A stretch of DNA of 64,000 bases from a virus: positions 1 to 64,000 of the IMG/VR virus record IMGVR_UViG_3300003177_000010. One strand, given 5' to 3'. Positions 1 to 64,000 of this stretch are shown piece after piece. Made by a program: the position numbers and the translations under genes. Numbering within the stretch: the stretch's first letter is position 1; every line of letters starts with the position of its first letter. Below the pieces are notes generated by a model. That model worked only from the letters and a program-made list of their open reading frames with translations. It did not search any database and was not told where the DNA came from.

Positions 1-219
1 AAATACTAATAAATACTAATAACTACTAATAACTACAAATAACTACAAATAACTACTAATAACTACTAATAACTACAAATAACTACAAATAACTACAAAT
101 AACTACAAATAACTACAAATAACTACAAATAACTACTAATAACTACTAATAACTACTAATAACTACTAATAACTACTAATAACTACTAATAAATACTAAT
201 AAATACTAATAATACTAAT
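1..219. repeat. Tandem 10-bp repeat (AACTACTAAT / AACTACAAAT / AAATACTAAT), about 21 units, truncated by window start
   Basis: Directly visible; no spacers; stop codons in all frames. Confidence 0.95.
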
Positions 220-590
220 ACCAGCTAAGAGTTAATATCAGCTGGTAACCCAGAGAATCTAAAATAATAATTGCGTCGCCTACTTAGCAATTATAAGCTA
301 AGAAACTCTAAAATTTTCTGCTAACCGCAGAAAATCGTTTCTTTTTTTTTCTTCCTGTAAAAATACTAGCATACACTTACTGTTTTTAGCAAGCATTATT
401 TTTATTTTTTTAGGGTTTGCAGTACCCTACAGATTAATAGTGTTAACATGTAATCCCCATTAACTAACTCCGTTAGTGGTAATTAGGATTAAGTAAAAAT
501 CAAGTTATCTCTTTGTTTTAAGGAAAAGTCTGATGCATATAAACTTGTTTTTCAAATAAACTAGTTTGTAATATCTGTTTTATGCATCAG

Positions 591-1316
591 TTAGTAATCC
601 TGTCGGTAAAAAGTATGCCTATGGTACTGGAATGTTTCAGCAAACTGTCTAGACCAGCTAGGTGGATTCGGCATATAAGATAAAAAATACTGGGCACCAC
701 GAGTATAGTCATGTAAATTATTTTCATTATTATAGAGAAAATTCGCTGCATTTTTAACCCGTTGGAAAACTTCGTTTTCATATATCCCGGTAATACCTAA
801 ACTAACCCAGCTGAATTGACTTCTCTGATAAACAACTTTACAAATTGTGTTTGGAAAATGAATAGAATTTCTCCTGTTTATAGTAACCCAGCCTACTGCT
901 ACCATACCTATTCTGCCTTCTCCTCTAGCTTCGTGGTACATATTGACTGCTAAACAATTAATCTCTTTAGCGTCAAAAATAGCTATCAATCTTGCCTCAG
1001 CTTTTTGATTGATTATCTCTTCATCTCTACGAGCTGGTCTAGTAACAATATCAAAAACAGTAGGCAAGGAACCTGAAGTAGTTACCGGCGCTAGAAGTAT
1101 AGGAGTACCATAAACATCATAAGAACTTCTAGATTTTGGTTTAATGATAGATTCTTGGTAGCTAGGATAAAACATATTAGAATTTATAGTATCTTGAGTG
1201 TTAACTAATATAGTAGGAGGGATAAAGTACCAAAAAGCGAAAACAAGTATAATTATTAAATACTTCAGAGCATTAGGTGCTAAGTAATTAATTAGTGTTA
1301 GTAAACTCTTTATCAT
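591..1316 (-). CDS. Cell wall hydrolase, SleB/Hydrolase_2 family, with N-terminal TM anchor
   Basis: CLAVNMYHEARGE...VAVGWVTINR...FPNTICKVVYQRSQFSW...HTFY motifs. Confidence 0.9.
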   Translation of the reverse strand: MIKSLLTLINYLAPNALKYLIIILVFAFWYFIPPTILVNTQDTINSNMFYPSYQESIIKPKSRSSYDVYGTPILLAPVTTSGSLPTVFDIVTRPARRDEEIINQKAEARLIAIFDAKEINCLAVNMYHEARGEGRIGMVAVGWVTINRRNSIHFPNTICKVVYQRSQFSWVSLGITGIYENEVFQRVKNAANFLYNNENNLHDYTRGAQYFLSYMPNPPSWSRQFAETFQYHRHTFYRQDY

Positions 1317-1677
1317 TATTGAACTCCTTTATTAATTTACAATACCCATATATAGTAGGTTTAGGATTACTATAAGGAAAATCTAAAGCAATTACTTCCC
1401 AAGGAACTTTAGCTAATTCTTGTTTAGAAAAGTGTAAGTATGAGGGTACTAATTTATTACCTTTACATTTTATGATATTGTGGTGCCGCAAATTGAAGGC
1501 AGCGTCACAAGCACCTGTAGTGTTACATACTGCTTTAACAAAAGATGACACGGTCCAATGCTCTTTACCAAAAGTAAAAGCCGGGCCTTTATCACTTACC
1601 CATGCCATACAGTTGTCAGCGCTACAAGCGTTATTCTTTAAATGGCACCTTTTAGCCTTTGCATCACTTGCTAACAT
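1288..1677 (-). CDS. Cys-rich small protein (CxnCx4CMAW...GYCKL family)
   Basis: ORF; paralogous to 1677-1941 and 4609-4764. Confidence 0.7.
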   Translation of the reverse strand: MLASDAKAKRCHLKNNACSADNCMAWVSDKGPAFTFGKEHWTVSSFVKAVCNTTGACDAAFNLRHHNIIKCKGNKLVPSYLHFSKQELAKVPWEVIALDFPYSNPKPTIYGYCKLIKEFNNDKEFTNTN

Positions 1678-1941
1678 TACAGTAATCTCCTACAAATACC
1701 GTCTGCTGATATTAAAGATTCCCAATCAACTTCTTTAGTAAACATCTTAGTGATAGTCTTACCTTTTTTAACATAGCCGGCGTCTTCTAAAGTATTAGTT
1801 ACTCAATTTACCCTCTGCTGCAAGCTTAATAATGATATTAGGGGACATAATACTAGGCCCCCAAGCTACACAATTTTCTGATTTGCAGTATTTATCTAAG
1901 TCAAAAGGGCACCGTTTACTTTTTGCATCTTTTATCAGCAT
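1677..1941 (-). pseudogene. Frameshifted paralog of the Cys-rich family
   Basis: MLIKDAKSKRCPFDLDKYCKSENCVAWG stops at 1795; another frame continues to ...DGICRRLL* with a TAATG overlap at 1677. Confidence 0.55.
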
Positions 1942-1994
1942 TGTTTAACTCCGTTAAATATTTGAAGACATCTTTACCACTAATTCGCACTGCA

Positions 1995-2159
1995 TTAGGG
2001 TCGGTAGTTAGGGTTGTCGAATTGTATGTATGCAGCTTCTATATTACCATGACCGCAACAAGCGTTTTTAACAGGGCCAGGAATAGTACCTAAACAAGGA
2101 TCATGGCCTTTAGCTGTACGCTCTTTACTACAGAGTATACACTTATTATTAACGTACAA
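1995..2159 (-). CDS. Small Cys/His-rich phage protein (GHDPCLG...NACCGHG)
   Basis: 54-aa ORF with TTG start, translated by hand. Confidence 0.5.
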   Translation of the reverse strand: MYVNNKCILCSKERTAKGHDPCLGTIPGPVKNACCGHGNIEAAYIQFDNPNYRP

Positions 2160-2388
2160 TCTCATTACAGCAGGCTTTATACTGCTCCCATGTTAAACGA
2201 CTATTACAAAATTTTATAGCATTATGGGGGCTAATCCTGATAGCTTTATTAAACTGTTCATCTGTCATTTTATTTCCAGCGAACTCAAGAGCAGACCAAG
2301 GATCTGCTTCTACAGCTTTATCAAACTCCATTTCAAAGAACTCTTCTTTAGTCATGCTATTTTCCTCCGTTATAATTAAATATAGCAT
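2149..2388 (-). CDS. Hypothetical protein
   Basis: ORF; probable start at MTKEEF after GGAG. Confidence 0.6.
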   Translation of the reverse strand: MLYLIITEENSMTKEEFFEMEFDKAVEADPWSALEFAGNKMTDEQFNKAIRISPHNAIKFCNSRLTWEQYKACCNEIVR

Positions 2389-2795
2389 AAAATAAACCTG
2401 AATAGCAAATACTAAACAGGTTCAATAAGTGCAAAAGCTTTATTCTCTAAAAATTAAAGTCTTTATATCTTCGTACAGGTATACCTACAGTTAACTACAT
2501 TAAGCACACTACTAAAATTTGAGATTAAATGCACAAAGTTACTACAGCAGGTAAAAATATTAGGTGACTTTGTTAAAGCCTCACATCCGTAAAAAATATA
2601 ATAAAAACTGATAAAGATTTTTTAGTGAGAATTCTCATTTTCCTACTTTAATCAACAGTAAAGTAGTAGCGCCTATATTACCTAGCATAAAAGGCAGGGA
2701 AATAAATGAAAGGCCAAATTTGCCTGTCAACATAGAAAAAATCATTATCCAGAATAAATAAAAAGTTACCTGAGTGTTATAAGAGAAATGTTTAT

Positions 2796-3116
2796 TTATG
2801 TCCATAGGTTACTCCTTAATTTTACTAATTCGACTAACTTTTCCGTTATTAAATCTTCATCTTTTTCTTCTTTATTATGTTTAAACCAACTGTACAACCA
2901 CATAAGCTGGCTCTCAATAACATATTGGTTATAGTATTGATCTCCTTCTTCTGTGGACTCCTGTATCAATTCATCTACATAACTAGCGTAGCGCGTAAAA
3001 CCGCCATGTTCTACCTCTACATAACGATTAAGAAGAGCTACCAAAGCTCTTTCCATTAGAAAATCAATATCTACATACTCGTTAGGTAGATCTGTATATA
3101 CTACGTTATGCTTCAT
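2796..3116 (-). CDS. Hypothetical protein
   Basis: ORF in coupled run. Confidence 0.6.
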   Translation of the reverse strand: MKHNVVYTDLPNEYVDIDFLMERALVALLNRYVEVEHGGFTRYASYVDELIQESTEEGDQYYNQYVIESQLMWLYSWFKHNKEEKDEDLITEKLVELVKLRSNLWT

Positions 3117-3346
3117 ATTTTATCCATTAAACAGTAAAAAGAAAGTCCATAATCGTCAAAGTCAATTACATTCCCGTACCCATCAAATACATGTAATTCG
3201 TCATTAACTACCGCAACAATAGAAGCGTATATATTACCCTCAGTAACTTTAAAAGCAGTTACCGAAATAGCAGGCACTCCAGAATCTGTAACCCATTTAT
3301 GCCCTGGTTTTGCATAGTCAGGGTGAGTAAATTTATGCGCAGTCAT
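3113..3346 (-). CDS. Hypothetical protein
   Basis: ORF in coupled run. Confidence 0.55.
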   Translation of the reverse strand: MTAHKFTHPDYAKPGHKWVTDSGVPAISVTAFKVTEGNIYASIVAVVNDELHVFDGYGNVIDFDDYGLSFYCLMDKI

Positions 3347-3701
3347 GGCATTTTCCTTTTTCGTTTATTTCAATTAGGTCTTTAACTACTTTACAGCTTT
3401 TACAATATTTTCGCCCTATAGATAGTAATAAATTTTCAGTATAACTATCAACTTTAGCTACTACATCGGGATTATAAAACCGAGTATGTACTCCCTCAAA
3501 AGAAGTAAAAGAAGTACCGTAATAGTTAGGGTTTTTATAGTCAGAAAATCCATGCCATACCAGTCCTTTATCTGTTTTAAGAAAGGGTACCCTATAAGGG
3601 TCTACTTCAGTGACACAGCTATAAGGTCTAGGACGTTGAACAGGGGGGTAATATAAGGATCCTTTATTACACTTTCGAGTGTTGTAATGTTCATTTAACA
3701 T
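3333..3701 (-). CDS. Hypothetical protein
   Basis: ORF in coupled run. Confidence 0.55.
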   Translation of the reverse strand: MLNEHYNTRKCNKGSLYYPPVQRPRPYSCVTEVDPYRVPFLKTDKGLVWHGFSDYKNPNYYGTSFTSFEGVHTRFYNPDVVAKVDSYTENLLLSIGRKYCKSCKVVKDLIEINEKGKCHDCA

Positions 3702-3925
3702 AATATAAGTACTCTACTAATTCTCTTTAATAATTACAGGGGTAACTTTACGCACTAAAGTAAATGTTGTGTCATTTAGGCGCTTACTATTAAATCCTAT
3801 GCTATTTATATAGTCACCAAAAAAGTAGTAAGTTTAAAGGAATGGCTACAGACCACCATGCCCAAGTTAACGGTCCGTAACCTACATACGCTACATAACT
3901 TGTTACTGCTATTGATATAATATAC

Positions 3926-4612
3926 TTAATAATAAGCCTTACCTCCGTATAAATCATTAAAGTCCATATCAATATACTGATTAATATCTAAGCATATATA
4001 ACGAGTATCGTATAGCACTGTATCTTTAGCTTTATGCCAGTGACCAAACACCCATAATTTAGGAGTATGAATACTTAACATAGTGTCAAAAGCTCTACGA
4101 GTTCTTGAGTAGAAGGCTTCACCATCATTTTTAAAGCTACTAAATAGCACATTAGAAATAGACTCAGGGCACTCATGCGTAATCATTACGTCAGGTTTAA
4201 TATCTTCGTAAACCTGTACCATTACTGATAAGTCATTATAGCTTAGTTCTTCATCTGGCCACCAATCTTTTCCTTCTGTGCGCCAATTAGGTACAAAAGA
4301 AGGACCATCAATAGATAAAGCACCGCCGATATACATTATAGTTTTACCTTCTATAACTTCAATGGTACCATCGGAGATATACTCTTTATATGTTTTGCAT
4401 ACAGAAGGGTTATCATGGTTACCCCTAATGAAACGATGCTCCCCACGAGAAAAAGTATTTTTCAAACGCTTATCAATACGCTCTTGTTTATTCTGGTTAT
4501 TACAAGGAGGGAAACCTATTCCAAAATCTCCTACTTGCACAGATTTATCTACACCTTTTACAAGTGTTTCGTAGTACGGCCAGTTGCCATGAATATCGCC
4601 AATTAGCCTCAT
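3926..4612 (-). CDS. Calcineurin-like metallophosphoesterase
   Basis: GDIHG, VGDFG, RGNHD, THECP, FGHWH motifs. Confidence 0.92.
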   Translation of the reverse strand: MRLIGDIHGNWPYYETLVKGVDKSVQVGDFGIGFPPCNNQNKQERIDKRLKNTFSRGEHRFIRGNHDNPSVCKTYKEYISDGTIEVIEGKTIMYIGGALSIDGPSFVPNWRTEGKDWWPDEELSYNDLSVMVQVYEDIKPDVMITHECPESISNVLFSSFKNDGEAFYSRTRRAFDTMLSIHTPKLWVFGHWHKAKDTVLYDTRYICLDINQYIDMDFNDLYGGKAYY

Positions 4613-4764
4613 TTTATGAATCCTATAAGTTTACAATAACCATATGTAGCTGTATCAAGAGTATTTACAGGGTTTTTACTTTTCACCCATGCCATACACT
4701 TATCGGCACAGCATTTACCTCCTGTAGAATAGCATTTTAATTTTTCTGCGTCATCAGTTTTCAT
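4609..4764 (-). CDS. Cys-rich small protein, 51 aa (paralog of 1288-1677)
   Basis: MKTDDAEKLKCYSTGGKCCADKCMAWVKS...YGYCKLIGFIK; GGAGG SD; ATGA overlap with next gene. Confidence 0.75.
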   Translation of the reverse strand: MKTDDAEKLKCYSTGGKCCADKCMAWVKSKNPVNTLDTATYGYCKLIGFIK

Positions 4765-4858
4765 GTAATTCCTCCTTTATACTAAAATACCGTATAAAAG
4801 CCCCGTTAGCAATAATATTATTTATCTATACCCTTATATAAGTGCTAAATAAATGTAT

Positions 4859-5335
4859 TTACCAATGCTCATACTCCGTTATATCAATAGTAGTATCTTT
4901 ATAAGTGACTTTTACTACAGTGCCTAGATTAGTAGGAGTAAAAGAATAAGTTACTGCACCTCCTATAGCGCCTTCGTAATCTTTTCTGTCTTTTAAAAAA
5001 TCATTAATTTTTATTCTTTGATTATCTGTTATATAGTAAAATATTAATTTTGTAAATACTTTTCTTGTTTTATGCATAGCACCATCTTTTAGAGCTTGTC
5101 TATCTATTAGACTATAATTACCTAGATAATTTATAGTAGTTTCTAAGTCCCCTATCTCCTCTGACATTCTTTCTATATTATTTAAAGTCTGTCCTTCTTG
5201 AACTTCGTTCAACCCAAAGCGTAGTGCTTTAGTAGCTCTTTGTTGCACTTCTGCACACTCTTCAATAAGAATAGTAAGTAATTCTCTTTCTATACCTTCT
5301 GGTGCCTTTTCAGGGCTAATAAATTTTTTACTCAT
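4859..5335 (-). CDS. MazG-like pyrophosphohydrolase domain with extra C-terminal domain
   Basis: LIEECAEVQQ...EEIGDL motif. Confidence 0.65.
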   Translation of the reverse strand: MSKKFISPEKAPEGIERELLTILIEECAEVQQRATKALRFGLNEVQEGQTLNNIERMSEEIGDLETTINYLGNYSLIDRQALKDGAMHKTRKVFTKLIFYYITDNQRIKINDFLKDRKDYEGAIGGAVTYSFTPTNLGTVVKVTYKDTTIDITEYEHW

Positions 5336-5612
5336 AGCAAATAATTTCCTTTACTTTAGGGGTAACCTCTTTACAACCTTCGTATTCAGCTCCTACAAAA
5401 GATTGATAAAAACCATATACCTTTATATAAGCATTATCATTTACTTTATAAACTGCGTATATATTAGATCCTTGCTCTTTTCCTCCATTTTGTTGCACTA
5501 GTTCTAGCTTATAATCTTTAAAGTAATCCTCGTTATCATATAGGTCAACATCCCCATACAGCATATCAATAACTTCTGGAAAATCGTCTACCAATTTAAT
5601 TAGTTCGTCCAT
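5328..5612 (-). CDS. Hypothetical protein
   Basis: ORF overlapping neighbours by a few nt. Confidence 0.65.
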   Translation of the reverse strand: MDELIKLVDDFPEVIDMLYGDVDLYDNEDYFKDYKLELVQQNGGKEQGSNIYAVYKVNDNAYIKVYGFYQSFVGAEYEGCKEVTPKVKEIICYE

Positions 5613-6379
5613 TTTTTTATTTCCTTAAATTTATCTTTATTAAACATTGCTATCATTTCTACGTAATTATCTAAAGCAAAATCCCTAAACCATCCAGAAG
5701 TTAAAGTAGTGCATACTTTTTCTAATGCTTTCATATAAGAACGTAGTTCTTTATTTTTTGGCCATTTTTGTGGTATAAGAAAACGCTCACTAGCAATTAC
5801 ATATACTTCTTCTGCAGCGCACTTAAATTTATCTTCAGTAGATAATAAGTCCCATAAATCTTTCTCACACCAAGCAGAACTAAAATCTGTTTTTAACTGT
5901 AAGTATAAAGGTTTATTATAATAAGCAGCTTTAGTATGCAGCCAATCATGATCATATAGCTTAGTTAAAGGATTATCAAAAAATTCTTCATTACTCATTC
6001 TAAGAGAGGGAGATTTAAACATTTTTTGAGTAGCTTTAGTTCTATCTTTATACTCTTTACTAGAGAAATTCATATATTTTCTCAAAAAAGTATAATATAA
6101 TCCTATATTCCTATTAAAGTTTTTCTCTCTAAACAAATGAGATCTTTTTAATATAGCAAGCCCTTCTAAGCTCATTACTTCTATTTTATTACCTTTTAAT
6201 TCTATAAACTCGCCACTACCATACTTCTCTACCATAGCTTTATTATTTAATATAGATAAACTCTGAGTATCAACACCTTTAATATCTAACTCAGTAATAA
6301 TATCTACATCCGTAGGTATAGTTACATTAGGGTACCAGTATTCTAATGCTTTAGATCCTATTAACATCGGGTAAGCCAT
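5600..6379 (-). CDS. Conserved phage protein with nucleotidyltransferase-like N-terminus
   Basis: IGSKAL...DVDII motif; HDWLH; TSGWFR. Confidence 0.6.
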   Translation of the reverse strand: MAYPMLIGSKALEYWYPNVTIPTDVDIITELDIKGVDTQSLSILNNKAMVEKYGSGEFIELKGNKIEVMSLEGLAILKRSHLFREKNFNRNIGLYYTFLRKYMNFSSKEYKDRTKATQKMFKSPSLRMSNEEFFDNPLTKLYDHDWLHTKAAYYNKPLYLQLKTDFSSAWCEKDLWDLLSTEDKFKCAAEEVYVIASERFLIPQKWPKNKELRSYMKALEKVCTTLTSGWFRDFALDNYVEMIAMFNKDKFKEIKKWTN

Positions 6380-6443
6380 TTCAATGCTCCAAGTGCTTAA
6401 TATATTAGTATAATAACCATAGACCTTACTTGTACAATAAAGA

Positions 6444-6710
6444 TTAATAAGTTAATTTACCATGATAATCATCGTTGTGACAGGGAATAAAGTAAATATC
6501 ATCATCTACAATTACTGTATGTCCTAATTTGTGTAGGGCTAATACTAGTAATTCATCAGCAGAATAATTATCACCGCCAGAACAAGAAGCAAAAGCAGGG
6601 AGATCAATTATTTTTTCTCCGTCTATCTCTACAAAACCGCCTTCAGCATAAGAAGACCCACAGGTTTCACACGCACACATATCTGTATCTGTTGTTATTT
6701 TAATTTCCAT
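6444..6710 (-). CDS. Hypothetical protein (CETCG)
   Basis: ORF. Confidence 0.6.
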   Translation of the reverse strand: MEIKITTDTDMCACETCGSSYAEGGFVEIDGEKIIDLPAFASCSGGDNYSADELLVLALHKLGHTVIVDDDIYFIPCHNDDYHGKLTY

Positions 6711-6935
6711 AAGTAAAGCTTTCTATATTGCAGTCCGATTAGTTGCTAACCCGTTTAAACTCTGATTCAGTAGCTATAATATAGCCACCACAAGCATTGC
6801 CGTCACTATCTAAAGGTAACATAATTTTAGTTTTATTTATTACTTTAGTAATTAAGTAAGTAGTAGAAGCACTCCTAACTACAAAAGTTTTTGACATAGG
6901 CTTTGTACATACTACAATATCTCCTACTTTACACA

Positions 6936-7310
6936 TTATATGCACTCATCAATAGGTTGCCAACCGCCTGTGACAGGATTGGATCTACAAATACTTTTAG
7001 CAGTTATTTTAGGTTGTTTAAATTTTGCTAGAACAGATTTTGCCCATTCGTTTTCATCCATATGAAGGTAAGGGCTTTCTCGTCTGGCAAACCTAGCCCC
7101 TGTCCATTCATCCCAGTAAGCAAAGCTAGCTTTATATAGTTCTTTTTGTTCTGCAGACAAGGTACACATAATGGGGGTCTGCTCTGCTTTTTGCTTAGCA
7201 ACTAATTTTTTAGTATCAGCTAACGAACCACTATACTTAGGTTTAGGTAAAGTAGCTCTATAAGCGTTACCCTCTCTAACAGGTTTTAATAGTTTTTCTA
7301 AAAATTTCAT
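6936..7310 (-). CDS. Hypothetical protein
   Basis: ORF in coupled run. Confidence 0.55.
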   Translation of the reverse strand: MKFLEKLLKPVREGNAYRATLPKPKYSGSLADTKKLVAKQKAEQTPIMCTLSAEQKELYKASFAYWDEWTGARFARRESPYLHMDENEWAKSVLAKFKQPKITAKSICRSNPVTGGWQPIDECI

Positions 7311-7568
7311 AGTATTTTATTAACCTCCTGGAGTGTAGGTTTTTCACCTTCAGCTACTAAAATTATACTCATAGCACTATTAACTAAATAAGGGAGTTCA
7401 TCTTTTGCAAAAATTTGATCTGAGCTATGTATTTTACTAGACCAACTAAAATATTCATCTGCATATTCACCTTGTTTATTCTTAATAACGAACCACATTG
7501 TTTTCTCCTTTACTCATTTCTTATGATAGCATAAAAAGACCCCTCTAAGCAAGAGTAATCTTTAATTT

Positions 7569-8933
7569 TTAAATAGCAGTTCTACATCTTACCTCTGAAA
7601 AACTAGTATCTCGTAATAGTTTACCGTTTAAATAAACAGGCTCTAGCAGGTCTACCCCTATTTCTTCTTTACGTTTAGTAGAAAATCCATGAGTTAGAGT
7701 ATACTGTAGTGCTAATCTACCTTTTTTAGACTTTTTGTTACCGTGTAGGGGTTCTTTAAAAACGTCATGCCAGATACCAGAAGTATCGCAACGTGCGGAG
7801 GCTTTCATAGCATACTCTAAGTCATCACGCTCTACTTTTTGTAGCAGTCCTCCGCCCATACCAAAGGCAAAGTTCTCTACGGATAATCCGGCATCAATAA
7901 TGTTATACAAAAGCATGGGTAATGATTCATCAGTAATACCGTCTCCTTGTATCACCCTAATATAATCAGGTAGTACTTTATATCCTTTAGAGTTTGTGGT
8001 GTAACCAAACTCTTCCATTAGTATTTTTGCGACCTCAATAGGCATATAAGTAGGGGACCCTGAATCAGGTCTAGCAATTACACGACCCTTTGATGCGATA
8101 ATCTTAGCTTTCAGTTCTTTACCTAGAATATTACGAGCAGCGTTATATACATCATAAGAATCAATAACTACTGCAAGAAGCTTACCTTCTCCACTAAATA
8201 AGTTAATCATATTTTCATAGGCATCTACTTCATTATTCCAAGAAGTCATAGTAGAGTGCTCAGAGGCAGGAATAGAAGTACCGGGGTTAACTGCGTTATA
8301 GTACTTCATAGCTCCGTAAATACCTTCAATAGTATCTGTTCCAACGAAGTTGGTTAGGTGGGCCATACCTCCTAACATAGCACTTTCAGGAGAGGAGACT
8401 CCTCGCGAACCAAAATCATGCAACATGAAAGGTATCAATTCATCTACAGTAGTGTCTGACGACTCATTAATTGCATTTACTAAGTATTTCTTCATTTCTC
8501 TAGACTTAGTAGCTACCGTAGAAGGGTACCACACGCCTCTAAGAATAGCGGTCTCAATATACGACGTTAACCAGTAGAGTCTGGGGTCTGTATTAGTTAC
8601 CCTTACTTGAATATTAGATACAGGCATTACAGTACCTTCTGGTACAGCTTCGATACTCAGAGGTAAGTACCCATCATACTCATTAACAATAATTTCCCAA
8701 CCTTCGCGATTAAAATAACCAATGTAAGGCATTAGTACTTTTTCTGCAAAGTCAATATCCTCCATAGTAATAGGAGTAAGCAAATACTCTTTAATAAATG
8801 CTTGCAGTCCGAAGAACGTAGATTCTTCCGCGCCGCCCCTAGCTTCGATATATGAAGTAAGATATTCTGTATCAGAAGGGTACTGTTCCCATTGAGTAAC
8901 TTTGTATCCGTCAGTTCGTAAAATATTAATCAT
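7569..8933 (-). CDS. nadV: Nicotinamide phosphoribosyltransferase (NAMPT)
   Basis: TDGYK, HDFGSRG, IPASEHS, RPDSG, VIQGDG, FGMGGGLLQ. Confidence 0.95.
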   Translation of the reverse strand: MINILRTDGYKVTQWEQYPSDTEYLTSYIEARGGAEESTFFGLQAFIKEYLLTPITMEDIDFAEKVLMPYIGYFNREGWEIIVNEYDGYLPLSIEAVPEGTVMPVSNIQVRVTNTDPRLYWLTSYIETAILRGVWYPSTVATKSREMKKYLVNAINESSDTTVDELIPFMLHDFGSRGVSSPESAMLGGMAHLTNFVGTDTIEGIYGAMKYYNAVNPGTSIPASEHSTMTSWNNEVDAYENMINLFSGEGKLLAVVIDSYDVYNAARNILGKELKAKIIASKGRVIARPDSGSPTYMPIEVAKILMEEFGYTTNSKGYKVLPDYIRVIQGDGITDESLPMLLYNIIDAGLSVENFAFGMGGGLLQKVERDDLEYAMKASARCDTSGIWHDVFKEPLHGNKKSKKGRLALQYTLTHGFSTKRKEEIGVDLLEPVYLNGKLLRDTSFSEVRCRTAI

Positions 8934-9006
8934 TTGTAAAATTCCTTTACAGTTATTTTATTGCCTAATTCTATTACTAGGACTTTTTAATTAGGTATTC
9001 CGGCTT

Positions 9007-9252
9007 TTAACTATCTTCATACAAGTCTACCCCTACAGAATAATAACCATTGCTTGCCCCGTTCCAACGTATAGTAACCTCTCCTTTTATAGTAGCAATG
9101 TTATAAAAAGTATAAGTAATTAACTCATATTCACCATCTATGTCTTCTGTGCGTTCTTCTGCTCGCAATATTGGGAAATTAATTATATCAGACCATGCCC
9201 CATTTATATCTGCAATATATACGCTTTCGCAACATTCTTGATCGTGGTACAT
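9007..9252 (-). CDS. Conserved hypothetical phage protein (HxQxCCE...SNGYYS)
   Basis: ORF; true start possibly further upstream. Confidence 0.6.
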   Translation of the reverse strand: MYHDQECCESVYIADINGAWSDIINFPILRAEERTEDIDGEYELITYTFYNIATIKGEVTIRWNGASNGYYSVGVDLYEDS

Positions 9253-9340
9253 AGTATAGTTACTACCGTCAGCTGCATAAAAAGTTATTTTCTCATCTGC
9301 TATTACTTCTACTTTTTTAGTGTTTTTCCTATTAATCTAT

Positions 9341-10345
9341 TCATTGTTCTTCCTTTGTATAAGGTATTGTAGGACGACGGCCTGATAGAATCGCATTTCC
9401 GCAAGTAATCATTCCATAGTCTTCGTCATAAGAGGGTACAAATACTAAAGTATCAAAACCGGCTTCTACAAAAGCCTCTTCTCTAGGTTTATAAAATTCA
9501 TATAAATCGTACCCATCAGTAGTTTTAATATTATTTTCAACAGTAGAGTTATTAACGTGAATGGGAGTAATTTTTACCATCCAATGCTCAGGGTTAAATA
9601 AAGAAGCTAAGTACTTACCGTCATATTCGTTTCCGTCAGCCATAGCCATATTTAAACAGTACTTACGGCCCTTATTAGGAGGAAAATCTTTTACTAACTC
9701 TGAAATCTCTTCTAAGGATCTCGTACACCCATTATACATAGCGTTTCGCTGCTCATTAGAGGTAGAGTTAATACTGACTTGAAGATTAGCTTCCCCGTTA
9801 AAGTCTTTATTTTTAATATCGATCCATTCGTATAAATAGTCTTTAAGAATAGAATTTTTCTTAGGCATCATAGTGGTTAGAACAGGGTGTAAAGTCTTAT
9901 AATCAAGCCCCAGTAATTCTTTACCTTTCCTAGCTAATAGCCTACTTACTGTTAATACATTTTTATTAAAAGTAGGCTCTCCCATACGAGCATAGTGTAG
10001 ATTTAGCCGGTCTGTTCTAGTAACTTCTGAGTATTGCTCGCGCGCTAGCATTACTTGATTAAGTAAATCTTCTACAGAGGCATTTTTACCTTTACCAACT
10101 AAAGGAACATCGCAAAAATTACAAGTCATATTGCAGCCATACTGAGTAGATATAGTAATAACCCACTTACTCTCAAGTGGCATAATCTCTCCGTTAGGTA
10201 CCCCATTAATGTCAGAGCTTAACCCTAAAAAATCTGCCTTAATATTAGCAGCTTGTCCGTAGTCCCCAATAGAAAGAAATTCTAAAGGTCCTTTAGAAAA
10301 GTTATTGGTAATAATCTTACCCGTAGGTACTGTGTAAATTTTCAT
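9341..10345 (-). CDS. Radical SAM protein, RlmN/Cfr-like
   Basis: ISTQYGCNMTCNFC (CxxxCxxC), MGEP, SINS, C-terminal CG. Confidence 0.8.
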   Translation of the reverse strand: MKIYTVPTGKIITNNFSKGPLEFLSIGDYGQAANIKADFLGLSSDINGVPNGEIMPLESKWVITISTQYGCNMTCNFCDVPLVGKGKNASVEDLLNQVMLAREQYSEVTRTDRLNLHYARMGEPTFNKNVLTVSRLLARKGKELLGLDYKTLHPVLTTMMPKKNSILKDYLYEWIDIKNKDFNGEANLQVSINSTSNEQRNAMYNGCTRSLEEISELVKDFPPNKGRKYCLNMAMADGNEYDGKYLASLFNPEHWMVKITPIHVNNSTVENNIKTTDGYDLYEFYKPREEAFVEAGFDTLVFVPSYDEDYGMITCGNAILSGRRPTIPYTKEEQ

Positions 10346-10557
10346 TTTATTTAGCTCTTTCTATAGCCTTAAGTGCTCTTTTTGCTAGATGTTGCATACC
10401 GTATTTATTAGTAGCTAACTCACGCTCCCAAGTACTTTGTAAAGTTATCTGAGTAAAGTTTAAACAATCAGGGCATGTTACAAACAAACCATCTTCAATA
10501 GGTACCAGGTCATCATTTGTGTAATTATGTACAGCTGCACAAGTACTGCATAAAAAG

Positions 10558-11214
10558 TCATCCATACTTTTTCCTTTTATTAGGAGATTTACGAAAGCTA
10601 AGCTCATTAAAACCTCGTTTAGCAATTTTATATTTATCAGATAACTCTACCATTTTTGGAGATTGTCCTCCTAGTACCCCAGAAATAAACATTGATAGCT
10701 CCTGAAAAGCAGAAGTAGCATTAAACACTTTGTAAAACTCTATATCTTTGAGCACAGGATTATAAATAACACTAATTCCCTCAAAAATCTCGTTAGAAAC
10801 ACCATAAAGTATAATAGGAATACCTGTTTTATATTGATATTCTAATAGTTTTTTATTATCTTTAGGAATATAATCAAAAAAGTTATCTTTATTAAACCAA
10901 TTATAATATTCTAATTTGTGTAATTCTTTTTTACTTTTTGCGTAATTATATAAGGATTCTTTAGTATAAAAGTATTTTTTACTATACAAGTCTGTGCAGC
11001 GAACACCTTTATATACTTTATCACAGAAAACTACGTAAAAAGTACTATAACCATTGCGACTTACGATAGTCTTATCTATAATATCAGATACCTCTTTATA
11101 TTCAATAGAATCTTTAAAAAATTCTTTAGTTTTACGAACATAGTGACACGTAGTATCTACTCCGTAAGCGATAGCAGTATCATAATAATCTCGGAACTTA
11201 GAATGTAAAAGCAT
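10558..11214 (-). CDS. Conserved hypothetical phage protein
   Basis: SKFRDYYD...AFQELSMF...GF..SFRK pattern; AGGAG SD. Confidence 0.7.
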   Translation of the reverse strand: MLLHSKFRDYYDTAIAYGVDTTCHYVRKTKEFFKDSIEYKEVSDIIDKTIVSRNGYSTFYVVFCDKVYKGVRCTDLYSKKYFYTKESLYNYAKSKKELHKLEYYNWFNKDNFFDYIPKDNKKLLEYQYKTGIPIILYGVSNEIFEGISVIYNPVLKDIEFYKVFNATSAFQELSMFISGVLGGQSPKMVELSDKYKIAKRGFNELSFRKSPNKRKKYG

Positions 11215-11273
11215 AATTTTTTATCTCCTTTGTATTATAATAGTACTAATTTAGCCTTATAGCAACTTTAATA

Positions 11274-11525
11274 TTACAAGAAATGAATTAAACAGTCGGT
11301 TACATTATGAAGCATAAGGTACTTATCAATAGCAGGATAAGCGTCTTTATTAACACGGTAAGAATCATAAAAGAAATTTTCACCTTCACGAGACCAGTTA
11401 AAGTAATCTGTATCCATTCCTAGGTCATAATAACTCCATAAAAGTCGTACTTCTTCTCTTATATCTGAAGGACAAGAATCTCCTATAACCTCAAGAATAT
11501 ATTGTTGTGTAAGTGCTTTTGTCAT
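11274..11525 (-). CDS. Hypothetical protein
   Basis: ORF. Confidence 0.55.
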   Translation of the reverse strand: MTKALTQQYILEVIGDSCPSDIREEVRLLWSYYDLGMDTDYFNWSREGENFFYDSYRVNKDAYPAIDKYLMLHNVTDCLIHFL

Positions 11526-11722
11526 TTTGTTACCTTATATTTACTAAAGAATAATAACCAATACAAATAGCCTGTAATAAGCATAGCAGGTCCTAAGAAA
11601 AAAACAGCTATAGTAGCAGAATAAAAATTTAATACCATTGCTACCATAATAAGTAGCATAGCTATCCTAATTAGAGTATTACCTATTTTTTTAATATGTA
11701 TAAGCTTTTCTTTATCTGTCAT
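11522..11722 (-). CDS. Small membrane protein (2 TM)
   Basis: Two hydrophobic segments. Confidence 0.55.
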   Translation of the reverse strand: MTDKEKLIHIKKIGNTLIRIAMLLIMVAMVLNFYSATIAVFFLGPAMLITGYLYWLLFFSKYKVTK

Positions 11723-11723
11723 G

Positions 11724-12722
11724 TTAGCTAATCCCCAAAAAGTAATCTAAAATGGCATAGTGATCTTCGAAGAGCATAGACCTATCAATTTTACTAAAAG
11801 GAACCCATACAGCCTTTTCAGCATCATCAGACCCTGTAACTTTAGATAGGGTGCTAGTAAAACCTAGGTCAATGTAAAAAGCAGTAGTGATAGTCCTTCC
11901 GCGAGTTGAACGATTAGGGTCATCAAACACTTTTTCTGCCTTGATGGAGCCTTTTAGTACTGGGATAGGTACTTTAAGCTTTGTTTCTTCTTTAAGCTCT
12001 CTAAGCGCTCCGTTCAATAATGTTTCCTCGTGATTTAGGAAACCTCCAGGCAGTGCCCATAAACCTGCACCAGGCGAGGATTTACGTCTAACAAGTAAAA
12101 CATGTCCTGACTGAGTTACTACCGTGTCTACTGTTTGAAAAATTACAGGGTAGGGGGCTTGTTCCCAAGACTGTTTATACTGATCTACTAAACGTACTTC
12201 CTCTCTAATAATATCAAAATCTTTAGTAGTAGTAAAATCTCGTAAGTATTTATTTACAGAGCCAGGTATATAGCAGCTAATAAAATGACCAGCATTTTTA
12301 AATAAATTATTACGAATATCCGTAGCATTAATATCTGCACCCTTTTTATTAGTAACTGCTGGTACAGAATAAGCACCCCAGTTAGGGAAAATATTTAAGT
12401 AATAAGAGGTGCTATCTTTATTATAGCCAACAAGGCTGACCGCGCCAATAGCGACAGTTTCTACTGCTTTAGTAATAGTAGCAACCCATTTGTTATCATT
12501 ATATTGGTAGTCTGCAACAGGAAGAACCACGACCTGTGGAAATACAGACTTGATCATGGCTTTACGTTCAGCAAAAGTGAACGGATTTCGAGCGTTGCGA
12601 GGTGCAAAAGATGAACCTACAACTATAATAACTTGGTCGCTAACTCTAAGAGCAGCATCTACAACGGATTTATGTCCGTTGTGAAAAGGCGAAAAACGCC
12701 CTATAAAAACACTAGTTTTCAT
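11724..12722 (-). CDS. nadM: Bifunctional NMN adenylyltransferase / ADP-ribose Nudix hydrolase
   Basis: GRFSPFHNGH, RNPFT..ER, Nudix box PGGFL.....LLNGALRELKEETKL, GSDDA. Confidence 0.95.
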   Translation of the reverse strand: MKTSVFIGRFSPFHNGHKSVVDAALRVSDQVIIVVGSSFAPRNARNPFTFAERKAMIKSVFPQVVVLPVADYQYNDNKWVATITKAVETVAIGAVSLVGYNKDSTSYYLNIFPNWGAYSVPAVTNKKGADINATDIRNNLFKNAGHFISCYIPGSVNKYLRDFTTTKDFDIIREEVRLVDQYKQSWEQAPYPVIFQTVDTVVTQSGHVLLVRRKSSPGAGLWALPGGFLNHEETLLNGALRELKEETKLKVPIPVLKGSIKAEKVFDDPNRSTRGRTITTAFYIDLGFTSTLSKVTGSDDAEKAVWVPFSKIDRSMLFEDHYAILDYFLGIS

Positions 12723-13289
12723 GTGTAAAAATTCCTTTTACATAACTTTATATTACAACCTATTAGCAAATTATTTTTTAAATTAATATGCTGGTTTAGG
12801 TTTAGTTCTTCCTTTTATTATCCTAGGTTTGTAGTACTTTTTAAACATAATCAACACTTATTCCTCTAGAAGATATATAAGTAAATCTTTACCGTAAGGG
12901 CCGACACCTCCAGCATCAATCCATTCTTCATCTCATTTACTTTCTCAGGGTCTGCCTTACCTTTAGTAGCCTTCATTACTATTAGGTAATTCCTTAGCTT
13001 ATCGAGGCTGTAAGTTATCATGGTTATTTACAATGATTTTATTAACTACGTTTTGCTAAAATCAGTGTGACTATATGCATCTGTATAAAAGGGGTATAAC
13101 CATTCTAAATTACTCATAGATATATCGACATTTTTACCTGCAGAAGCGATAGGCCCAATTAATTAATATTAGCTAGATTGTATGTCAGCCCAGAGAAACT
13201 GTGGCTTCTAGGTGCCCAAGCATCCTCAAATAAGCTACCCATAAGTAGCACTGGTATAACAAATACTAGTAATCTTAATATCTTTTTCA

Positions 13290-13625
13290 TTATCTTATGT
13301 ACGCTCCTAGAACCCATCCAATATGCCCTTCAGTATAAATAGTGTTTTCTTTTATAAACTTATTCAGGTTATTAGAGTTAATATTCTCCTCTAAATCATA
13401 CATATAGGCATCCTGGCCTTCTTGTATCGACTTTTTAAATACTAGGTAATAAGTAGGATATTCACAGTGGCCTATGAATTTTATAGAAAACTCTGTATCA
13501 GGAAATAAAGTAGTAAAACACTCTTCTACATCCTCCCCTAATTCTTCATCATAGAAACTAGGAATATAATCAAAATCTCCTATTTTTACTCCATAAAAGA
13601 CTATACCATAAAGATGACTACTCAT
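13290..13625 (-). CDS. Hypothetical protein
   Basis: ORF. Confidence 0.6.
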   Translation of the reverse strand: MSSHLYGIVFYGVKIGDFDYIPSFYDEELGEDVEECFTTLFPDTEFSIKFIGHCEYPTYYLVFKKSIQEGQDAYMYDLEENINSNNLNKFIKENTIYTEGHIGWVLGAYIR

Positions 13626-13909
13626 TTAATACAGCTGTCAAAGTAAGTGCTTTGTACTTTACTAGCACTCCAATCTGAGGAGTAAATAGCTTGCCCTGCC
13701 GCAGATAGTATAATACCAAATAGCTGGTCTACTTCAGTACTATTATGAGTATCGTAGTACTGAATAGCTGTAGTAAGTGGTATATTTTGATCTCGCATTT
13801 TAGCGATACCCTCCGCTACTAGGCTTTGCACCATACATGATTCATACGCACTTTGTGCTTGTGAAATAGAGGCGGTTGATAGAGCAATTAAGATAATTAA
13901 TTTTTGCAT
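13622..13909 (-). CDS. Secreted hypothetical protein
   Basis: Signal peptide (A-Q-A), two Cys. Confidence 0.6.
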   Translation of the reverse strand: MQKLIILIALSTASISQAQSAYESCMVQSLVAEGIAKMRDQNIPLTTAIQYYDTHNSTEVDQLFGIILSAAGQAIYSSDWSASKVQSTYFDSCIK

Positions 13910-14283
13910 TTGGTCCTGTTTATTTAAAAGAAAGGAAAAAGAAAAACGTAGTTTTATAAGTCAGAAAAACTACAAAAAAATTGTTCAGTATATAAACGAA
14001 GTTTATTAACTTTTGAACTACGCTAAGAAACTCCTATCTCCTACGGAGAAGTCGAGTTCTCAACGATGTATCGAACTCTCTGTTTCTTTTTTTTATAACG
14101 TAAACTAATACTAGCACAGTTTTACTCATTTAGCAAATTATATTTGTTAGAAATAGCAGTAAACCCCTTAAAATTCAGTAATTTTAATTATTTGCTACTA
14201 TAATAAACTAAGTTATATTACTGTAAATAATAGCTAGAGTTTTTGCAACTTCATGAGTAGTGCCTTGTGCTATAATTGTGTTT

Positions 14284-14559
14284 TTATATATAGCAACAAT
14301 TTTTGGATAATAATATTGCATCTTTTTTTAGGGTATTTGCTACAAAATAGCCCTTGTAGAAAAGAGTACCATCTTCAAAAGTAAAGTCTTCAGGAAATTT
14401 GTTCTTTTCGTAATGCTCTTCTGCCATTTTTAATACGTACAAAACGTTAAAAGAGCCATGTATATTAGTATCTTTATAATTAAGCTCGTAGTACTCGTCC
14501 TCTATTTCTATAGTATAGTCTCCTGATACTAAATTACTACCGTTAAATTCCCATTTCAT
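14284..14559 (-). CDS. Hypothetical protein
   Basis: ORF with GAGG SD. Confidence 0.6.
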   Translation of the reverse strand: MKWEFNGSNLVSGDYTIEIEDEYYELNYKDTNIHGSFNVLYVLKMAEEHYEKNKFPEDFTFEDGTLFYKGYFVANTLKKDAILLSKNCCYI

Positions 14560-14694
14560 TTATTTTCCTCTTCTCTCTTTTTTATATTGTATAATGAACA
14601 TATGTATATTTGTATTTTTACAGTTAAGGGTAAAATACTCGTTAGCTATCCTTATTGTATAAGTATCTGGCACTGCTTTATCATGGTATTTCAT

Positions 14695-14973
14695 CTATTT
14701 TACCTTTACATAGTTGTTTAACGAAGTTAAACTGGGGAAGCCAGGTCTTAGCCTATGAAGTAAACCAGTTTGCATAATTAGTAAATCAGCGTAGCTTTTA
14801 CCATTCATAGCATTTAGCGCCCAAGCATCTGCATCGTCACCATTACCATAATTCTCACCCTCCTGAAGGTTTTCTACATCAGGAAGGTATTCTCCAGATA
14901 ACAAACGTGTATTTCTACACACATCAGCTAATAGTTTTTGTAATTCTATTCGCTTTTCTATAAGTTTATTCAT
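14695..14973 (-). CDS. Hypothetical protein
   Basis: ORF with AGGAG SD. Confidence 0.6.
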   Translation of the reverse strand: MNKLIEKRIELQKLLADVCRNTRLLSGEYLPDVENLQEGENYGNGDDADAWALNAMNGKSYADLLIMQTGLLHRLRPGFPSLTSLNNYVKVK

Positions 14974-15648
14974 TTTTAAACTCCTCTAACCATTCATTCC
15001 ATTTTGCATCCGTTATATAAAAAGGGTCAGCTAAACTGGTATTAGACATAACAGGACACGACTTATTTAAGTGAATCCAGCATAAAACGCATAGCTTTCT
15101 CTGCTCTCTTATTAGCTAATGTTTTTGCTTTTCTAGCTATTACCAACCGCTGTTCTAACCCTTTGATGGCTCCAGTATATATGGCCCTATCGTCCTCTCT
15201 ATATTCCTCAATAAGTGCTATTGTAGTTTTTAGAGCAGATTTACTTCTATCCTTTACAGGAATAAAACGCAAATTAGAGTCTAATATTCCAAGGATTTTT
15301 TTGCTTCTTGCTTTTCTTTTCTGGTATACTTAACCATTCTATTATCTTCCTTTTTGTGATAAATTAAGAGATTCGATATCATTGAGCTGCTTCTGTAAGG
15401 TGCTAATGCTATATTTCTCTGCATTAAAATACCAACCATTGCGAAAAGCGTCGGCAAGCACGCTAGGACTATTTACAGGTAAATTATTAATACGCAGAGC
15501 CATTTCTAACTCTATAGGATCATTATCTTTATGCTGACTCATATTATACTCCTTTTCTCCTATAATAACATAAAAAAAGCGTAATAGCAATAAAGAACTA
15601 CGTTCTGAAGCTACTACGCTAGTTATACTATTTAAAATATTTTACTAG

Positions 15649-16098
15649 TTAATTTAACTCAAAATGCGGACCGTCAATAAAAGGTCTACGTTTTTCTTTA
15701 CGTCTTTGGTCTATATAAGACATTTGAGCAGCTTCCATAGTTTTATTCCATTTAGCAATATCAGGCACTGTCCAAGCACCACCCCAGCGCATTTTTACAT
15801 TATATTTTATTGCACCTAGCTTCATAGCATCAGCAATATCATCATACAAATCTAAATCCCAACTTATATGACCTCCAACATATGCAATTAAATCTACAGC
15901 ATCACCTGTTAAATGTTTAGACTTCATTGTTTGTGTTTTCCTAGCAGCTAATAAAGCTCTTTGTTGTTCTATAGTTCTTAGCCCTTGTGTTACACCAAAG
16001 TCTACTTTGGTGACTGTAATAGCATAATTTACTACTTTTATTAGCTTAGGGTTTATGCCAGCCATTCGATCTTTTGAGCGCATTGATAATTTGAACAT
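15649..16098 (-). CDS. Endolysin, M15 family L-Ala-D-Glu peptidase
   Basis: GLRT..QQ, SKHLTGDAVD, RWGGAW, DGPHFEL; start MFKLS after GGAGG. Confidence 0.9.
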   Translation of the reverse strand: MFKLSMRSKDRMAGINPKLIKVVNYAITVTKVDFGVTQGLRTIEQQRALLAARKTQTMKSKHLTGDAVDLIAYVGGHISWDLDLYDDIADAMKLGAIKYNVKMRWGGAWTVPDIAKWNKTMEAAQMSYIDQRRKEKRRPFIDGPHFELN

Positions 16099-16669
16099 CT
16101 TTTCCTCCAATAATAGAGCAAATATCTTTCCAGTTATTAGCTCTTGTTGTAAAATTATTATACCATCTATTATGTGGGTGGTCAAGTAAAATTGATGTTA
16201 AACCTAAATTTTGGCCTATTTCATAATTATTAGGGTTATCTTCTATCCAATAGTTGTCTGTGTATATTGATAACTCTTTAGTCTTATCTTCATTATCTGA
16301 GCTAAAAATTATTTCAGTGAATACGTCACCAAAAATACTATTAAGATTGCTTCTACGCAATGTTCTAGAGTAACTATCCCCTCCCATAGCAGTGATAACA
16401 GTAAATCTATAGTCTAAAGAAGCTAATAATCTAACTCCTTCCTTAGCATCATTTAACGGAGTTAAAAAGCCTATAGCAGCACTTCTATTAAACTCTGTCA
16501 TTAAGTCAAACGCAGTTTGATAGGTCATAGAAGCATATCTATCTTGAAGATTATAAGTATTTCTATGTCTTGGCTGACCATAGCCCCTTTCATGCACCCA
16601 GTTATGAAACGAAGTTTCCCAGTCTAATAGAACACCGTCACAATCTACAAGTATATTTTTGTTACACAT
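16046..16669 (-). CDS. HAD-family 5'(3')-deoxyribonucleotidase-like
   Basis: DCDGVL, WIEDN, HPHN motifs. Confidence 0.8.
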   Translation of the reverse strand: MCNKNILVDCDGVLLDWETSFHNWVHERGYGQPRHRNTYNLQDRYASMTYQTAFDLMTEFNRSAAIGFLTPLNDAKEGVRLLASLDYRFTVITAMGGDSYSRTLRRSNLNSIFGDVFTEIIFSSDNEDKTKELSIYTDNYWIEDNPNNYEIGQNLGLTSILLDHPHNRWYNNFTTRANNWKDICSIIGGKDVQIINALKRSNGWHKP

Positions 16670-16687
16670 TATTGCACTCTTTACCTA

Positions 16688-17047
16688 CTACGTTACCCAT
16701 TTTTTACACATATCTTCAAAGGTACTTTGCACCGCTTCTTTTGCCTTATCCGAAGTACGAAATTTAGTTATGTTATTGTAACAATCTTTTATCCCCTCAT
16801 CACCTATAGATCCATAGTACCAGCCATCTGCAAAATATACAGCACATAATATACTCATACCTATAGCTGTATATCTATTAGTAGCTACTTCACTCCATTT
16901 TAACTTTTTAATTTTGGGTGCTACTACGGATTTAAAAGGTACTTTAAAACGAGTAGTAGAATGGTCTAACCATTCTCCTCTAGGGTACCACGTACCCCCA
17001 GGTAATAGTAAAGGTTCGACATATATAATAGTTGGAATATTACTCAT
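16688..17047 (-). CDS. Hypothetical protein
   Basis: ORF. Confidence 0.55.
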   Translation of the reverse strand: MSNIPTIIYVEPLLLPGGTWYPRGEWLDHSTTRFKVPFKSVVAPKIKKLKWSEVATNRYTAIGMSILCAVYFADGWYYGSIGDEGIKDCYNNITKFRTSDKAKEAVQSTFEDMCKKWVT

Positions 17048-17049
17048 TA

Positions 17050-17601
17050 CTAATTCCTAATTGATATTACGTTATCTGTGCCTGTAGAAAAAGTTTCTTG
17101 AGCACTAGTACTAACTACAATAGAATAGTCAGCTAAGTTTATACGAGGAAATCCTGCAATACTCATCCAAGTACCTGTCCATAAGGAGCCTAATGCAGTA
17201 TTGTATACACGCTTCTGATCAATTAACTTAGTTTGTGCTAGTTGAAAATCATTTCTACCAGCCTCAATGATTTGCTGTAAATTAGTATATACAGAAGAGT
17301 CAATAGTCGGATTAGCTTCTGTTATCATTTGGAACATAGCTTTTGCCCCATCATCGCCATATCTTGCCATTAACGCTGAAGTTGCAACTGTGGTTAAATC
17401 ATCTCTCTGCATATCAGGTATTTGAGCAGCTTCTGCTATTTTATTACCGTATTGCGATAGTATATTTATATTGTTATCGTAGGTAGCTTGAATTGCATTT
17501 TCTAAACGATTGCCTGAATTATAAGCAGAAAAGTAGCTTATTATCCCTATGCTAACCACTGCGGATGTAGTAGCTAATGCTATAAGTATTTTTTTATTCA
17601 T
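17050..17601 (-). CDS. LemA-like membrane-anchored protein
   Basis: N-terminal TM; YN....LE, ENP..D..VY..LQQ.IEAGR, KR.YN. Confidence 0.7.
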   Translation of the reverse strand: MNKKILIALATTSAVVSIGIISYFSAYNSGNRLENAIQATYDNNINILSQYGNKIAEAAQIPDMQRDDLTTVATSALMARYGDDGAKAMFQMITEANPTIDSSVYTNLQQIIEAGRNDFQLAQTKLIDQKRVYNTALGSLWTGTWMSIAGFPRINLADYSIVVSTSAQETFSTGTDNVISIRN

Positions 17602-17615
17602 GTTTTATCTCTTTC

Positions 17616-18725
17616 TTAAATATTAGTGTGGTATGTAAAATAGTATGTTATTGCTGGTGTAGCGATTAATATTAGAATAGCCCCTACTATAAGAACCCAT
17701 AAAGGTGCTGGAGTATCTTCCGCTAAATATTCAAAATTACTCATATCTTGTAAAGTAAAAGAACTAGAGACTGCATCTACTATAATACTATTTATCAGTT
17801 CTGGGTCTATATTTTTAGTAGCTAATATGTTATTTTTTATTTGTGTATTAACTAAGTCTGTAGAACTCCAGGATCTAACATCAACCCATGCTATATCATT
17901 ACTAATTACATCTTCAGTGCCTATAACGATTACAATATCATTAATATTATGTGCATCCCATCCTTGTGCTAGTTGTTCAGCCCATATCTTATTATGTGCT
18001 GTTACTACTATTATTACATTAGCACCTGTATCTATTAATCTACGATTAACTTCCGCTAAAGACTTATTCCAATCGCGCCAAAATTGAGGGGCTACTGTAT
18101 GCTCTGCATAAATCACTCTGTTAGACCTATAGTAGTCAGATATACGTGGATAAGCTATTTCTGCTACCTCTAGAAATTGTTCATTAAATAAAGAATCTGA
18201 TGCACCTTTTATATAATTAACAAATGGTACTTGTATTGCTGTAGGATCTCCTATAGATACTTCACTAAATCTCGGAGGTATATTAACTCCTTGCTTATCT
18301 ACTCTGTTAATCTCATAGGTACCTGTAGTAGCCTCAATAAAATATCTACGTTCCCATGGGTAAATAGACCTATACTCCGTGTGGTAAACTGCGTGGCATG
18401 AACGTGTTTTACCACTACCGGAACAACTTTGCCCGTCATATACAGATTTTGAATCCTGATTTGTACAAAAAGAATCACTAAATCTACTCCAAGAAGTATT
18501 ACAAGATTCTTTACGCGCATTAACAGAAATTACTTCTCCATTCACAAATTTAGTATCTGCAAATTGTAAGTAAGAACCCATAGCAGTTATAAATACTAGT
18601 AATACTAAGGAAAAGCCTAGCTGTATACCTGCCTCTGCTAGTGAGTATGCTTTAGGTTTAAGTAACTTTACTATTCCTATCCATAGTAATACAGGTATGG
18701 TAAAGTATAAAAATAATATCATCAT
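17616..18725 (-). CDS. Phage membrane protein (partner of LemA-like gene)
   Basis: Two N-terminal and one C-terminal TM; Cys-rich periplasmic loop. Confidence 0.7.
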   Translation of the reverse strand: MMILFLYFTIPVLLWIGIVKLLKPKAYSLAEAGIQLGFSLVLLVFITAMGSYLQFADTKFVNGEVISVNARKESCNTSWSRFSDSFCTNQDSKSVYDGQSCSGSGKTRSCHAVYHTEYRSIYPWERRYFIEATTGTYEINRVDKQGVNIPPRFSEVSIGDPTAIQVPFVNYIKGASDSLFNEQFLEVAEIAYPRISDYYRSNRVIYAEHTVAPQFWRDWNKSLAEVNRRLIDTGANVIIVVTAHNKIWAEQLAQGWDAHNINDIVIVIGTEDVISNDIAWVDVRSWSSTDLVNTQIKNNILATKNIDPELINSIIVDAVSSSFTLQDMSNFEYLAEDTPAPLWVLIVGAILILIATPAITYYFTYHTNI

Positions 18726-19038
18726 TTATTCCTCATATAAACTCTCATAGTCTTCTCAAGATAAGTCTACGTTACTTGTGCTAAATTCTTCAAGGTTTTT
18801 TAATAGTAATTCCTCATAAATCTTACTAATAGCTACTTCGAAAGTATCTTCTAACATACTAGTAAATACTCTGCTGCTGCAGCTTTAGCACTGCCTATAC
18901 TACTTTCGTGCCCTAAAAAAGTATTACCTATATATAAGGTGTACTTAGGGAAAATAGGACTATTATAGATGTAAAAAGTACCTATATCCGATTCTGCGTA
19001 TAAACAGAACTCTACGTTATCTTTTTCTGTGTGCCATT

Positions 19039-19359
19039 TCATTTTCTAAACTCCAAATAATTATTTAAATACATTTCTATATTTTTCTTACCAATAGGGT
19101 TTTGGCTATGAACATAAAAAGTAAAATCTTTAGGTATATTATAAAAACCTTCTGCCATATCTAATTCTACAAGCCACTTAGCAATATCATAACCAGTAGG
19201 CTCTTGTTTACCCAAATCATGGTCGAAAGATATAAAAGTAGGTAGGCTATTAAAATACAGTATATATTCTGCTACCTCTTTCTTATTTCTTGCAATTAAA
19301 GTATTTAAGTCATACTTAGCAGGCATTCTTTCATCATCTAAGAATAGTTTCCAGTTCAT
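19039..19359 (-). CDS. Cyclic-phosphate-processing receiver-domain protein
   Basis: LFLDDER, ISFDHDLG, TGYD, HSQNP.G. Confidence 0.8.
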   Translation of the reverse strand: MNWKLFLDDERMPAKYDLNTLIARNKKEVAEYILYFNSLPTFISFDHDLGKQEPTGYDIAKWLVELDMAEGFYNIPKDFTFYVHSQNPIGKKNIEMYLNNYLEFRK

Positions 19360-19786
19360 TAATAGTATCCTTTGTATTTTTATGTAATATAAAAGTACCA
19401 CCTACAGTTTCCCAAGAGTACCTGGCGCTAGCTCTATCATCAATTAGTACGTCACCTTCTTGACAATACTTATACTTCTCATAAGACCAGCAAGTTATAA
19501 CTTTAGTATTAATACCTAAATGTTTTTTACACCATTTTATTTTTTGTACTTCTGCCCCCTTACCTCTAGGCACTCCTGTTAGTATTATAGGGTGGTACTT
19601 CTTGATACTTGACCACAATTCCTCTCCGTCAATAGTCCAAGGCAACTCTGTAAAAAAATTAGGATACTTATGTAGTGTACTCCATAAGGTACTAGGTTCT
19701 ATGTCGTTAGGCTTTTTACCGAAAATACTAAAAATACGACTATTAAAGTCAGCTAACACACCATCTAGGTCACAGTATATTTTCAA
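19334..19786 (-). CDS. HAD 5'-nucleotidase-like
   Basis: DLDGVLADF, K..W, LIDDR. Confidence 0.85.
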   Translation of the reverse strand: MKIYCDLDGVLADFNSRIFSIFGKKPNDIEPSTLWSTLHKYPNFFTELPWTIDGEELWSSIKKYHPIILTGVPRGKGAEVQKIKWCKKHLGINTKVITCWSYEKYKYCQEGDVLIDDRASARYSWETVGGTFILHKNTKDTINELETILR

Positions 19787-20156
19787 TTTGTTTTACTCCA
19801 CAACTTAATGCTTTTTTAACCATATGTCTAGTACCTTTCCCTCCAGGAAACGCTATTATATGTGTAGGCTCTTCTTCCAGCATACGAGTATTTCTAATAA
19901 AACCTGCACTTTTACCATATTTATCCCACTCTGCTTGGAATTCTAATAGTTTTACATCGTTTTCATACGCCCACCTAGCTGCTATAGTGTCAGCTCCTTT
20001 AGCCATACCAGAAATAATGACTAAGTTACTTTTATTCAAAATTTTAATAGCCGCTTCGTATTGACGGACCCTATTATTGTATTCTTCTGGATATTCTTGT
20101 GCATCTATATATGAAAAAGCACCATAATCTCTGCCACCACAAACTAAAACTCTCAT
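19770..20156 (-). CDS. SLOG/YspA (DUF2493) protein
   Basis: VCGGRD, SGMAKGAD, W.KYGKSAGFIRN, FPGGKGT. Confidence 0.85.
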   Translation of the reverse strand: MRVLVCGGRDYGAFSYIDAQEYPEEYNNRVRQYEAAIKILNKSNLVIISGMAKGADTIAARWAYENDVKLLEFQAEWDKYGKSAGFIRNTRMLEEEPTHIIAFPGGKGTRHMVKKALSCGVKQIENIL

Positions 20157-20566
20157 ATTTTACCCTTTATTTTATTCCGTAAACCAGAACTAGAAAAAGA
20201 GTGTTTTCTAGAGTTATAGTGTATTTTTATATGCTTCTCTTCACATACCTGTTTTCCTGTGAAATCTATTTTAGACTGATATTCTTCCCCAATAAATCGT
20301 ATATCCAATTTATAAGATAGTAGTATGTCTAATAGCTCATTCTCATGTTCATAGGGTATAATCTCATCTACATAGGCGCATCCTTTCAGTTGTGTATACC
20401 TCTCAAACACAGACTGTATTGGCTTATTTTTACTACTTCTATCTATAGAGGGGTCGATCTGTAGACCTACTATTAGATAGTCGCAGTGCTCTGCAGCTTC
20501 TTTAAGCATTATTACGTGCCCTGCATGTAGTAAGTCAAAAGCAGAAAAAGTTATACCTACTATCAT
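20153..20566 (-). CDS. Cytidylyltransferase (TagD-like)
   Basis: FDLLHAGH, ER..QL....VDEI, SSS.LR. Confidence 0.9.
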   Translation of the reverse strand: MIVGITFSAFDLLHAGHVIMLKEAAEHCDYLIVGLQIDPSIDRSSKNKPIQSVFERYTQLKGCAYVDEIIPYEHENELLDILLSYKLDIRFIGEEYQSKIDFTGKQVCEEKHIKIHYNSRKHSFSSSGLRNKIKGKI

Positions 20567-20961
20567 TAGCTATCCTTAATATCTAATAGCTTAAATAGAG
20601 TAGTGCCTACTTCTCCGCTAATACCTTCTGGTACTCCTGCGTTACTACTCTCTTTAGCTACTAAAGTAGTTATCACATATGCAACTCTTTTTAGAGCCGC
20701 TTTAGTAGCACCTTCTAGTCCTGTAGGGTCAATGCCTATATTGTATAAGTCACGCATAATTTCTTTTTTAGTTTTACCATTGCTCCTAATTGCTCCCTTA
20801 GGGATAGGTACATATACTCCTAAGTTTACCAATTTAGCTCTTACAGATTTTATAGGTTTATTATATTTATTAGCTATTTCTGTAAGCCCTTCGTTACCTA
20901 GTTCATTGTACATTACTACAATGCTAGCTACATCTTCGTCGGTATAATTTATTGTTGCCAT
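20566..20961 (-). CDS. T5 D3/D5-like DNA-binding protein
   Basis: NYT.E...EIA......SVRAKLV..GVY, TKKE, LEGATK. Confidence 0.6.
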   Translation of the reverse strand: MATINYTDEDVASIVVMYNELGNEGLTEIANKYNKPIKSVRAKLVNLGVYVPIPKGAIRSNGKTKKEIMRDLYNIGIDPTGLEGATKAALKRVAYVITTLVAKESSNAGVPEGISGEVGTTLFKLLDIKDS

Positions 20962-21393
20962 TTAGTAATCTCATTCTATATTATAATAAAAAACAATAAT
21001 TAGCAATAATAATTACTGTTTTTTAGCTAGTTCTTCTTTAAGTAACTTAATCTCTCTTAATAAAGCTGCTATTTCATCGTCTTTTATTAGCATGTATAAT
21101 TCGTGTGTTTCTATATCTATGTATCCAAATTCCATAACATATCCTATAATATCTGGGCTAATCCTGACCCTGTTATTGAGAATTTATCTAAATTCTCAGA
21201 ATTATTCTGTATATTTGTATCTTCATAATGGTAATGCTTAATATTACCATAGTTATTTTATACCTTGCCATTATGTTTACCGTTATTTTGCTTTTTTATT
21301 GTTAAGTACAGATAGATATATAAGTACCTATAATAGTAGATAGTAATGCTGTGATAGCTACTAAAGTTATTATTATGTAAATAAAAGCTCTCA

Positions 21394-21864
21394 TTACCCT
21401 TTACCATTTGCTATAGCATCTGCACCAAAAGAGGCGGCAAAAGAATCAGGTTTTAGTTTTGGAGTTATGCCAGTCATCCCTATTACGTAACCTGCTGCTT
21501 CTTTAGCTACGCAGTTAGAACCATTAGATGGATCTGTGGATATATCCAAATGTATTTCTACGTCAAAACCATCTATTAATGGCATAATTTGTATACCTAG
21601 TTGGCATACTTTCATTACTTCATTCATCATGCGCATTTTAGGTCTATTTTTAACAGCATCATAATCAGGTTCTGTACTTATATTAGAAAATATTTTACAT
21701 CCTTTATTGCTGTCTTTATGCACGATACATACAGTAGCATACTTAGCAAACCACATACCATTTTTCTTATACCGTACAGAATCACAACCTAAATACACTT
21801 TAGTCTTAGGCCCTACAGTTAATAGTAAATCAAATAGCTCTTGTTGTTGTTTATCCGTAAACAT
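21394..21864 (-). CDS. RNase H-like YkuK (DUF458) protein
   Basis: YLGCDS, RMMNEV, EIHLDI, KPDSFAAS..AD. Confidence 0.8.
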   Translation of the reverse strand: MFTDKQQQELFDLLLTVGPKTKVYLGCDSVRYKKNGMWFAKYATVCIVHKDSNKGCKIFSNISTEPDYDAVKNRPKMRMMNEVMKVCQLGIQIMPLIDGFDVEIHLDISTDPSNGSNCVAKEAAGYVIGMTGITPKLKPDSFAASFGADAIANGKG

Positions 21865-22393
21865 TATTTTTTCCTATAAAATTATTATATTCTAAATAAT
21901 CTACTAAAATACTTACCTCACTCCTTAAGTTACCTAAACCGTAGTTATTATTTACAATATAATCTGCTTCTTCTTTTGGTATATTAAAACTATCACTAGA
22001 CTCTGCAGACACTCTATTCTCTGCATCTACCCATATTACAATAGTGTTAAAATTACCTGATTTTCGTACGGCAGCTAATTCTTCGATATTTCTGATACCG
22101 GCATATATATCATATTCTTTAAATATGTTTCTAGATAGTCTAGTTAAATCTTTTTTATTATACTCGCATATCAAGTCGAACCATATTTTTCTTAACCCTG
22201 GCTCGTGGCGTCTTTTGAAGCATTCTTCAGCATCTATATAACCAAACTTATCTTTTATAGCAGGAAATATTATGTTCTCTGATAAGAAGTAAGAACTAGC
22301 ACAGTAAGTATAATTATAACTTTTAGCTAATAACTCACATACAGTATCTTTACCTGACCTGCCATGCCCTATTACGTATATCGCCTTAATCAT
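21851..22393 (-). CDS. dNMP kinase-like P-loop protein
   Basis: GHGRSGKDT, GIR..EE, ADYIVNNN. Confidence 0.75.
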   Translation of the reverse strand: MIKAIYVIGHGRSGKDTVCELLAKSYNYTYCASSYFLSENIIFPAIKDKFGYIDAEECFKRRHEPGLRKIWFDLICEYNKKDLTRLSRNIFKEYDIYAGIRNIEELAAVRKSGNFNTIVIWVDAENRVSAESSDSFNIPKEEADYIVNNNYGLGNLRSEVSILVDYLEYNNFIGKNNVYG

Positions 22394-22814
22394 ATAAATA
22401 TACTACTGGTTGTACTTTTGTTAAAGTATTTTCTATTATACTAGAGATAATAGCCCAATTACCTCCTCCTAAAGATGCCCCTATTAATGGCATGGCCACT
22501 TTCTCATACTGTGTAAAATCATTATTTATTTTAAAGAATACTTCTTCTATAGCGTCATAACTAACAAATCTACTCCCATCTCTACCGTAAGATTCTTGAG
22601 TTATAGCGTTAATTACTACTCTACTAGAGTAGTTATAATTAGTATAAGTACCTAAAAATCTACTGTTATTTTTATAAATGTTGAAAGCTTCTGGGTATTT
22701 ATTTTTAATTTGTAAAGCTACTCCAGAACCCATCATCCCTACCGAGTTACAGCCATGAACTATTACAACTTCTTTAGCTTTTAATAAGTCACCTTTTTTA
22801 TATATTATCTTAAT
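22386..22814 (-). CDS. Macro domain ADP-ribosyl hydrolase (TARG1/DarG-like); probable ATT start
   Basis: KGDLL...IVHGCNSVGMMGSGVA, MPLIGASLGGGNW; frame is open upstream to ATT 22814. Confidence 0.85.
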   Translation of the reverse strand: MKIIYKKGDLLKAKEVVIVHGCNSVGMMGSGVALQIKNKYPEAFNIYKNNSRFLGTYTNYNYSSRVVINAITQESYGRDGSRFVSYDAIEEVFFKINNDFTQYEKVAMPLIGASLGGGNWAIISSIIENTLTKVQPVVYLYD

Positions 22815-22959
22815 TTTCTTAACTCCTGCCTTCCTTGCTCTTTTAACTTTTTATGGGCTAGACTCTTAGCATTGTGAGGGTTTTTAGGTTCTTGATCCTG
22901 ATAAAACCCCTCTAAAAAAGCATGATAAGCACAAAACCATATTAATTTATATTTTCTAA

Positions 22960-23367
22960 TCATAAAGTATCTCTAATACACATAAGAATATTACCAAGTG
23001 TGTTTTTACCATTACCTATAGGAGATTCACCCCAAAAAGTGTCTCCCCAATTATTAACTTCTATTAACTGTTTACTACCTGTATCTTTTAGTTGTTCGGC
23101 TAGTATAGGATCTTTAAATTTAATAATTAGTAACTTCTCCATTGCCTCAACTTTTATGTCGTCCCAATCCTTACGCATTTTAATATATCTGCCTTGCTTT
23201 TTAGCTAAAGTAGGTGTCTTAAACTTGCTAAACATTTCCCAATCTACAGGGTCTAAAGATTTACAGGCTTGGTAAGCATGTTCTACTGTTGGATAAGAAA
23301 AACCATTAGCAAATATGGTACTTTCATAAAAGTTAGATAGAAAAGTATTTCTGAAATTTGTTATCAT
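22960..23367 (-). CDS. NADAR (YbiA) family protein
   Basis: FLSNFY, TVEHAYQACK, R.DW, LIE.N.WGDTFWG, GKNTLG..LM..R. Confidence 0.93.
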   Translation of the reverse strand: MITNFRNTFLSNFYESTIFANGFSYPTVEHAYQACKSLDPVDWEMFSKFKTPTLAKKQGRYIKMRKDWDDIKVEAMEKLLIIKFKDPILAEQLKDTGSKQLIEVNNWGDTFWGESPIGNGKNTLGNILMCIRDTL

Positions 23368-23507
23368 TTATTAATCCTTTTTATTACATGTACTATAGGC
23401 AAGCTATCTATCTATTATTAGAATTAGTACTTTACCGCCATGAGCTATGTTAATTTGTTTTTTAAATACTCGATAAGTATACCATATATAATTCCTATTA
23501 TCAATAA

Positions 23508-24023
23508 TTAATTTACTTTTAGCTCGTCTATATTATATGGGTAATAATTATTACGCTCTACTGATATATTATAATAGGGTCCTGGAGGTGACTCTTTCTC
23601 ATGTATATGGCCATGGATATTTTGTACCATTTTATTACGCCTAACAAGACTAGAGGCATGCGTAGGCACATGAGTTGCTAGAAACCCGAAGTCACTAAAG
23701 TCTCCCCATAGTAGTATTTTTTGAAACATATTTTTAGAGGCGATATATGATATATTATCGTGATTACCAACTATAAGACGTTTTTTGCCTCGTAACCTAT
23801 TCCAGTTATCTTCTATCCAGCTTTTAGACCCCATAAATACGTCGCCTAGATGGTATACTTTATCTTCTGGTTTTATATATTCGTTCCAATTATTAATTAT
23901 AGTCTCATTCATGTCCTCTATACTAGAGAAACCAGGACGAATTAACTTACCGTCTTCGTCTGTAAATTTAAGTATATTCTTATGGTTAAAATGTGTATCC
24001 GATATAAACCAAATGTTACTCAT
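23508..24023 (-). CDS. Metallophosphoesterase
   Basis: SDTHFNH, HLGD, GNHD, HGHIH. Confidence 0.9.
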   Translation of the reverse strand: MSNIWFISDTHFNHKNILKFTDEDGKLIRPGFSSIEDMNETIINNWNEYIKPEDKVYHLGDVFMGSKSWIEDNWNRLRGKKRLIVGNHDNISYIASKNMFQKILLWGDFSDFGFLATHVPTHASSLVRRNKMVQNIHGHIHEKESPPGPYYNISVERNNYYPYNIDELKVN

Positions 24024-24211
24024 TATTACTACCTCTTATATAACTTCCTGTCATTCAAATTCTTTCTTTTTATACGAAGATACTTTCTCCGTTGTTGCAT
24101 GAGCTAACGATTCATGCAAAGTATCTGCATAAGATAACACCTCTGTAAATACTTTCCATTTTGTATACTCATCTTTAGCGTTTATGAATCTACGTTCAAA
24201 AGATTCTCTAG

Positions 24212-25570
24212 TTACTTTTTGTGCTTCTGCAGCCATGGTTTATATATTTCTCCTGCCCTCATAGAACCTAGGGGCTCTATTTCATCTACTATATGTGCTA
24301 ACTTATAGTCTTTAATTTGTTTACAAACTTCTTTTGCACTCTTGTATGCTCCAGGTAGCTCTGATATATCTGCAGTTCCTGTATAAAAACGACAGTCAAT
24401 GTCCTTAGGTACTAACTCTTCATAAGTCTTACTAATATTATCTTTTTTGGACTGCGTTCTAGAAATATTTCTGCCAGCACCATGCGGAGCAAAACCATAA
24501 GTGTTATCTATATGATGCGTAACTATCAATATAGGCTCCCCCATATTTAAAGGTATAATACGCCTATCTTCCGCCCACTTGTTAAATGTAGGTGTAGCTC
24601 CTTTAGCATGGTGGAAAATATCACCATCTTTAAACACAAAGTTATGCTCGTTCCAAAAGCGGTCTGTGATACTCGGATTATTTAGCTCATGCAATACTTC
24701 TGAATGTACTACAAAGTGGTTAAGTTTAGTCCAAGCTCTTATAATCTGTAGAGCTTCCCAATAATTCTTGCCTTCCTCAGTCTCATAAGGAATCCATGCG
24801 TTCTGTTTTAAGGTATTAGAGGAATATTTAATCCTAAATTCTTCTGCAGCTTTCATTCCTTTTTTATACAATAAGGCTCCAGGTTTTCTAGACCCGTGAT
24901 GAGTAACTAAAGTGATTCTACCTGTGCTTTTAGATCTACCTACAAAGAAAAAGTGGTTACCATCTCCTTGAGTACCTAGATAATCATACATAGCTTGTAT
25001 AATAGTAGTATCATTTAAAAATTTATTATTTCGTGCTCTAGCTATTATTTTATTATTCATAGGTATCTTAATAGCTCTACCTCCTGGGCCAAAGTGCGAG
25101 CGCTTTTGAACTGCGTTCAATATAGTAGCAACATCTATTTCATCTTTAATCTCAGTTAAGTATAAAGAGCAACAAATATTAGAACTATGCATACCTGGGT
25201 GAATAGCATTTTTTGCACTAATTACACCCCCTACTGGTATAGTCCCTACAGGGCCTGAAGGGCAAGCATCAGGCATTACAGAAGCTTTAACTACAGTAGG
25301 AGTAAGAGTAGCTACCTTCATAGTCTCTACTACCGCTTTATAATTAGCTTTTTCATATTTTGTAGTACCTTTATCAAGATTTACTTTAAAAAATGAAGAA
25401 GTTTTCAATGGAATTGAGCGGTCCTTAGTAGCTTCTTTATATCTCCAAGCTAGGCCTTCCATTAAGTCAGTAGTCCTACCTGGTTTATTAGCATAACTTA
25501 ATAATTCCGAGAACCAAGGACCTGGTTTAAAGCCCCAATCAATTAGGTCTTTTCCTGTTATTTTTTCCAA
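24212..25570 (-). CDS. rtcB: RtcB-family RNA ligase
   Basis: MPDAC, IPVGG, GTQGDGNHF, HHGSR, HN, HAKGAT, HGAGR, ELPGAYK. Confidence 0.93.
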   Translation of the reverse strand: MEKITGKDLIDWGFKPGPWFSELLSYANKPGRTTDLMEGLAWRYKEATKDRSIPLKTSSFFKVNLDKGTTKYEKANYKAVVETMKVATLTPTVVKASVMPDACPSGPVGTIPVGGVISAKNAIHPGMHSSNICCSLYLTEIKDEIDVATILNAVQKRSHFGPGGRAIKIPMNNKIIARARNNKFLNDTTIIQAMYDYLGTQGDGNHFFFVGRSKSTGRITLVTHHGSRKPGALLYKKGMKAAEEFRIKYSSNTLKQNAWIPYETEEGKNYWEALQIIRAWTKLNHFVVHSEVLHELNNPSITDRFWNEHNFVFKDGDIFHHAKGATPTFNKWAEDRRIIPLNMGEPILIVTHHIDNTYGFAPHGAGRNISRTQSKKDNISKTYEELVPKDIDCRFYTGTADISELPGAYKSAKEVCKQIKDYKLAHIVDEIEPLGSMRAGEIYKPWLQKHKK

Positions 25571-25814
25571 TATTTCCCCATCATATAGCTACAAAGAAAA
25601 GCCTATAAGAGCTATTTCAAAATTTACCATTTATTTCATCTTTTATAATAGATATTGACACTTTGTATACTCCACATTCTTGTATACACTTAGGCATATC
25701 AGCTATGTTATTATACACCCTAACTTTATCTGCGCAGTTACCAAGTTCATGGTTAAATTCTGTTTTGCACATGAATGCTGTTTTAGTTTTTTTCATACGA
25801 TATATTCCTATATT

Positions 25815-26072
25815 TTAGTAACTAAAAGTAAATCTAATTAAAGTACCCTTAATTAGTACTTTATTCGCAGAGATTTCTGTATGTTTTAAAGATCCGTCTT
25901 CTATACTATTTAATACTTCGATAGCTGCTATAGTATTATCTCTATCATCAGAATTTATACAGCCTCCTGCTGATGCTAAAAGTAAATTTGTTTGTTCACT
26001 AGTGGTAAAGCACTCATATAGTATAGCCTCTTCCCCTGTAAAGTCAATTAATAGATACAGTTTATTATCCAA
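25815..26072 (-). CDS. Hypothetical protein
   Basis: TTG start after GGAG. Confidence 0.55.
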   Translation of the reverse strand: MDNKLYLLIDFTGEEAILYECFTTSEQTNLLLASAGGCINSDDRDNTIAAIEVLNSIEDGSLKHTEISANKVLIKGTLIRFTFSY

Positions 26073-26183
26073 AAGTTACTCTCCAATTTTTTTGTCATTA
26101 AAAATAATATAACAGGTAATTATAGTAATTGTAAAGTAAAAAACCACATAACTTGCTCAGCTACGTGGTTAATATTTTAATTT

Positions 26184-26840
26184 TTATAGGCTATTTACAA
26201 TATCTCTATAAACTTCTTCTACAAAATTATAAGCTTTATTCATATCTACAGAGGAAGGTAACACAGATTTTTCTTTAGCATAATTGCACACTTTTTCCAT
26301 ATGCACAACTTCTTTATCTAGCTCTGCTACAGCAAATTCTCCATTTTTCACTTTAATAAGTATCTCCCTATCTGGTTTACTAATAGGAAAGGTTAAAGTA
26401 CCTGACTTATGTAATTCTTCTAACAGTAATAAGGAGCGCAATTTATGGTAATAATCTTTATAGGTTTTAGTATTAAGATTAAAAGCCATCCCGGTAAAAC
26501 CACTTAGACTACTAGTTAATAGTGATAAACCCACAGCCCTAGCTTTTACCCATAGAATTGTTTCATACTCTGCTGATGCAAATAGCATCTCAATACTTTG
26601 CGGTTTACCCCTCCTAATATCTTCAAAAAATCTTAGTAAGCTAACAGTACTAATATCTTCATCATTTTTAGTATTTTTACCTATAGTTGCAGGAGAATAT
26701 CTAATATGATGTTTCTGACAATCTAGTAAAATTTCTGATTTACTAGGCAGATGAACTCCGTTCATATCTGTATCTGACTCTGGAGTATCTGTACCGTATA
26801 ACTTAGAACCACTATAGCATTTAAAAATAATAGTCATCAT
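26184..26840 (-). CDS. Pol-beta-superfamily nucleotidyltransferase (RlaP/YcgL-like)
   Basis: GSKLYGTDTPESDTD, P..IEMLF, H.LR, S.LP. Confidence 0.85.
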   Translation of the reverse strand: MMTIIFKCYSGSKLYGTDTPESDTDMNGVHLPSKSEILLDCQKHHIRYSPATIGKNTKNDEDISTVSLLRFFEDIRRGKPQSIEMLFASAEYETILWVKARAVGLSLLTSSLSGFTGMAFNLNTKTYKDYYHKLRSLLLLEELHKSGTLTFPISKPDREILIKVKNGEFAVAELDKEVVHMEKVCNYAKEKSVLPSSVDMNKAYNFVEEVYRDIVNSL

Positions 26841-26983
26841 ATATAACCCTAAGTTGTTTTTCTTTTCTCTAATACTTTTATTCTGCTGTGATACTTCGTA
26901 TTATAATGTATTTTAGCTTCTTTATTTATTACATATACTAATACATTAGGGCAATATTTTAATATATAAACTGTACTAAGGAT

Positions 26984-27250
26984 TTACTCTGTATGCGCAT
27001 CTAAAAATTCTTTTATTACATCCCCATGGCAGGCCAAAGGCGCACACCAGCATTCTAAATCGTGCCCAGTTAATTCAGCTATAGCAGCTTTTTGTAGCTC
27101 TTCATTATTGTAGAAATATTCTTTATACTGCTGAATAACTTGTGTTCTATTACCATCAATACCAATAGAAAAAGGGTTACCAAATTTACTTGGTCGCCCT
27201 ATATAGGTTGCATTATCGCAGTTATCTTTTTTATGTACTACTTCAACCAT
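26984..27250 (-). CDS. DUF4326 protein
   Basis: YIGRPSKFGNPF, L.CWCAPLACHGD. Confidence 0.85.
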   Translation of the reverse strand: MVEVVHKKDNCDNATYIGRPSKFGNPFSIGIDGNRTQVIQQYKEYFYNNEELQKAAIAELTGHDLECWCAPLACHGDVIKEFLDAHTE

Positions 27251-27426
27251 TTGTCAATCTTTTCACAATATTGTGTAGCTACTTTTTTAGCGTAATTACT
27301 AGATAAAGTTTCGTAGTCTCCTACAGTCCAGTCATCTATCATATCGAACTTATGAGGAAAATCATTAGGTAGCCTAGCAAGCTGTTCTAATAGCATAAGT
27401 TACTTTAATAATATTCTTTCAAAAAA

Positions 27427-27512
27427 TGGAGGAAGGTAGAGTAATCGAAACCCGAACCCTTGCGGGTTCCCCGAGGGTTCAAACCTCGTTTGGCACCTTG
27501 CCGGTACCTTCC
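27427..27512 (-). tRNA. tRNA-Ser(UGA), 8/4 fold
   Basis: 8-bp acceptor GGAAGGTA/TACCTTCC, 4-bp T stem, long V arm, CCA. Confidence 0.85.
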
Positions 27513-27740
27513 TTAATATGGATCCTCCAAAATACCGTCTATACTCACTTTTTATCAGGAGCTTATCCCCTCAATCAGAGTAACACCCTTTAGGTGATTG
27601 TCTCATGTATTTCAGATGTATTTGTTATTATAATAGAAGCTACCTACATATCAACTTATCTATCAAGAATACTACTATATTAGTTATAAGGCCCTAATAG
27701 TATACTTGATAAACTTAAAGGACGGCAATACACGTCCACC

Positions 27741-27788
27741 CCTGTGACGCTTTTTAGCGTTTCGTCCCTTAAGGACTCCTCAGACAGG
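27741..27788 (-). ncRNA. Type I hammerhead ribozyme
   Basis: CCTGT-CTGAGGA-GTCC(TTAAG)GGAC-GAA-ACGCT(AAAA)AGCGT-C-ACAGG: full catalytic core with three paired stems. Confidence 0.9.
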
Positions 27789-27793
27789 TTATT

Positions 27794-27869
27794 TGGTGAA
27801 CCGATTGGGATTCGAACCCAAGTCCCATGATTAAAAGTCATGTGCTAAAACCTACTCAGCTACCGGTCC
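27794..27869 (-). tRNA. tRNA-Lys(UUU)
   Basis: Cloverleaf, CATGA-CTTTTAA-TCATG, CCA. Confidence 0.95.
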
Positions 27870-27989
27870 TTTATATATTTAATGGCACAGGAAGTACTAG
27901 CATACTTATCTCTTACACCGTAGTCTCGCTGCTAGACTAAACTACCATTGTGCTATCCTTACGGTCATCCGCCGAAGGACCATTAAATT

Positions 27990-28072
27990 TGGTACGGATG
28001 GAGGGACTCGAACCCTCACGCACTAGGCAGGAAATTTTAAGTCTCCCGTGTCTACCATTCCACCACATCCGC
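27990..28072 (-). tRNA. tRNA-Leu(UAA)
   Basis: Cloverleaf with V arm, CCA. Confidence 0.95.
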
Positions 28073-28427
28073 AATTAGGGCCGCCCTATATATACCGAAT
28101 CCTCCAGTATATATTATTTAAGGTAGCAGCGACGGCCACAGTACCCGATTACTTTTACTAATAAGTATACCTGCGTGAAAAGTACAAACATACAAGTACT
28201 AATATAACGTAACTGGTCCCCAGTTTTCATTTAGTATTTGGAATACTAAATCCAGTATCTCTTCACCGTTAAGTAATTAAAATTACTTAAAAAGCTAATT
28301 TACCGTATGTGCGGTGTGTGAGGCGGGTTTCTCACCTTACGTTATACAAAACAATTTATATAAACTCGGACTATACCCGAGACGTATAGCATTACAAATG
28401 CTAAATTTTACGATATAAACTGTATCT

Positions 28428-28504
28428 TGGTAGTCCCACCTGGACTCGAACCAGGACTCAAAGCGTTATGAGCGCCCTACTTTAACCGATTAAGCTATGG
28501 GACT
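28428..28504 (-). tRNA. tRNA-Ile2(CAU, lysidine type), copy 1
   Basis: CAT anticodon, C4:G69/C5:G68, ileX-like body. Confidence 0.85.
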
Positions 28505-28683
28505 AAACTTTTAATCTTTATCGCAGTCTGGTTTATGTGGAGCATTTCGGCTAAAACACATGCCAAAAGCTACTGCTAAAACAGTGACACTTAGAATTAC
28601 TAGAATATTAATCATAATTATTTCCTTTTTCTTTTCCGTATAATCTATTATAACGCAAAAATAAGCGTTAAGCAAGTTTAATA

Positions 28684-29154
28684 TTAAAGTATGTTCTTAT
28701 CTAACTCAGTGTCTTCAATCGAAGTACCATTAGCAATTTGCTCTCTAACTCTATCTTTATACGAAATAAAACTACCATCAATAGAGCGTTTGCAATTATC
28801 TTCCATCCAAGCAATATCTGCTTCTAGGTCTACATCTGGCCATATATCTGATAAGTGACATAATTCTTGCATCTTATCTTTAGAAGGAGCTTCTGCATAA
28901 CATATAGCTAGCACTTTCTTACGGTACTCAGTATACCTAGCTAACTGTGCTAGTAGCTTACCCTCATTACTATAACTATTATATAATTTGTCTCTTTTAT
29001 TCCTATAAGTAAGAGAAGCTCTAACCTTATCTACTGTAGCCTCAGGTCCTAAAATTACAGATAAGTAATCTGCCCCTTTGGATATAGCTACTTTTTTAAG
29101 CATCTGGCCCATTTTGGTACTCTGATTAGAATTAACCTTTTTATTAAATGACAC
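28684..29154 (-). CDS. Hypothetical protein
   Basis: 156-aa ORF with GTG start. Confidence 0.6.
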   Translation of the reverse strand: MSFNKKVNSNQSTKMGQMLKKVAISKGADYLSVILGPEATVDKVRASLTYRNKRDKLYNSYSNEGKLLAQLARYTEYRKKVLAICYAEAPSKDKMQELCHLSDIWPDVDLEADIAWMEDNCKRSIDGSFISYKDRVREQIANGTSIEDTELDKNIL

Positions 29155-29285
29155 CCTAACAGACGATCTTAATGGGTATTTTTCCAGTTACCTGAAAAGC
29201 AGGGTCTCTGGTTTGGTGTCGCTACTACAGACCCTTTTTCGCTCTGTATAAACTATAATAACATTAGAATAAGCGTTAAGCAATT

Positions 29286-29300
29286 TTAAACTTCGTTTAA
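29286..29300. repeat. Palindromic element TTAAAC-GAA-GTTTAA next to a -35 box; copies or variants also at 30290, 30651, 30944, 33742, 36391, 36562, 36778, 36816, 43627, 13992
   Basis: Direct comparison of copies. Confidence 0.9.
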
Positions 29301-29605
29301 AGGCTTCCATAGCTTAGCAAATTTTAATACGTTAGGTAAATCTTTAGCAGGTAGTGGTATAGCACAAGAAGTTTTACCCTCTAAAGTACTGCTTTCATGA
29401 CCTAAGTATACATGATCTAAGTCACTAATTTTGGTAAACTCTTTTTTTTACTCTAACTACACATTTTTTTAAAACTAGTAGTTAGCCATTCTTTATATTT
29501 TTCGTCATCTTTAAATAATAAATGTGTGCCTAATACTGCATGAGCTACTAGAGTAGGAGTCATGTAGTCTGGAAAATCATCTAATACTGCAATATATAGT
29601 TTCAT
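29286..29605 (-). pseudogene. Pth2-like peptidyl-tRNA hydrolase with two A-tract frameshifts
   Basis: MKLYIAV...LVAHAVL...WL..SFKK / CVVRV / EF...LKFAKLWKPLNEV* in three frames. Confidence 0.6.
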
Positions 29606-29618
29606 TTATGGGTCTATG

Positions 29619-29690
29619 TGGTAGAGTTACTTGGAATCGAACCAAGCCTAAGTAGATATGAGCCACTCGTCAGAACCGTTCTGTAACTCC
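29619..29690 (-). tRNA. tRNA-Met(CAU), atypical D arm
   Basis: AGTGG-CTCATAT-CTACT, TTCGATT loop, CCA. Confidence 0.75.
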
Positions 29691-29697
29691 GCTAATT

Positions 29698-29771
29698 TGG
29701 TAGCCCTAAAAAGAATTGAACTTATATCTAACAGTTATCAACTGCTTGCTCTACCATTGAGCTATAGGGCC
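29698..29771 (-). tRNA. tRNA-Ile(GAU)
   Basis: Cloverleaf, weak T stem, CCA. Confidence 0.85.
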
Positions 29772-30047
29772 ATTAATGACAAGGAAATCCAACAGAATGG
29801 CGGGTATCATGTTCGAAATCGTGTATATAACTAGAGCTGTAAAACCCAGTAAAAAATATTAAGAATACCCCAAATAAAGCAATAGATACTATTTCTAATA
29901 TAGAGGTATCAACTCTTTGTTTTACTTGTATCATAATATTATACGCTCTTTCAAAAAATATTTGGAAATAATTTTTTGCAGTTATTGGAAAGGTTGCAGC
30001 CTTGTTTTTATTTTACTTTATCATTCCAGATAAAGGGGTCGGATTCT

Positions 30048-30122
30048 TGGTACTAGATAGAGGATTTGAACCTCGCCCTCAAGGTTCACAGTCTCGCGTA
30101 CTACCTCTACACCATATCTAGC
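30048..30122 (-). tRNA. tRNA-His(GUG), 8/4 fold, A73, no G-1
   Basis: GCTAGATA/TATCTAGT acceptor, GAGG/CCTC T stem. Confidence 0.85.
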
Positions 30123-30317
30123 ATATATATTTATAACCTGTATAATCTTAATGCGTGCGACTTACATAACATAGAAAGGAAAAGAATGTTAACGCGCTAA
30201 TTAGTAACTCCTACTGTACTTTCAACAATATCTCGCTGGTTAAGGAGGGCTTTGCATCATGAATTTAAGCTAAGGAGGCGACTTACATATTAAACGAAGT
30301 TTAATAACGCGGGAAAC

Positions 30318-30392
30318 TGGTACTGGATATTAGATTTGAACTAATGCCCTGACGCGTGTAAAACGCCTGCTCTACCACTGAGCTAATCCAGC
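30318..30392 (-). tRNA. tRNA-Val(UAC)
   Basis: Cloverleaf, CCA. Confidence 0.9.
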
Positions 30393-30400
30393 AAGACATA

Positions 30401-30581
30401 GTTATAAGAAAGTTATATAGACAACTCATAACTACTGCAGGCAATGATTACTGCTATTATCCATCGGGCTACGCAGATGACACGGATATTCTTTTACGCA
30501 CATTTTTATTCTGCTGTCGGCTGATTTACTCCAGATCATCTGCAGTCTACATTACAAGATTTTATATAAGTTCTATACAAC
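30401..30581 (-). ncRNA. Unassigned structured RNA (long terminal stem plus multibranch loop)
   Basis: Inverted repeats; upstream promoter at about 30620-30650; no ORF. Confidence 0.5.
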
Positions 30582-30777
30582 TTTGTTTATTACTTATAAT
30601 GTAAATTCTCTTATAAACTATAATAACACTTATTTTAGCGTTAGGCAAGTTTAAACTTCATTTAATAAAATCTCTGTTATAATAAAACAATCCCCGGAGG
30701 CTCCGTTGTATTAACCAGAAAAAATATGTCTTAGTCACCACATTGTCCCGGCAACAGAGACTCATATTAAAGTTTAT

Positions 30778-30908
30778 TATAAAGAAAATAACCCCATTAC
30801 ATACTACGTATGCTTGCTGAACCATTACGCCACGGTTCTAGAGCTTTTGTTTTGCTACGCTGGGTAATGCTCTATTACCCTATGGCCACTTGAGTTATTC
30901 TCTTTATA
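30778..30908 (-). ncRNA. Unassigned structured RNA
   Basis: About 17-bp terminal stem enclosing hairpins; starts at a promoter +1. Confidence 0.55.
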
Positions 30909-30964
30909 AACTATATTAACATTTATTTTAGCGTTAGGCAAGTTTAAATTTCATTTAATATCTG

Positions 30965-31405
30965 TTATCTCATTGCATTTAAAATATTGTTATAATTACC
31001 ATTCAAATCTATAGAATCATATTCCAGTCTATTATTACACACGTCGCAGAGTCCGTATTTCGCAGCAAAATCCATACATGATGTTTGCTTACCGCAGCAC
31101 TCGCATTTTTCTCCATATGCCCCATAACCATATGTATCAGCATTAAACTGATTTTTTGCTAATTTACTTTCAGGAAATATACGATTAGTGTTTCTATTCT
31201 CATCAAAATCATAGTATTTATCATGAATAATAGTTGATTTAATTAAATTTTGACTTAATGACATTATATCAAACAAATTTCTTCTTAAAACATTCGAATT
31301 ACTTTCGTATTTTTGACGATAATCTCTGCGATCATTCCACTCAGTAAAACCTATTGTAGGTTTATGAAAAGAACCTCGCAGAGTTTTATCATTTTCAGGC
31401 GTCAC
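30965..31405 (-). CDS. Hypothetical protein with C-terminal Zn finger (CECCG...CDVC)
   Basis: ORF. Confidence 0.65.
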   Translation of the reverse strand: MTPENDKTLRGSFHKPTIGFTEWNDRRDYRQKYESNSNVLRRNLFDIMSLSQNLIKSTIIHDKYYDFDENRNTNRIFPESKLAKNQFNADTYGYGAYGEKCECCGKQTSCMDFAAKYGLCDVCNNRLEYDSIDLNGNYNNILNAMR

Positions 31406-32162
31406 TTGAGAACCAAGATTTTACCTTTGACATAAATGTTACCTTTTTATTCTTGGCCAGATCTGTGTAAGAAATATTCTTAATTGTTTCAACCTCAATA
31501 AGAGATTCTGAAACAATTCGATTAATGTTATCAATATCTACGCTAATTTTCTTGCCTGGTTTTTCGATGCCAATTTCTCGCATTCTATCAAGCATTTTTG
31601 TAAATGTCAAATCACAGAATTCATCTTCCCAATCTGTGATAAAATACATTCGATCGTGTTTTAAATTAATTTTCTCGTTCAAAAACATACCAAAAACGAT
31701 TGGATCTCTGTTACGGGCGACAAAACTTTTCTGTTCAGGAGTATTGACTTCTTCATCCGTAAAATCTGTATAGATAACAACTAAAAGATCAAAGATTTCA
31801 AGATTACGAGCTTTTTCAATATCTTCTACGTTCATATCAGGAATAACACGAGGAAAGTTTTCAAGCTCAATAATTTTTACAGAATTTTTTGGTGTAATTG
31901 AATCAATAAGTCTAACAACATCTTGGCGATATACAAAATCTTCATATCCTAGAGAGTTAAGAATCATTTCTTTTTCAAGAATTTGCCACATATAAGCTGA
32001 TTTATGGGAGAGATTTTTCTGACCAAGACGTTCCGCCTTTTGAATTTCTTTACCAAGAAATGCCATATTATCTTCAAGCTTTTTATATTCCATTTTGTTG
32101 ATTTTAGTTTTCAACTCAGCGAAATAATCCTTTGGCTCTGTAATATTATCATCTTCTATCAT
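31395..32162 (-). CDS. Conserved hypothetical phage protein
   Basis: VKIIELENFPR.IP, RDPIVFG, YFI.DWEDEFCDLT; AGGAG SD. Confidence 0.75.
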   Translation of the reverse strand: MIEDDNITEPKDYFAELKTKINKMEYKKLEDNMAFLGKEIQKAERLGQKNLSHKSAYMWQILEKEMILNSLGYEDFVYRQDVVRLIDSITPKNSVKIIELENFPRVIPDMNVEDIEKARNLEIFDLLVVIYTDFTDEEVNTPEQKSFVARNRDPIVFGMFLNEKINLKHDRMYFITDWEDEFCDLTFTKMLDRMREIGIEKPGKKISVDIDNINRIVSESLIEVETIKNISYTDLAKNKKVTFMSKVKSWFSSDA

Positions 32163-32202
32163 GTTATCTCTCCTGTTAACTATAGAATAATAATTATAAT
32201 AA

Positions 32203-32535
32203 AGTAGACCCGTTTGGTAATACGGTGGAGTCTATACCGCAAAAAGGATTAGGCAACTAGTGCATAATCTTTAGGTGCTATGTTATCGTTTGCATTTACG
32301 AGTTTTGAGCCGATGTGGTGTGCTCATCCAGTAATCTCCACTTTATCCCCAATGTCATTCGATCCTATTTCGACCCCATTATAAGTATATCAGTTTCAGG
32401 GTTCGAACCCTCTTACGGCCTAAATAAACTGTTATAATCACCAATGGCCACTGTACACTCAGTGTCAATATACTTATGGTGGAGTCGCTGGGTACTGCCC
32501 CCAGGTCATGTCCATTTTTGTATTGTTTCATCAAT
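32203..32535 (-). ncRNA. ssrA: Two-piece (circularly permuted) tmRNA; tag ANDNIAPKDYALVA*
   Basis: Acceptor piece ends CGACTCCACCA (32477); coding piece starts GGGGTCG (32377); G3:U70; GGCAGTA T-loop; tag frame 32293-32249; outer ends approximate. Confidence 0.93.
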
Positions 32536-32776
32536 TACTAGGTGTCTTTAAGGCGCATCCCATTCCTATTAATTTCGTCTTTATACTAAACCGGAGAACC
32601 GGCCTCAGAATAACTAACTCCGAATCTTCACCCTATGAAGGTGATGTAATTTCACATCTCTAACAATGTCAGTCATTAGATTAGTAGGTGGCACTAGTTA
32701 GATAGTATAGCTACCTACTAATTAAGTAAGAACAAGTGCAAAGGCACCTTCGTGGGCTAAGCCTAATAATTCTTAC

Positions 32777-33250
32777 TTAAAAATCTTCATAGTACAATAT
32801 AGGTTTATTAAAAGCATCCATATATTGCTTCATAACATCAGATAAATCTTCATCTTCAGTAGCTACTGGCGCTACTGGCTCTTCTGTACAAGCTGTAGGA
32901 ATACCTCCTACAGAATATACTTCGTGTATACCTGTTTGATATTCTCCGTCACCTAATGATTTAGTAACACGGCGATAAGACCAAGTAGGCTCATGATGCT
33001 TTACAGTACCTTTACTAATGGTAAATAAAGTTCTACCTTCGTTATTTAAAATTACATAGCCGCCTGTTTTATTATAATGAATTACTCCATCAATATTACA
33101 AGTATTAGCATCAGTACTGGTTATGCCTACTACTTCATTATTAAGTAAAGCACCGAAAGTACATGTAACACTTCGATATTTCTCCTGTATAGTAATAGTG
33201 CAGTCAGTATAATTTACTACTTCTATACATTTACCTAATAGACTTCTCAT
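32777..33250 (-). CDS. Hypothetical protein
   Basis: ORF; WSYR...IHEVY C-terminal domain. Confidence 0.65.
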   Translation of the reverse strand: MRSLLGKCIEVVNYTDCTITIQEKYRSVTCTFGALLNNEVVGITSTDANTCNIDGVIHYNKTGGYVILNNEGRTLFTISKGTVKHHEPTWSYRRVTKSLGDGEYQTGIHEVYSVGGIPTACTEEPVAPVATEDEDLSDVMKQYMDAFNKPILYYEDF

Positions 33251-33540
33251 TTTGTTTTCCTGTATTTAGGTTCAATTTTTTCGTAAGTTTTGGGAAAAAA
33301 GCGTGTATAAGACTCTTTTGTAGTTACTTGTAAAAGACCTTGCTCATCGCATAATGTACATGGTTCTTTATAGGTCTCTGTTTGAAAATCATGATAATTA
33401 ATTACCTTTTCTTTTTCAATAAAACCTATACCGCCACAGTTATTACACAACTTATCCTCTACAGTAGTACGTATATATACAGATATATCACCATATAGAC
33501 CTATAATATATTCGTCTGCTGGTAGCTCTTTTACAACCAT
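33247..33540 (-). CDS. DnaJ-type Zn-finger small protein
   Basis: CNNCGGIG...CTLCDEQG. Confidence 0.6.
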   Translation of the reverse strand: MVVKELPADEYIIGLYGDISVYIRTTVEDKLCNNCGGIGFIEKEKVINYHDFQTETYKEPCTLCDEQGLLQVTTKESYTRFFPKTYEKIEPKYRKTK

Positions 33541-33616
33541 TATATTCCTTTCTTAAGAGTAATATAGATATTATTCCATTATTGGCACTCTATTTTATTT
33601 TGTTCTACGCACTAAT

Positions 33617-33692
33617 TGGTTGCGGGAGTAGGACTCGAACCTACGACCTCTTGGTTATGAGCCAAGCTAGCTGCCGCTGCTAACATCCCGCA
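33617..33692 (-). tRNA. tRNA-fMet(CAU), initiator-like
   Basis: TGCGGGA/TCCCGCA-ACCA, CTCATAA loop. Confidence 0.85.
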
Positions 33693-33869
33693 TTAATTTC
33701 TTTATACTCCAATGTAATACTAAAATAAGCGTTAGGCAATTTTAAACTTCGTTTAATAAGTACTTCAGCTATAAATAAGCCCTACTACAAAGTCATTTTA
33801 GTGACAGCTCACGTCATCCATATATAGCACCTGCAGACACTATGTACATTTTGTAGTAGGACTTAACTT

Positions 33870-33954
33870 TGGTGGAAGAGTGTCGAGTCGAACGACACGC
33901 TATTACACTCCGGTTTTACAGACCTTCTGCGGATACCCTCCGCTGAACTCTTCC
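33870..33954 (-). tRNA. tRNA-Tyr(GUA), atypical
   Basis: CTGTAAA loop, V arm, CCA; weak anticodon stem. Confidence 0.75.
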
Positions 33955-34205
33955 ATTATTTCTTATAGGATAAAGGACGTTACTTCCTTTTGACTCTCCT
34001 TTACGCTATTCAACGAAGTTGAATAATAACACGTCTATAAGCCTGCCACGGAGATCTCTTATAGTTGGCGGTCACTTAACTCTAAGTAAGTAATCCTATA
34101 AAAATAAGCAGTTATCACTCTACTCGTAAATACTACTAAAAAATAATAAATCTTGTAGTAACTGCTCCGATATACTGTAGATTTTTTTGATCGGTTTATG
34201 ACTGT

Positions 34206-34403
34206 CTACGAACCGGAAGTCATTTTTAGTATATCGTTTAATTGTTCTTTACTATGTATAGCTGCTTGAATTGCTATATCAAAATCTTTAGCATTTTTAG
34301 TATTACATAAGCAATAAAAAACTACGTTTTTATGTAACCCGCTGGAAATAGCATTTCCTAAGGCAGAAGCCATAATGTCATAATCAGAAATATCTTTATA
34401 CAT
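34206..34403 (-). CDS. Hypothetical protein
   Basis: ORF. Confidence 0.5.
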   Translation of the reverse strand: MYKDISDYDIMASALGNAISSGLHKNVVFYCLCNTKNAKDFDIAIQAAIHSKEQLNDILKMTSGS

Positions 34404-34671
34404 ATTGATACTTAATAGTGCTTAGGACTAATATACGTAGAATTATTTGCTGTAATTCTAAAGGAAAGTCAGCTGGTTTACCCTCTAAATAATTAATAAT
34501 CCTTGTTACAGACTTCTCATACCTTAATAATTCTTTTCTCTTTTTTCTATCTTCACATTTCTGAGAGCTACTCGCAAAATACTTTCTTTGCTCTTTGAAA
34601 TACGCAATATCTGTGTAGCTATAGCTACTAGCTAAATCCATTCTTAGTACTTTAGGTATATTATAGCGCAT
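34396..34671 (-). CDS. Hypothetical protein
   Basis: ORF. Confidence 0.55.
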   Translation of the reverse strand: MRYNIPKVLRMDLASSYSYTDIAYFKEQRKYFASSSQKCEDRKKRKELLRYEKSVTRIINYLEGKPADFPLELQQIILRILVLSTIKYQYV

Positions 34672-34947
34672 TATTTAATAATCTCTGCTGCGATACATAC
34701 ACCTCTAACTTGTGTTGGCTCTAACTGTGTGAGAGCTGCTTGACACGCTTCAAAGCTGTCTAGTTTCACTGTAGTTATTCCGTTATGGGATATAAATAAC
34801 ACCAGAATATAAGCACCTGCAGTATTAATCATTATGTTTCTTCTAAAAAATTAAATGCCTGAGAACCTCTTCATCTCTCACATTGTTCTGTAATTAAATA
34901 GCTATCAGGTAAGCACTATAAACCACTAAATTTATACTTGTATTATG

Positions 34948-35023
34948 TGGCGAAACTGAAGGGGATTGAACCCTCGACCTCCTACGTGACAGGCAGGCGC
35001 TCTAACCACTGAGCTACAGTTCC
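34948..35023 (-). tRNA. tRNA-Asp(GUC)
   Basis: Canonical cloverleaf, G73, CCA. Confidence 0.95.
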
Positions 35024-35114
35024 AAAAAATTGCTACAGCAGATGTTAATTAGGGCCACCTTACGAATTTGAACCACGAAACATTCCACTCATTTTGCTCT
35101 ACTCGATAATTAGT

Positions 35115-35192
35115 TGGTCCTGCCGACGAGATTCGAACTCGCATTGGTCTCATTGAAAGTGAGGGTTCCTAGTCCAATTAGAAGACGGCAGG
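35115..35192 (-). tRNA. tRNA-Glu(UUC)
   Basis: Cloverleaf, CCA. Confidence 0.9.
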
Positions 35193-35650
35193 ATATACTT
35201 ATGCTAGCTAGACACATATTTAACTAGTAATTTCTTACTGCTACAGGCATTAGGTAGTTGACACGGAGTGTCACGGCGCAACATTTAAGGGTATCCATAT
35301 ACACAAACAGAAGTATTATCGAGAGTGAGAATTGAGCCTAATATCTCTGTACTGTTATTAGGCCAATCCGCACAACGCATTAATTCATAGGCTATTACTT
35401 ATAAAAGCTGCTGTATACAAATTTAAAGCATTGCTGCTACCTAATTTTTACCTTTAAACTATTACTCTCCAATAATAGTGCTAACGTACTTAGTTAAAGT
35501 AGTAATTAGGCGCTGTTATTCCTTATACAGTAGGATTGAGTATTCTTTATCTTTACAGCTTATATCGGTTCAGGGGATACTATCCTAATAGCTACGTATA
35601 ACTAAAAGCATAAAGAAATGAGTATCTTCATTTAATTACGACCTGAATGT

Positions 35651-35727
<77 letters not shown>

Positions 35728-36005
35728 AATGAGTTAGGTTCTACTGCGAGACAGCGACTTAGCCAAACCTACGCGTTTGGTTCCATGAATTCGTATAGCT
35801 ACTATAATTTCTAGAGTTAGTAGCTATTTGAGGTATTGAATAGTTAATCCTGTAGTGTATACCGCACACTTTTATATTTAATTATTAAGGTTCAATAAAC
35901 ATAATAAACAAACCTACGATCACTCCCGCAATAGAGATTATATGATATAGTTCACATAACAAAACTATGTACCGTATTGAGTAACTATCTCAATTTAGTA
36001 TATTT

Positions 36006-36082
36006 TGGTAGTCCCACCTGGACTCGAACCAGGACTCAAAGCGTTATGAGCGCCCTACTTTAACCGATTAAGCTATGGGACC
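36006..36082 (-). tRNA. tRNA-Ile2(CAU), copy 2
   Basis: Identical to 28428-28504 except position 1 (G vs A). Confidence 0.85.
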
Positions 36083-36407
36083 AAAGAATAGGCTAGTAGT
36101 AATGAATATTCCCTACTAAGTTTCCTGCGGTCGGAGATTTGTATAATTTAGACCGCAACCATTAATTTGGAATAGCATGAGATTGATTAATTCTCTTATA
36201 CAGGAACGCTATTAATGCCTAGATAAGTATGTATGGAACACCTAACTTCTCCCTCTGTATACAATGCTCTACAGTTAGCAAATTTATTATCTCAGTTTAT
36301 TCTGCGTCTGGTTCCTACGAGTTAATCATTCTCGCCTCCCAAATCCCTCTTTATAACCCATTATAATATAAAAATAGGCTATAAACAAGAATAAACTTCG
36401 TTTAAAA

Positions 36408-36489
36408 TGGTAGAAGGCATAACCGACCCTATAAGGTTATCCGGTTTTCGTAGAGTTAGTCATACATCACTGAAATGACTTGCCTTCTA
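36408..36489 (-). ncRNA. tRNA-like RNA ending in CCA
   Basis: 9-bp TAGAAGGCA/TGCCTTCTA stem plus CCA, two internal hairpins, own promoter. Confidence 0.5.
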
Positions 36490-36606
36490 TTAAAAAATTT
36501 ATTTTGTTAAATAACTTTTCTTTATAATCCAATATAACGCAAAAATAAGCGTTAAGCAAGTTTAAATTTCGTTCAAAATATGATCTGTACCAGATTAAAT
36601 TGAACT

Positions 36607-36741
36607 TTATTAGCGAGAGTAAGATTCGATACTTACATTCTGAGTAGTCTCAGGCTTAACTTAGGGGATCTCGCTAATAACTATCGAAAGTAAGAATCGA
36701 GCTTACATTGCCTATAACAATTCATTCATCTGATTTCGATA
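36607..36741 (-). ncRNA. Two tandem mini tRNA-like RNAs (acceptor-like stem plus T-arm mimic)
   Basis: GTAAG-CTCGATT-CTTAC and GTAAG-TATCGAAT-CTTAC stacked on 8- and 12-bp stems. Confidence 0.55.
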
Positions 36742-36815
36742 TAACTAATATAACATTTAAAAAAGCGTTTAGCAATTTTAAACTTCGTTTAAAATATGAA
36801 CTGTACCAGTTTAAA

Positions 36816-37409
36816 TTAAACTTCGTTTAAAATCTTCTTTCTAACAACTTTATGTAATCCAGGATTTACTAGTAAGGCTCTAGGAAGAATTTCATGTCTA
36901 ATAAAATTACGCATATACTTAGTATCTTGATTAGATTTATCTTCTACCCAATTTACGTCGCGTTTATTGCACCAACGAATAAACTCTTCTTTTTTATTAA
37001 GTCTAAAAGGTCTAATAACATTCCTATTAGCATAAGGAATGATATTCCCTTTTCCGTGTAGGCTGCTAAAAAGCCATTGCTCTACACAATCATCTAAATG
37101 GTGTCCAGTAATTACTGGAGTATCAAAACTATGAAAAATAGAATATCTCTCATTTCTCCAATGCTCCTCTTGGCTTACTCCGATAGGAACTGTAGTATTG
37201 ATGCTAAAGACGTGTAAAGCAAGGTCGTTATTTTCAGCGTAAGTGGTGACAAACGTTTCTGCAATAGAACTTGTTTCGGTCCCATGATTTATAAATACTA
37301 AATTAACAGTATGATTATTCTTAAGAAAATCTACAATAGCTACACTATCTACACCGCCGCTAAATGCGACAGTTACTTCTCTTGGTAATTTCCCTTGAAT
37401 AGCAATCAT
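36816..37409 (-). CDS. tilS: tRNA(Ile)-lysidine synthetase (catalytic domain only)
   Basis: SGGVDS, INHG, R.ERY, GHHLDD, IRPF, ED.SN, RNFIRH. Confidence 0.92.
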   Translation of the reverse strand: MIAIQGKLPREVTVAFSGGVDSVAIVDFLKNNHTVNLVFINHGTETSSIAETFVTTYAENNDLALHVFSINTTVPIGVSQEEHWRNERYSIFHSFDTPVITGHHLDDCVEQWLFSSLHGKGNIIPYANRNVIRPFRLNKKEEFIRWCNKRDVNWVEDKSNQDTKYMRNFIRHEILPRALLVNPGLHKVVRKKILNEV

Positions 37410-37467
37410 TGTTTCTTCCTCTCTATAATTAAATATACATTATAAAAAAGAATTAAGCAACTATATT

Positions 37468-38049
37468 TTAAAAAGCACAGGCATATAAAAGATCTAAAGA
37501 TTCTTTTTCTTTTTGTACTGTTTCTATAGACTTAATGGGTATATTAAACTCATTATAACCAAGTTTAGCTACATCTATATCAAAAAATTTTAAGGCTTTT
37601 ACATAATCATTATATACCATCCCATTTACTAGGTCTACCTCAATGTGCTTAATATTATAGTTAGTATCTAATAAAGCACAAAGAGGTAAGTCATCAATTA
37701 TTAAAAATTTATCATCTTCTTCGGCATTATCCTCTATCCACCACAGTATTTCATGTGATCTTTTTGAGGATTTACTTTTAGGTGTTAATGCTACACGCGC
37801 ATAATCAAAACGTAGTCCACATTTATATAGTAAATCTTTTAGTTTTTTCTCTTCTAAAAACCAAGACCAGTTAGTAGAAAGTACAATTTTAGCATCTGCA
37901 TAATCAGCAATTAGATTATGTAAACGAACTGCAAAAGGGTCAAAAGTAGGTAAACCTTTTTTAGTTTTATGGAATTTATAGTTTTCTTGTAAAAAATTCA
38001 ATTTAGCAGGTAACAGAGGCCCGTCAATATCTACAAATATATAATTCAT
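37468..38049 (-). CDS. HAD phosphatase (RNA-repair Swiss-army-knife type)
   Basis: FVDIDG, IVLSTNW, R..EI..W, IIDD. Confidence 0.75.
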   Translation of the reverse strand: MNYIFVDIDGPLLPAKLNFLQENYKFHKTKKGLPTFDPFAVRLHNLIADYADAKIVLSTNWSWFLEEKKLKDLLYKCGLRFDYARVALTPKSKSSKRSHEILWWIEDNAEEDDKFLIIDDLPLCALLDTNYNIKHIEVDLVNGMVYNDYVKALKFFDIDVAKLGYNEFNIPIKSIETVQKEKESLDLLYACAF

Positions 38050-38050
38050 T

Positions 38051-38506
38051 TTAATTCCTCAAAAAAGTTAAAGCTTCAAGATAGTTATTATAAGACAGAC
38101 CGTCTATTAAGTCTGCTTTTATATTTTTAATGTTACTTTGTGGGAAATTCAGTAGTAAATCATCAATTACTAGAATTTTGTCTTCTGAGGTACAGTTAAC
38201 ATCTATCCACTGTTGTATTTCCTTAACTCTATTACCTACTTTATTAGTAACAGAGCTACTAGCGTAAGTAAAATTAAAGCCGCAATTATATAGTATATTT
38301 TTTATCTCATATTCAGAAAAGTAATTAGTCCAATTTGTTGCTAATATTATCTTAGCTTTTTATGCTAGTTTATTATAAGCAAAAACTGCAAAAGGGTCAA
38401 ATGTAGGTAAACCTTTTTTAGTCTTGCGATACTTATAATTGTTACCTAGCCTACTAAATTTAACAGGCAATAACGGGCCATCAATATCTACAAATACATA
38501 GTTCAT
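38051..38506 (-). pseudogene. Tandem paralog of the HAD gene with an in-frame TAA at codon 49
   Basis: MNYVFVDIDGPLLP...YNKLA*KAKIILATNW...VIDD. Confidence 0.8.
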
Positions 38507-38796
38507 CTTAAGCTTTTATAAAATTTTGAAGTTTCTTCATAAGCGCTTTCACATTCTGTGCAAGGCTCTCCGTTTATTTCCCCATACCCACCATTACAAG
38601 TATTATTACCACATTTCCAACATATATGCATATAACGGTCACAATGTTTACAAAAGGTTAATTTATGCTTCTTATCTTTTGGTGCTATATGGTTACTAGT
38701 ATTGTAAGAAAAATCTAGAGTAGATATATCATAATCCCTAACTAACCTATAATAAATGCTCGGGACAGTGCTTTTTCCAATGTTATATTTCTGCAT
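38503..38796 (-). CDS. Cys-rich hypothetical protein
   Basis: CKHC...CWKCGNNTCNGG...CTEC. Confidence 0.6.
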   Translation of the reverse strand: MQKYNIGKSTVPSIYYRLVRDYDISTLDFSYNTSNHIAPKDKKHKLTFCKHCDRYMHICWKCGNNTCNGGYGEINGEPCTECESAYEETSKFYKSLR

Positions 38797-38940
38797 ATAC
38801 TATCTCTACAACTTTTTCGTAGTCGTTATAATCTGGCTTATCTAAGTGAAATTCTGGTATATAATTACTCATGTCTGTTCCCCAGTCTATTTTAGGGTAG
38901 CAAAGGTAAGCTTTTTTTTAACATAGTTAAATATCCTTAT

Positions 38941-39015
38941 TGGTGCTCCAGTCAGGAATCAAACCTGCTTCTCCGACTTACAAGATCGGGCATCATTCTT
39001 AAATGTTTCAAGAGC
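38941..39015 (-). tRNA. tRNA-Thr(UGU), divergent
   Basis: CCGAT-CTTGTAA-GTCGG, CCA; acceptor mismatch. Confidence 0.7.
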
Positions 39016-39019
39016 GTTG

Positions 39020-39436
39020 TTAGGTATATAGCGCTACAGCATATTCTATTTTATTGAAGGTGTTAAGTTTAGCTAAAGTATCTTCTATAAACCATTTATC
39101 TGCTATTTCGTCAAAAAATACTGCATTAATTTTACCTTTTGGTATTGTATAGCCTCTTTTTTCCCTACCTACCATTACTACTTTATCGTGTAAAATAGGC
39201 GTAAAGTTTTTATTATACTTTGAGTATATAATAGGATATTTCTCAGTACAAGCTAAGGCGTTAATTAGGTAACTTTTTCCTACTTGTCTAGGTGTTTTCA
39301 TTATTAAAGTTTTATACTCTAATAAATAGCTATAACGTGATAGATATTCAGGGTTATCACGTAATTTACTATTTTTCATTTCCTCTATTAAAGCAAACAT
39401 ATATACTTGAAATTTATTATCCATTAAGTACCTCAT
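39020..39436 (-). CDS. Small P-loop NTPase-like protein
   Basis: TPRQVGKS (Walker A), VFFDE (Walker B); start moved downstream of tRNA-Gln. Confidence 0.6.
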   Translation of the reverse strand: MRYLMDNKFQVYMFALIEEMKNSKLRDNPEYLSRYSYLLEYKTLIMKTPRQVGKSYLINALACTEKYPIIYSKYNKNFTPILHDKVVMVGREKRGYTIPKGKINAVFFDEIADKWFIEDTLAKLNTFNKIEYAVALYT

Positions 39437-39438
39437 GC

Positions 39439-39513
39439 TGGTTGGAGAGGCAGGATTCGAACCTACGATCTTCTGAATCAAAGTCAGACGTCCTACCACT
39501 AGACCACTCTCCA
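39439..39513 (-). tRNA. tRNA-Gln(UUG)
   Basis: Cloverleaf, U1:A72, CCA. Confidence 0.93.
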
Positions 39514-39821
39514 AAAATTATTGGTAAGGGTACCATTCCACCACACCCTCAATAATTAATTGTTATTACTACCGAATAGAGTAGTCTGTTTAAATTTCTT
39601 CAAACCTACTTTATTAATTGTTTTTAGAAAAGCTTTATATAGTGCTTGTTGCATAATTATATTCCTATAAATAAAAATTGCTATGATTTATTAGATACAT
39701 AGCCTTAGTAACTTACAAACAGCAACCACGCTGTAAAATTACTAATTTGACCGGAGGCATAACTTTTAGCACGAAAGCACTGGTAATACTTTCTATAGTC
39801 AGTGGGCTTTACCGGAAGACC

Positions 39822-39903
39822 TGGCATAAGCGCGAGGAATCGAACCCCTTGCCAATACGTTTGGAAGGTAGCACCTATCCAGTAGATATTAGGCTGCGCT
39901 TAT
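39822..39903 (-). tRNA. Atypical 8/4 tRNA, probably Trp(CCA)
   Basis: ATAAGCGC/GCGCTTAT acceptor, G73, TTCCAAA loop, weak anticodon stem. Confidence 0.55.
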
Positions 39904-39908
39904 ATAAT

Positions 39909-39983
39909 TGGTGCTTATGGGTAGAATCGAACTACCTACTCGGGGGCCTTCAACTCCCAGCTCTACCAATGAGCTACATAAGC
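39909..39983 (-). tRNA. tRNA-Phe(GAA)
   Basis: Cloverleaf, CCA. Confidence 0.88.
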
Positions 39984-40095
39984 AAAATAACTACAACTGA
40001 TTACAGACTTTTACTGCTTTCTACATACTAACCAGACAGCAGATAGTATAAGTTTTCTAAATAAACAAAAGGTACTAGTTCTTTTGTTTATTTCT

Positions 40096-40170
40096 TGGCT
40101 CCCTAGAAAGGATTCGAACCTTTGATATACTAATTAACAATCAGTTGCCTTACCACTTGGCTACTAGGGA
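40096..40170 (-). tRNA. tRNA-Asn(GUU)
   Basis: Cloverleaf, CCA. Confidence 0.93.
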
Positions 40171-40220
40171 ATAATTTTATTGCCGAATTATTTGCACTAC
40201 AAGTTAGAGCAATACCTCTG

Positions 40221-40312
40221 TTTTTTAGCAATAGGATTTGCACCTATAAGTCCTGTCACAGACAACCGGATTTTACTCCAGTCACGTATACTAGTTCCGT
40301 CATACTAAAAAA
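40221..40312 (-). pseudogene. Degenerate tRNA-Leu-like gene
   Basis: Leu-type D arm, V arm, ATAGG-TGCAAAT-CCTAT; abnormal anticodon loop; no CCA. Confidence 0.55.
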
Positions 40313-40359
40313 TTCATTGGGTGCCTCAGCTTTACGTACGACACACCTACAACAGTTAC

Positions 40360-40435
40360 TGGCATCGGTGCAGGGATTCGAACCCTGGACTCATGGTTTT
40401 GGAGACCACTGCTCTGACCACTGAGCTACACCGAT
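40360..40435 (-). tRNA. tRNA-Trp(CCA)
   Basis: Canonical cloverleaf. Confidence 0.95.
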
Positions 40436-40439
40436 AAAT

Positions 40440-40515
40440 TGGTCAGAGTGGTGAGACTCGAACTCACGATCTCCGGAATCCAAGTCCGACGACTTACCAA
40501 CTAGCCTACACTCTG
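40440..40515 (-). tRNA. tRNA-Pro(UGG)
   Basis: Canonical cloverleaf. Confidence 0.95.
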
Positions 40516-40727
40516 CTATCAGCCGGAAATTCTTTTTACATGCAGCCGGATCTGCATATTATTTCTGTACTCTCGATAGAAATCAAACCTACGGTCTTCA
40601 CCTTATAAGAACAATGAGATGATACCTCGCTACAAAATAGTACCCTTGCTCCTTACCGTGGTGTACCGACTCTTTGGTGAGCACTCAGTAGCAATCTTTC
40701 GAAGGCGGGCATTTCTACTGATAATTT

Positions 40728-40800
40728 TGGTACTCTCGATAGGAATCGAACCTATACGTCAGCTTTCGTAGAGCCAAGTCCATTATCCATCGGCGAGAGT
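40728..40800 (-). tRNA. tRNA-Arg(ACG), atypical D arm
   Basis: CTACGAA loop, T arm, CCA. Confidence 0.8.
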
Positions 40801-40806
40801 ATAAAT

Positions 40807-40880
40807 TGGAGGTATAGATCAGATTTGAACTGATGTAACTGAGTTTGCAATCCAGCGCGTAGCCTCTCCGCCACTATACC
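40807..40880 (-). tRNA. tRNA-Cys(GCA)
   Basis: U73, CCA. Confidence 0.9.
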
Positions 40881-40993
40881 ATTAATAGATTGGTTAGCCG
40901 CTTCCTAACCACAGGCCGGTACTTGATCCTTATGATCTGGCCCCGACTTGGCGCTGCACGGAACTAAACAACTATGTTGTTAGTCAAAAAAAA

Positions 40994-41076
40994 TGGAGCG
41001 GGCGACGAGAATCGAACTCGCCATGGAATTAACCGCTAGCTTGGAAGGCTAGTTCTACACCTTGTAGATCACCCGC
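40994..41076 (-). tRNA. tRNA-Gly(UCC) with long variable region
   Basis: CTAGC-CTTCCAA-GCTAG, G1C2G3, U73, CCA. Confidence 0.85.
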
Positions 41077-41184
41077 AAAAAGTCGATTTTGAAACAGAAC
41101 TATCGTAAACCGCATTTGTATACATTGTAAGCAGTGCATCATCACTGTAGGAACTACATCCCGCAACCTCTCCTGTATACACAT

Positions 41185-41215
41185 AAAAAAACCCTCACTA
41201 ATTTCTTAGGAGGGT
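41185..41215 (-). terminator. Intrinsic terminator (attenuator) upstream of tRNA block
   Basis: ACCCTC-CTAA-GAAA-TTAG-T-GAGGGT followed by a U-run. Confidence 0.85.
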
Positions 41216-41244
41216 GTAGACTAGTTAAAATAAGTATATAATAC

Positions 41245-41319
41245 TTATCCGCCATACCCTTCATAAGCCATAGGAAAATCCCATGCACATATATTTTCTT
41301 GTATATTAAATAGTCTCAT
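41245..41319 (-). CDS. Putative leader peptide MRLFNIQENICAWDFPMAYEGYGG
   Basis: 24 codons; GAGAG SD; lies between a promoter and a terminator. Confidence 0.7.
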   Translation of the reverse strand: MRLFNIQENICAWDFPMAYEGYGG

Positions 41320-41366
41320 TTTGTATTCTCTCTTTTAATCAGTTTACCTGATTTTCTTTATAATTA

Positions 41367-41395
41367 AATATAGCACAAAATTTAGCAATAGTCAA
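41367..41395 (-). promoter_or_regulatory. Sigma70-type promoter of leader/tRNA block
   Basis: TTGACT-17nt-TATATT. Confidence 0.75.
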
Positions 41396-41440
41396 CAACT
41401 TTTTTAATTTTTTATGTAAGGTGCTGAAGTGTTTCTTATA

Positions 41441-41878
41441 CTACAGCGAATTAAAAAATCTCTCTAAAACTATATTAGATAAATCCTTATATTCTTTATT
41501 TAGCTTTTTAAAGTCTCTGATTAGCACAGCATTACTTACTTTATTAACATCTTCATCTAAAAAGTTAATGTAATAAGTTAAGTCGTCTTTTAGCTTAGGA
41601 TAATATACATTTTGTAGCTTTACGTCTTTAGTCCACCCTAGAAATATCTCAGACTCGCTATCAATATGGTCACTATCAAACTGGTCTACAAGCTGTTCAA
41701 GGCTATCAGTAGCATAGGCATCTGTAACAGTTTCACCTAAATGGTATTGAGAAAACTCTTCTGGAACCTCTCCAACGGTAACATAATCTTTATACGGATT
41801 AGGGTCTGTATCTCCATCTTCCATTTTTACTACATAACGATGGCGAAATGATTGAATTGACGTAATTACTGCGTACAT
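41441..41878 (-). CDS. Hypothetical protein
   Basis: ORF. Confidence 0.65.
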   Translation of the reverse strand: MYAVITSIQSFRHRYVVKMEDGDTDPNPYKDYVTVGEVPEEFSQYHLGETVTDAYATDSLEQLVDQFDSDHIDSESEIFLGWTKDVKLQNVYYPKLKDDLTYYINFLDEDVNKVSNAVLIRDFKKLNKEYKDLSNIVLERFFNSL

Positions 41879-41954
41879 TTTATATTCCCTTTATTGATGA
41901 TTATTTTTAACATATAATTTTATCTTTTAGCAAATATAAAATGAAATTTTTTAG

Positions 41955-42044
41955 TGGCGGAAGCAGTGAGATTCGAACTCAATACTACTACAAGTACCTT
42001 TAGGTTAGCAACCCAAGACAGAAACCTTTCTGCTTCTTACTTCC
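41955..42044 (-). tRNA. tRNA-Ser(GCU), atypical
   Basis: TTGCTAA loop, long V arm, G73, CCA. Confidence 0.8.
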
Positions 42045-42045
42045 A

Positions 42046-42906
42046 TTACTCTAGTGCATTGTTTTTCGTTTTAGATACTGCGTCCATAACACTGTAATTA
42101 AACACGACTACTAAGATAAGCACTTCTTTAACTTCTGCAATACTAAACCCATCAGTATTAACTACTATTTCTTCAATATCTATAAGTAAATTATCTACTA
42201 TAGCAGATACATATGCACGTCGTGCATCAGCGCTTGGCATACCAATTTTCATTACTACATCAAATCTACTAGGTCTATTAAGAAGTCTAGCAGGTAGCCT
42301 TTCTGGGTAATTAGTAGTAGCTAAAAATAATACTCCGTCTACGTCAGAACTACCATCTAGTAAGTGAGTCATATCTTCGTCACCATGCCTAGCAATAATA
42401 CCATCTATGTCTTCGAATACTACTACAATTTTACGTTCTGGCTCAAGAGTTTTTATAATTTCAATGGAGTCTTCAGCGCTGTCAGCGCTATTAGCAAGGA
42501 TCATAACAGCATCCTCTTTTTCTAGCATACCAGCTAGTCTATATATAGTAGCCGACTTACCACTACCTGGAGGTCCATATAGTAAAATGCCGCGTTTATA
42601 GACAAAATTTAGCTTAGCGTAATCTTTTCTCTTTGTCCAGAAATCTTTTATATGGCTTAGAACAGTGGAGGAGGAATCATCAGGTAGTTTTACAAGACCG
42701 TCAACAGACATAGATAGCCTCTGAAGAAAAGGCTCCACACCCCAAGGAGCGCGGTATTTATATATACCTGCTGGTATCTTACCTTTAGAATAACCACCAA
42801 CTCTCCAAGTCTGCGCTTGAGAATCAGTAGCCCATACAGGGTCTTTTATCTTTAGCGGTTTTTTATATTTGAATGGCTGTACATTTTTAACAACTATATT
42901 TGACAT
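42046..42906 (-). CDS. AAA+ ATPase
   Basis: GPPGSGKS, FEDID, TTN.PE.L...LLNRPSRFD. Confidence 0.92.
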   Translation of the reverse strand: MSNIVVKNVQPFKYKKPLKIKDPVWATDSQAQTWRVGGYSKGKIPAGIYKYRAPWGVEPFLQRLSMSVDGLVKLPDDSSSTVLSHIKDFWTKRKDYAKLNFVYKRGILLYGPPGSGKSATIYRLAGMLEKEDAVMILANSADSAEDSIEIIKTLEPERKIVVVFEDIDGIIARHGDEDMTHLLDGSSDVDGVLFLATTNYPERLPARLLNRPSRFDVVMKIGMPSADARRAYVSAIVDNLLIDIEEIVVNTDGFSIAEVKEVLILVVVFNYSVMDAVSKTKNNALE

Positions 42907-42972
42907 TTTTTAATCCTTATGTTAGCTTATTAATAGTATATAATATAACATAATAATAGTCAAATAATAAAA

Positions 42973-43326
42973 TTAAAATCCGCTATATGGATATGTAATC
43001 CAAGACTTAATATTATAGTAGGATACATCTTTACCGTACTTATTAACCATAGTGTGTATGCGTTTAAGTAAGTATTTATCTGCTAAAGGACTATTGAGGG
43101 CTTTACAATTCTGCTCTACAGTCTTATACTCTTTATTACTTATTATGGCTCTAGCTAAAAAAGTAGCTCTATTTTCCCTACGAACAGTAATTTTTCTATG
43201 GTTAGCTAAATTATTTAACATGCTAACGTCTTTATTATTACTTTGTTTGATCTTTAACTCTTCAAAGCGTATAAGTTTAGCCTCTATACCTAAGTGCTTT
43301 GACTTTATTTTAAGTTCTATACTCAT
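42973..43326 (-). CDS. Conserved hypothetical phage protein
   Basis: LKIK.K.L..EA..IR.EE, L..HR...VR.E.R...LA. Confidence 0.65.
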   Translation of the reverse strand: MSIELKIKSKHLGIEAKLIRFEELKIKQSNNKDVSMLNNLANHRKITVRRENRATFLARAIISNKEYKTVEQNCKALNSPLADKYLLKRIHTMVNKYGKDVSYYNIKSWITYPYSGF

Positions 43327-43626
43327 TATATCATCTTTATATTATTATACTTATAGCTATACAGTAATTTCAATCCATATATCTGAAGGATTAACTATTA
43401 CGTTATATTACCTGTGTGCAAGGTTCTACCTCTGGCCAACATCTTACCTGACTTATCCTTTAAAGACGCTATTCCGCCTTTCTATAATTATTTATAACAT
43501 TAAAATTAACCATTAGGCAAATGTTATTTTGATTTTTTAAGAGTTTACCCGTTATTAAATAGTTTTAACTCTAATACTACATACACTATAGTTATATATA
43601 GCATTAAAATTAGCCGTTAGGCAATA

Positions 43627-44454
43627 TTAAACTTCGTTTAATGGCCAGTAAGGCTGTTCAATATTGAATGTTCTATATATTTTACTACAATCTAGCCTAG
43701 AGTTTTTAGGTCTTTTTATAGAATCGTTACTGCCCTTAGTACTAATTCGATTAATTTTACAAGTATAATTATTACTTTTTACTATGTATTCTGCAAAGTC
43801 AGCCCAACTAACTGCGGGTACTCCTGAATAATTATACACACCAGATACAGTACTATTTCGAAGTAGCTTTTTAGCAATAGTAGGAATTATACTGGCTATA
43901 CTTGACGCAGATGTAGGCCCTCCTATTTGATCGTCTACTACACTTATACTACTCTGATTTGTAGCAAGGTTTTTTATAGTATTTACAAAATTTTTACCTT
44001 TATCAGAAAATACCCAAGAAGTCCTAATTATAGCATAAGTACCCCCAACCCTAGATATACCTATATCAGCTAACTCTTTAGTTATACCATATGAGTTTAT
44101 AGGGTGAGTTCTATTTTTCTCTTTATATGCTTTTTTCTTTTTACCATTATATACATAGTCAGTAGAAATGTGGATAAAAACTTTATTATTGTCTTTTGCT
44201 GCCTGGGCCATAACAATAGGTGTTATACTGTTTACTATGTATGCTTCTTTCATATTATCTGGGCAGTTCTTAACACCTGTATAAGCAGCTAAATTAACAA
44301 TTACATCTGCATCAGACTTTTTTATTATATCAGTACAGGCATCAGTATTTAATAAATTAGCAGTAGATCTATTTATAAATATTGCGTTATCTACTACATC
44401 CTTAAATGCAGTAGCTATCTGTCCTGTGCTACCAAAAACTAAATATTTTATCAT
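43627..44454 (-). CDS. rmlD: dTDP-4-dehydrorhamnose reductase
   Basis: G.TGQI, AAYT.V, ISTDYV, P.NSYG.TK, DQIG.PT, RPKNS.LD. Confidence 0.92.
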   Translation of the reverse strand: MIKYLVFGSTGQIATAFKDVVDNAIFINRSTANLLNTDACTDIIKKSDADVIVNLAAYTGVKNCPDNMKEAYIVNSITPIVMAQAAKDNNKVFIHISTDYVYNGKKKKAYKEKNRTHPINSYGITKELADIGISRVGGTYAIIRTSWVFSDKGKNFVNTIKNLATNQSSISVVDDQIGGPTSASSIASIIPTIAKKLLRNSTVSGVYNYSGVPAVSWADFAEYIVKSNNYTCKINRISTKGSNDSIKRPKNSRLDCSKIYRTFNIEQPYWPLNEV

Positions 44455-44991
44455 CTAAAAGGGACTTTCAAAATCAGTAAAATTAATTGCGGATTTATCT
44501 TTATCTGATAAAATACTTTGTAAAGGTAAAGTTATTAAACCGTTAAAAGATACGGACATGTCACAGGTACTATCATAATAATCAGAACACTTATAAAATA
44601 CTTTAGTGTAAGGCTCTAAGGTAATAAAACCATGTAAAAACCCTTCAGGTATAAATAGTTGCTCTGCGTGCTTATCCGTTATTATCTGTTGAACAGCTTT
44701 TCCATATGTACTACTACTTTTACGAATGTCTATTGCAATATCTAATATGGACCCTTTCATACAAGTTACTAGTTTAGCTTGCGCTTTAGGAGGCTTCTGA
44801 AAATGTAAACCTCTTGCAGTGTGTTTGCTTACAGATACAGAAAAGTTATCTTGTACAAAGACAGGTAATTTAACGCCTTCTCGCAGTAATGTATTATTAT
44901 TATAGCTCTCTACGAAGGCTCCTCTAGTATCTTTATGTATTTTTGGATATATAAGTATAACATCGTTTATACCTGTAGTAACTATACGCAT
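44455..44991 (-). CDS. rmlC: dTDP-4-dehydrorhamnose 3,5-epimerase
   Basis: D.RG.F.E, QDN.S, RGLHFQ, QAKLV, PEGFLHGF, LSDKD. Confidence 0.95.
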   Translation of the reverse strand: MRIVTTGINDVILIYPKIHKDTRGAFVESYNNNTLLREGVKLPVFVQDNFSVSVSKHTARGLHFQKPPKAQAKLVTCMKGSILDIAIDIRKSSSTYGKAVQQIITDKHAEQLFIPEGFLHGFITLEPYTKVFYKCSDYYDSTCDMSVSFNGLITLPLQSILSDKDKSAINFTDFESPF

Positions 44992-45480
44992 TTAATACCT
45001 ATACATTCTAGCATTCTAACTGCTATTAGCAATTCTCCTGTGTACAATGAGTCAATAATTCGCATCTCGTTAAATACTTCATCTTTATATAACCATTTAA
45101 GAGTTTTCATTGTGCCCCATTTGATTTAGTTGTTGTTCAAAAATATTTATCTGCTTTAGTAATTCTTTTTTATGCTTACTTGCTAGTAAGTATATGTCAT
45201 GATCTGACGTATTTTCTAGTACATACTCTACAAAGTCTAATTGTTCAAAAGTATTAATCATTACTTATAACAGTACTAGATACAATATCTTCTTGAATTC
45301 TTATTGATTCATCTGGTGTAACAGCTCCTTCTTCAATAAATTTTTCTATGTCTTGCATAGTTACTTTAGATAAAGAGTCAAATAAATAGGTGTGCCTTAT
45401 ATGCTCGATTGTTACTATTTTTACGTTATTCATGTAGTACCTTTTTAATGTAAATATAGCTGCTACGGCAGCTATATTTT

Positions 45481-45615
45481 TTATACTAGTATACCTTTAC
45501 GGCATAATTCTTTTTGCTTATGTTCTAACTCAGCTAAGCTTTTGGAGGTTGCTAAATAATCTTCAATATAACTATCCCTAGTCTTAAATAATTTAGCTAA
45601 TATATACTTAACCAT
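45481..45615 (-). CDS. DUF3563-like small protein
   Basis: YLATSKSLAELEHKQK, translated by hand. Confidence 0.5.
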   Translation of the reverse strand: MVKYILAKLFKTRDSYIEDYLATSKSLAELEHKQKELCRKGILV

Positions 45616-45756
45616 ACATACGCGAAACTTGAGTAACAGTTTTGCCATGAGTTAGCATATAGTAAGCAGCGTTAGCTTCACTTCCATATTCAACTTGGCA
45701 GTATCTGTATAATCCACTATTATTTTTAAGTACTTTTTTTAACATGTTTAACATGG

Positions 45757-46170
45757 CTACAAACCTTTTACTTTAATTTTATTGGCTTTTGCAGCTTTTG
45801 GAACTTTGATCTCTATATTAATAGATAATATACCGTTAGCTAGATTAGCATTAGTAACTTTAGCATCTTCAGCTAATTTAAATACCTTAGTAAATTTTTT
45901 AGCAGAGATACCTTTATGTATATATTTATCTGCGCTACGATGTTTATCTCTATTACCGGTGATAGTTAGTACATTATTTAGCTCTTCTAGATCTATATCA
46001 TCTATAGTAAAACCAGCAACGGCTATTTCTATAGTATATTTATTATTTGATTCTTTAGCAATATTATACGGTGGATAGTTATCTGTAGATACCGACATTA
46101 AATTATTAAAAGAGTCAAGTAGGGGTTCAAAGCCAATGAAAGCTCTGCGTGATAGGTGTAAGTCAGTCAT
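45757..46170 (-). CDS. Small heat-shock protein Hsp20/IbpA-like
   Basis: YPPYNI, IAVAGF, HKGIS, A.L.NGIL. Confidence 0.95.
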   Translation of the reverse strand: MTDLHLSRRAFIGFEPLLDSFNNLMSVSTDNYPPYNIAKESNNKYTIEIAVAGFTIDDIDLEELNNVLTITGNRDKHRSADKYIHKGISAKKFTKVFKLAEDAKVTNANLANGILSINIEIKVPKAAKANKIKVKGL

Positions 46171-46174
46171 TTTA

Positions 46175-46192
46175 TCTCCTTATTAAGCAAGA
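46175..46192 (-). promoter_or_regulatory. ROSE-like RNA thermometer hairpin
   Basis: TCTTGCTT pairs with the SD AAGGAGA with a bulged G. Confidence 0.6.
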
Positions 46193-46255
46193 CTAATTAT
46201 AGTAAACCGGAATTCCGCATTTACAATTTGCTATTTCATAGCATAGCTGCTATTA

Positions 46256-47035
46256 TTAATGTTTAGGAAAATCCATTCTATATATATCAGTTTCTATACA
46301 GTCTTCTCCGTATTGTATCTCTATTACTGATATTTCCTTATCTGTATTATTCTCTAAGCAGTGCCAACAATTTACAGGTAATAATACATAGTTATCTTGT
46401 ATATAGTTTATAGTAGTAAGTCTACTGCCTACAAAGCTACTGTGGACTGTAGCAGTACCTTTTCTAATAAACCACAATTCGCTTCTCTTACTATGTTTTT
46501 GCCAAGACAAGCGTTTACCTGGGCTAACTGTTAATTCTTTAATTTTAGTGTGTTTACTATAAGATTTTAATACTCTCCAAGTACCCCAGTCTCTTATAGC
46601 TTCTTCAGAGTAATAGTTATTCAACGTAGTTGAAGATGAATTAACTTTATTAGTGCCGCCTAAGTAACCGTCTATTAGCACTCTATTATTTAAGCAATAA
46701 TCTTTTTCAGGGAAATTACCATTAGCTCTATCACCGCCGTTACCGAATGTTAAAGTACTATGAATATTTCTATCTTTTATTTTTCTAATAAGTTTTATAG
46801 CAGTATCATCAGAATCATCAAATATTACTACTTCATCTATATACTTTATAGAGGTTAATATAGCAAACCTAGTAGCTAAACTCTGAAAATTATTACCCTT
46901 TTTTCTTTTTAGCCAGCTATCCGAATTAATACCTACAATGACTTTATCATATTTAATAGATGCTTCTTCAAACATAGCTATGTGACCCTCATGAATAGGG
47001 TCAAAACCACCAGAAAGTACTACTACATTACCCAA
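46256..47035 (-). CDS. Cytidylyltransferase fused to a mannose-6-P isomerase-type cupin
   Basis: GGFDPIHEGH, NGGDR, NSSS; R.WG, LS.QKH..RSE.W, EIQYG...E.DI.R. Confidence 0.9.
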   Translation of the reverse strand: MGNVVVLSGGFDPIHEGHIAMFEEASIKYDKVIVGINSDSWLKRKKGNNFQSLATRFAILTSIKYIDEVVIFDDSDDTAIKLIRKIKDRNIHSTLTFGNGGDRANGNFPEKDYCLNNRVLIDGYLGGTNKVNSSSTTLNNYYSEEAIRDWGTWRVLKSYSKHTKIKELTVSPGKRLSWQKHSKRSELWFIRKGTATVHSSFVGSRLTTINYIQDNYVLLPVNCWHCLENNTDKEISVIEIQYGEDCIETDIYRMDFPKH

Positions 47036-47258
47036 TACATAATTGTCCTACTTTTTCAGTAGTATCTCCATATACTTCTCCAAATATACTACCTGCCTTT
47101 TTCCACTTATCTAAGATTTTAATATGTTTACATAGACGAGTAGATGGGCAAGTACATGAATTATGTGATACCTTATACACAGCGGTAGGTAGGCTAGTAT
47201 CTTCAAATTTAGAGATTTCAAAATTATTACTTACTTTTCTAAGTAGATATTCTGCCAT
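47028..47258 (-). CDS. SWIM Zn-finger protein
   Basis: CTCP....CKH. Confidence 0.7.
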   Translation of the reverse strand: MAEYLLRKVSNNFEISKFEDTSLPTAVYKVSHNSCTCPSTRLCKHIKILDKWKKAGSIFGEVYGDTTEKVGQLCIG

Positions 47259-47781
47259 TATAATCCTTTATTGCATTATTATAGATAGCTTTTAACTGCT
47301 CCTGATTGCTAGGTAAAATATTATTTAACATATTTATTCTAAGTTTTTTATAGTATTCTTTAAATAAATGCCCATGAGGTGTGCCTTTTATACTATAGTG
47401 TTTATATGCAAAATATTGAACAGCATGAGATACCTCATGAGCAATAGTGCCATATAACTTGTGTAAAGGGTCATAAGTGTAAAAATCACCTATTATATCG
47501 TCATTATTATACTTACCATGTTCTGAAAATTTTATAGGTATAGGATTACTCATAGGATTAGAATCATAAATATACCTATAATTATCTCTCATGGCTATAT
47601 TTATACCTGGACCTTTTTTATACATACCTCCTTTTGAGGCAGTACGGCGAGGATCCCAGTCTAGCCTAGTAGTAACAAGTACAAAAGAAGATTCTATGTT
47701 TCTTTGTATATAGTTTTCTAATAAACTAGCGTAATCATACGCTAGATTATTTACTTCAGTTTTTGGCCTAATTCTGCTCAA
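47239..47781 (-). CDS. SprT-like metalloprotease
   Basis: HEVSH...PHG..F. Confidence 0.65.
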   Translation of the reverse strand: MSRIRPKTEVNNLAYDYASLLENYIQRNIESSFVLVTTRLDWDPRRTASKGGMYKKGPGINIAMRDNYRYIYDSNPMSNPIPIKFSEHGKYNNDDIIGDFYTYDPLHKLYGTIAHEVSHAVQYFAYKHYSIKGTPHGHLFKEYYKKLRINMLNNILPSNQEQLKAIYNNAIKDYNGRIST

Positions 47782-48041
47782 TATTTTGTACTAGGTTTTG
47801 AGGGCAGTTTCCATACCTCGTTAGCATTAACTTTAATAAAGCGCTTATTAGTTTCATTTTTATTAGGGTTTTCTATAGTAAGAACTACATTTTTACCTTC
47901 TAAAAATGCAGTATACTGATTAAGTACCCTCTTTCCTGTAAGTAGATAAGCAGATCGCATAGCATTAGTTAATTTTTTACTAACGCTATGACGTTCCCCT
48001 TTGGATACGTATTTACTATGGGATTTTTTATGCTTAGCCAT
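47778..48041 (-). CDS. Conserved basic phage protein
   Basis: YVSKGER, TIENPNKNETNKRFIKV. Confidence 0.65.
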   Translation of the reverse strand: MAKHKKSHSKYVSKGERHSVSKKLTNAMRSAYLLTGKRVLNQYTAFLEGKNVVLTIENPNKNETNKRFIKVNANEVWKLPSKPSTKY

Positions 48042-48068
48042 TGTATATTCCTTTTATAAGCTTTGCAG

Positions 48069-48692
48069 TTAATATTCAGTTCTATTTTTTACTTTATCTT
48101 TATTAAGTAGCCATCTAATTTTAGGGTCATCATTGTATTGTTTATCCCATATGTACCAAGCGTAACATATAGCATTAGATGCCTTAGTTATTTCTCCATT
48201 TTTATATATAGGCTGTCTATTAGAAAAAATATATACATACTTTAAATTTTTATTACTAGTAAAAAATGAATAACGTCTCTCACTTTCCAAAAAAGTAATT
48301 TTTAAGAACATAGCTACGAATCTACTAGAAACTTTTAAGCTTTTTTCTACAAAGGGCATTAACAATTTAGTAGTATATGGAGGATTCGTTATAACTAAAT
48401 CATAAGTTTTACTATACTCTTTAGCTAAGAAATCTACCCCTACCTCTATGGAATCATCCCCATAATAATGTAAATCTGAAGATTCAATAGTAGCATCAGG
48501 ATAGAATCGTTGTACTGCGTTACTAATATGTTTCATACCACAAGCAGGCTCTAAAACGGTGTCTATGTTGCCGAATAAATTTAATTCTAGTAGACTCTCA
48601 GTACTTAAAGTAGGGGTCGGATAATAGTCCGTCGCACTTCGTGCGTTACCTTTGCCACTAGAGCCGCCTGTTATTACTGCGTAATTCTTCAT
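48069..48692 (-). CDS. DNA amino-methyltransferase (N6-adenine type)
   Basis: DYYPTP, LEPACG, ITNPPY, YAWYIW. Confidence 0.88.
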   Translation of the reverse strand: MKNYAVITGGSSGKGNARSATDYYPTPTLSTESLLELNLFGNIDTVLEPACGMKHISNAVQRFYPDATIESSDLHYYGDDSIEVGVDFLAKEYSKTYDLVITNPPYTTKLLMPFVEKSLKVSSRFVAMFLKITFLESERRYSFFTSNKNLKYVYIFSNRQPIYKNGEITKASNAICYAWYIWDKQYNDDPKIRWLLNKDKVKNRTEY

Positions 48693-48920
48693 CTAATAAT
48701 ATTTTTTCTTATTATGTAGAAGTCCTAACATAAAAGGCCATAATAAAGTAAGTATAATAACTTTAATTTTATTATTTTTATCAGCACCTCTAAATAAATG
48801 TTGTGCCACTACAAAGGACCCTAAACTATATAGTAGGTATACGGTAATTAAAAATATTAACATTTTTTTTTCTTTCTTATTAATTTATAAACTAAAAATA
48901 ACCTTTAGGCAAATAATATA

Positions 48921-49418
48921 TTATATTATTTCATCTATTAAGTTATACTGTTTTGCTTTTTTAGGAGTTAACTGCACGTCATTAGGAGGAAGTAGCTCTG
49001 CCTCTATGATTTTCTTTGGTAATTTAGTATATTTACAGTAGTGTTTTACGAATCTTTTATACTCTGCATTTATGTTATTGCTAAATAACTCATGAGCTTT
49101 ACCAGAGATGCTACCTGAAGGTTGATGCGACACTAATGTAGTATTTTTAGTAACTCTACGGTAATCTCCTGCCATTAGCACGATTAAGGCACAAGAAGCT
49201 ACCATACCTGTACCAACTATTACAATGGGTATTTTAGACCACGCTATAGTATCAATTAAAGCAAAGGCACTAGCAGTCTCCCCACCATAAGAATTTATAA
49301 TTAAAGTTAAAAAGTTATGGATCTTTTGGTCGTTACTATTTACAATCCATTTTATTACTTCTGCAGTGCTTTCATTATCAAAGTCTTTATAGAAGTAAAA
49401 TTTACTACTATCATACAT
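48921..49418 (-). CDS. clpP: ClpP-like protease subunit
   Basis: INSYGG, VASCA (Ser), SHQP (His), A..YNLIDEI. Confidence 0.85.
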   Translation of the reverse strand: MYDSSKFYFYKDFDNESTAEVIKWIVNSNDQKIHNFLTLIINSYGGETASAFALIDTIAWSKIPIVIVGTGMVASCALIVLMAGDYRRVTKNTTLVSHQPSGSISGKAHELFSNNINAEYKRFVKHYCKYTKLPKKIIEAELLPPNDVQLTPKKAKQYNLIDEII

Positions 49419-49421
49419 ATA

Positions 49422-49619
49422 TTATAACCCTGTACTTACTGATATAGACACATTCTGTCGTAATTCTAAAAAAGAATGTATAAAGCTACTAGGGTCATAT
49501 ATAGTAGCACAATTAGTACACTCTATAACACTAATAGGCTGTATGGTACTGTTATAGTACCACACTTCTTCTTCTGTATAGCAATTTGGACAAAATGCTC
49601 TAGCTCTATGTATACTCAT
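49422..49619 (-). CDS. Zn-ribbon protein
   Basis: CPNC...CTNC. Confidence 0.55.
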   Translation of the reverse strand: MSIHRARAFCPNCYTEEEVWYYNSTIQPISVIECTNCATIYDPSSFIHSFLELRQNVSISVSTGL

Positions 49620-49622
49620 GTA

Positions 49623-49946
49623 CTACTTAGGCTTACTCATATAAGCAGTAGCACCAAAGTAAAATCCTATTATAGAGGCAAAAGATAGCATAACTACCCC
49701 ACTCATATCGGAAATAAAGGATAATCTATCTGCAGTTACATAGGGAATTATAGGTAGTACAGAATACAAAATTAAAAATATTAAAGCTACCCATGCCATA
49801 TTTTTCTGTGCTAGTGCTTTCTCTTCTCGTAATTCTAACTCTATAAGGTCTTTAGCTAAAGAAACTTCCTCGGCAGTCATATCACCATTTTTATTTAAGT
49901 CAAAACGACTCCAATCATTCAACATGTTGAATATTCTCTCTTTCAT
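49623..49946 (-). CDS. Holin-like two-TM protein
   Basis: Two TMs, IIGFYFG; adjacent to spanins. Confidence 0.55.
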   Translation of the reverse strand: MKERIFNMLNDWSRFDLNKNGDMTAEEVSLAKDLIELELREEKALAQKNMAWVALIFLILYSVLPIIPYVTADRLSFISDMSGVVMLSFASIIGFYFGATAYMSKPK

Positions 49947-49953
49947 TTTTCCC

Positions 49954-50259
49954 TCATTGATTTATTACGTTATCGTAGTAATTTATAATTCCTTTTTGTT
50001 CCTCAATGTACCTTTTTAACTCTAGTAAGTTTTGTGCTAAGATTTGATAATCAGATATAGTCACCGCATAGTAAATTAAGCCATTTACTTCTAGCACCTT
50101 CCAAGTAATGTTATTTAAAGTGACAGGGGCAGGGCTATTAGGTTTAGTAATAGGTACCGCTATAGGAGTACTTACTGTAGAAATACTATTATCTTTAGTG
50201 CAGCTAATTAGAAGTAGTAAGGCTAGTAATATTACTAAATAAGTTTTTAGTACCTTCAT
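49954..50259 (-). CDS. o-spanin-like lipoprotein
   Basis: Lipobox LLISC, Pro-rich, overlaps the i-spanin end. Confidence 0.7.
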   Translation of the reverse strand: MKVLKTYLVILLALLLLISCTKDNSISTVSTPIAVPITKPNSPAPVTLNNITWKVLEVNGLIYYAVTISDYQILAQNLLELKRYIEEQKGIINYYDNVINQ

Positions 50260-50596
50260 TTATTCTTCTCTCTATTAACCCTGGTTTAGCTCTACTAAGA
50301 GCTTCCCAATCATGCCCTAGTATAACGCTATTTAAAGCATTTTTTTCATTTTGCAACTCTTGCCGCAACCTTCCTAATGTTAATAACTGTTCAGACTGCC
50401 TTCTATAAGAACTTTGTAGTACATTTATAGCGTCTGTTTGATTATTAACAGCTATTTTTAGTTTTTCATTATTGTTTTGTAATACTCTAATGGTATTTTG
50501 TGATGTATTATAGTAGTATAAAACCGAAGTAACTATGCTAGCTAGTAGTAAACCGATTACAATATACAACTTTACTTTTCCAAATAATTTAAACAT
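50204..50596 (-). CDS. i-spanin-like protein
   Basis: N-terminal TM plus coiled coil, KPGLIE.RIN. Confidence 0.7.
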   Translation of the reverse strand: MFKLFGKVKLYIVIGLLLASIVTSVLYYYNTSQNTIRVLQNNNEKLKIAVNNQTDAINVLQSSYRRQSEQLLTLGRLRQELQNEKNALNSVILGHDWEALSRAKPGLIERRINEGTKNLFSNITSLTTSN

Positions 50597-51003
50597 TATA
50601 TATCCTTACTGTATTTATTGCTTTGCATATATAAAATTCTATTAAATTGTAACTCAGTTAATTGACCACTATTATCCTGACAGCGCAAACAGCCTTTTAT
50701 AAATGATAAATCTTTATCTGATAAATCTAAGCTTAGTAAATGTTTTTTTAACTTTGGTGTTATTCTTTTTTTAATATAAGTAGCTTTAGGTCCTGGTCCA
50801 GGTTTTAGCACTCTATTTCTGGAGTCTTTAGTGTACCCAAGGGCAAGTAAATAGTTACTCCAACTACCGTATAAACGTATAATTAATTTTTTATCACAAA
50901 AGTCACTAGTAGCAGTATAATCCTTCATCTTAGGAGGGCAATTATACTTATCTTTATATATCTTCGCTAACTTCTCTGCTTTTTCTTTTGTTATTAATAG
51001 CAT
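50596..51003 (-). CDS. Hypothetical DNA-binding protein (homing-endonuclease-associated repeat)
   Basis: P...DY...YGSW..YL..LG. Confidence 0.5.
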   Translation of the reverse strand: MLLITKEKAEKLAKIYKDKYNCPPKMKDYTATSDFCDKKLIIRLYGSWSNYLLALGYTKDSRNRVLKPGPGPKATYIKKRITPKLKKHLLSLDLSDKDLSFIKGCLRCQDNSGQLTELQFNRILYMQSNKYSKDI

Positions 51004-51646
51004 AGTAACTCCTAATTCTATTTTTTAGCTCAGGAAGGAACATAGGAGCAGGTTTAATAAAAGTTTTTCCTGGCTTATCATCAATAGTCATATTTATTAC
51101 TATTTGCTTTATACCAGTACCATATCTTTCGTTATGTGCTACACAGTAAGAACATCCTTGTATAAAGTAATCTTTTATCTGCTTTATATTTTTAACCTTT
51201 TTTGACGTTTTAAAATCTATAATAGACGGAACGCCATTCCATAAGCCTACCATATCACATCTACCCGCAAACTTATACTTATTGCTCCATAGTATTTGTT
51301 CCTGTCCCCATACTTCTGGGTTACCAGCTTCCGTAATTTTAATAAGCTCTTTAGTTAAGTGTATAACATCAGCAGCTTCTTGTTCTAACTCTGCAAATAT
51401 AGGTATGCCGTTAAAATGTTTTTCGGCATATTCATGTACCAATGTACCTCTATCAGTAGCTATTTTAGATATTCTAGCAGCCTCAGCTTCTCCTACTCTA
51501 GCGATCCATGCTGCTAACCAAGCTTGGTTAGATGTTTTAGCTAAAATGGTAGTTATAGAAGGGTAAGACCCGTCAGGAGTGTGATAGGTTCTACCAGTAG
51601 GTAAGGTATCTACAGGCATTTCTGTAACATAGTTATACTTAGTCAC
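50954..51646 (-). CDS. PD-(D/E)XK exonuclease (Cas4-like)
   Basis: YPSITTIL, RGT.VH...E, AGRCD, IIDFKTS, YFIQ...Y. Confidence 0.88.
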   Translation of the reverse strand: MTKYNYVTEMPVDTLPTGRTYHTPDGSYPSITTILAKTSNQAWLAAWIARVGEAEAARISKIATDRGTLVHEYAEKHFNGIPIFAELEQEAADVIHLTKELIKITEAGNPEVWGQEQILWSNKYKFAGRCDMVGLWNGVPSIIDFKTSKKVKNIKQIKDYFIQGCSYCVAHNERYGTGIKQIVINMTIDDKPGKTFIKPAPMFLPELKNRIRSYYAINNKRKSREVSEDI

Positions 51647-51891
51647 TTACACAACTTTACAATATTTTTTATTTCCTGCCATACTTCATCTTCTTCTGCA
51701 ATATTTTCTTTTCTTACTAAGCTAACAATTTTAGTTATTACAGGGGTAGGTAGATCAAAATTTTCTTTTATATCTTTTTTTAGTGATGATATAGATGCAT
51801 TTATTGCTTCTCGCTGTATTACCAAATCTACTATACGATTAATTTCTTCAGCTAGTTCTGACGCTATAGATGCATCCATTATACTATCCAA
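51643..51891 (-). CDS. Small dsDNA-binding protein (GapR/DsbA-like)
   Basis: Helical pattern I.RI..L......I...I..LK..K.....VI.KIV.L.K. Confidence 0.45.
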   Translation of the reverse strand: MDSIMDASIASELAEEINRIVDLVIQREAINASISSLKKDIKENFDLPTPVITKIVSLVRKENIAEEDEVWQEIKNIVKLCK

Positions 51892-52249
51892 TACTCTTTA
51901 TGTGCTGCTCTATTAAACCAAGATATTGCTATCTCCATATCTTGTACTGCTTTACTATCCGTTTTTGTTAAACTATTTTGTAAATCTTTTTTACATGTAT
52001 TGCATTCCAATGAGCACACTTATTAGAAAATGCAGTTTGTGAATTTACATTTCTTTCTGATTCTTGAAGTCTTTGTTTTAGTAGCTTAAACAAAGATTGA
52101 TATGCAATAAACTTATCTTTATCCTTTAACTCTTTAGAACTAGCAATAATTTTTATATTCTTTACTAAGTCTCTGTATGCGTTTTTAGCTGTTAATTTAA
52201 AAAACATTTTATTCCTTATATATTATAATATTTTTACTTTTATGTCAAT

Positions 52250-52594
52250 TTATTTTTTTAAAGAAAAATTATCTACATTGTCTATAAAGTTAATTGACCC
52301 ATTAGTAGATTGTATATAGGTACAGGTAGTAGGGCGGTCAATAGCTCCCCAAAAATCTTCCTCATTATACCAATTAAAATTCTTTATTGTAGCCCAAAAT
52401 GAATTAATCCTAGCTGCTGCTAAATCAAATTCATTATAATAAGGGTTATCTAAGTCAATACCATTTAATGCTTCAGACATCCATAAATGCGCTAACCAAG
52501 GGTTCCACTTAGACACATTTTCAGCCTCTTTTATAGTTCTTAAAATTGACCAATCAGAATAGTCAGAAACAGGAATAATTTTTCTTTTAGCCAT
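52250..52594 (-). CDS. Hypothetical protein
   Basis: ORF. Confidence 0.6.
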   Translation of the reverse strand: MAKRKIIPVSDYSDWSILRTIKEAENVSKWNPWLAHLWMSEALNGIDLDNPYYNEFDLAAARINSFWATIKNFNWYNEEDFWGAIDRPTTCTYIQSTNGSINFIDNVDNFSLKK

Positions 52595-52911
52595 TTATAC
52601 TTATACTTTCTGACTTCTTATAAAAATTATTTACAATTTCAACAATTATCCTAGATGCAAGAAATTCATTAGTTTTCTTTAATTCTTTATATTCTATTAA
52701 AGCTTGGGAACAATAACTATTATACATTTTATATTGTTCTAAGATCGCAATAGATTCTTTTAACGTAGGTCTTTTTCTCATTATATCCAAAATATCTTTA
52801 TTTTTTACTAATATCAAGTTTTTTGTTGACATTTAAATTATTATAAATTATAATACAAGCAATAGGCAAGAAAAAAATTACCTATTTTCGTGGTAAAAAA
52901 GGAAGTAATAT

Positions 52912-53178
52912 ATGAATTATAAATTAACAGTATTTGTACCTTTATCTGACTTTAATTTAACTGAATATGTTAATAATCAAGCACAACTAATTAAGCAAAA
53001 AATTAACATTCAAGTAGAAGTAGTCGATAATTCTGATTCACGTATGTTACTATATTGTAAAAAACCAGATAGAGTACCTTGTTTTATGATTTTTAAGAAT
53101 AGTAAATTTAAAACATATAAACAAATTAAAGTAAATGATAATGATTTACTTTCTTGGGTTACTGAAAATGTATCTTAG
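52912..53178 (+). CDS. Thioredoxin-like fold protein lacking CxxC
   Basis: VP.FMIFKN cis-Pro loop; AGGA SD. Confidence 0.45.
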   Translation: MNYKLTVFVPLSDFNLTEYVNNQAQLIKQKINIQVEVVDNSDSRMLLYCKKPDRVPCFMIFKNSKFKTYKQIKVNDNDLLSWVTENVS

Positions 53179-53274
53179 TTGTTTAATAACTTATACTAGC
53201 ACAGTTCTACCCATTTAGCAAATTTAAAGTTGATTTAAAGTTGCTACTACCAAAATTTAAAATAAAGACATTAA

Positions 53275-53472
53275 ATGAAAATATACGTTAAGAATAACAA
53301 TGTAGACAAAGCTATGCGTGTGCTAAAACGTAAGCTTTTACTAGAGGGGGATACAAATGCACTAAAAGATAAAAGATTTTTTGTATCTAAAAGCGAAAAA
53401 AAGAGACTTATAAAAAAAGCAGGCCGTAAAAGATGGTTGCATAAGCAAAAAGAATCGCATTTGTTTGAGTAG
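53275..53472 (+). CDS. rpsU: Ribosomal protein S21
   Basis: V.NNNVDKAMRVLKRK...EG....LK....F..KSEK. Confidence 0.9.
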   Translation: MKIYVKNNNVDKAMRVLKRKLLLEGDTNALKDKRFFVSKSEKKRLIKKAGRKRWLHKQKESHLFE

Positions 53473-53607
53473 TTAGTGGTAAATAAGTAATTTTATAGTT
53501 GCTAATGACTATTTTTACGTGTATATTATATTAATAAGAAACACTAAAAAAGGATTAAGTCTATCCTTAAAGGCTTTTAATTGATCAATTAAAAAATGGA
53601 ATATAAA

Positions 53608-53961
53608 ATGAATAAAATAATAACATTTGCTGCAACATTACTAGCAGCTACTACAGGGACTGCATCAGCTTTTGACCTAGGTAACACTGGAGTTGCTTTA
53701 GACAATAGTTTAGTTGCGGAATATAATATTAATAGTACAAATTATACTATTAATTATAGTGCAAAACTAAATTATAATATTGTGGATAGCGTAAATATGT
53801 ATGTAAAAACATCAGTAGATCTTACTAATATTACTTATTCTGGCGTTACTCTAGGAGCTACATGGGCTGCTAAACCTAATTTAGACATATATACTAATGT
53901 AGGAGTAGATAATAATGGTAATATAGGTAATGCTATTATTGGAGCAAAACTTAACTTTTAA
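53608..53961 (+). CDS. Small outer-membrane beta-barrel/porin-like protein
   Basis: Signal peptide (ASA), alternating beta pattern, terminal Phe. Confidence 0.65.
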   Translation: MNKIITFAATLLAATTGTASAFDLGNTGVALDNSLVAEYNINSTNYTINYSAKLNYNIVDSVNMYVKTSVDLTNITYSGVTLGATWAAKPNLDIYTNVGVDNNGNIGNAIIGAKLNF

Positions 53962-54043
53962 TACGTAGTATTATAGGGCTGGTCGCCGTAAATAGACTCG
54001 TGGAAGCCTATGGTTAGCTTCCTTTTATTATATAGGAGATAGT

Positions 54044-54829
54044 ATGAATAGAATAACTAATATGTATAGCCCTGTATGGACAATACCAAAAACTGATAAA
54101 TTTACTAGCGTAAGCTCTAGTAATATAAAAAATAAGGTGTTTAAGCCCAAAAAATCAGGTACTAAAGCTTCACATATAATATTTATACTTGATAGCTCTT
54201 CCTCAATGAATGGTATTAAAGCAGGCACTATAGACGGTTTTAATGAGTTTTTGGATATACATAAAAAGGAATCTAAAGAAGACGGAGTTAAAACCTATAT
54301 TAGCTTATACAGCTTTAATGGATACTCTACTAAAAAAATACTCGATAGAAAAAATGTTAATTCAGTAGAAAATTTAACAGATAGCTCCTATAATCCCAGC
54401 GGCATGACTAACTTATATGATAGTATAGGTAAAGTAATGCGTAAAATAAATAATAAGGTAAGTAAGTATAAAAAGTCTAGCAGAGACTCTTTAATTTTCG
54501 TAGTATTAACTGATGGACAGGATAATACATCTAAGAAATATAATGGAGGCGCTATTAAAGAGATGGTAGAATTAGCTGAACAAGCTAACTGGGGTTTTAC
54601 TTTTTTAGGCACTAATATAGATACTTTCGGTATAGGGACATCAATGGGCTTTAATTTACATAATACAGTAATGTACAAAGGAGCTAATATAAAAGAATCT
54701 ATAGCTGCTGCAGGGGAAATGACTTCTAGACTAAGAACTGTTAGCCTATCTGGAAGCTCTATAATAGACGCTTATAGCTTATCAGGATATACAGAAAAAG
54801 AAAGATTAGAATCAGTAGGGTCAGAATAA
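54044..54829 (+). CDS. vWA-domain protein
   Basis: ILDSSSSM (MIDAS), G.T.LYD, LTDG.DN.S, W.F.FLG. Confidence 0.88.
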   Translation: MNRITNMYSPVWTIPKTDKFTSVSSSNIKNKVFKPKKSGTKASHIIFILDSSSSMNGIKAGTIDGFNEFLDIHKKESKEDGVKTYISLYSFNGYSTKKILDRKNVNSVENLTDSSYNPSGMTNLYDSIGKVMRKINNKVSKYKKSSRDSLIFVVLTDGQDNTSKKYNGGAIKEMVELAEQANWGFTFLGTNIDTFGIGTSMGFNLHNTVMYKGANIKESIAAAGEMTSRLRTVSLSGSSIIDAYSLSGYTEKERLESVGSE

Positions 54830-54832
54830 TAA

Positions 54833-55477
54833 ATGTCTAATTTATACATTTTAGGTAATGGAGGTTTTGCACATGAGGTACGTGAGCAAATAAAAGAGCA
54901 ATATACTGACTTAGGGTTCGGGGGTTACATCTATAAAGAAGGTGACGCTATAATGGTAGAATCCCCATTCAATACTATTAAGGAGTTTACTTTCCCTAAA
55001 TTTAGCAGTTTTCTTTTAGGTACTGGAAATAAGTTTTGGAGGGCTTATTTTATAGACCTGATAGATGAGTACTATGGAGTAAGTAAAGAAATTTTTCCAA
55101 ATATAATAGCGGATAATTGTTATTTATCATGTTACGCTAAAATAGGTATAGGTAATCTATTATGTACAAATTCTATAGTTCTTGGCAATGCCATTCTAGG
55201 GGATTTTAACTTACTAAATGTGCAAACATTAGTATCTCATGACTGTGTAATAGGGGACCATAACTTATTAAATCCTAAAGTATCTGTATTAGGTACTTGT
55301 AAAATAGGTAGTAATAACTATTTAGCTACTAATGTTACTATAATACCGAAAATCACAATAGGCAATAATAATACTATCAGCGTATCTGAGAATATAGTAA
55401 GAGATATAAATAATAGTATATTTTTTAAAGACAACAAAGAAAGTAGTAAATATGCATATTCTATTCAGAAGTTGTGA
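54833..55477 (+). CDS. Sugar N/O-acyltransferase (PglD/NeuD hexapeptide family)
   Basis: ILGNGGFA.E, SHDC, hexapeptide repeats. Confidence 0.85.
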   Translation: MSNLYILGNGGFAHEVREQIKEQYTDLGFGGYIYKEGDAIMVESPFNTIKEFTFPKFSSFLLGTGNKFWRAYFIDLIDEYYGVSKEIFPNIIADNCYLSCYAKIGIGNLLCTNSIVLGNAILGDFNLLNVQTLVSHDCVIGDHNLLNPKVSVLGTCKIGSNNYLATNVTIIPKITIGNNNTISVSENIVRDINNSIFFKDNKESSKYAYSIQKL

Positions 55478-56213
55478 AGCTAATTTATCTCCAGGGTCTT
55501 TGGGAAAAGGCACAGATGATAAACCCAGATGGAATGGTAAGTATAAATTAGAAATCTTACGTAAATCTTATCTATCAATACAGGAAGGACTAAATAAAGA
55601 AGATAGTATAATTATTGTTAATGATAGAACTACTAAAGAAACTTTAGAATGGATGAAAAATACTACAATAGCTAATTTCTCTGTAGTAGATATTACTTCT
55701 TTAGATGTGCTAAGAAAAGAGCATAAGTATCCAAAGTATCATCCTGTTGTAATTAATGCTTGCCCAGACTTAACTGAATTACTAATACAAACTGCGGAAA
55801 GTAATCCAGAAGAATTAATATATATATGTGAAGATGATTACTTGCACACTCCTATAGCAATTAGCGCTATGAAAAATTTATATAATTCTTCTTTTGATGG
55901 GTTTTATGTACCTTATGACTACCCTGATAGATATACTATAGACAGGGAAATTAATACTAAGATATATTTAACTAACTACGGGCACATTAGGACTGTGCCT
56001 AGTGCTACTTTAACTATTGCAGCATTAGGTAAGACTTGGTTAAAATATAAGTATGAAATATTAAGAGCAGGAGTTTTTGCAGATGATAGCTGGACTTGGA
56101 AAGCTTTCGCACAAATACCAGCATTTTGTCCTATACCTGGTCACGCTACTCACTTGCAAGAAGGATGTATTACTCCAGGAGTAGATTGGGAAACTGTGTA
56201 TGCTAATTACTAA
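55452..56213 (+). CDS. GT-A-fold glycosyltransferase-like
   Basis: IVND, YICEDDYLH, PG.ATH. Confidence 0.65.
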   Translation: MHILFRSCEANLSPGSLGKGTDDKPRWNGKYKLEILRKSYLSIQEGLNKEDSIIIVNDRTTKETLEWMKNTTIANFSVVDITSLDVLRKEHKYPKYHPVVINACPDLTELLIQTAESNPEELIYICEDDYLHTPIAISAMKNLYNSSFDGFYVPYDYPDRYTIDREINTKIYLTNYGHIRTVPSATLTIAALGKTWLKYKYEILRAGVFADDSWTWKAFAQIPAFCPIPGHATHLQEGCITPGVDWETVYANY

Positions 56214-57180
56214 AAAGTTAAAAATTAAGAATTTTAATAAATATATACAAGAGGCTAATAGGTCTAATATATTTACAAATTATGGCTATGCAGTACAATT
56301 ACTAGAAGAACGCGCTAGGTACATGCTAAAAATAGATGAGTCTAAAGCAATTATAGCTACTAGTAGTGGGACTGCTGCTTTACATGCAGCAGTTAATGTG
56401 TATGATTGTGAAAATATAAATGTGCAAGACTTTACTTTCCCTTGTAATATACAGGGGCCTTTAAATAATGCTATTATTGTTGATATGCATGACAGTGCTA
56501 ATATAGCCTTAGATAAAGATGCTGACTTAATAGTAATAACTAACTGTTTTGGACACCTACAAGATGTAGTATTTATAGAAGAGTTTGCAGAAGCGCATGA
56601 CATAGTTACCATATACGATAATGCTGCAACTCCTTTTTCTTTTATTAACAGCACTAACAGTTGCAATATTGGAGACGCGGCTATAATATCGCTACACCAT
56701 ACAAAGCACCTAGGATTTGGGGAAGGTGGTTTACTAATTATAGATAAACAATTTGAAGATTTAGCTAGGGATATAATAAATTTTGCTAAGCATAGTGACC
56801 CTTTTTTAGGTAATAATTATAAGATGAGTGAGATAGCTGCTGCAGGAGTGCTACAGTGGTGGGATAGCTTCTCTATAGAAAGTTTAAAAAATAGCTTATT
56901 AGATAGATATTTTTATCTGTATGAGATGGCTAAAAAGTATGCTGAGCTATTTCCTAATGTTGCGGATGATTATTCTTTCTTACCTGCTAATTTACCTATT
57001 ATAATAGAAGATCAGTATATAAGAAAAGATGCAGAGAAACTAGGGGTTAAATACTATAAACCTTTACTAGGGCTACCAAATTCAAGTAAACTATATGAAA
57101 ATATAGTTTGTTTACCAATAACAGGAAATATAAATGCAAAGAATAGCAATAGTAACTGGCTGCGCAGGATTTTTAGCTAG
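56200..57180 (+). CDS. DegT/DnrJ/EryC1/StrS sugar aminotransferase
   Basis: SSGTAAL, FTF, DNAA, SLHHTK (PLP Lys), GEGG, N.KMSE. Confidence 0.92.
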   Translation: MLITKKLKIKNFNKYIQEANRSNIFTNYGYAVQLLEERARYMLKIDESKAIIATSSGTAALHAAVNVYDCENINVQDFTFPCNIQGPLNNAIIVDMHDSANIALDKDADLIVITNCFGHLQDVVFIEEFAEAHDIVTIYDNAATPFSFINSTNSCNIGDAAIISLHHTKHLGFGEGGLLIIDKQFEDLARDIINFAKHSDPFLGNNYKMSEIAAAGVLQWWDSFSIESLKNSLLDRYFYLYEMAKKYAELFPNVADDYSFLPANLPIIIEDQYIRKDAEKLGVKYYKPLLGLPNSSKLYENIVCLPITGNINAKNSNSNWLRRIFS

Positions 57181-58093
57181 TACATTTGTGGAACAACTAC
57201 TAAATAGAGGGTGGTTTGTTTATGGTATTGATAAAATAACTAAAGTATCAAATACAAATAGGCTCAAGTACTTACAAAAAGTATTTCCTAACTCTTATAA
57301 GGTAGTAAAAGAGGATATATGTGAGGTAACATGGCTACCTGATGCAGATGTATTATTTAATTTTGCTGCAGAGAGTGATGTAGATAATAGTAATAAAAGT
57401 AGTAAAGAGTTTTTTAAAAGTAACGTCAGTGGTGTAGCTAATTTACTAGAGGTACTTAATAACCAAATTAATATTAAAAATAGTAAAACTATGTTTTTTC
57501 AAATATCTACTGATGAAGTTTATGGAGATTTAATTTCTAATAGTGCTAATGAGGATAGTAAGCTAAATCCTAGTAACCCTTATGCAGCTTCTAAAGCAGC
57601 AGCAGATATGCTAATAATGGCTTGGAATAGAACACACGAACAGCCTTTTACTATAGTAAGACCATCAAATAATTATGGACCACATCAATACCCAGAAAAG
57701 TTAATACCTTTAGCAGTTAAAAATCTTAATAGAGGATTACCTATAAATCTGCATAATAAAGGTACTCCTATAAGAGTATGGACACATGTATATGATACTG
57801 TAGATGCTATATTAACTATATATCATGCTGCAGAATTTAATTGTATATATAACATATCATCAGAATTTTCTCAAACTAACTTGGCTACAGTAGAAAAAAT
57901 ACTTAGCGCCTATGGAGTAGAACAGAGTAAATATAGTTACTATGTAAATATGCAGCATAACAGACCTGGGCAAGATGTTAGATATTCTATAACATGTGAG
58001 CCGTTAAAGAGACTAGGGTGGAAACCTAAAAAACAATTTGATGACTCTATAAATCTATTAGTACAAGAGTATAGAAAGGAATTTAGATGGTAA
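57134..58093 (+). CDS. rmlB: dTDP-glucose 4,6-dehydratase
   Basis: VTGCAGFL, AAES.VD, STDEVYG, PY..SK, NNYGP.Q.PEKLIP, RPG.D.RY. Confidence 0.92.
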   Translation: MQRIAIVTGCAGFLASTFVEQLLNRGWFVYGIDKITKVSNTNRLKYLQKVFPNSYKVVKEDICEVTWLPDADVLFNFAAESDVDNSNKSSKEFFKSNVSGVANLLEVLNNQINIKNSKTMFFQISTDEVYGDLISNSANEDSKLNPSNPYAASKAAADMLIMAWNRTHEQPFTIVRPSNNYGPHQYPEKLIPLAVKNLNRGLPINLHNKGTPIRVWTHVYDTVDAILTIYHAAEFNCIYNISSEFSQTNLATVEKILSAYGVEQSKYSYYVNMQHNRPGQDVRYSITCEPLKRLGWKPKKQFDDSINLLVQEYRKEFRW

Positions 58094-58824
58094 AAATAAT
58101 AACCCCATATATCAACCCCAAAGAAATCAAAAAACATAAAGAACACTATTGGGAGTACGACATATACTATGAACAAGATACTGCCGGTATTGGCCCTGAT
58201 TTAATGTTCCAAAAAATGTGGAATAAATTCCCTGATGATGATATATTTATTTTGCATTCAGATATGTTTATGAAAGATACTGATTGGTTATCTAAAGTAT
58301 TAAAATATACTAATAAGTATCCAGAAGCTGGTATGTTCGGTTGCCTGTTACTTTATCCTCTAAAAGACGAAAAAGGTGACTATTTTATTCAATCAGCAGG
58401 AGGTAAATTTACAGACGGTAAGCCTGATCATTATGGTAGTGGTATTGTTGTAGAAAATAAATCCACGTTTAAGGAAGAGTTAGAAACTGATACAGGGGAG
58501 TACGATAGTGTAAGAGAAGTAGCTTGGACTACTTTTGGAGGTTGCTATATTAGAAGAAGTTTTATTAACGCAGTAGGGTCATTTTCTCCAGAATATGAGT
58601 GGGCGTATAATAGAGACGTAGACTTTTGCTTAGCTGCTAGAAGTGTAGGGCAAAAGATATACCAAATACCTGTAAGAATTATGCACTCCGAGTCTAAAGA
58701 TGCTAAAATTATAAAAGCCAACGATCAAAGTAAAGTGCAGATGGAATTAAGAAACTTAAATAAATTAATAGATAAATGGAGCGGCTCTAAGCTGTATAAA
58801 ACTATTGATAATAAGATTATATAA
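58087..58824 (+). CDS. GT2-family glycosyltransferase
   Basis: LHSD, G..LLYP, DVDFCL, H.ES. Confidence 0.85.
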   Translation: MVKIITPYINPKEIKKHKEHYWEYDIYYEQDTAGIGPDLMFQKMWNKFPDDDIFILHSDMFMKDTDWLSKVLKYTNKYPEAGMFGCLLLYPLKDEKGDYFIQSAGGKFTDGKPDHYGSGIVVENKSTFKEELETDTGEYDSVREVAWTTFGGCYIRRSFINAVGSFSPEYEWAYNRDVDFCLAARSVGQKIYQIPVRIMHSESKDAKIIKANDQSKVQMELRNLNKLIDKWSGSKLYKTIDNKII

Positions 58825-58843
58825 CTATATAAAAGGATATAAA

Positions 58844-59560
58844 ATGGCTACTATTACTAGACCACAAGTAACTGCTTCTCTAACGCTAGCAGATGGGGTA
58901 CAATCTAAATTACCAGAATATATGTTAGATCTATATGGACATAGCTCCTATAGGCTAAAGTCGTTTATTAATAATATTTGTAGTAAAAAGAACACAAACT
59001 ATTTAGAAATAGGAGTAGGTAGAGGTTCAACTATATTAAGTGCAGTATATGAGAATGAAACGTGTAAAGCTACAGGTATAGAAAATTATATGTATGACGC
59101 TATAGAGCCTACTAAAGTACCTTTAGAAGGAACCATATGGTACAATATGCAAAGTCAGTTAAAAAGCAATCTAAGTAGATATGGTACTTCGGATAATAAT
59201 AGTAAAAAAGGGTCTATAAATATAATAGAAGAATACTTTGAAAAAGTTATGCCAGAGGATGTGCCTAAAGCAGATGTAGTGTACTTTGATGTGACTCCTG
59301 TTAATGAAAAGGTATATTCTGATTTTTTTGAAAATATAGTTCCTTATATTAGTAGTTCTTCTGTAATTATATTCTCAAATTTTTCGAATACCCTACATGA
59401 AAGGCAAATAAGAAAAGCATTTGAAGAGCGCGAAGATAAAGTAAAAGTACTATGGGAAGAAACTCGAGTTACTAGTAGCTTAAATGATGCTAGTAATTAC
59501 TATTCCGGTATTGGTATATTTGGGGTAGTTAGATCTCATAAAGCAGTAGGTAAAGAATGA
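58844..59560 (+). CDS. Class I SAM-dependent (sugar) methyltransferase
   Basis: YLEIGVGRGST, DVVYFD. Confidence 0.7.
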   Translation: MATITRPQVTASLTLADGVQSKLPEYMLDLYGHSSYRLKSFINNICSKKNTNYLEIGVGRGSTILSAVYENETCKATGIENYMYDAIEPTKVPLEGTIWYNMQSQLKSNLSRYGTSDNNSKKGSINIIEEYFEKVMPEDVPKADVVYFDVTPVNEKVYSDFFENIVPYISSSSVIIFSNFSNTLHERQIRKAFEEREDKVKVLWEETRVTSSLNDASNYYSGIGIFGVVRSHKAVGKE

Positions 59561-60384
59561 AAAAAAGTGTTATAAGTTTAATCAGCTATGATGCACATAT
59601 GCTAATAGAAAGTATAAAATCTTATTATGCATATGTAGACGAAATTATATTAGGGCTTGATGAAGATAGAATTAGCTGGAATAATAATAAATTCTCTTTT
59701 AATGAGGGGGAATTATGGGATTCTTTACTATCTATAGATGTGGATAATAAAATAGAGGTAATTCAAAGTAATTTTCATTCCTCAAAAATAGCTATAGAAA
59801 ATGATAATTATGAACGAAATTTTCTTAAAAGTAAATGCACAAATAGTTGGATTTTTAGCTTTGATGCTGATGAAGTATTATTAAATGCGAAAGATTTTTT
59901 CTATAGCTATTGCCCCATAGTCCATAAGTATAAAGAAGATAAAGATGTATGTATGATTTGGGTTACTCCTTTTAAAACTATAGGAGATACAACATTACTA
60001 ATAGTGAATGAAGACGGGGCACCTTTCTTCGGAGAAAATCAGAGCATAGCTACTTCTGTAAATAACACTTTTACTTACGCTAGATGGAGTAACGTGAGCG
60101 CTTCCGGGAAAAATAGGCTTATGTCCCCATTAATTGGGCTACATTGGAGCTTAGATAGAGATAAACAAGCATTGTATGAAAAAATTAACAATACAGGGCA
60201 TTCTGATATTGTTAATGAGGATCCATTTTTTTCTTTATGGAATAGTGTGACTTTAGATAATTATAAAGAATTTCATAACTTTAGAACATCAGGTATAGGG
60301 CCAGCTCAGTGGCCTAGGTTACGCGCAGTACCTACAAAAGATTTAGTATCTTTTATTATGAGTTATAAGGATAAAGCGTATTAA
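59557..60384 (+). CDS. GT2-like glycosyltransferase
   Basis: VDEII, RN, WIFSFDADE. Confidence 0.75.
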   Translation: MKKSVISLISYDAHMLIESIKSYYAYVDEIILGLDEDRISWNNNKFSFNEGELWDSLLSIDVDNKIEVIQSNFHSSKIAIENDNYERNFLKSKCTNSWIFSFDADEVLLNAKDFFYSYCPIVHKYKEDKDVCMIWVTPFKTIGDTTLLIVNEDGAPFFGENQSIATSVNNTFTYARWSNVSASGKNRLMSPLIGLHWSLDRDKQALYEKINNTGHSDIVNEDPFFSLWNSVTLDNYKEFHNFRTSGIGPAQWPRLRAVPTKDLVSFIMSYKDKAY

Positions 60385-61529
60385 TGTTAATTGAAATATT
60401 AGGAAAATTTTTTGATAATCACTCTCTGAGTATTATAAATAGAAACTTAGCAATAGGGCTACATAACGCAGGAGTTGCTGTACAAATTATAGCTATTGAT
60501 TCTTATGACCACGAATTTAAAGTAGACAAAGAATCAGTAAAAATATTACAAAAGTTACGTAAGTCTACCGATAAAGTACCAGATATACAAGTTAGACATA
60601 CTTACCCACCAATATGGCAGTGGCCAGAAAATAAAAAAACTAAAATAGTATTTATTCAGCCATGGGAGTTCCCTAAAGTACCTTTTGAATGGCAGTATAA
60701 ATTTGAGTCATTTGCAGATGCTTTAATAGTACCAAGTTCTACTAATGCTGAAGTATTTATAAAAGGGGGCTTACGCAGTGATAAAGTTTTTGTAGTACCT
60801 AACGGGTATGACGACAAAATTTTTAAAAGTGGTAGATCAACAAGTTCTTATGTTGAGGAATCTAAATTTAATTTTGTATATGTAGGAAATTCACAGTGGA
60901 GAAAAGGGTTAGATATACTGCTGAATGCGTGGCATAAATGTTTTAAGTCTTATGATAATGCAAGACTAATTATAAAAGATAACCCAAGGGTATATGGAGA
61001 TAGTAATATAATTAATGAAATCATCCGTATGCAATATAAAACTTCTTGTGCTCCTATTACTTATATAGATAGTGATTTATCTGTAGAGGATATGGCTGAT
61101 TTATATAGTAGCTGTTCTGTTATTGTGCATCCTTACAGGGCTGAAGGCTTCGGTATGCATATACAAGAAGCAGTAGCTTCTGGGTGTTTTCCTATTATTC
61201 CTAATAAAGGGCCTACTAATGACTTTATACCAGATGACTGTAGTATAAAAATAGATACTACTGCTACACCTATTAATATTGCAGATGCTAATATATTTGC
61301 TATGAAGCCAGGAGACTCAAGTACCTTAATGGGCACTCATACATTTATTGATGAGCCTTCTGAGCAATCTCTAGAAAAAGCACTTATGTATTTATATCAC
61401 AGCCATGAAAGAGATAAGATAGTTAGTAAAGTAAAGGGTATATCTACACTTAATACATGGGACAAAGTTATAAAGCAATACATTGATGTGTTTAACAAAA
61501 TAAGTAACAACCAGGTAAGGAGAACATAA
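60384..61529 (+). CDS. GT4 (GT-B) glycosyltransferase
   Basis: VPS, VPNG.D, RKG.D.L, EGFGM..QEA. Confidence 0.9.
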   Translation: MLIEILGKFFDNHSLSIINRNLAIGLHNAGVAVQIIAIDSYDHEFKVDKESVKILQKLRKSTDKVPDIQVRHTYPPIWQWPENKKTKIVFIQPWEFPKVPFEWQYKFESFADALIVPSSTNAEVFIKGGLRSDKVFVVPNGYDDKIFKSGRSTSSYVEESKFNFVYVGNSQWRKGLDILLNAWHKCFKSYDNARLIIKDNPRVYGDSNIINEIIRMQYKTSCAPITYIDSDLSVEDMADLYSSCSVIVHPYRAEGFGMHIQEAVASGCFPIIPNKGPTNDFIPDDCSIKIDTTATPINIADANIFAMKPGDSSTLMGTHTFIDEPSEQSLEKALMYLYHSHERDKIVSKVKGISTLNTWDKVIKQYIDVFNKISNNQVRRT

Positions 61530-61686
61530 TGAAAGATAGTATTTTACTAAAGTGTAAAAACAAAATTGAAATTATAGAGTTAGCTACAATTCAAGGGTTC
61601 GACCAAGGTGCTATAGATAAGCTTATAGCACGGTGGGTAGAGCTAAAAAAAGTAAAGAATAAAAAGAAAAATAAGTCTATTAATTA

Positions 61687-61956
61687 ATGGACAAGGATTT
61701 TGGCGTTGCATTCCATAAACCTAATGGGAATGCAGTAAAAGTAACAATAAATGAGTTTAGAGATATATTATATCTACACATACGAGAATATATGATGGAT
61801 GGGGATACAGGCACTTGGTTCCCCACTAAAAGTGGTTTTTCTATGCATGCAGATGAGGTAACATCTTTAATACCTTTATTAGAAGAAGCAGGCCATTTAA
61901 TAGCTAAAAGGTACGAGCATTCTACACAACTAACATTGCCTTTGGAGTATAAATGA
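61687..61956 (+). CDS. PC4-like ssDNA-binding/coactivator protein (as in T5)
   Basis: VTINEFR...YLHIREY.......W.PTK.G. Confidence 0.85.
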   Translation: MDKDFGVAFHKPNGNAVKVTINEFRDILYLHIREYMMDGDTGTWFPTKSGFSMHADEVTSLIPLLEEAGHLIAKRYEHSTQLTLPLEYK

Positions 61957-62264
61957 GTTTAAAAGCCTGGGAAGATAAAGACACAGAGAAATTAATAGAC
62001 TTGTACGTAAATAGAAAAGAACAAGATGTACACAAGTTAGCTAAGGTATTTAATAAAGGCTATAGAAGTGTTATAAGTAAATTAGTACAATTAAAGATAT
62101 ACGAAAAGCCTATTAATACTATAGAAAAAGCACCTACAGTTAAAATGATGGTATTAGAAATAGAAGGCATGTTTGGTATTCAACTTAACGGATATAACCT
62201 AAATAATAAGCAAAACCTAACTATATTGTTAAAAGAGTTAAAAAAGCGGTATTGTAGTGATTAA
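61953..62264 (+). CDS. T5 D3-like HTH protein
   Basis: W....T.KLI..Y...LA..F.K..RSVISKLV...IY. Confidence 0.65.
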   Translation: MSLKAWEDKDTEKLIDLYVNRKEQDVHKLAKVFNKGYRSVISKLVQLKIYEKPINTIEKAPTVKMMVLEIEGMFGIQLNGYNLNNKQNLTILLKELKKRYCSD

Positions 62265-62334
62265 ATGTAATTAATTATTGCTAACTACTAATATTAAGTA
62301 TAATATAGGTATATACACATAAGGCTATAAATTT

Positions 62335-64000
62335 ATGAACTATATCACTTTAAAGAAACTAGTACAAAAACACTGCGATTTATACTACGATCAGTCAGTG
62401 CCTAGCATATCAGATGCAGACTTCGATGCTCTATACGATAAGCTGGAAGAGGTAGAAAAAGCACAAGGATGGCAGGCTATTGATTCCCCCACAGTAAAAG
62501 TTGGAGGCATAGCAGGTAAGGTGCAACACCCATTTAAGTTGTACTCTCTACAAAAAGTATACAATGTAGAAGAAGTGCCCTCTAATTTTAGTATAGAAAC
62601 CCCAAAAATAGACGGTACTAATATAACTCTAGTGTATAAGTTGGGGCGCTTATCGGCTGCTCTAACACGAGGCAATGGAGAAATGGGGGATAATGTTTTA
62701 CACCTAGTAAAGCACATAAAAAATATACCTAAAACTATAAAATCTTCGTGGAAAATAGTAGTAATAAATGGCGAGTGTGTTACTAATAAAAAAGTAGATA
62801 ATTTTAGGAACTACGTATCTGGCGCCTTAGGGCTGAAGTCGGAAGAGGAATTTAAAAATAGAGATATTTTATTTATTGCACACGATTTATTAGGCGTAAC
62901 TTTAGATTACACTACTAGAATGAAATTAGTTAGTGCTATGGGTATAACTACAGTTATGGATCCTATTGCAGATAAGTATCCGCAAGATGGTAGAGTATTT
63001 AGAATTGATAGTTATAACAAATCTGTCACTTTAGGGTATACTTCTAAATACCCTAAATTTGCAATAGCATTAAAAGAGAGAGAAGTTACTGTTGCTATAT
63101 CTACCTTGCAGGAAGTAATATGGACAGTAGGGAGAACAGGAACAGTAAACCCTACTGGTATTATCAGCCCAGTGGTTTTAGATGATGCTACAATAACTAG
63201 AGTAACTTTACATAACATCCGTATAATAGAGGATAATAGTCTAGGCATAGGGGATACTATAAAAGTAGAAAGAGCAGGAGGAGTTATACCTAAATTTCTG
63301 GAAGTTATAGAGCATTCGAAACATAACATTAAAATAAGTAAAATTGATGCAGAGAAGCAAGTTAATCTAGAGCTAGTTAGAAAAGGGCCTACACTTGTTG
63401 TTAAGAATTCTAGTGATGTAAATCAAGCTAAAGTAGTAGAGCATTTTGTTAAAACTATGGAAATTAAAGGGTTAGGCCCTGCATCCATAAACAAAATGAA
63501 TATTACTCATATAAGCCAACTATATAGCAGTAACACTAAGTGGGATCAATTAGGAGCAAACGGGCAAAAAATACTTCAAGAAGTATATAAGTCTAGATTA
63601 AAACCATATAGTATTGTGTTAGCTGCTTTAGGTATAAAAGGGGTAGGTAGGGCAGCAGCTAAGGTTATAGTTAATAAAATACCTGCATTTATACATCTAA
63701 AGGATATTGAGTACACAGAAGTTAAAGGAGTAGGCCCCGCTACTATTAATTCTATACTTAGTTTTTTGGAGGATAATGAGGACTGGGTACTGAAGTTACC
63801 TCTACAATTGAGGCAAGAATTATTAATTTCAGATATATTAGATGAACCTACTAAGAAAGTATGCATTACAGGTAAAATGGATATTACTAGAAAAGAGCTA
63901 AGTGATGAATTAGAAATTCTAGGGTACAAAACTACATCTACTGTTACTAAAGATTGCTATGCATTGATAACAGGTGGGGATACTAGCTCTTCTAAGTATA
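62335..64000 (+). CDS. ligA: NAD-dependent DNA ligase (partial, runs off window)
   Basis: YY...P.ISD..FD.L, PKIDG, TRGNG..G, GE, RN, DG.V, A.K, VGRTG.V.P, TLHN, RAG.VIP, BRCT VCITG. Confidence 0.95.
   Translation, partial: MNYITLKKLVQKHCDLYYDQSVPSISDADFDALYDKLEEVEKAQGWQAIDSPTVKVGGIAGKVQHPFKLYSLQKVYNVEEVPSNFSIETPKIDGTNITLVYKLGRLSAALTRGNGEMGDNVLHLVKHIKNIPKTIKSSWKIVVINGECVTNKKVDNFRNYVSGALGLKSEEEFKNRDILFIAHDLLGVTLDYTTRMKLVSAMGITTVMDPIADKYPQDGRVFRIDSYNKSVTLGYTSKYPKFAIALKEREVTVAISTLQEVIWTVGRTGTVNPTGIISPVVLDDATITRVTLHNIRIIEDNSLGIGDTIKVERAGGVIPKFLEVIEHSKHNIKISKIDAEKQVNLELVRKGPTLVVKNSSDVNQAKVVEHFVKTMEIKGLGPASINKMNITHISQLYSSNTKWDQLGANGQKILQEVYKSRLKPYSIVLAALGIKGVGRAAAKVIVNKIPAFIHLKDIEYTEVKGVGPATINSILSFLEDNEDWVLKLPLQLRQELLISDILDEPTKKVCITGKMDITRKELSDELEILGYKTTSTVTKDCYALITGGDTSSSKY

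Follow-up and report, generated by a model that had tools for sequence, protein, structure and literature searches.

A type I hammerhead ribozyme motif directly behind a phage tRNA-Lys gene, and its recurrence in phage tRNA arrays

Introduction

What might a self-cleaving ribozyme do for a phage when it is encoded a few bases behind a tRNA gene, and which of the RNAs on its two sides would it serve? We address this question at a 48-nt hammerhead motif that can be read directly at positions 27788-27741 on the minus strand, the tRNA strand, of an uncultured 112,794-bp phage genome. The window that we analyzed is the first 64 kb (64,000 nt) of this genome, an IMG/VR virus record rated 100% complete by CheckV, and contains a minus-strand array of 20 tRNAs and a permuted tmRNA as called by ARAGORN. 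The same genome encodes the RNA ligase RtcB, and hammerhead products, which carry 2',3'-cyclic phosphate and 5'-OH ends, are RtcB substrates. This raises the further question of whether ribozyme and ligase act together.

A complete hammerhead core lies behind tRNA-Lys

The gene directly upstream of the ribozyme is tRNA-Lys(UUU) (27794..27869, minus strand, as are all parts of the site described here; ARAGORN, with 63.9 bits in the Rfam tRNA model), whose encoded CCA occupies 27796-27794. Direct reading places a 5-nt A/U spacer, AAUAA (27789..27793), between the CCA and the ribozyme, which then runs in type I order with stem I open: stem I 5' strand, core, hairpin II, GAAA, hairpin III, UC and stem I 3' strand. 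The three stems were each obtained by reading, folding and a descriptor scan. Stem I pairs CCUGU (27784..27788) with ACAGG (27741..27745), the latter being the predicted 5'-OH start of the downstream product. Stem II with its loop, GUCCUUAAGGGAC (27764..27776), has the form GUCC(U)-UAA-(G)GGAC with the closing pair G10.1-C11.1 formed, and stem III (27760-27747) reads A15.1-CGC-UAAAAA-GCG-U16.1. Between the stems lie the core C3-A9, CUGAGGA with G at N7 (27777..27783; reading, Rfam alignment and the R1 model described below), and G12, A13 and A14 (GAA, 27763-27761; direct reading). The cleavage triplet is GUC, and hammerhead numbering of the sequence assigns C17 to 27746, with the predicted scissile bond on its 3' side (27746/27745).

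All conserved positions (C3-A9, G12-A14, the A15.1-U16.1 pair and C17) were matched with zero deviations, both core-adjacent pairs, U2.1-A1.1 and G10.1-C11.1, were formed, and the stems measured 5/5/5 bp. The type I hammerhead that the original prediction placed on the tRNA strand was borne out in full, with every core base and three 5-bp stems, as was the placement of the cut between 27746 and 27745. The minimum-energy ViennaRNA fold of 58 nt was the expected three-way junction, with a stability modestly better than that of shuffles (z -1.69). As a sequence motif, the site is confirmed as a true type I hammerhead and belongs to the short-stem class found abundantly in phages. A 53-aa open reading frame at 27680-27841 overlaps the tRNA and was rejected as spurious.

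The predicted cut would separate two transcription units

Type I hammerheads cut near their own 3' ends, and the predicted cut here falls five bases from the 3' end of the ribozyme. Because of this geometry, the upstream product would keep the whole ribozyme, and the downstream RNA would receive a nearly clean 5'-OH end. A ribozyme of this type on the tRNA strand would naturally be read as one that cleaves the tRNA-array transcript in which it lies. We envisage a polymerase that reads from tRNA-Leu through tRNA-Lys into the ribozyme, whereupon the RNA would fold and cut itself after C17 (27746). The upstream product would be a tRNA precursor with a tail of ~48-53 nt, consisting of the spacer and the ribozyme and ending in a 2',3'-cyclic phosphate. 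Host RNases would then trim this tail from tRNA-Lys at the A/U spacer, which, judging from bacterial tRNA processing, is the likelier point for host endonucleases to finish the tRNA-Lys 3' end. The downstream product would begin 5'-HO-ACAGG, such that read-through RNA would be given a defined 5'-OH end.

That the site is transcribed across and cleaved, and that one of the two products benefits, we infer. The ribozyme would sit at the junction of two transcription units and sever read-through RNA between them, setting the tRNA-Leu/tRNA-Lys unit apart from a hairpin, a promoter region and the tRNA-Ser-like, RlaP and RtcB genes. The best explanation of the locus, which we consider reasonably probable, is that a phage hammerhead self-cuts the tRNA-cluster transcript and thereby uncouples the tRNA-Leu/tRNA-Lys unit from what lies downstream.

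Another reading would make the ribozyme a device that matures the 3' end of tRNA-Lys, in the manner of the HDV-like theta ribozymes behind phage tRNAs. It lies on the same strand, 5 nt behind the CCA, and theta (minimal HDV-like) ribozymes directly 3' of phage tRNAs are known (Kienbeck et al. 2024, PMC10879173; hammerheads are not mentioned in the main text of that paper). These are the closest parallel to the present arrangement, in that both are small self-cleaving ribozymes encoded right behind a phage tRNA and on its strand. However, the two belong to different families and act on other sides of the cut. HDV-like ribozymes, theta ribozymes among them, cleave at their own 5' edge, which liberates the tRNA 3' end directly, whereas the hammerhead here would cut ~48 nt beyond the CCA and free the downstream RNA. 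The release of tRNA-Lys that the original prediction had foreseen as one outcome is not what this geometry would give, as tRNA-Lys would retain the ribozyme as a structured, cyclic-phosphate-ended trailer and host RNases would still be needed. We also considered the site itself as a theta or HDV-like ribozyme and rejected this assignment: it had no HDV-family Rfam match, its fold and core are those of a hammerhead, and its predicted cut is ~48 nt from the CCA.

Hammerheads recur behind tRNAs in other phages

We ran two scans of IMG/VR for a tRNA T-arm closely followed by a hammerhead core, and filtered the results with the descriptor scanner and ARAGORN. Type I hammerheads were found 2 nt (contig L219) and 20 nt (L203) after the 3' end of tRNA-Gly, 6 nt after tRNA-Asp (L014/L043 and L205), 15 nt after tRNA-Arg (L206), 2 nt (L109) and 11 nt (L122) after tRNA-Trp, 11 nt after tRNA-Glu (L210) and 7 nt after tRNA-Leu (L215), and a metagenome scan added a marine contig family in which the hammerhead lies 3 nt behind tRNA-Met. 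The arrangement, with type I hammerheads 2-20 nt behind tRNAs, recurs in unrelated phage contigs. In a less biased IMG/VR sample with stem I unconstrained, about 1 in 10 hammerheads, by a rough count, lay within 400 nt of a same-strand tRNA.

Such recurrent placement speaks for a role in tRNA 3'-end maturation, but in several of these loci the hammerhead accompanies the RNA that follows it. For example, in L121 (1432-1508, plus strand) the hammerhead occupies the entire gap between tRNA-Gln and tRNA-His, with stem I made of GCCAUC, which includes the CCA, and GGUGGC, and the predicted cut falls exactly before G-1 of tRNA-His. To judge from its sequence, this ribozyme would generate the mature 5'-OH end of tRNA-His with no need for RNase P; another hammerhead follows at 1635-1686, 56 nt after tRNA-His. 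Tandem hammerhead-tRNA-Tyr units are found in L030 (6478-6529 and 6628-6678, plus strand) and also in L029 (8394-8447). In L030, the stem I 3' strand of the second ribozyme is formed by the first 5 nt of an ARAGORN-called tRNA-Tyr, and a similar tRNA-like start (AGUAGCAGCGUAAUUGGUAG), uncalled by ARAGORN, comes after the first ribozyme. At both loci the stem I 3' strand is the start of a tRNA, tRNA-His in L121 and tRNA-Tyr in L030, and the cut would therefore make the 5' end of the downstream RNA.

In a group of marine and estuarine metagenome contigs (L224, L225, L228, L230-L232, L234 and L235), tRNA-Met with its CCA is followed by UUU and a hammerhead (AGCAUGU...ACAUGCU), then by a conserved RNA starting UCUGACCUUUGGAACGGUG, and then by tRNA-Arg. 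Two further contigs, L226 and L233, have the same hammerhead and downstream RNA without an upstream tRNA, and in L233 they come directly after a promoter-like TTGACA-17-TAATAT site. A related RNA (ACCUUGUGGUGUA ... GGCAUCCAAAG.AAAACCAC) lies downstream of the hammerhead in L014, L054, L109, L112 and L113. This related RNA matched no Rfam family at E up to 0.5. The tRNA 5' ends of L121 and L030, together with the loci that lack an upstream tRNA (L226 and L233), argue that the ribozyme serves what follows and not the tRNA in front. In other phages it thus appears to go with the downstream RNA, and at the tRNA-Lys site either side may benefit. Given these loci and the long trailer that a cut at the ribozyme's own 3' end would leave, we regard maturation of the tRNA-Lys 3' end as an unlikely function.

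The tRNA-Lys site shares with the tRNA-array hammerheads of L121, L030, L109, L014, L224 and others the type I topology and a start 2-20 nt after the tRNA 3' end; stem I in these contigs measures 5-7 bp. It differs from L121 and L030, whose ribozymes would create the 5' end of the next tRNA, and from L109, L014, L224 and others, where the hammerhead precedes a conserved RNA beginning ...ACCUU..GGUG, whereas the window has a hairpin and a promoter-like region at this place. In the literature that we searched there was no description of hammerheads behind phage tRNAs, the nearest cases being prophage hammerheads that flank protein genes and the theta ribozymes. The tRNA-array setting is recurrent and apparently undescribed, while the ribozyme class itself is known. 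Hammerheads that repeatedly lie a few bases from tRNA genes suggest a concrete and testable role, namely RNA-only cutting of tRNA-array transcripts. From such positions they could set where the next RNA begins, in some cases at the precise 5' end of a tRNA.

The 153-kb phage with a hammerhead 11 nt after tRNA-Trp (L122) also carries a GOLLD RNA in the same tRNA array (6432-6889, minus strand; 200 bits in Rfam). A pseudoknot could form in its hammerhead by pairing of loop II (UCCCUU) with an AAGGGA that lies shortly before stem I.

Terminator-like and promoter-like signals follow the ribozyme

The original prediction also placed a structured RNA of about 230 nt between the ribozyme and tRNA-Ser. 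The 233 nt that separate the cut from the tRNA-Ser-like gene folded no better than shuffles (z -1.2) and matched no Rfam family, and a terminator-like hairpin and a promoter match were found there instead, all on the minus strand. The hairpin, GGACG-N8-CGUCC followed by UUUAAGUUUA (27720..27737), begins 3 nt past the ribozyme; it was found by a consensus scan, and its function as a terminator is putative. The promoter-like site, TTGATA-16-TATAAT (27627..27654), agrees with the sigma-70-type consensus at 11/12 positions, a consensus match only, and faces the tRNA-Ser-like and RlaP/RtcB genes. Its -10 region resembles the repeated promoter cassettes of this phage. We also compared the stretch after the ribozyme with the TTAAAC-GAA-GTTTAA cassette and rejected it as a copy, the likeness being loose only. 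Downstream of the ribozyme, the nearest RNA gene (27427..27512, minus strand) resembles tRNA-Ser(UGA). Its acceptor stem is 8 bp long and its D loop 3 nt, and it has a CCA; it was recognized by eye, its fold shows the 8-bp closing stem (z -3.2), and it is called neither by ARAGORN nor by the Rfam tRNA model.

Since conserved structured RNAs follow the tRNA-array hammerheads of L014, L054, L109, L112, L113, L224 and others, the hammerhead here could likewise head a functional non-coding RNA that spans the 233 nt before the tRNA-Ser-like gene, or else an extended leader of tRNA-Ser. However, the RNA family that trails the hammerheads of other phages is absent from this genome (nhmmer), and the 233 nt, besides having neither unusual stability nor an Rfam family, contain the terminator-like and promoter-like signals, all of which makes this alternative improbable in our judgment. 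When the ribozyme was compared together with its downstream flank to cultured phages by blastn, only weak, irrelevant matches were returned. For the reading that we prefer, uncoupling of the tRNA-Leu/tRNA-Lys unit, the same signals set a condition: if termination at 27737-27720 were efficient, or if most downstream RNA came from the promoter-like site at 27654-27627, the cut would be of little consequence.

Two other structured elements flank the site on the minus strand. An A/U-rich inverted repeat of ~19 bp seen in folds (27660..27709) lies just upstream of the promoter-like site, which it abuts, and may serve as an operator or as a structure at a transcript end. Between tRNA-Leu and tRNA-Lys, a 120-nt spacer (27870-27989) contains several hairpins and has a weak, chance-level Rfam match, with no family.

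The motif is rare by chance and fits a phage ribozyme class

A further possibility is that the site arose as a chance match, or that it is the decaying remnant of a ribozyme that has lost cleavage. The descriptor scan, which covered types I, II and III, returned a single site in the whole 112,794-bp genome, namely 27788-27741 with stems of 5/5/5 bp. Applied to 47 Mb of sequence simulated from a first-order Markov model of the genome, the same scan gave 27 matches at the loosest thresholds, 2 at 5/4/4 bp and 0 at 5/5/5 bp, so that by this simulation fewer than ~0.007 motifs of the 5/5/5-bp kind are expected by chance per genome. Moreover, only ~0.3% of genome positions fall within 25 nt downstream of a tRNA on the same strand. 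With these two values, the joint odds of the motif and its tRNA placement are small, even allowing for the size of the scan.

The original prediction had proposed a search with the Rfam covariance model, and its outcome was mixed. Hammerhead_1 (RF00163) aligned end to end with the site at an E of 2.5e-4 for the genome, but the score of 22.7 bits lies under the gathering score of 34, which is the curators' cut-off and not a structural feature. Five clear hammerheads of other phage tRNA arrays scored 24.1-33.9 bits and likewise missed this cut-off, and a sub-threshold Rfam score is therefore uninformative on its own. We also built a covariance model, R1, from 57 diverse phage type I hammerheads with the window's copy left out. 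When it was run on the window with filters off, the site scored 47.5 bits (E about 1e-12 by a rough calibration) and the runner-up 10.1 bits, values that are partly circular, as are the pairing statistics of the training set, because most training members were retrieved with a pattern that the site also fits and were kept only if their stems paired.

Non-circular support comes from stem I. In IMG/VR, a pattern without a stem I constraint gave 98 distinct matches, 86 of which had at least 5 contiguous stem I base pairs (mode 6), where chance would give ~0.7%. A 5-bp open stem I is therefore normal for the phage class, a large natural group in which short open stems I prevail, as in the present copy.

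Among phage and prophage type I hammerheads (RF00163, clan CL00010), those that flank prophage genes have been shown to cut polycistronic transcripts both in vitro and inside E. coli (Perreault et al. 2011, PMC3088659). The tRNA-Lys site has in common with them the core, the three-stem junction, the short open stem I, a GUCC/GGAC stem II, the GUC triplet and an intergenic position in what would be a polycistronic phage transcript. In contrast to the present site, a single copy 5 nt behind a tRNA, those hammerheads flank protein-coding genes and often occur in several copies. Many IMG/VR contigs (L004, L005, L040, L049 and others) carry 4-6 type I hammerheads each, with near-identical stem I (e.g., GGUUAA/UUAACC), which matches the arrangement described for prophages; the descriptor scan counted 205 hammerheads in the fetched loci.

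A second difference from the prophage hammerheads concerns tertiary structure. Contacts between stem I and loop II make natural hammerheads fast at cellular Mg2+. At the tRNA-Lys site we recognized no such contact, whether loop-loop or pseudoknot, and pairing of loop II (UUAAG) with the flanks was limited to 3-4 A-U pairs. Folding of tRNA-Lys with its flank showed that stem I can be extended by 7 bp across a 6-nt bulge, GUUCACC (27801-27795) pairing with GGUGGAC (27740-27734). The former strand is the 3' strand of the tRNA-Lys acceptor stem with A73 and CC, and the extension would compete with both the acceptor stem and the hairpin at 27737-27720. This pairing came to light post hoc, ~8% being expected by chance when loop sizes are left free, and was not seen by eye in the other tRNA-adjacent hammerheads that we inspected.

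Searches for relatives of the locus covered cultured phages, IMG/VR, metagenome contigs and genome contigs, and found none that carries tRNA-Lys with the hammerhead. Megablast of 26500-29500 against cultured phages gave no match, the exact tRNA-Lys anticodon-arm/T-arm pattern had 0 matches in IMG/VR, and a hammerhead pattern with the stem I of this site had 0 matches in metagenome contigs and 0 in genome contigs; a looser stem I pattern matched 13 metagenome contigs, all from other families. No syntenic tRNA-Lys(UUU) and hammerhead were present at RtcB loci, and RlaP found no relative in IMG/VR. The DNA polymerase had a single relative (76% identity), which lies on a 15-kb fragment remote from tRNA arrays. 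In a large protein collection, RlaP matched only an identical protein, on 2 contigs. The longer of these is 125,992 bp, which compared with the 112,794 bp of our record means that the record may be incomplete or that a near-identical phage exists.

A chance match or a relic would thus be in keeping with the lack of a homologous locus that could show selection, with the unrecognized tertiary contact, and with a single copy of sub-threshold Rfam score. However, the rarity of the motif, its placement near a tRNA, a core that is consensus at all positions and the fit of this placement to a recurrent class make either quite unlikely.

No association between hammerheads and RtcB in the phage records surveyed

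The neighbors named in the original prediction are present: the RtcB ligase gene, about 2 kb away, occupies 24212..25570 (minus strand; Pfam PF01139, E 1.3e-31; taken here as context only), and the cyclic-phosphate protein at 19.0 kb is encoded by a cREC_REC cyclic-phosphate receiver-domain gene at 19039-19401. The further step, a link to RtcB with possible re-ligation, found no such support. We found no credible hammerhead in 80 phage loci around RtcB relatives (within 6 kb; 985 kb) and no hammerhead in five whole RtcB-encoding phage records. Conversely, RtcB was absent from five phage records that have a hammerhead next to a tRNA; two of these records are 100% complete. Coupling of the hammerhead to RtcB thus fails every association test that we ran, and the tRNA-Lys copy, one clean instance of a tRNA-array hammerhead, serves as a negative control for the idea that phage ribozymes and RtcB cooperate.

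The layout of the locus points the same way. The tRNA-array region (27000-41500) contained no other ribozyme family at E up to 1, and with a single hammerhead in the genome, excision by two cuts followed by circularization would have no second cutter, and no RNA would have both ends. In vitro, RtcB circularizes hammerhead-processed retrozyme RNAs (PMC7229834), and such systems of hammerhead and tRNA ligase, which make the circular RNAs of retrozymes and viroids, resemble the phage locus in their end chemistry and in having a ligase able to join the ends. Unlike the phage locus, which has one ribozyme, no repeat and no RtcB co-occurrence, they need two cuts per unit or tandem repeats.

A broader and more speculative reading, which we consider very doubtful, would take tRNA-array hammerheads as an undescribed processing layer independent of host RNases, some of them making tRNA 5' ends (tRNA-His including G-1 in L121, tRNA-Tyr in L030). 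At tRNA-Lys, this layer would yield a deliberate cyclic-phosphate-ended precursor, or a 5'-OH RNA handled or sensed by the RtcB/RlaP/cREC module. That the hammerhead ends are meant for the phage RtcB, for re-ligation, circularization or signaling to a cyclic-phosphate-sensing module, is suggested by end chemistry that suits RtcB, by the retrozyme precedent and by RtcB, RlaP and cREC_REC genes within 9 kb, but it is highly improbable given the missing co-occurrence in either direction, the abundance of RtcB in phages without hammerheads, the single ribozyme, and the fact that resealing the same junction would merely restore the ribozyme's substrate.

RtcB is common in phages, occurring in 310 INPHARED records of cultured phages. 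Together with RlaP, it is better explained as part of the usual phage kit that repairs tRNAs cut by host nucleases, the role ordinarily assigned to both proteins in phages (Iyer et al. 2021, PMC7824862). In the present genome, the RlaP-family gene lies at 26184-26840, and a metallophosphoesterase gene is also present alongside those for RtcB, RlaP and cREC_REC.

Follow-up and report, generated by a model that had tools for sequence, protein, structure and literature searches.

A candidate translation-coupled attenuator ahead of a tRNA block in an uncultured phage

The leader at 41395-41185 in the genome of an uncultured phage can be read as a translation-coupled transcription attenuator lying ahead of the first block of phage tRNA genes, and we put the chances of that reading at about even. 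Its parts are present in the geometry of such a switch, no other recognisable promoter precedes the tRNAs, and analogous switches occur in other phages.

An IMG/VR virus record of 112,794 bp (33% GC), rated complete, supplied the window analysed, which is its first 64 kb. Between about 53 kb and 1 kb the genes of the window are on the minus strand, and 20 tRNA genes together with a permuted, alpha-type tmRNA lie among the minus-strand genes from 41076 to 27794. An RtcB-type tRNA ligase, a nicotinamide phosphoribosyltransferase and dTDP-sugar genes also fall within the minus-strand gene stretch. The leader adjoins the gene for an AAA ATPase, and a 145-aa gene next to it is an orphan, having no homologue but itself among 5.8 billion proteins. 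Within the array, a 48-aa ORF at 38360-38506 (minus) repeats the N-terminus (MNY.FVDIDGPLLP...) of the adjoining downstream 193-aa ORF at 37468-38049 (minus) and, judged by that repeat, is probably a truncated duplicate of it. The positions of the main features are collected in Table 1.

Table 1. Features of the leader and its surroundings, numbered from the first nucleotide of the window.
Feature	Position	Strand	Remarks
Leader promoter TTGACT-17-TATATT, TG before -10, A-rich upstream	41395-41367	minus	recurring family
-35 element TTGACT	41395-41390	minus
-10 element TATATT	41372-41367	minus
Conserved TAATTATAAAG, directly after the -10	41366-41356	minus
5'-UTR hairpin AUCAG-GUAAA-CUGAU	41338-41352	minus	near inferred transcript start, ~41360
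Weak AG-rich SD-like stretch	41327-41334	minus	7-8 nt before ATG
24-codon leader ORF MRLFNIQENICAWDFPMAYEGYGG + TAA	41245-41319	minus
Antiterminator 5' strand CUUAUGAAGGGU	41267-41256	minus	codons 18-22; resembles terminator 3' arm
Inner AT hairpin ATAAGTAT-TAT-ATACTTAT (RNA AUAAGUAU-UAU-AUACUUAU)	41248-41230	minus	contains stop codon
Intrinsic terminator: 10-bp stem, one bulge, GAAA loop, T-run	41215-41185	minus	-12.2 kcal/mol
Spacer, terminator to first tRNA	41184-41077	minus	108 nt
First tRNA block: atypical Gly(UCC), Cys, Arg(ACG), Pro, Trp, Asn, Phe, Gln	41076-39439	minus	ARAGORN
AAA ATPase adjoining leader	42906-42046	minus
tmRNA, permuted, alpha-type	32158-32569
RtcB-type tRNA ligase	24212-25570	minus	strand of tRNA array; PHROG 1075, 3.8e-83
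Nicotinamide phosphoribosyltransferase	7569-8933	minus	strand of tRNA array; PHROG 448, 5.9e-146

Promoter, leader ORF and first tRNA block

An earlier, sequence-only reading of this DNA had proposed a promoter, an SD with a 24-codon ORF, a hairpin over the stop codon, an intrinsic terminator and a first tRNA about 110 nt beyond it. All of these were found, the SD being weak, the terminator stem longer than had been written, and the first tRNA beginning at 41076, 108 nt beyond the T-run. The promoter is one of a family that occurs across the phage genome and has the consensus TTGCYT-17-TATATT-N4-TTATAAAG. Its other -10 elements start at 2384, 4791, 33716, 36365, 36536, 37437, 43496 and 43600 on the same strand, and -35 elements lie at 43624, 43520, 37460, 36559, 36388, 33739 and 2408 (minus). 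Because the TATATT-N4-TTATAAAG motif recurs across the genome, the leader promoter is not a chance match. Several family promoters directly precede genes with good SD sequences, or the tRNA-Met at 33692. The palindrome TTAAACGAAGTTTAA or a close variant precedes four of them (43624, 36559, 36388 and 33739), and its layout, TTAA-N7-TTAA, is like that of a CtrA box. The promoter at 41395 has no CtrA-like box; instead, its -35 matches the consensus and an A-rich stretch lies upstream. The CtrA-like promoter boxes, taken with the alpha-type permuted tmRNA, suggest an alphaproteobacterial host.

The SD-like stretch lacks a GG core, and its duplex with the anti-SD (-4.9 kcal/mol, against a median of -4.3 for the 69 long ORFs of the genome) is average for this phage. 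A run of 24 open codons is expected by chance about 15% of the time at 33% GC, as estimated from base composition, and the ORF alone is thus not above chance. The peptide does use 15 different amino acids, as had been counted, but that diversity is unremarkable (P=0.23). The idea that AGA, CTA and ATA serve as rare or slow codons was rejected, their frequencies in the codon usage of the phage being 20, 19 and 47 per thousand, ie they are common. There is no tandem run of regulatory codons in the leader, where each relevant codon occurs once or twice, and the 24-aa peptide, which is too short for protein searches, has no recognised homology, its tie to the analogues described below being a resemblance at the level of architecture.

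The tRNAs expected downstream were called by ARAGORN as far as Gly, Cys, Arg, Pro, Trp, Asn, Phe and Gln are concerned, but the 'Leu-like', 'Trp-like' and Thr members of the earlier list were not. Of the eight called tRNAs, seven read codons in the leader; the exception is Arg(ACG), which does not read the AGA that the leader uses. In a post hoc test, a match of seven in eight had P=0.005 among random 23-codon peptides drawn from the codon usage of the 69 long ORFs and P=0.013 under a base-composition null, also post hoc, and it was driven by the rare Cys and Trp. The first tRNA of the block (40994-41076, minus) is itself atypical: it measures 83 nt, its anticodon is UCC (Gly), its 6-bp D-stem carries a loop of 3 nt, and its variable region is long. 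Among Rfam models it scores best against tRNA-Sec, with 41.7 bits, short of the gathering score of 47.

No sigma70-like promoter with a match of at least 9/12 to the consensus was found on the same strand in the spacer, and the one promoter-like site inside the first block, at 40586, is weak. As the first-block tRNAs have no sigma70-like promoter of their own that could be found, they would depend on read-through from the leader. Gating of the tRNA array as a whole, which had been claimed, was rejected: family promoters lie within the array (-35 elements at 37460, 36559, 36388 and 33739, the last directly before tRNA-Met), later blocks have their own, and therefore the leader cannot gate all of it. 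Control would reach at most the block from 41076 to 39439 and the ORFs behind it.

Terminator and alternative pairing

The terminator stem, ACCCTCCTAA-GAAA-TTAG(T)GAGGGT, occupies 41215-41191 and is followed by six further T at 41190-41185, giving seven T after the last G-C pair. A genome-wide scan for hairpins followed by a T-run found about 10 compact canonical terminators in the 112.8 kb, that of the leader among them. The minimum free energy fold of the full-length leader contains the terminator (P=0.92), and the hairpin over the stop codon is paired with a probability of 0.98-0.99 in all folds that have no ribosome at the stop. The spacer beyond is not unusually structured (z = +0.63). 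In the interval 41070-41400, Rfam leader, T-box and riboswitch models gave nothing near the gathering score, even at permissive settings.

The pairing of the last leader codons with the 5' arm of the terminator, proposed earlier as an antiterminator, exists, and forms part of a longer helix in which CUUAUGAAGGGU (41267-41256) pairs with ACCCUCCUAAG (41215-41205) and encloses the stop-codon hairpin. In RNA truncated ahead of the 3' arm, this helix is part of the minimum free energy structure. The complementarity is, however, no better than chance in this window. The duplex of the 5' arm with the upstream strand, at -9.3 to -10 kcal/mol, was equalled or bettered by 28% of dinucleotide shuffles in one set-up and 43% in another, and was matched by 12% of random genomic windows and by 64% of synonymous recodings of the last 14 codons. 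The C-rich arm of the terminator pairs readily with any Gly or Trp codons.

Folds in which a ribosome was simulated by forcing a 31-nt footprint to be unpaired gave the expected switch, the probability of the antiterminator being 0.6-0.95 without a ribosome or with one in codons 1-15, apart from a dip at codon 11. In the naked nascent RNA the probability of the antiterminator was 0.6-0.7. It rose above 0.9 with the ribosome on the AUG, on codons 2-7 or on codon 13, the core of the helix stood at about 0.9 with the ribosome at codon 15, and it was 0 with the ribosome anywhere from codon 16 to the stop. With the ribosome at Cys11 it fell to 0.3-0.45, where a weak local hairpin competes. The leader folds contained no clear anti-antiterminator (1:2 helix), and therefore untranslated leader RNA is predicted to read through.

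Analogous units in related phages

No close relative was found among GenBank phages by DNA and protein searches, the best ATPase match being 36.5% identical, and ATPase matches in the PLSDB plasmid collection reached about 31% at best. Many homologues of the ATPase, at 54-63% identity, are carried on long contigs (P0003, P0005, P0006, P0008, P0009, P0011, P0012 and P0032, at 55-63%, among them). A scan of genome contigs with P0006 gave relatives of 28-29% identity only. IMG/VR scans with the 145-aa neighbour, the ATPase of the window, the terminator sequence, the anticodon arm of the first tRNA and P0008 gave nothing useful, and an IMG/VR scan for the promoter-box pattern TTAAACGAAGTTTA-N-TTG gave 51 single matches; by blastn, none was similar to the window between 27 and 45 kb. 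Sequencing runs with the stretch came only from the probable source sample, and no RNA run was among them.

Analogous units were obtained by other routes. An alignment-based IMG/VR scan for phages with ATPases 35-40% identical to that of the window gave three that have tRNA arrays just downstream of the ATPase, among which L005 and L059 carry a leader-like unit. L072 was located through a shared RNA motif, and L074 is nearly identical to L005. In L005, L059 and L072 the order is a sigma70 promoter, a 5' hairpin, an ORF of 45-47 codons, a stop-codon hairpin, a strong terminator, about 230 nt of structured RNA and then tRNAs, which in L072 lie about 1 kb further on. L059 has a 5' hairpin comparable to that of the window leader, followed by UUAAAAGAGA ahead of the ATG. 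Ala-Phe-Ser codons near the end of each ORF are complementary to the 5' arm of the terminator: CCGCTTTCTC pairs with GAGAAAGCGG in L072, CCGCTTTC with GAAAGCGG in L059, and GCCTTCTCAG with CTGAGAAGGC in L005. In that same sequence of phages these antiterminators had shuffle p values of <0.0005, 0.001 and 0.006, and synonymous-recoding p values of 0.005, 0.008 and 0.04. RNA truncated ahead of the 3' arm folds with the outer helix and the inner hairpin in all three; with the 3' arm added, L059 forms the terminator and L072 and L005 give a mixed result.

Between L072 and L005 one position is altered on three strands, with Ala GCT becoming GCC, the 5' arm AAAGCGG becoming AAGGCGG and the 3' arm CCGCTTT becoming CGCCTT. 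This is what a three-strand switch predicts, as a single event. The change was read by eye in a codon-anchored comparison, MAFFT having failed to align the antiterminator strand of L005 with those of L072 and L059. The ORFs of the L072 group also keep their length and frame, through an in-frame 3-nt indel, and a C-terminal NYD..AF.G.GP motif; the peptide is thus conserved and may be a functional small protein. The family of 45-47-aa ORFs is tiny, with three representatives among 1.84 billion proteins.

The closest relative obtained is the metagenome locus L075, whose ATPase is about 58% identical to P0011, itself 60% identical to that of the window, and whose promoters belong to the family seen in the window. 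At the syntenic promoter that follows the ATPase, L075 lacks a leader. Between its tRNA-Ser and tRNA-Cys there is a unit comprising a 22-codon ORF (2229-2297), a hairpin over the stop and a terminator, GGCCCCTAAC-TGA-GTTAGGGGC. In the last codons GUAGGGGUUA pairs with the 5' arm (-12.8 kcal/mol, shuffle p=0.0125, synonymous-recoding p=0.09), and the truncated and full folds switch cleanly. The ORF has two Cys codons and is followed by tRNA-Cys.

All four analogues lie beside tRNA arrays and combine a short ORF (22-47 codons) with a stop-codon hairpin and a strong terminator, and their phages (L005/L074, L059, L072 and L075) share the neighbouring AAA ATPase with the phage of the window. The window leader, L075 and the L072 group show no significant sequence similarity to one another and are linked by architecture only: a tRNA array near the same ATPase, an inner hairpin that contains the stop codon, and an outer helix between the last codons and the terminator arm. 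The C-termini of the window leader, L075 and the L072-group ORFs share a loose [WY]D-x3-A[FY]-x-G-x-G likeness. A generic scan of all loci for a short ORF, a terminator and complementarity was not discriminating.

Several other features of these phages were observed. The ~230-nt structured RNA that separates terminator and tRNAs (L005:9508-9793, L059:9250-9476 and L072:3930-4166, minus) is conserved, with the motifs GTGCTGAAAYGCCCC, ACGGAACTC and GCCAGCCACG, and RNAalifold gave it 51 pairs, 20 of them with compensatory changes, from three sequences only. It matched no Rfam family, and nhmmer found no copy in the genome of the window phage; L075 has a loosely similar CCAGTCACGCGG stretch ahead of tRNA-Val. 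In the related phages, a tRNA with a CUA anticodon (called 'Pyl' by ARAGORN; L005:4807-4882, L007:1732-1808, L059:6404-6477 and L074:12840-12915) lies upstream of the ATPase at a distance of a few kb (1.5 kb in L059); it is possibly an amber suppressor. TAG is the stop codon of the small ORF in L059.

Proposed mechanism, competing readings and known systems

If the leader is an attenuator, the strong early promoter would start an RNA that carries the 24-codon ORF and ends at the terminator after about 176 nt. A ribosome at codon 16 or beyond, or at the stop, would mask codons 18-22 and melt the stop-codon hairpin; the C-rich 5' arm would then be free, the terminator would form, and the RNA would end near 41185. 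With the ribosome absent, late or stalled in codons 1-15, codons 18-22 would base-pair to the 5' arm around the stacked inner hairpin and block the terminator, allowing transcription to enter the eight tRNA genes and the ORFs behind them. Slow or failing decoding would in this way raise the output of phage tRNAs. Translation of the ORF, the kinetic competition and the nature of the sensed signal are matters that we infer, and depletion of tRNAs by anticodon nucleases, put forward as a trigger, is likewise something we only infer.

The architecture and the footprint folds fit a leader-peptide attenuator, but the lack of tandem codons and of a 1:2 helix does not; the antiterminator has the right geometry and chance-level complementarity. 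The attenuator is favoured because a promoter lies about 176 nt before the end of the terminator, the first tRNAs have no promoter that could be recognised, the footprint folds switch and there are analogues, one pair of them with a compensatory change. The match of leader codons to seven of the eight tRNAs and an SD of average strength also speak for it. It is weakened because the pairing in the window is ordinary, there is no sequence similarity to the analogues and L075 has no syntenic leader; because there is neither a run of regulatory codons nor a clear anti-antiterminator and the naked RNA favours read-through; and because a ribosome at Cys11 lowers the antiterminator, the codon match is post hoc and the peptide of the L072 group is conserved. 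That conservation also bears on two other explanations. The RNA of about 176 nt could be the product of a stand-alone early gene, as a small protein or a small RNA, with the tRNAs transcribed by leakage through the terminator or from an unrecognised phage-specific promoter. A transcript bounded by a strong promoter and a strong terminator would suit such a gene, as would the L072-group ORFs, whose length, frame and C-terminus survive the in-frame indel, and the window antiterminator that is not above chance. Against it, a gene should suffer from a helix that ties up the arm of its own terminator, but the analogues retain that helix, with a compensatory change; no promoter could be recognised before the first tRNAs, and the 24-aa peptide has no recognised homology. 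We consider a stand-alone gene unlikely. A real switch that answers to a signal other than general decoding speed, through a small-molecule-responsive arrest peptide or a protein or RNA binding the leader, would also be in keeping with the conserved C-terminus of the L072 group and its loose likeness in the window. The conserved codons are, however, those that form the RNA helices, and constraint on the RNA therefore suffices to explain them; with no Rfam family matched as well, a switch of that sort is very improbable.

The terminator could also be a constitutive partial one, acting as an insulator that ends the upstream ATPase operon and reduces, by a set proportion, the transcription that enters the tRNA block; the ORF and the pairing would then be due to chance. 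Twenty-four open codons are no rarity at this base composition (about 15%), the pairing has p values of 0.28-0.64, and the SD is weak and without a GG core. Against this, a strong family promoter about 176 nt upstream of the T-run would be wasteful, the layout of ORF, stop-codon hairpin and terminator is seen again in four other phage sequences, and the codon match has P=0.005. An insulator is, in our estimation, rather improbable. Extending the attenuator to a general claim, several phage lineages would place multivalent leader-ORF attenuators before tRNA blocks, and missing tRNAs, whether through codon-usage mismatch, host shut-off or host anticodon nucleases, would stall the ribosome and induce their replacements. 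That such an undescribed class of tRNA-pool sensors exists is tenable but doubtful.

Leader-peptide transcription attenuators are classically those of amino-acid operons (trpL, hisL, pheL and leuL), with thrL and ilvGMEDA as multivalent examples. Like them, the leader described here has a short promoter-proximal ORF followed by an intrinsic terminator, together with an alternative helix that has its 5' strand within the ribosome's reach, and like the multivalent thr and ilv leaders it samples several amino acids. It differs in that its candidate targets are tRNAs and not biosynthetic enzymes and, compared to trp/his-type leaders, in lacking tandem regulatory codons, a clear 1:2 helix and a match to an Rfam leader. 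In attenuators of the erm, cat, vmlR and bmrCD type, which precede resistance genes, ribosome stalling senses inhibition of translation. The proposed leader would resemble these as a generic sensor, in which a stall in a short upstream ORF remodels the RNA and induces genes that bring relief; they answer drug-bound ribosomes, often via specific arrest peptides, whereas the leader is phage-borne, has a proposed tRNA output and has no demonstrated arrest motif. T-box riboswitches bind uncharged tRNA directly and need no ORF. There too, as proposed for the leader, a choice between terminator and antiterminator reports on the tRNA pool and controls genes that supply translation, but the window leader has an ORF and no T-box model matched in 41070-41400.

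Phage tRNA arrays are usually regarded as constitutively expressed cargo for codon usage or counter-defence. Full-text literature searches gave no description of tRNA genes, whether of phages or not, controlled by leader-peptide attenuation, and the nearest case in print is the trn operon of Anabaena. That operon is a long tRNA array induced by translational stress (PMC8421152) and controlled by the RHH repressor TrcR (PMC10272220). Like the block proposed here, it consists of accessory tRNAs that are kept low and raised when translation is impaired; unlike it, the control is by a protein repressor at the promoter, and the array is cellular and lies on a megaplasmid, compared to a phage leader here. 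The terms 'attenuat', 'leader' and 'terminator' are absent from the 2021 Anabaena paper (PMC8421152).

If the attenuator is real, phages would gauge decoding capacity and make tRNAs on demand, and the classic trp/his logic would extend from the supply of amino acids to the supply of tRNAs. Ribosome stalling would then have a sensor that is compact and portable, and the leader would offer a testable link between phage tRNAs, the nearby RNA-repair genes (RtcB, tmRNA) and host defences that target tRNA.
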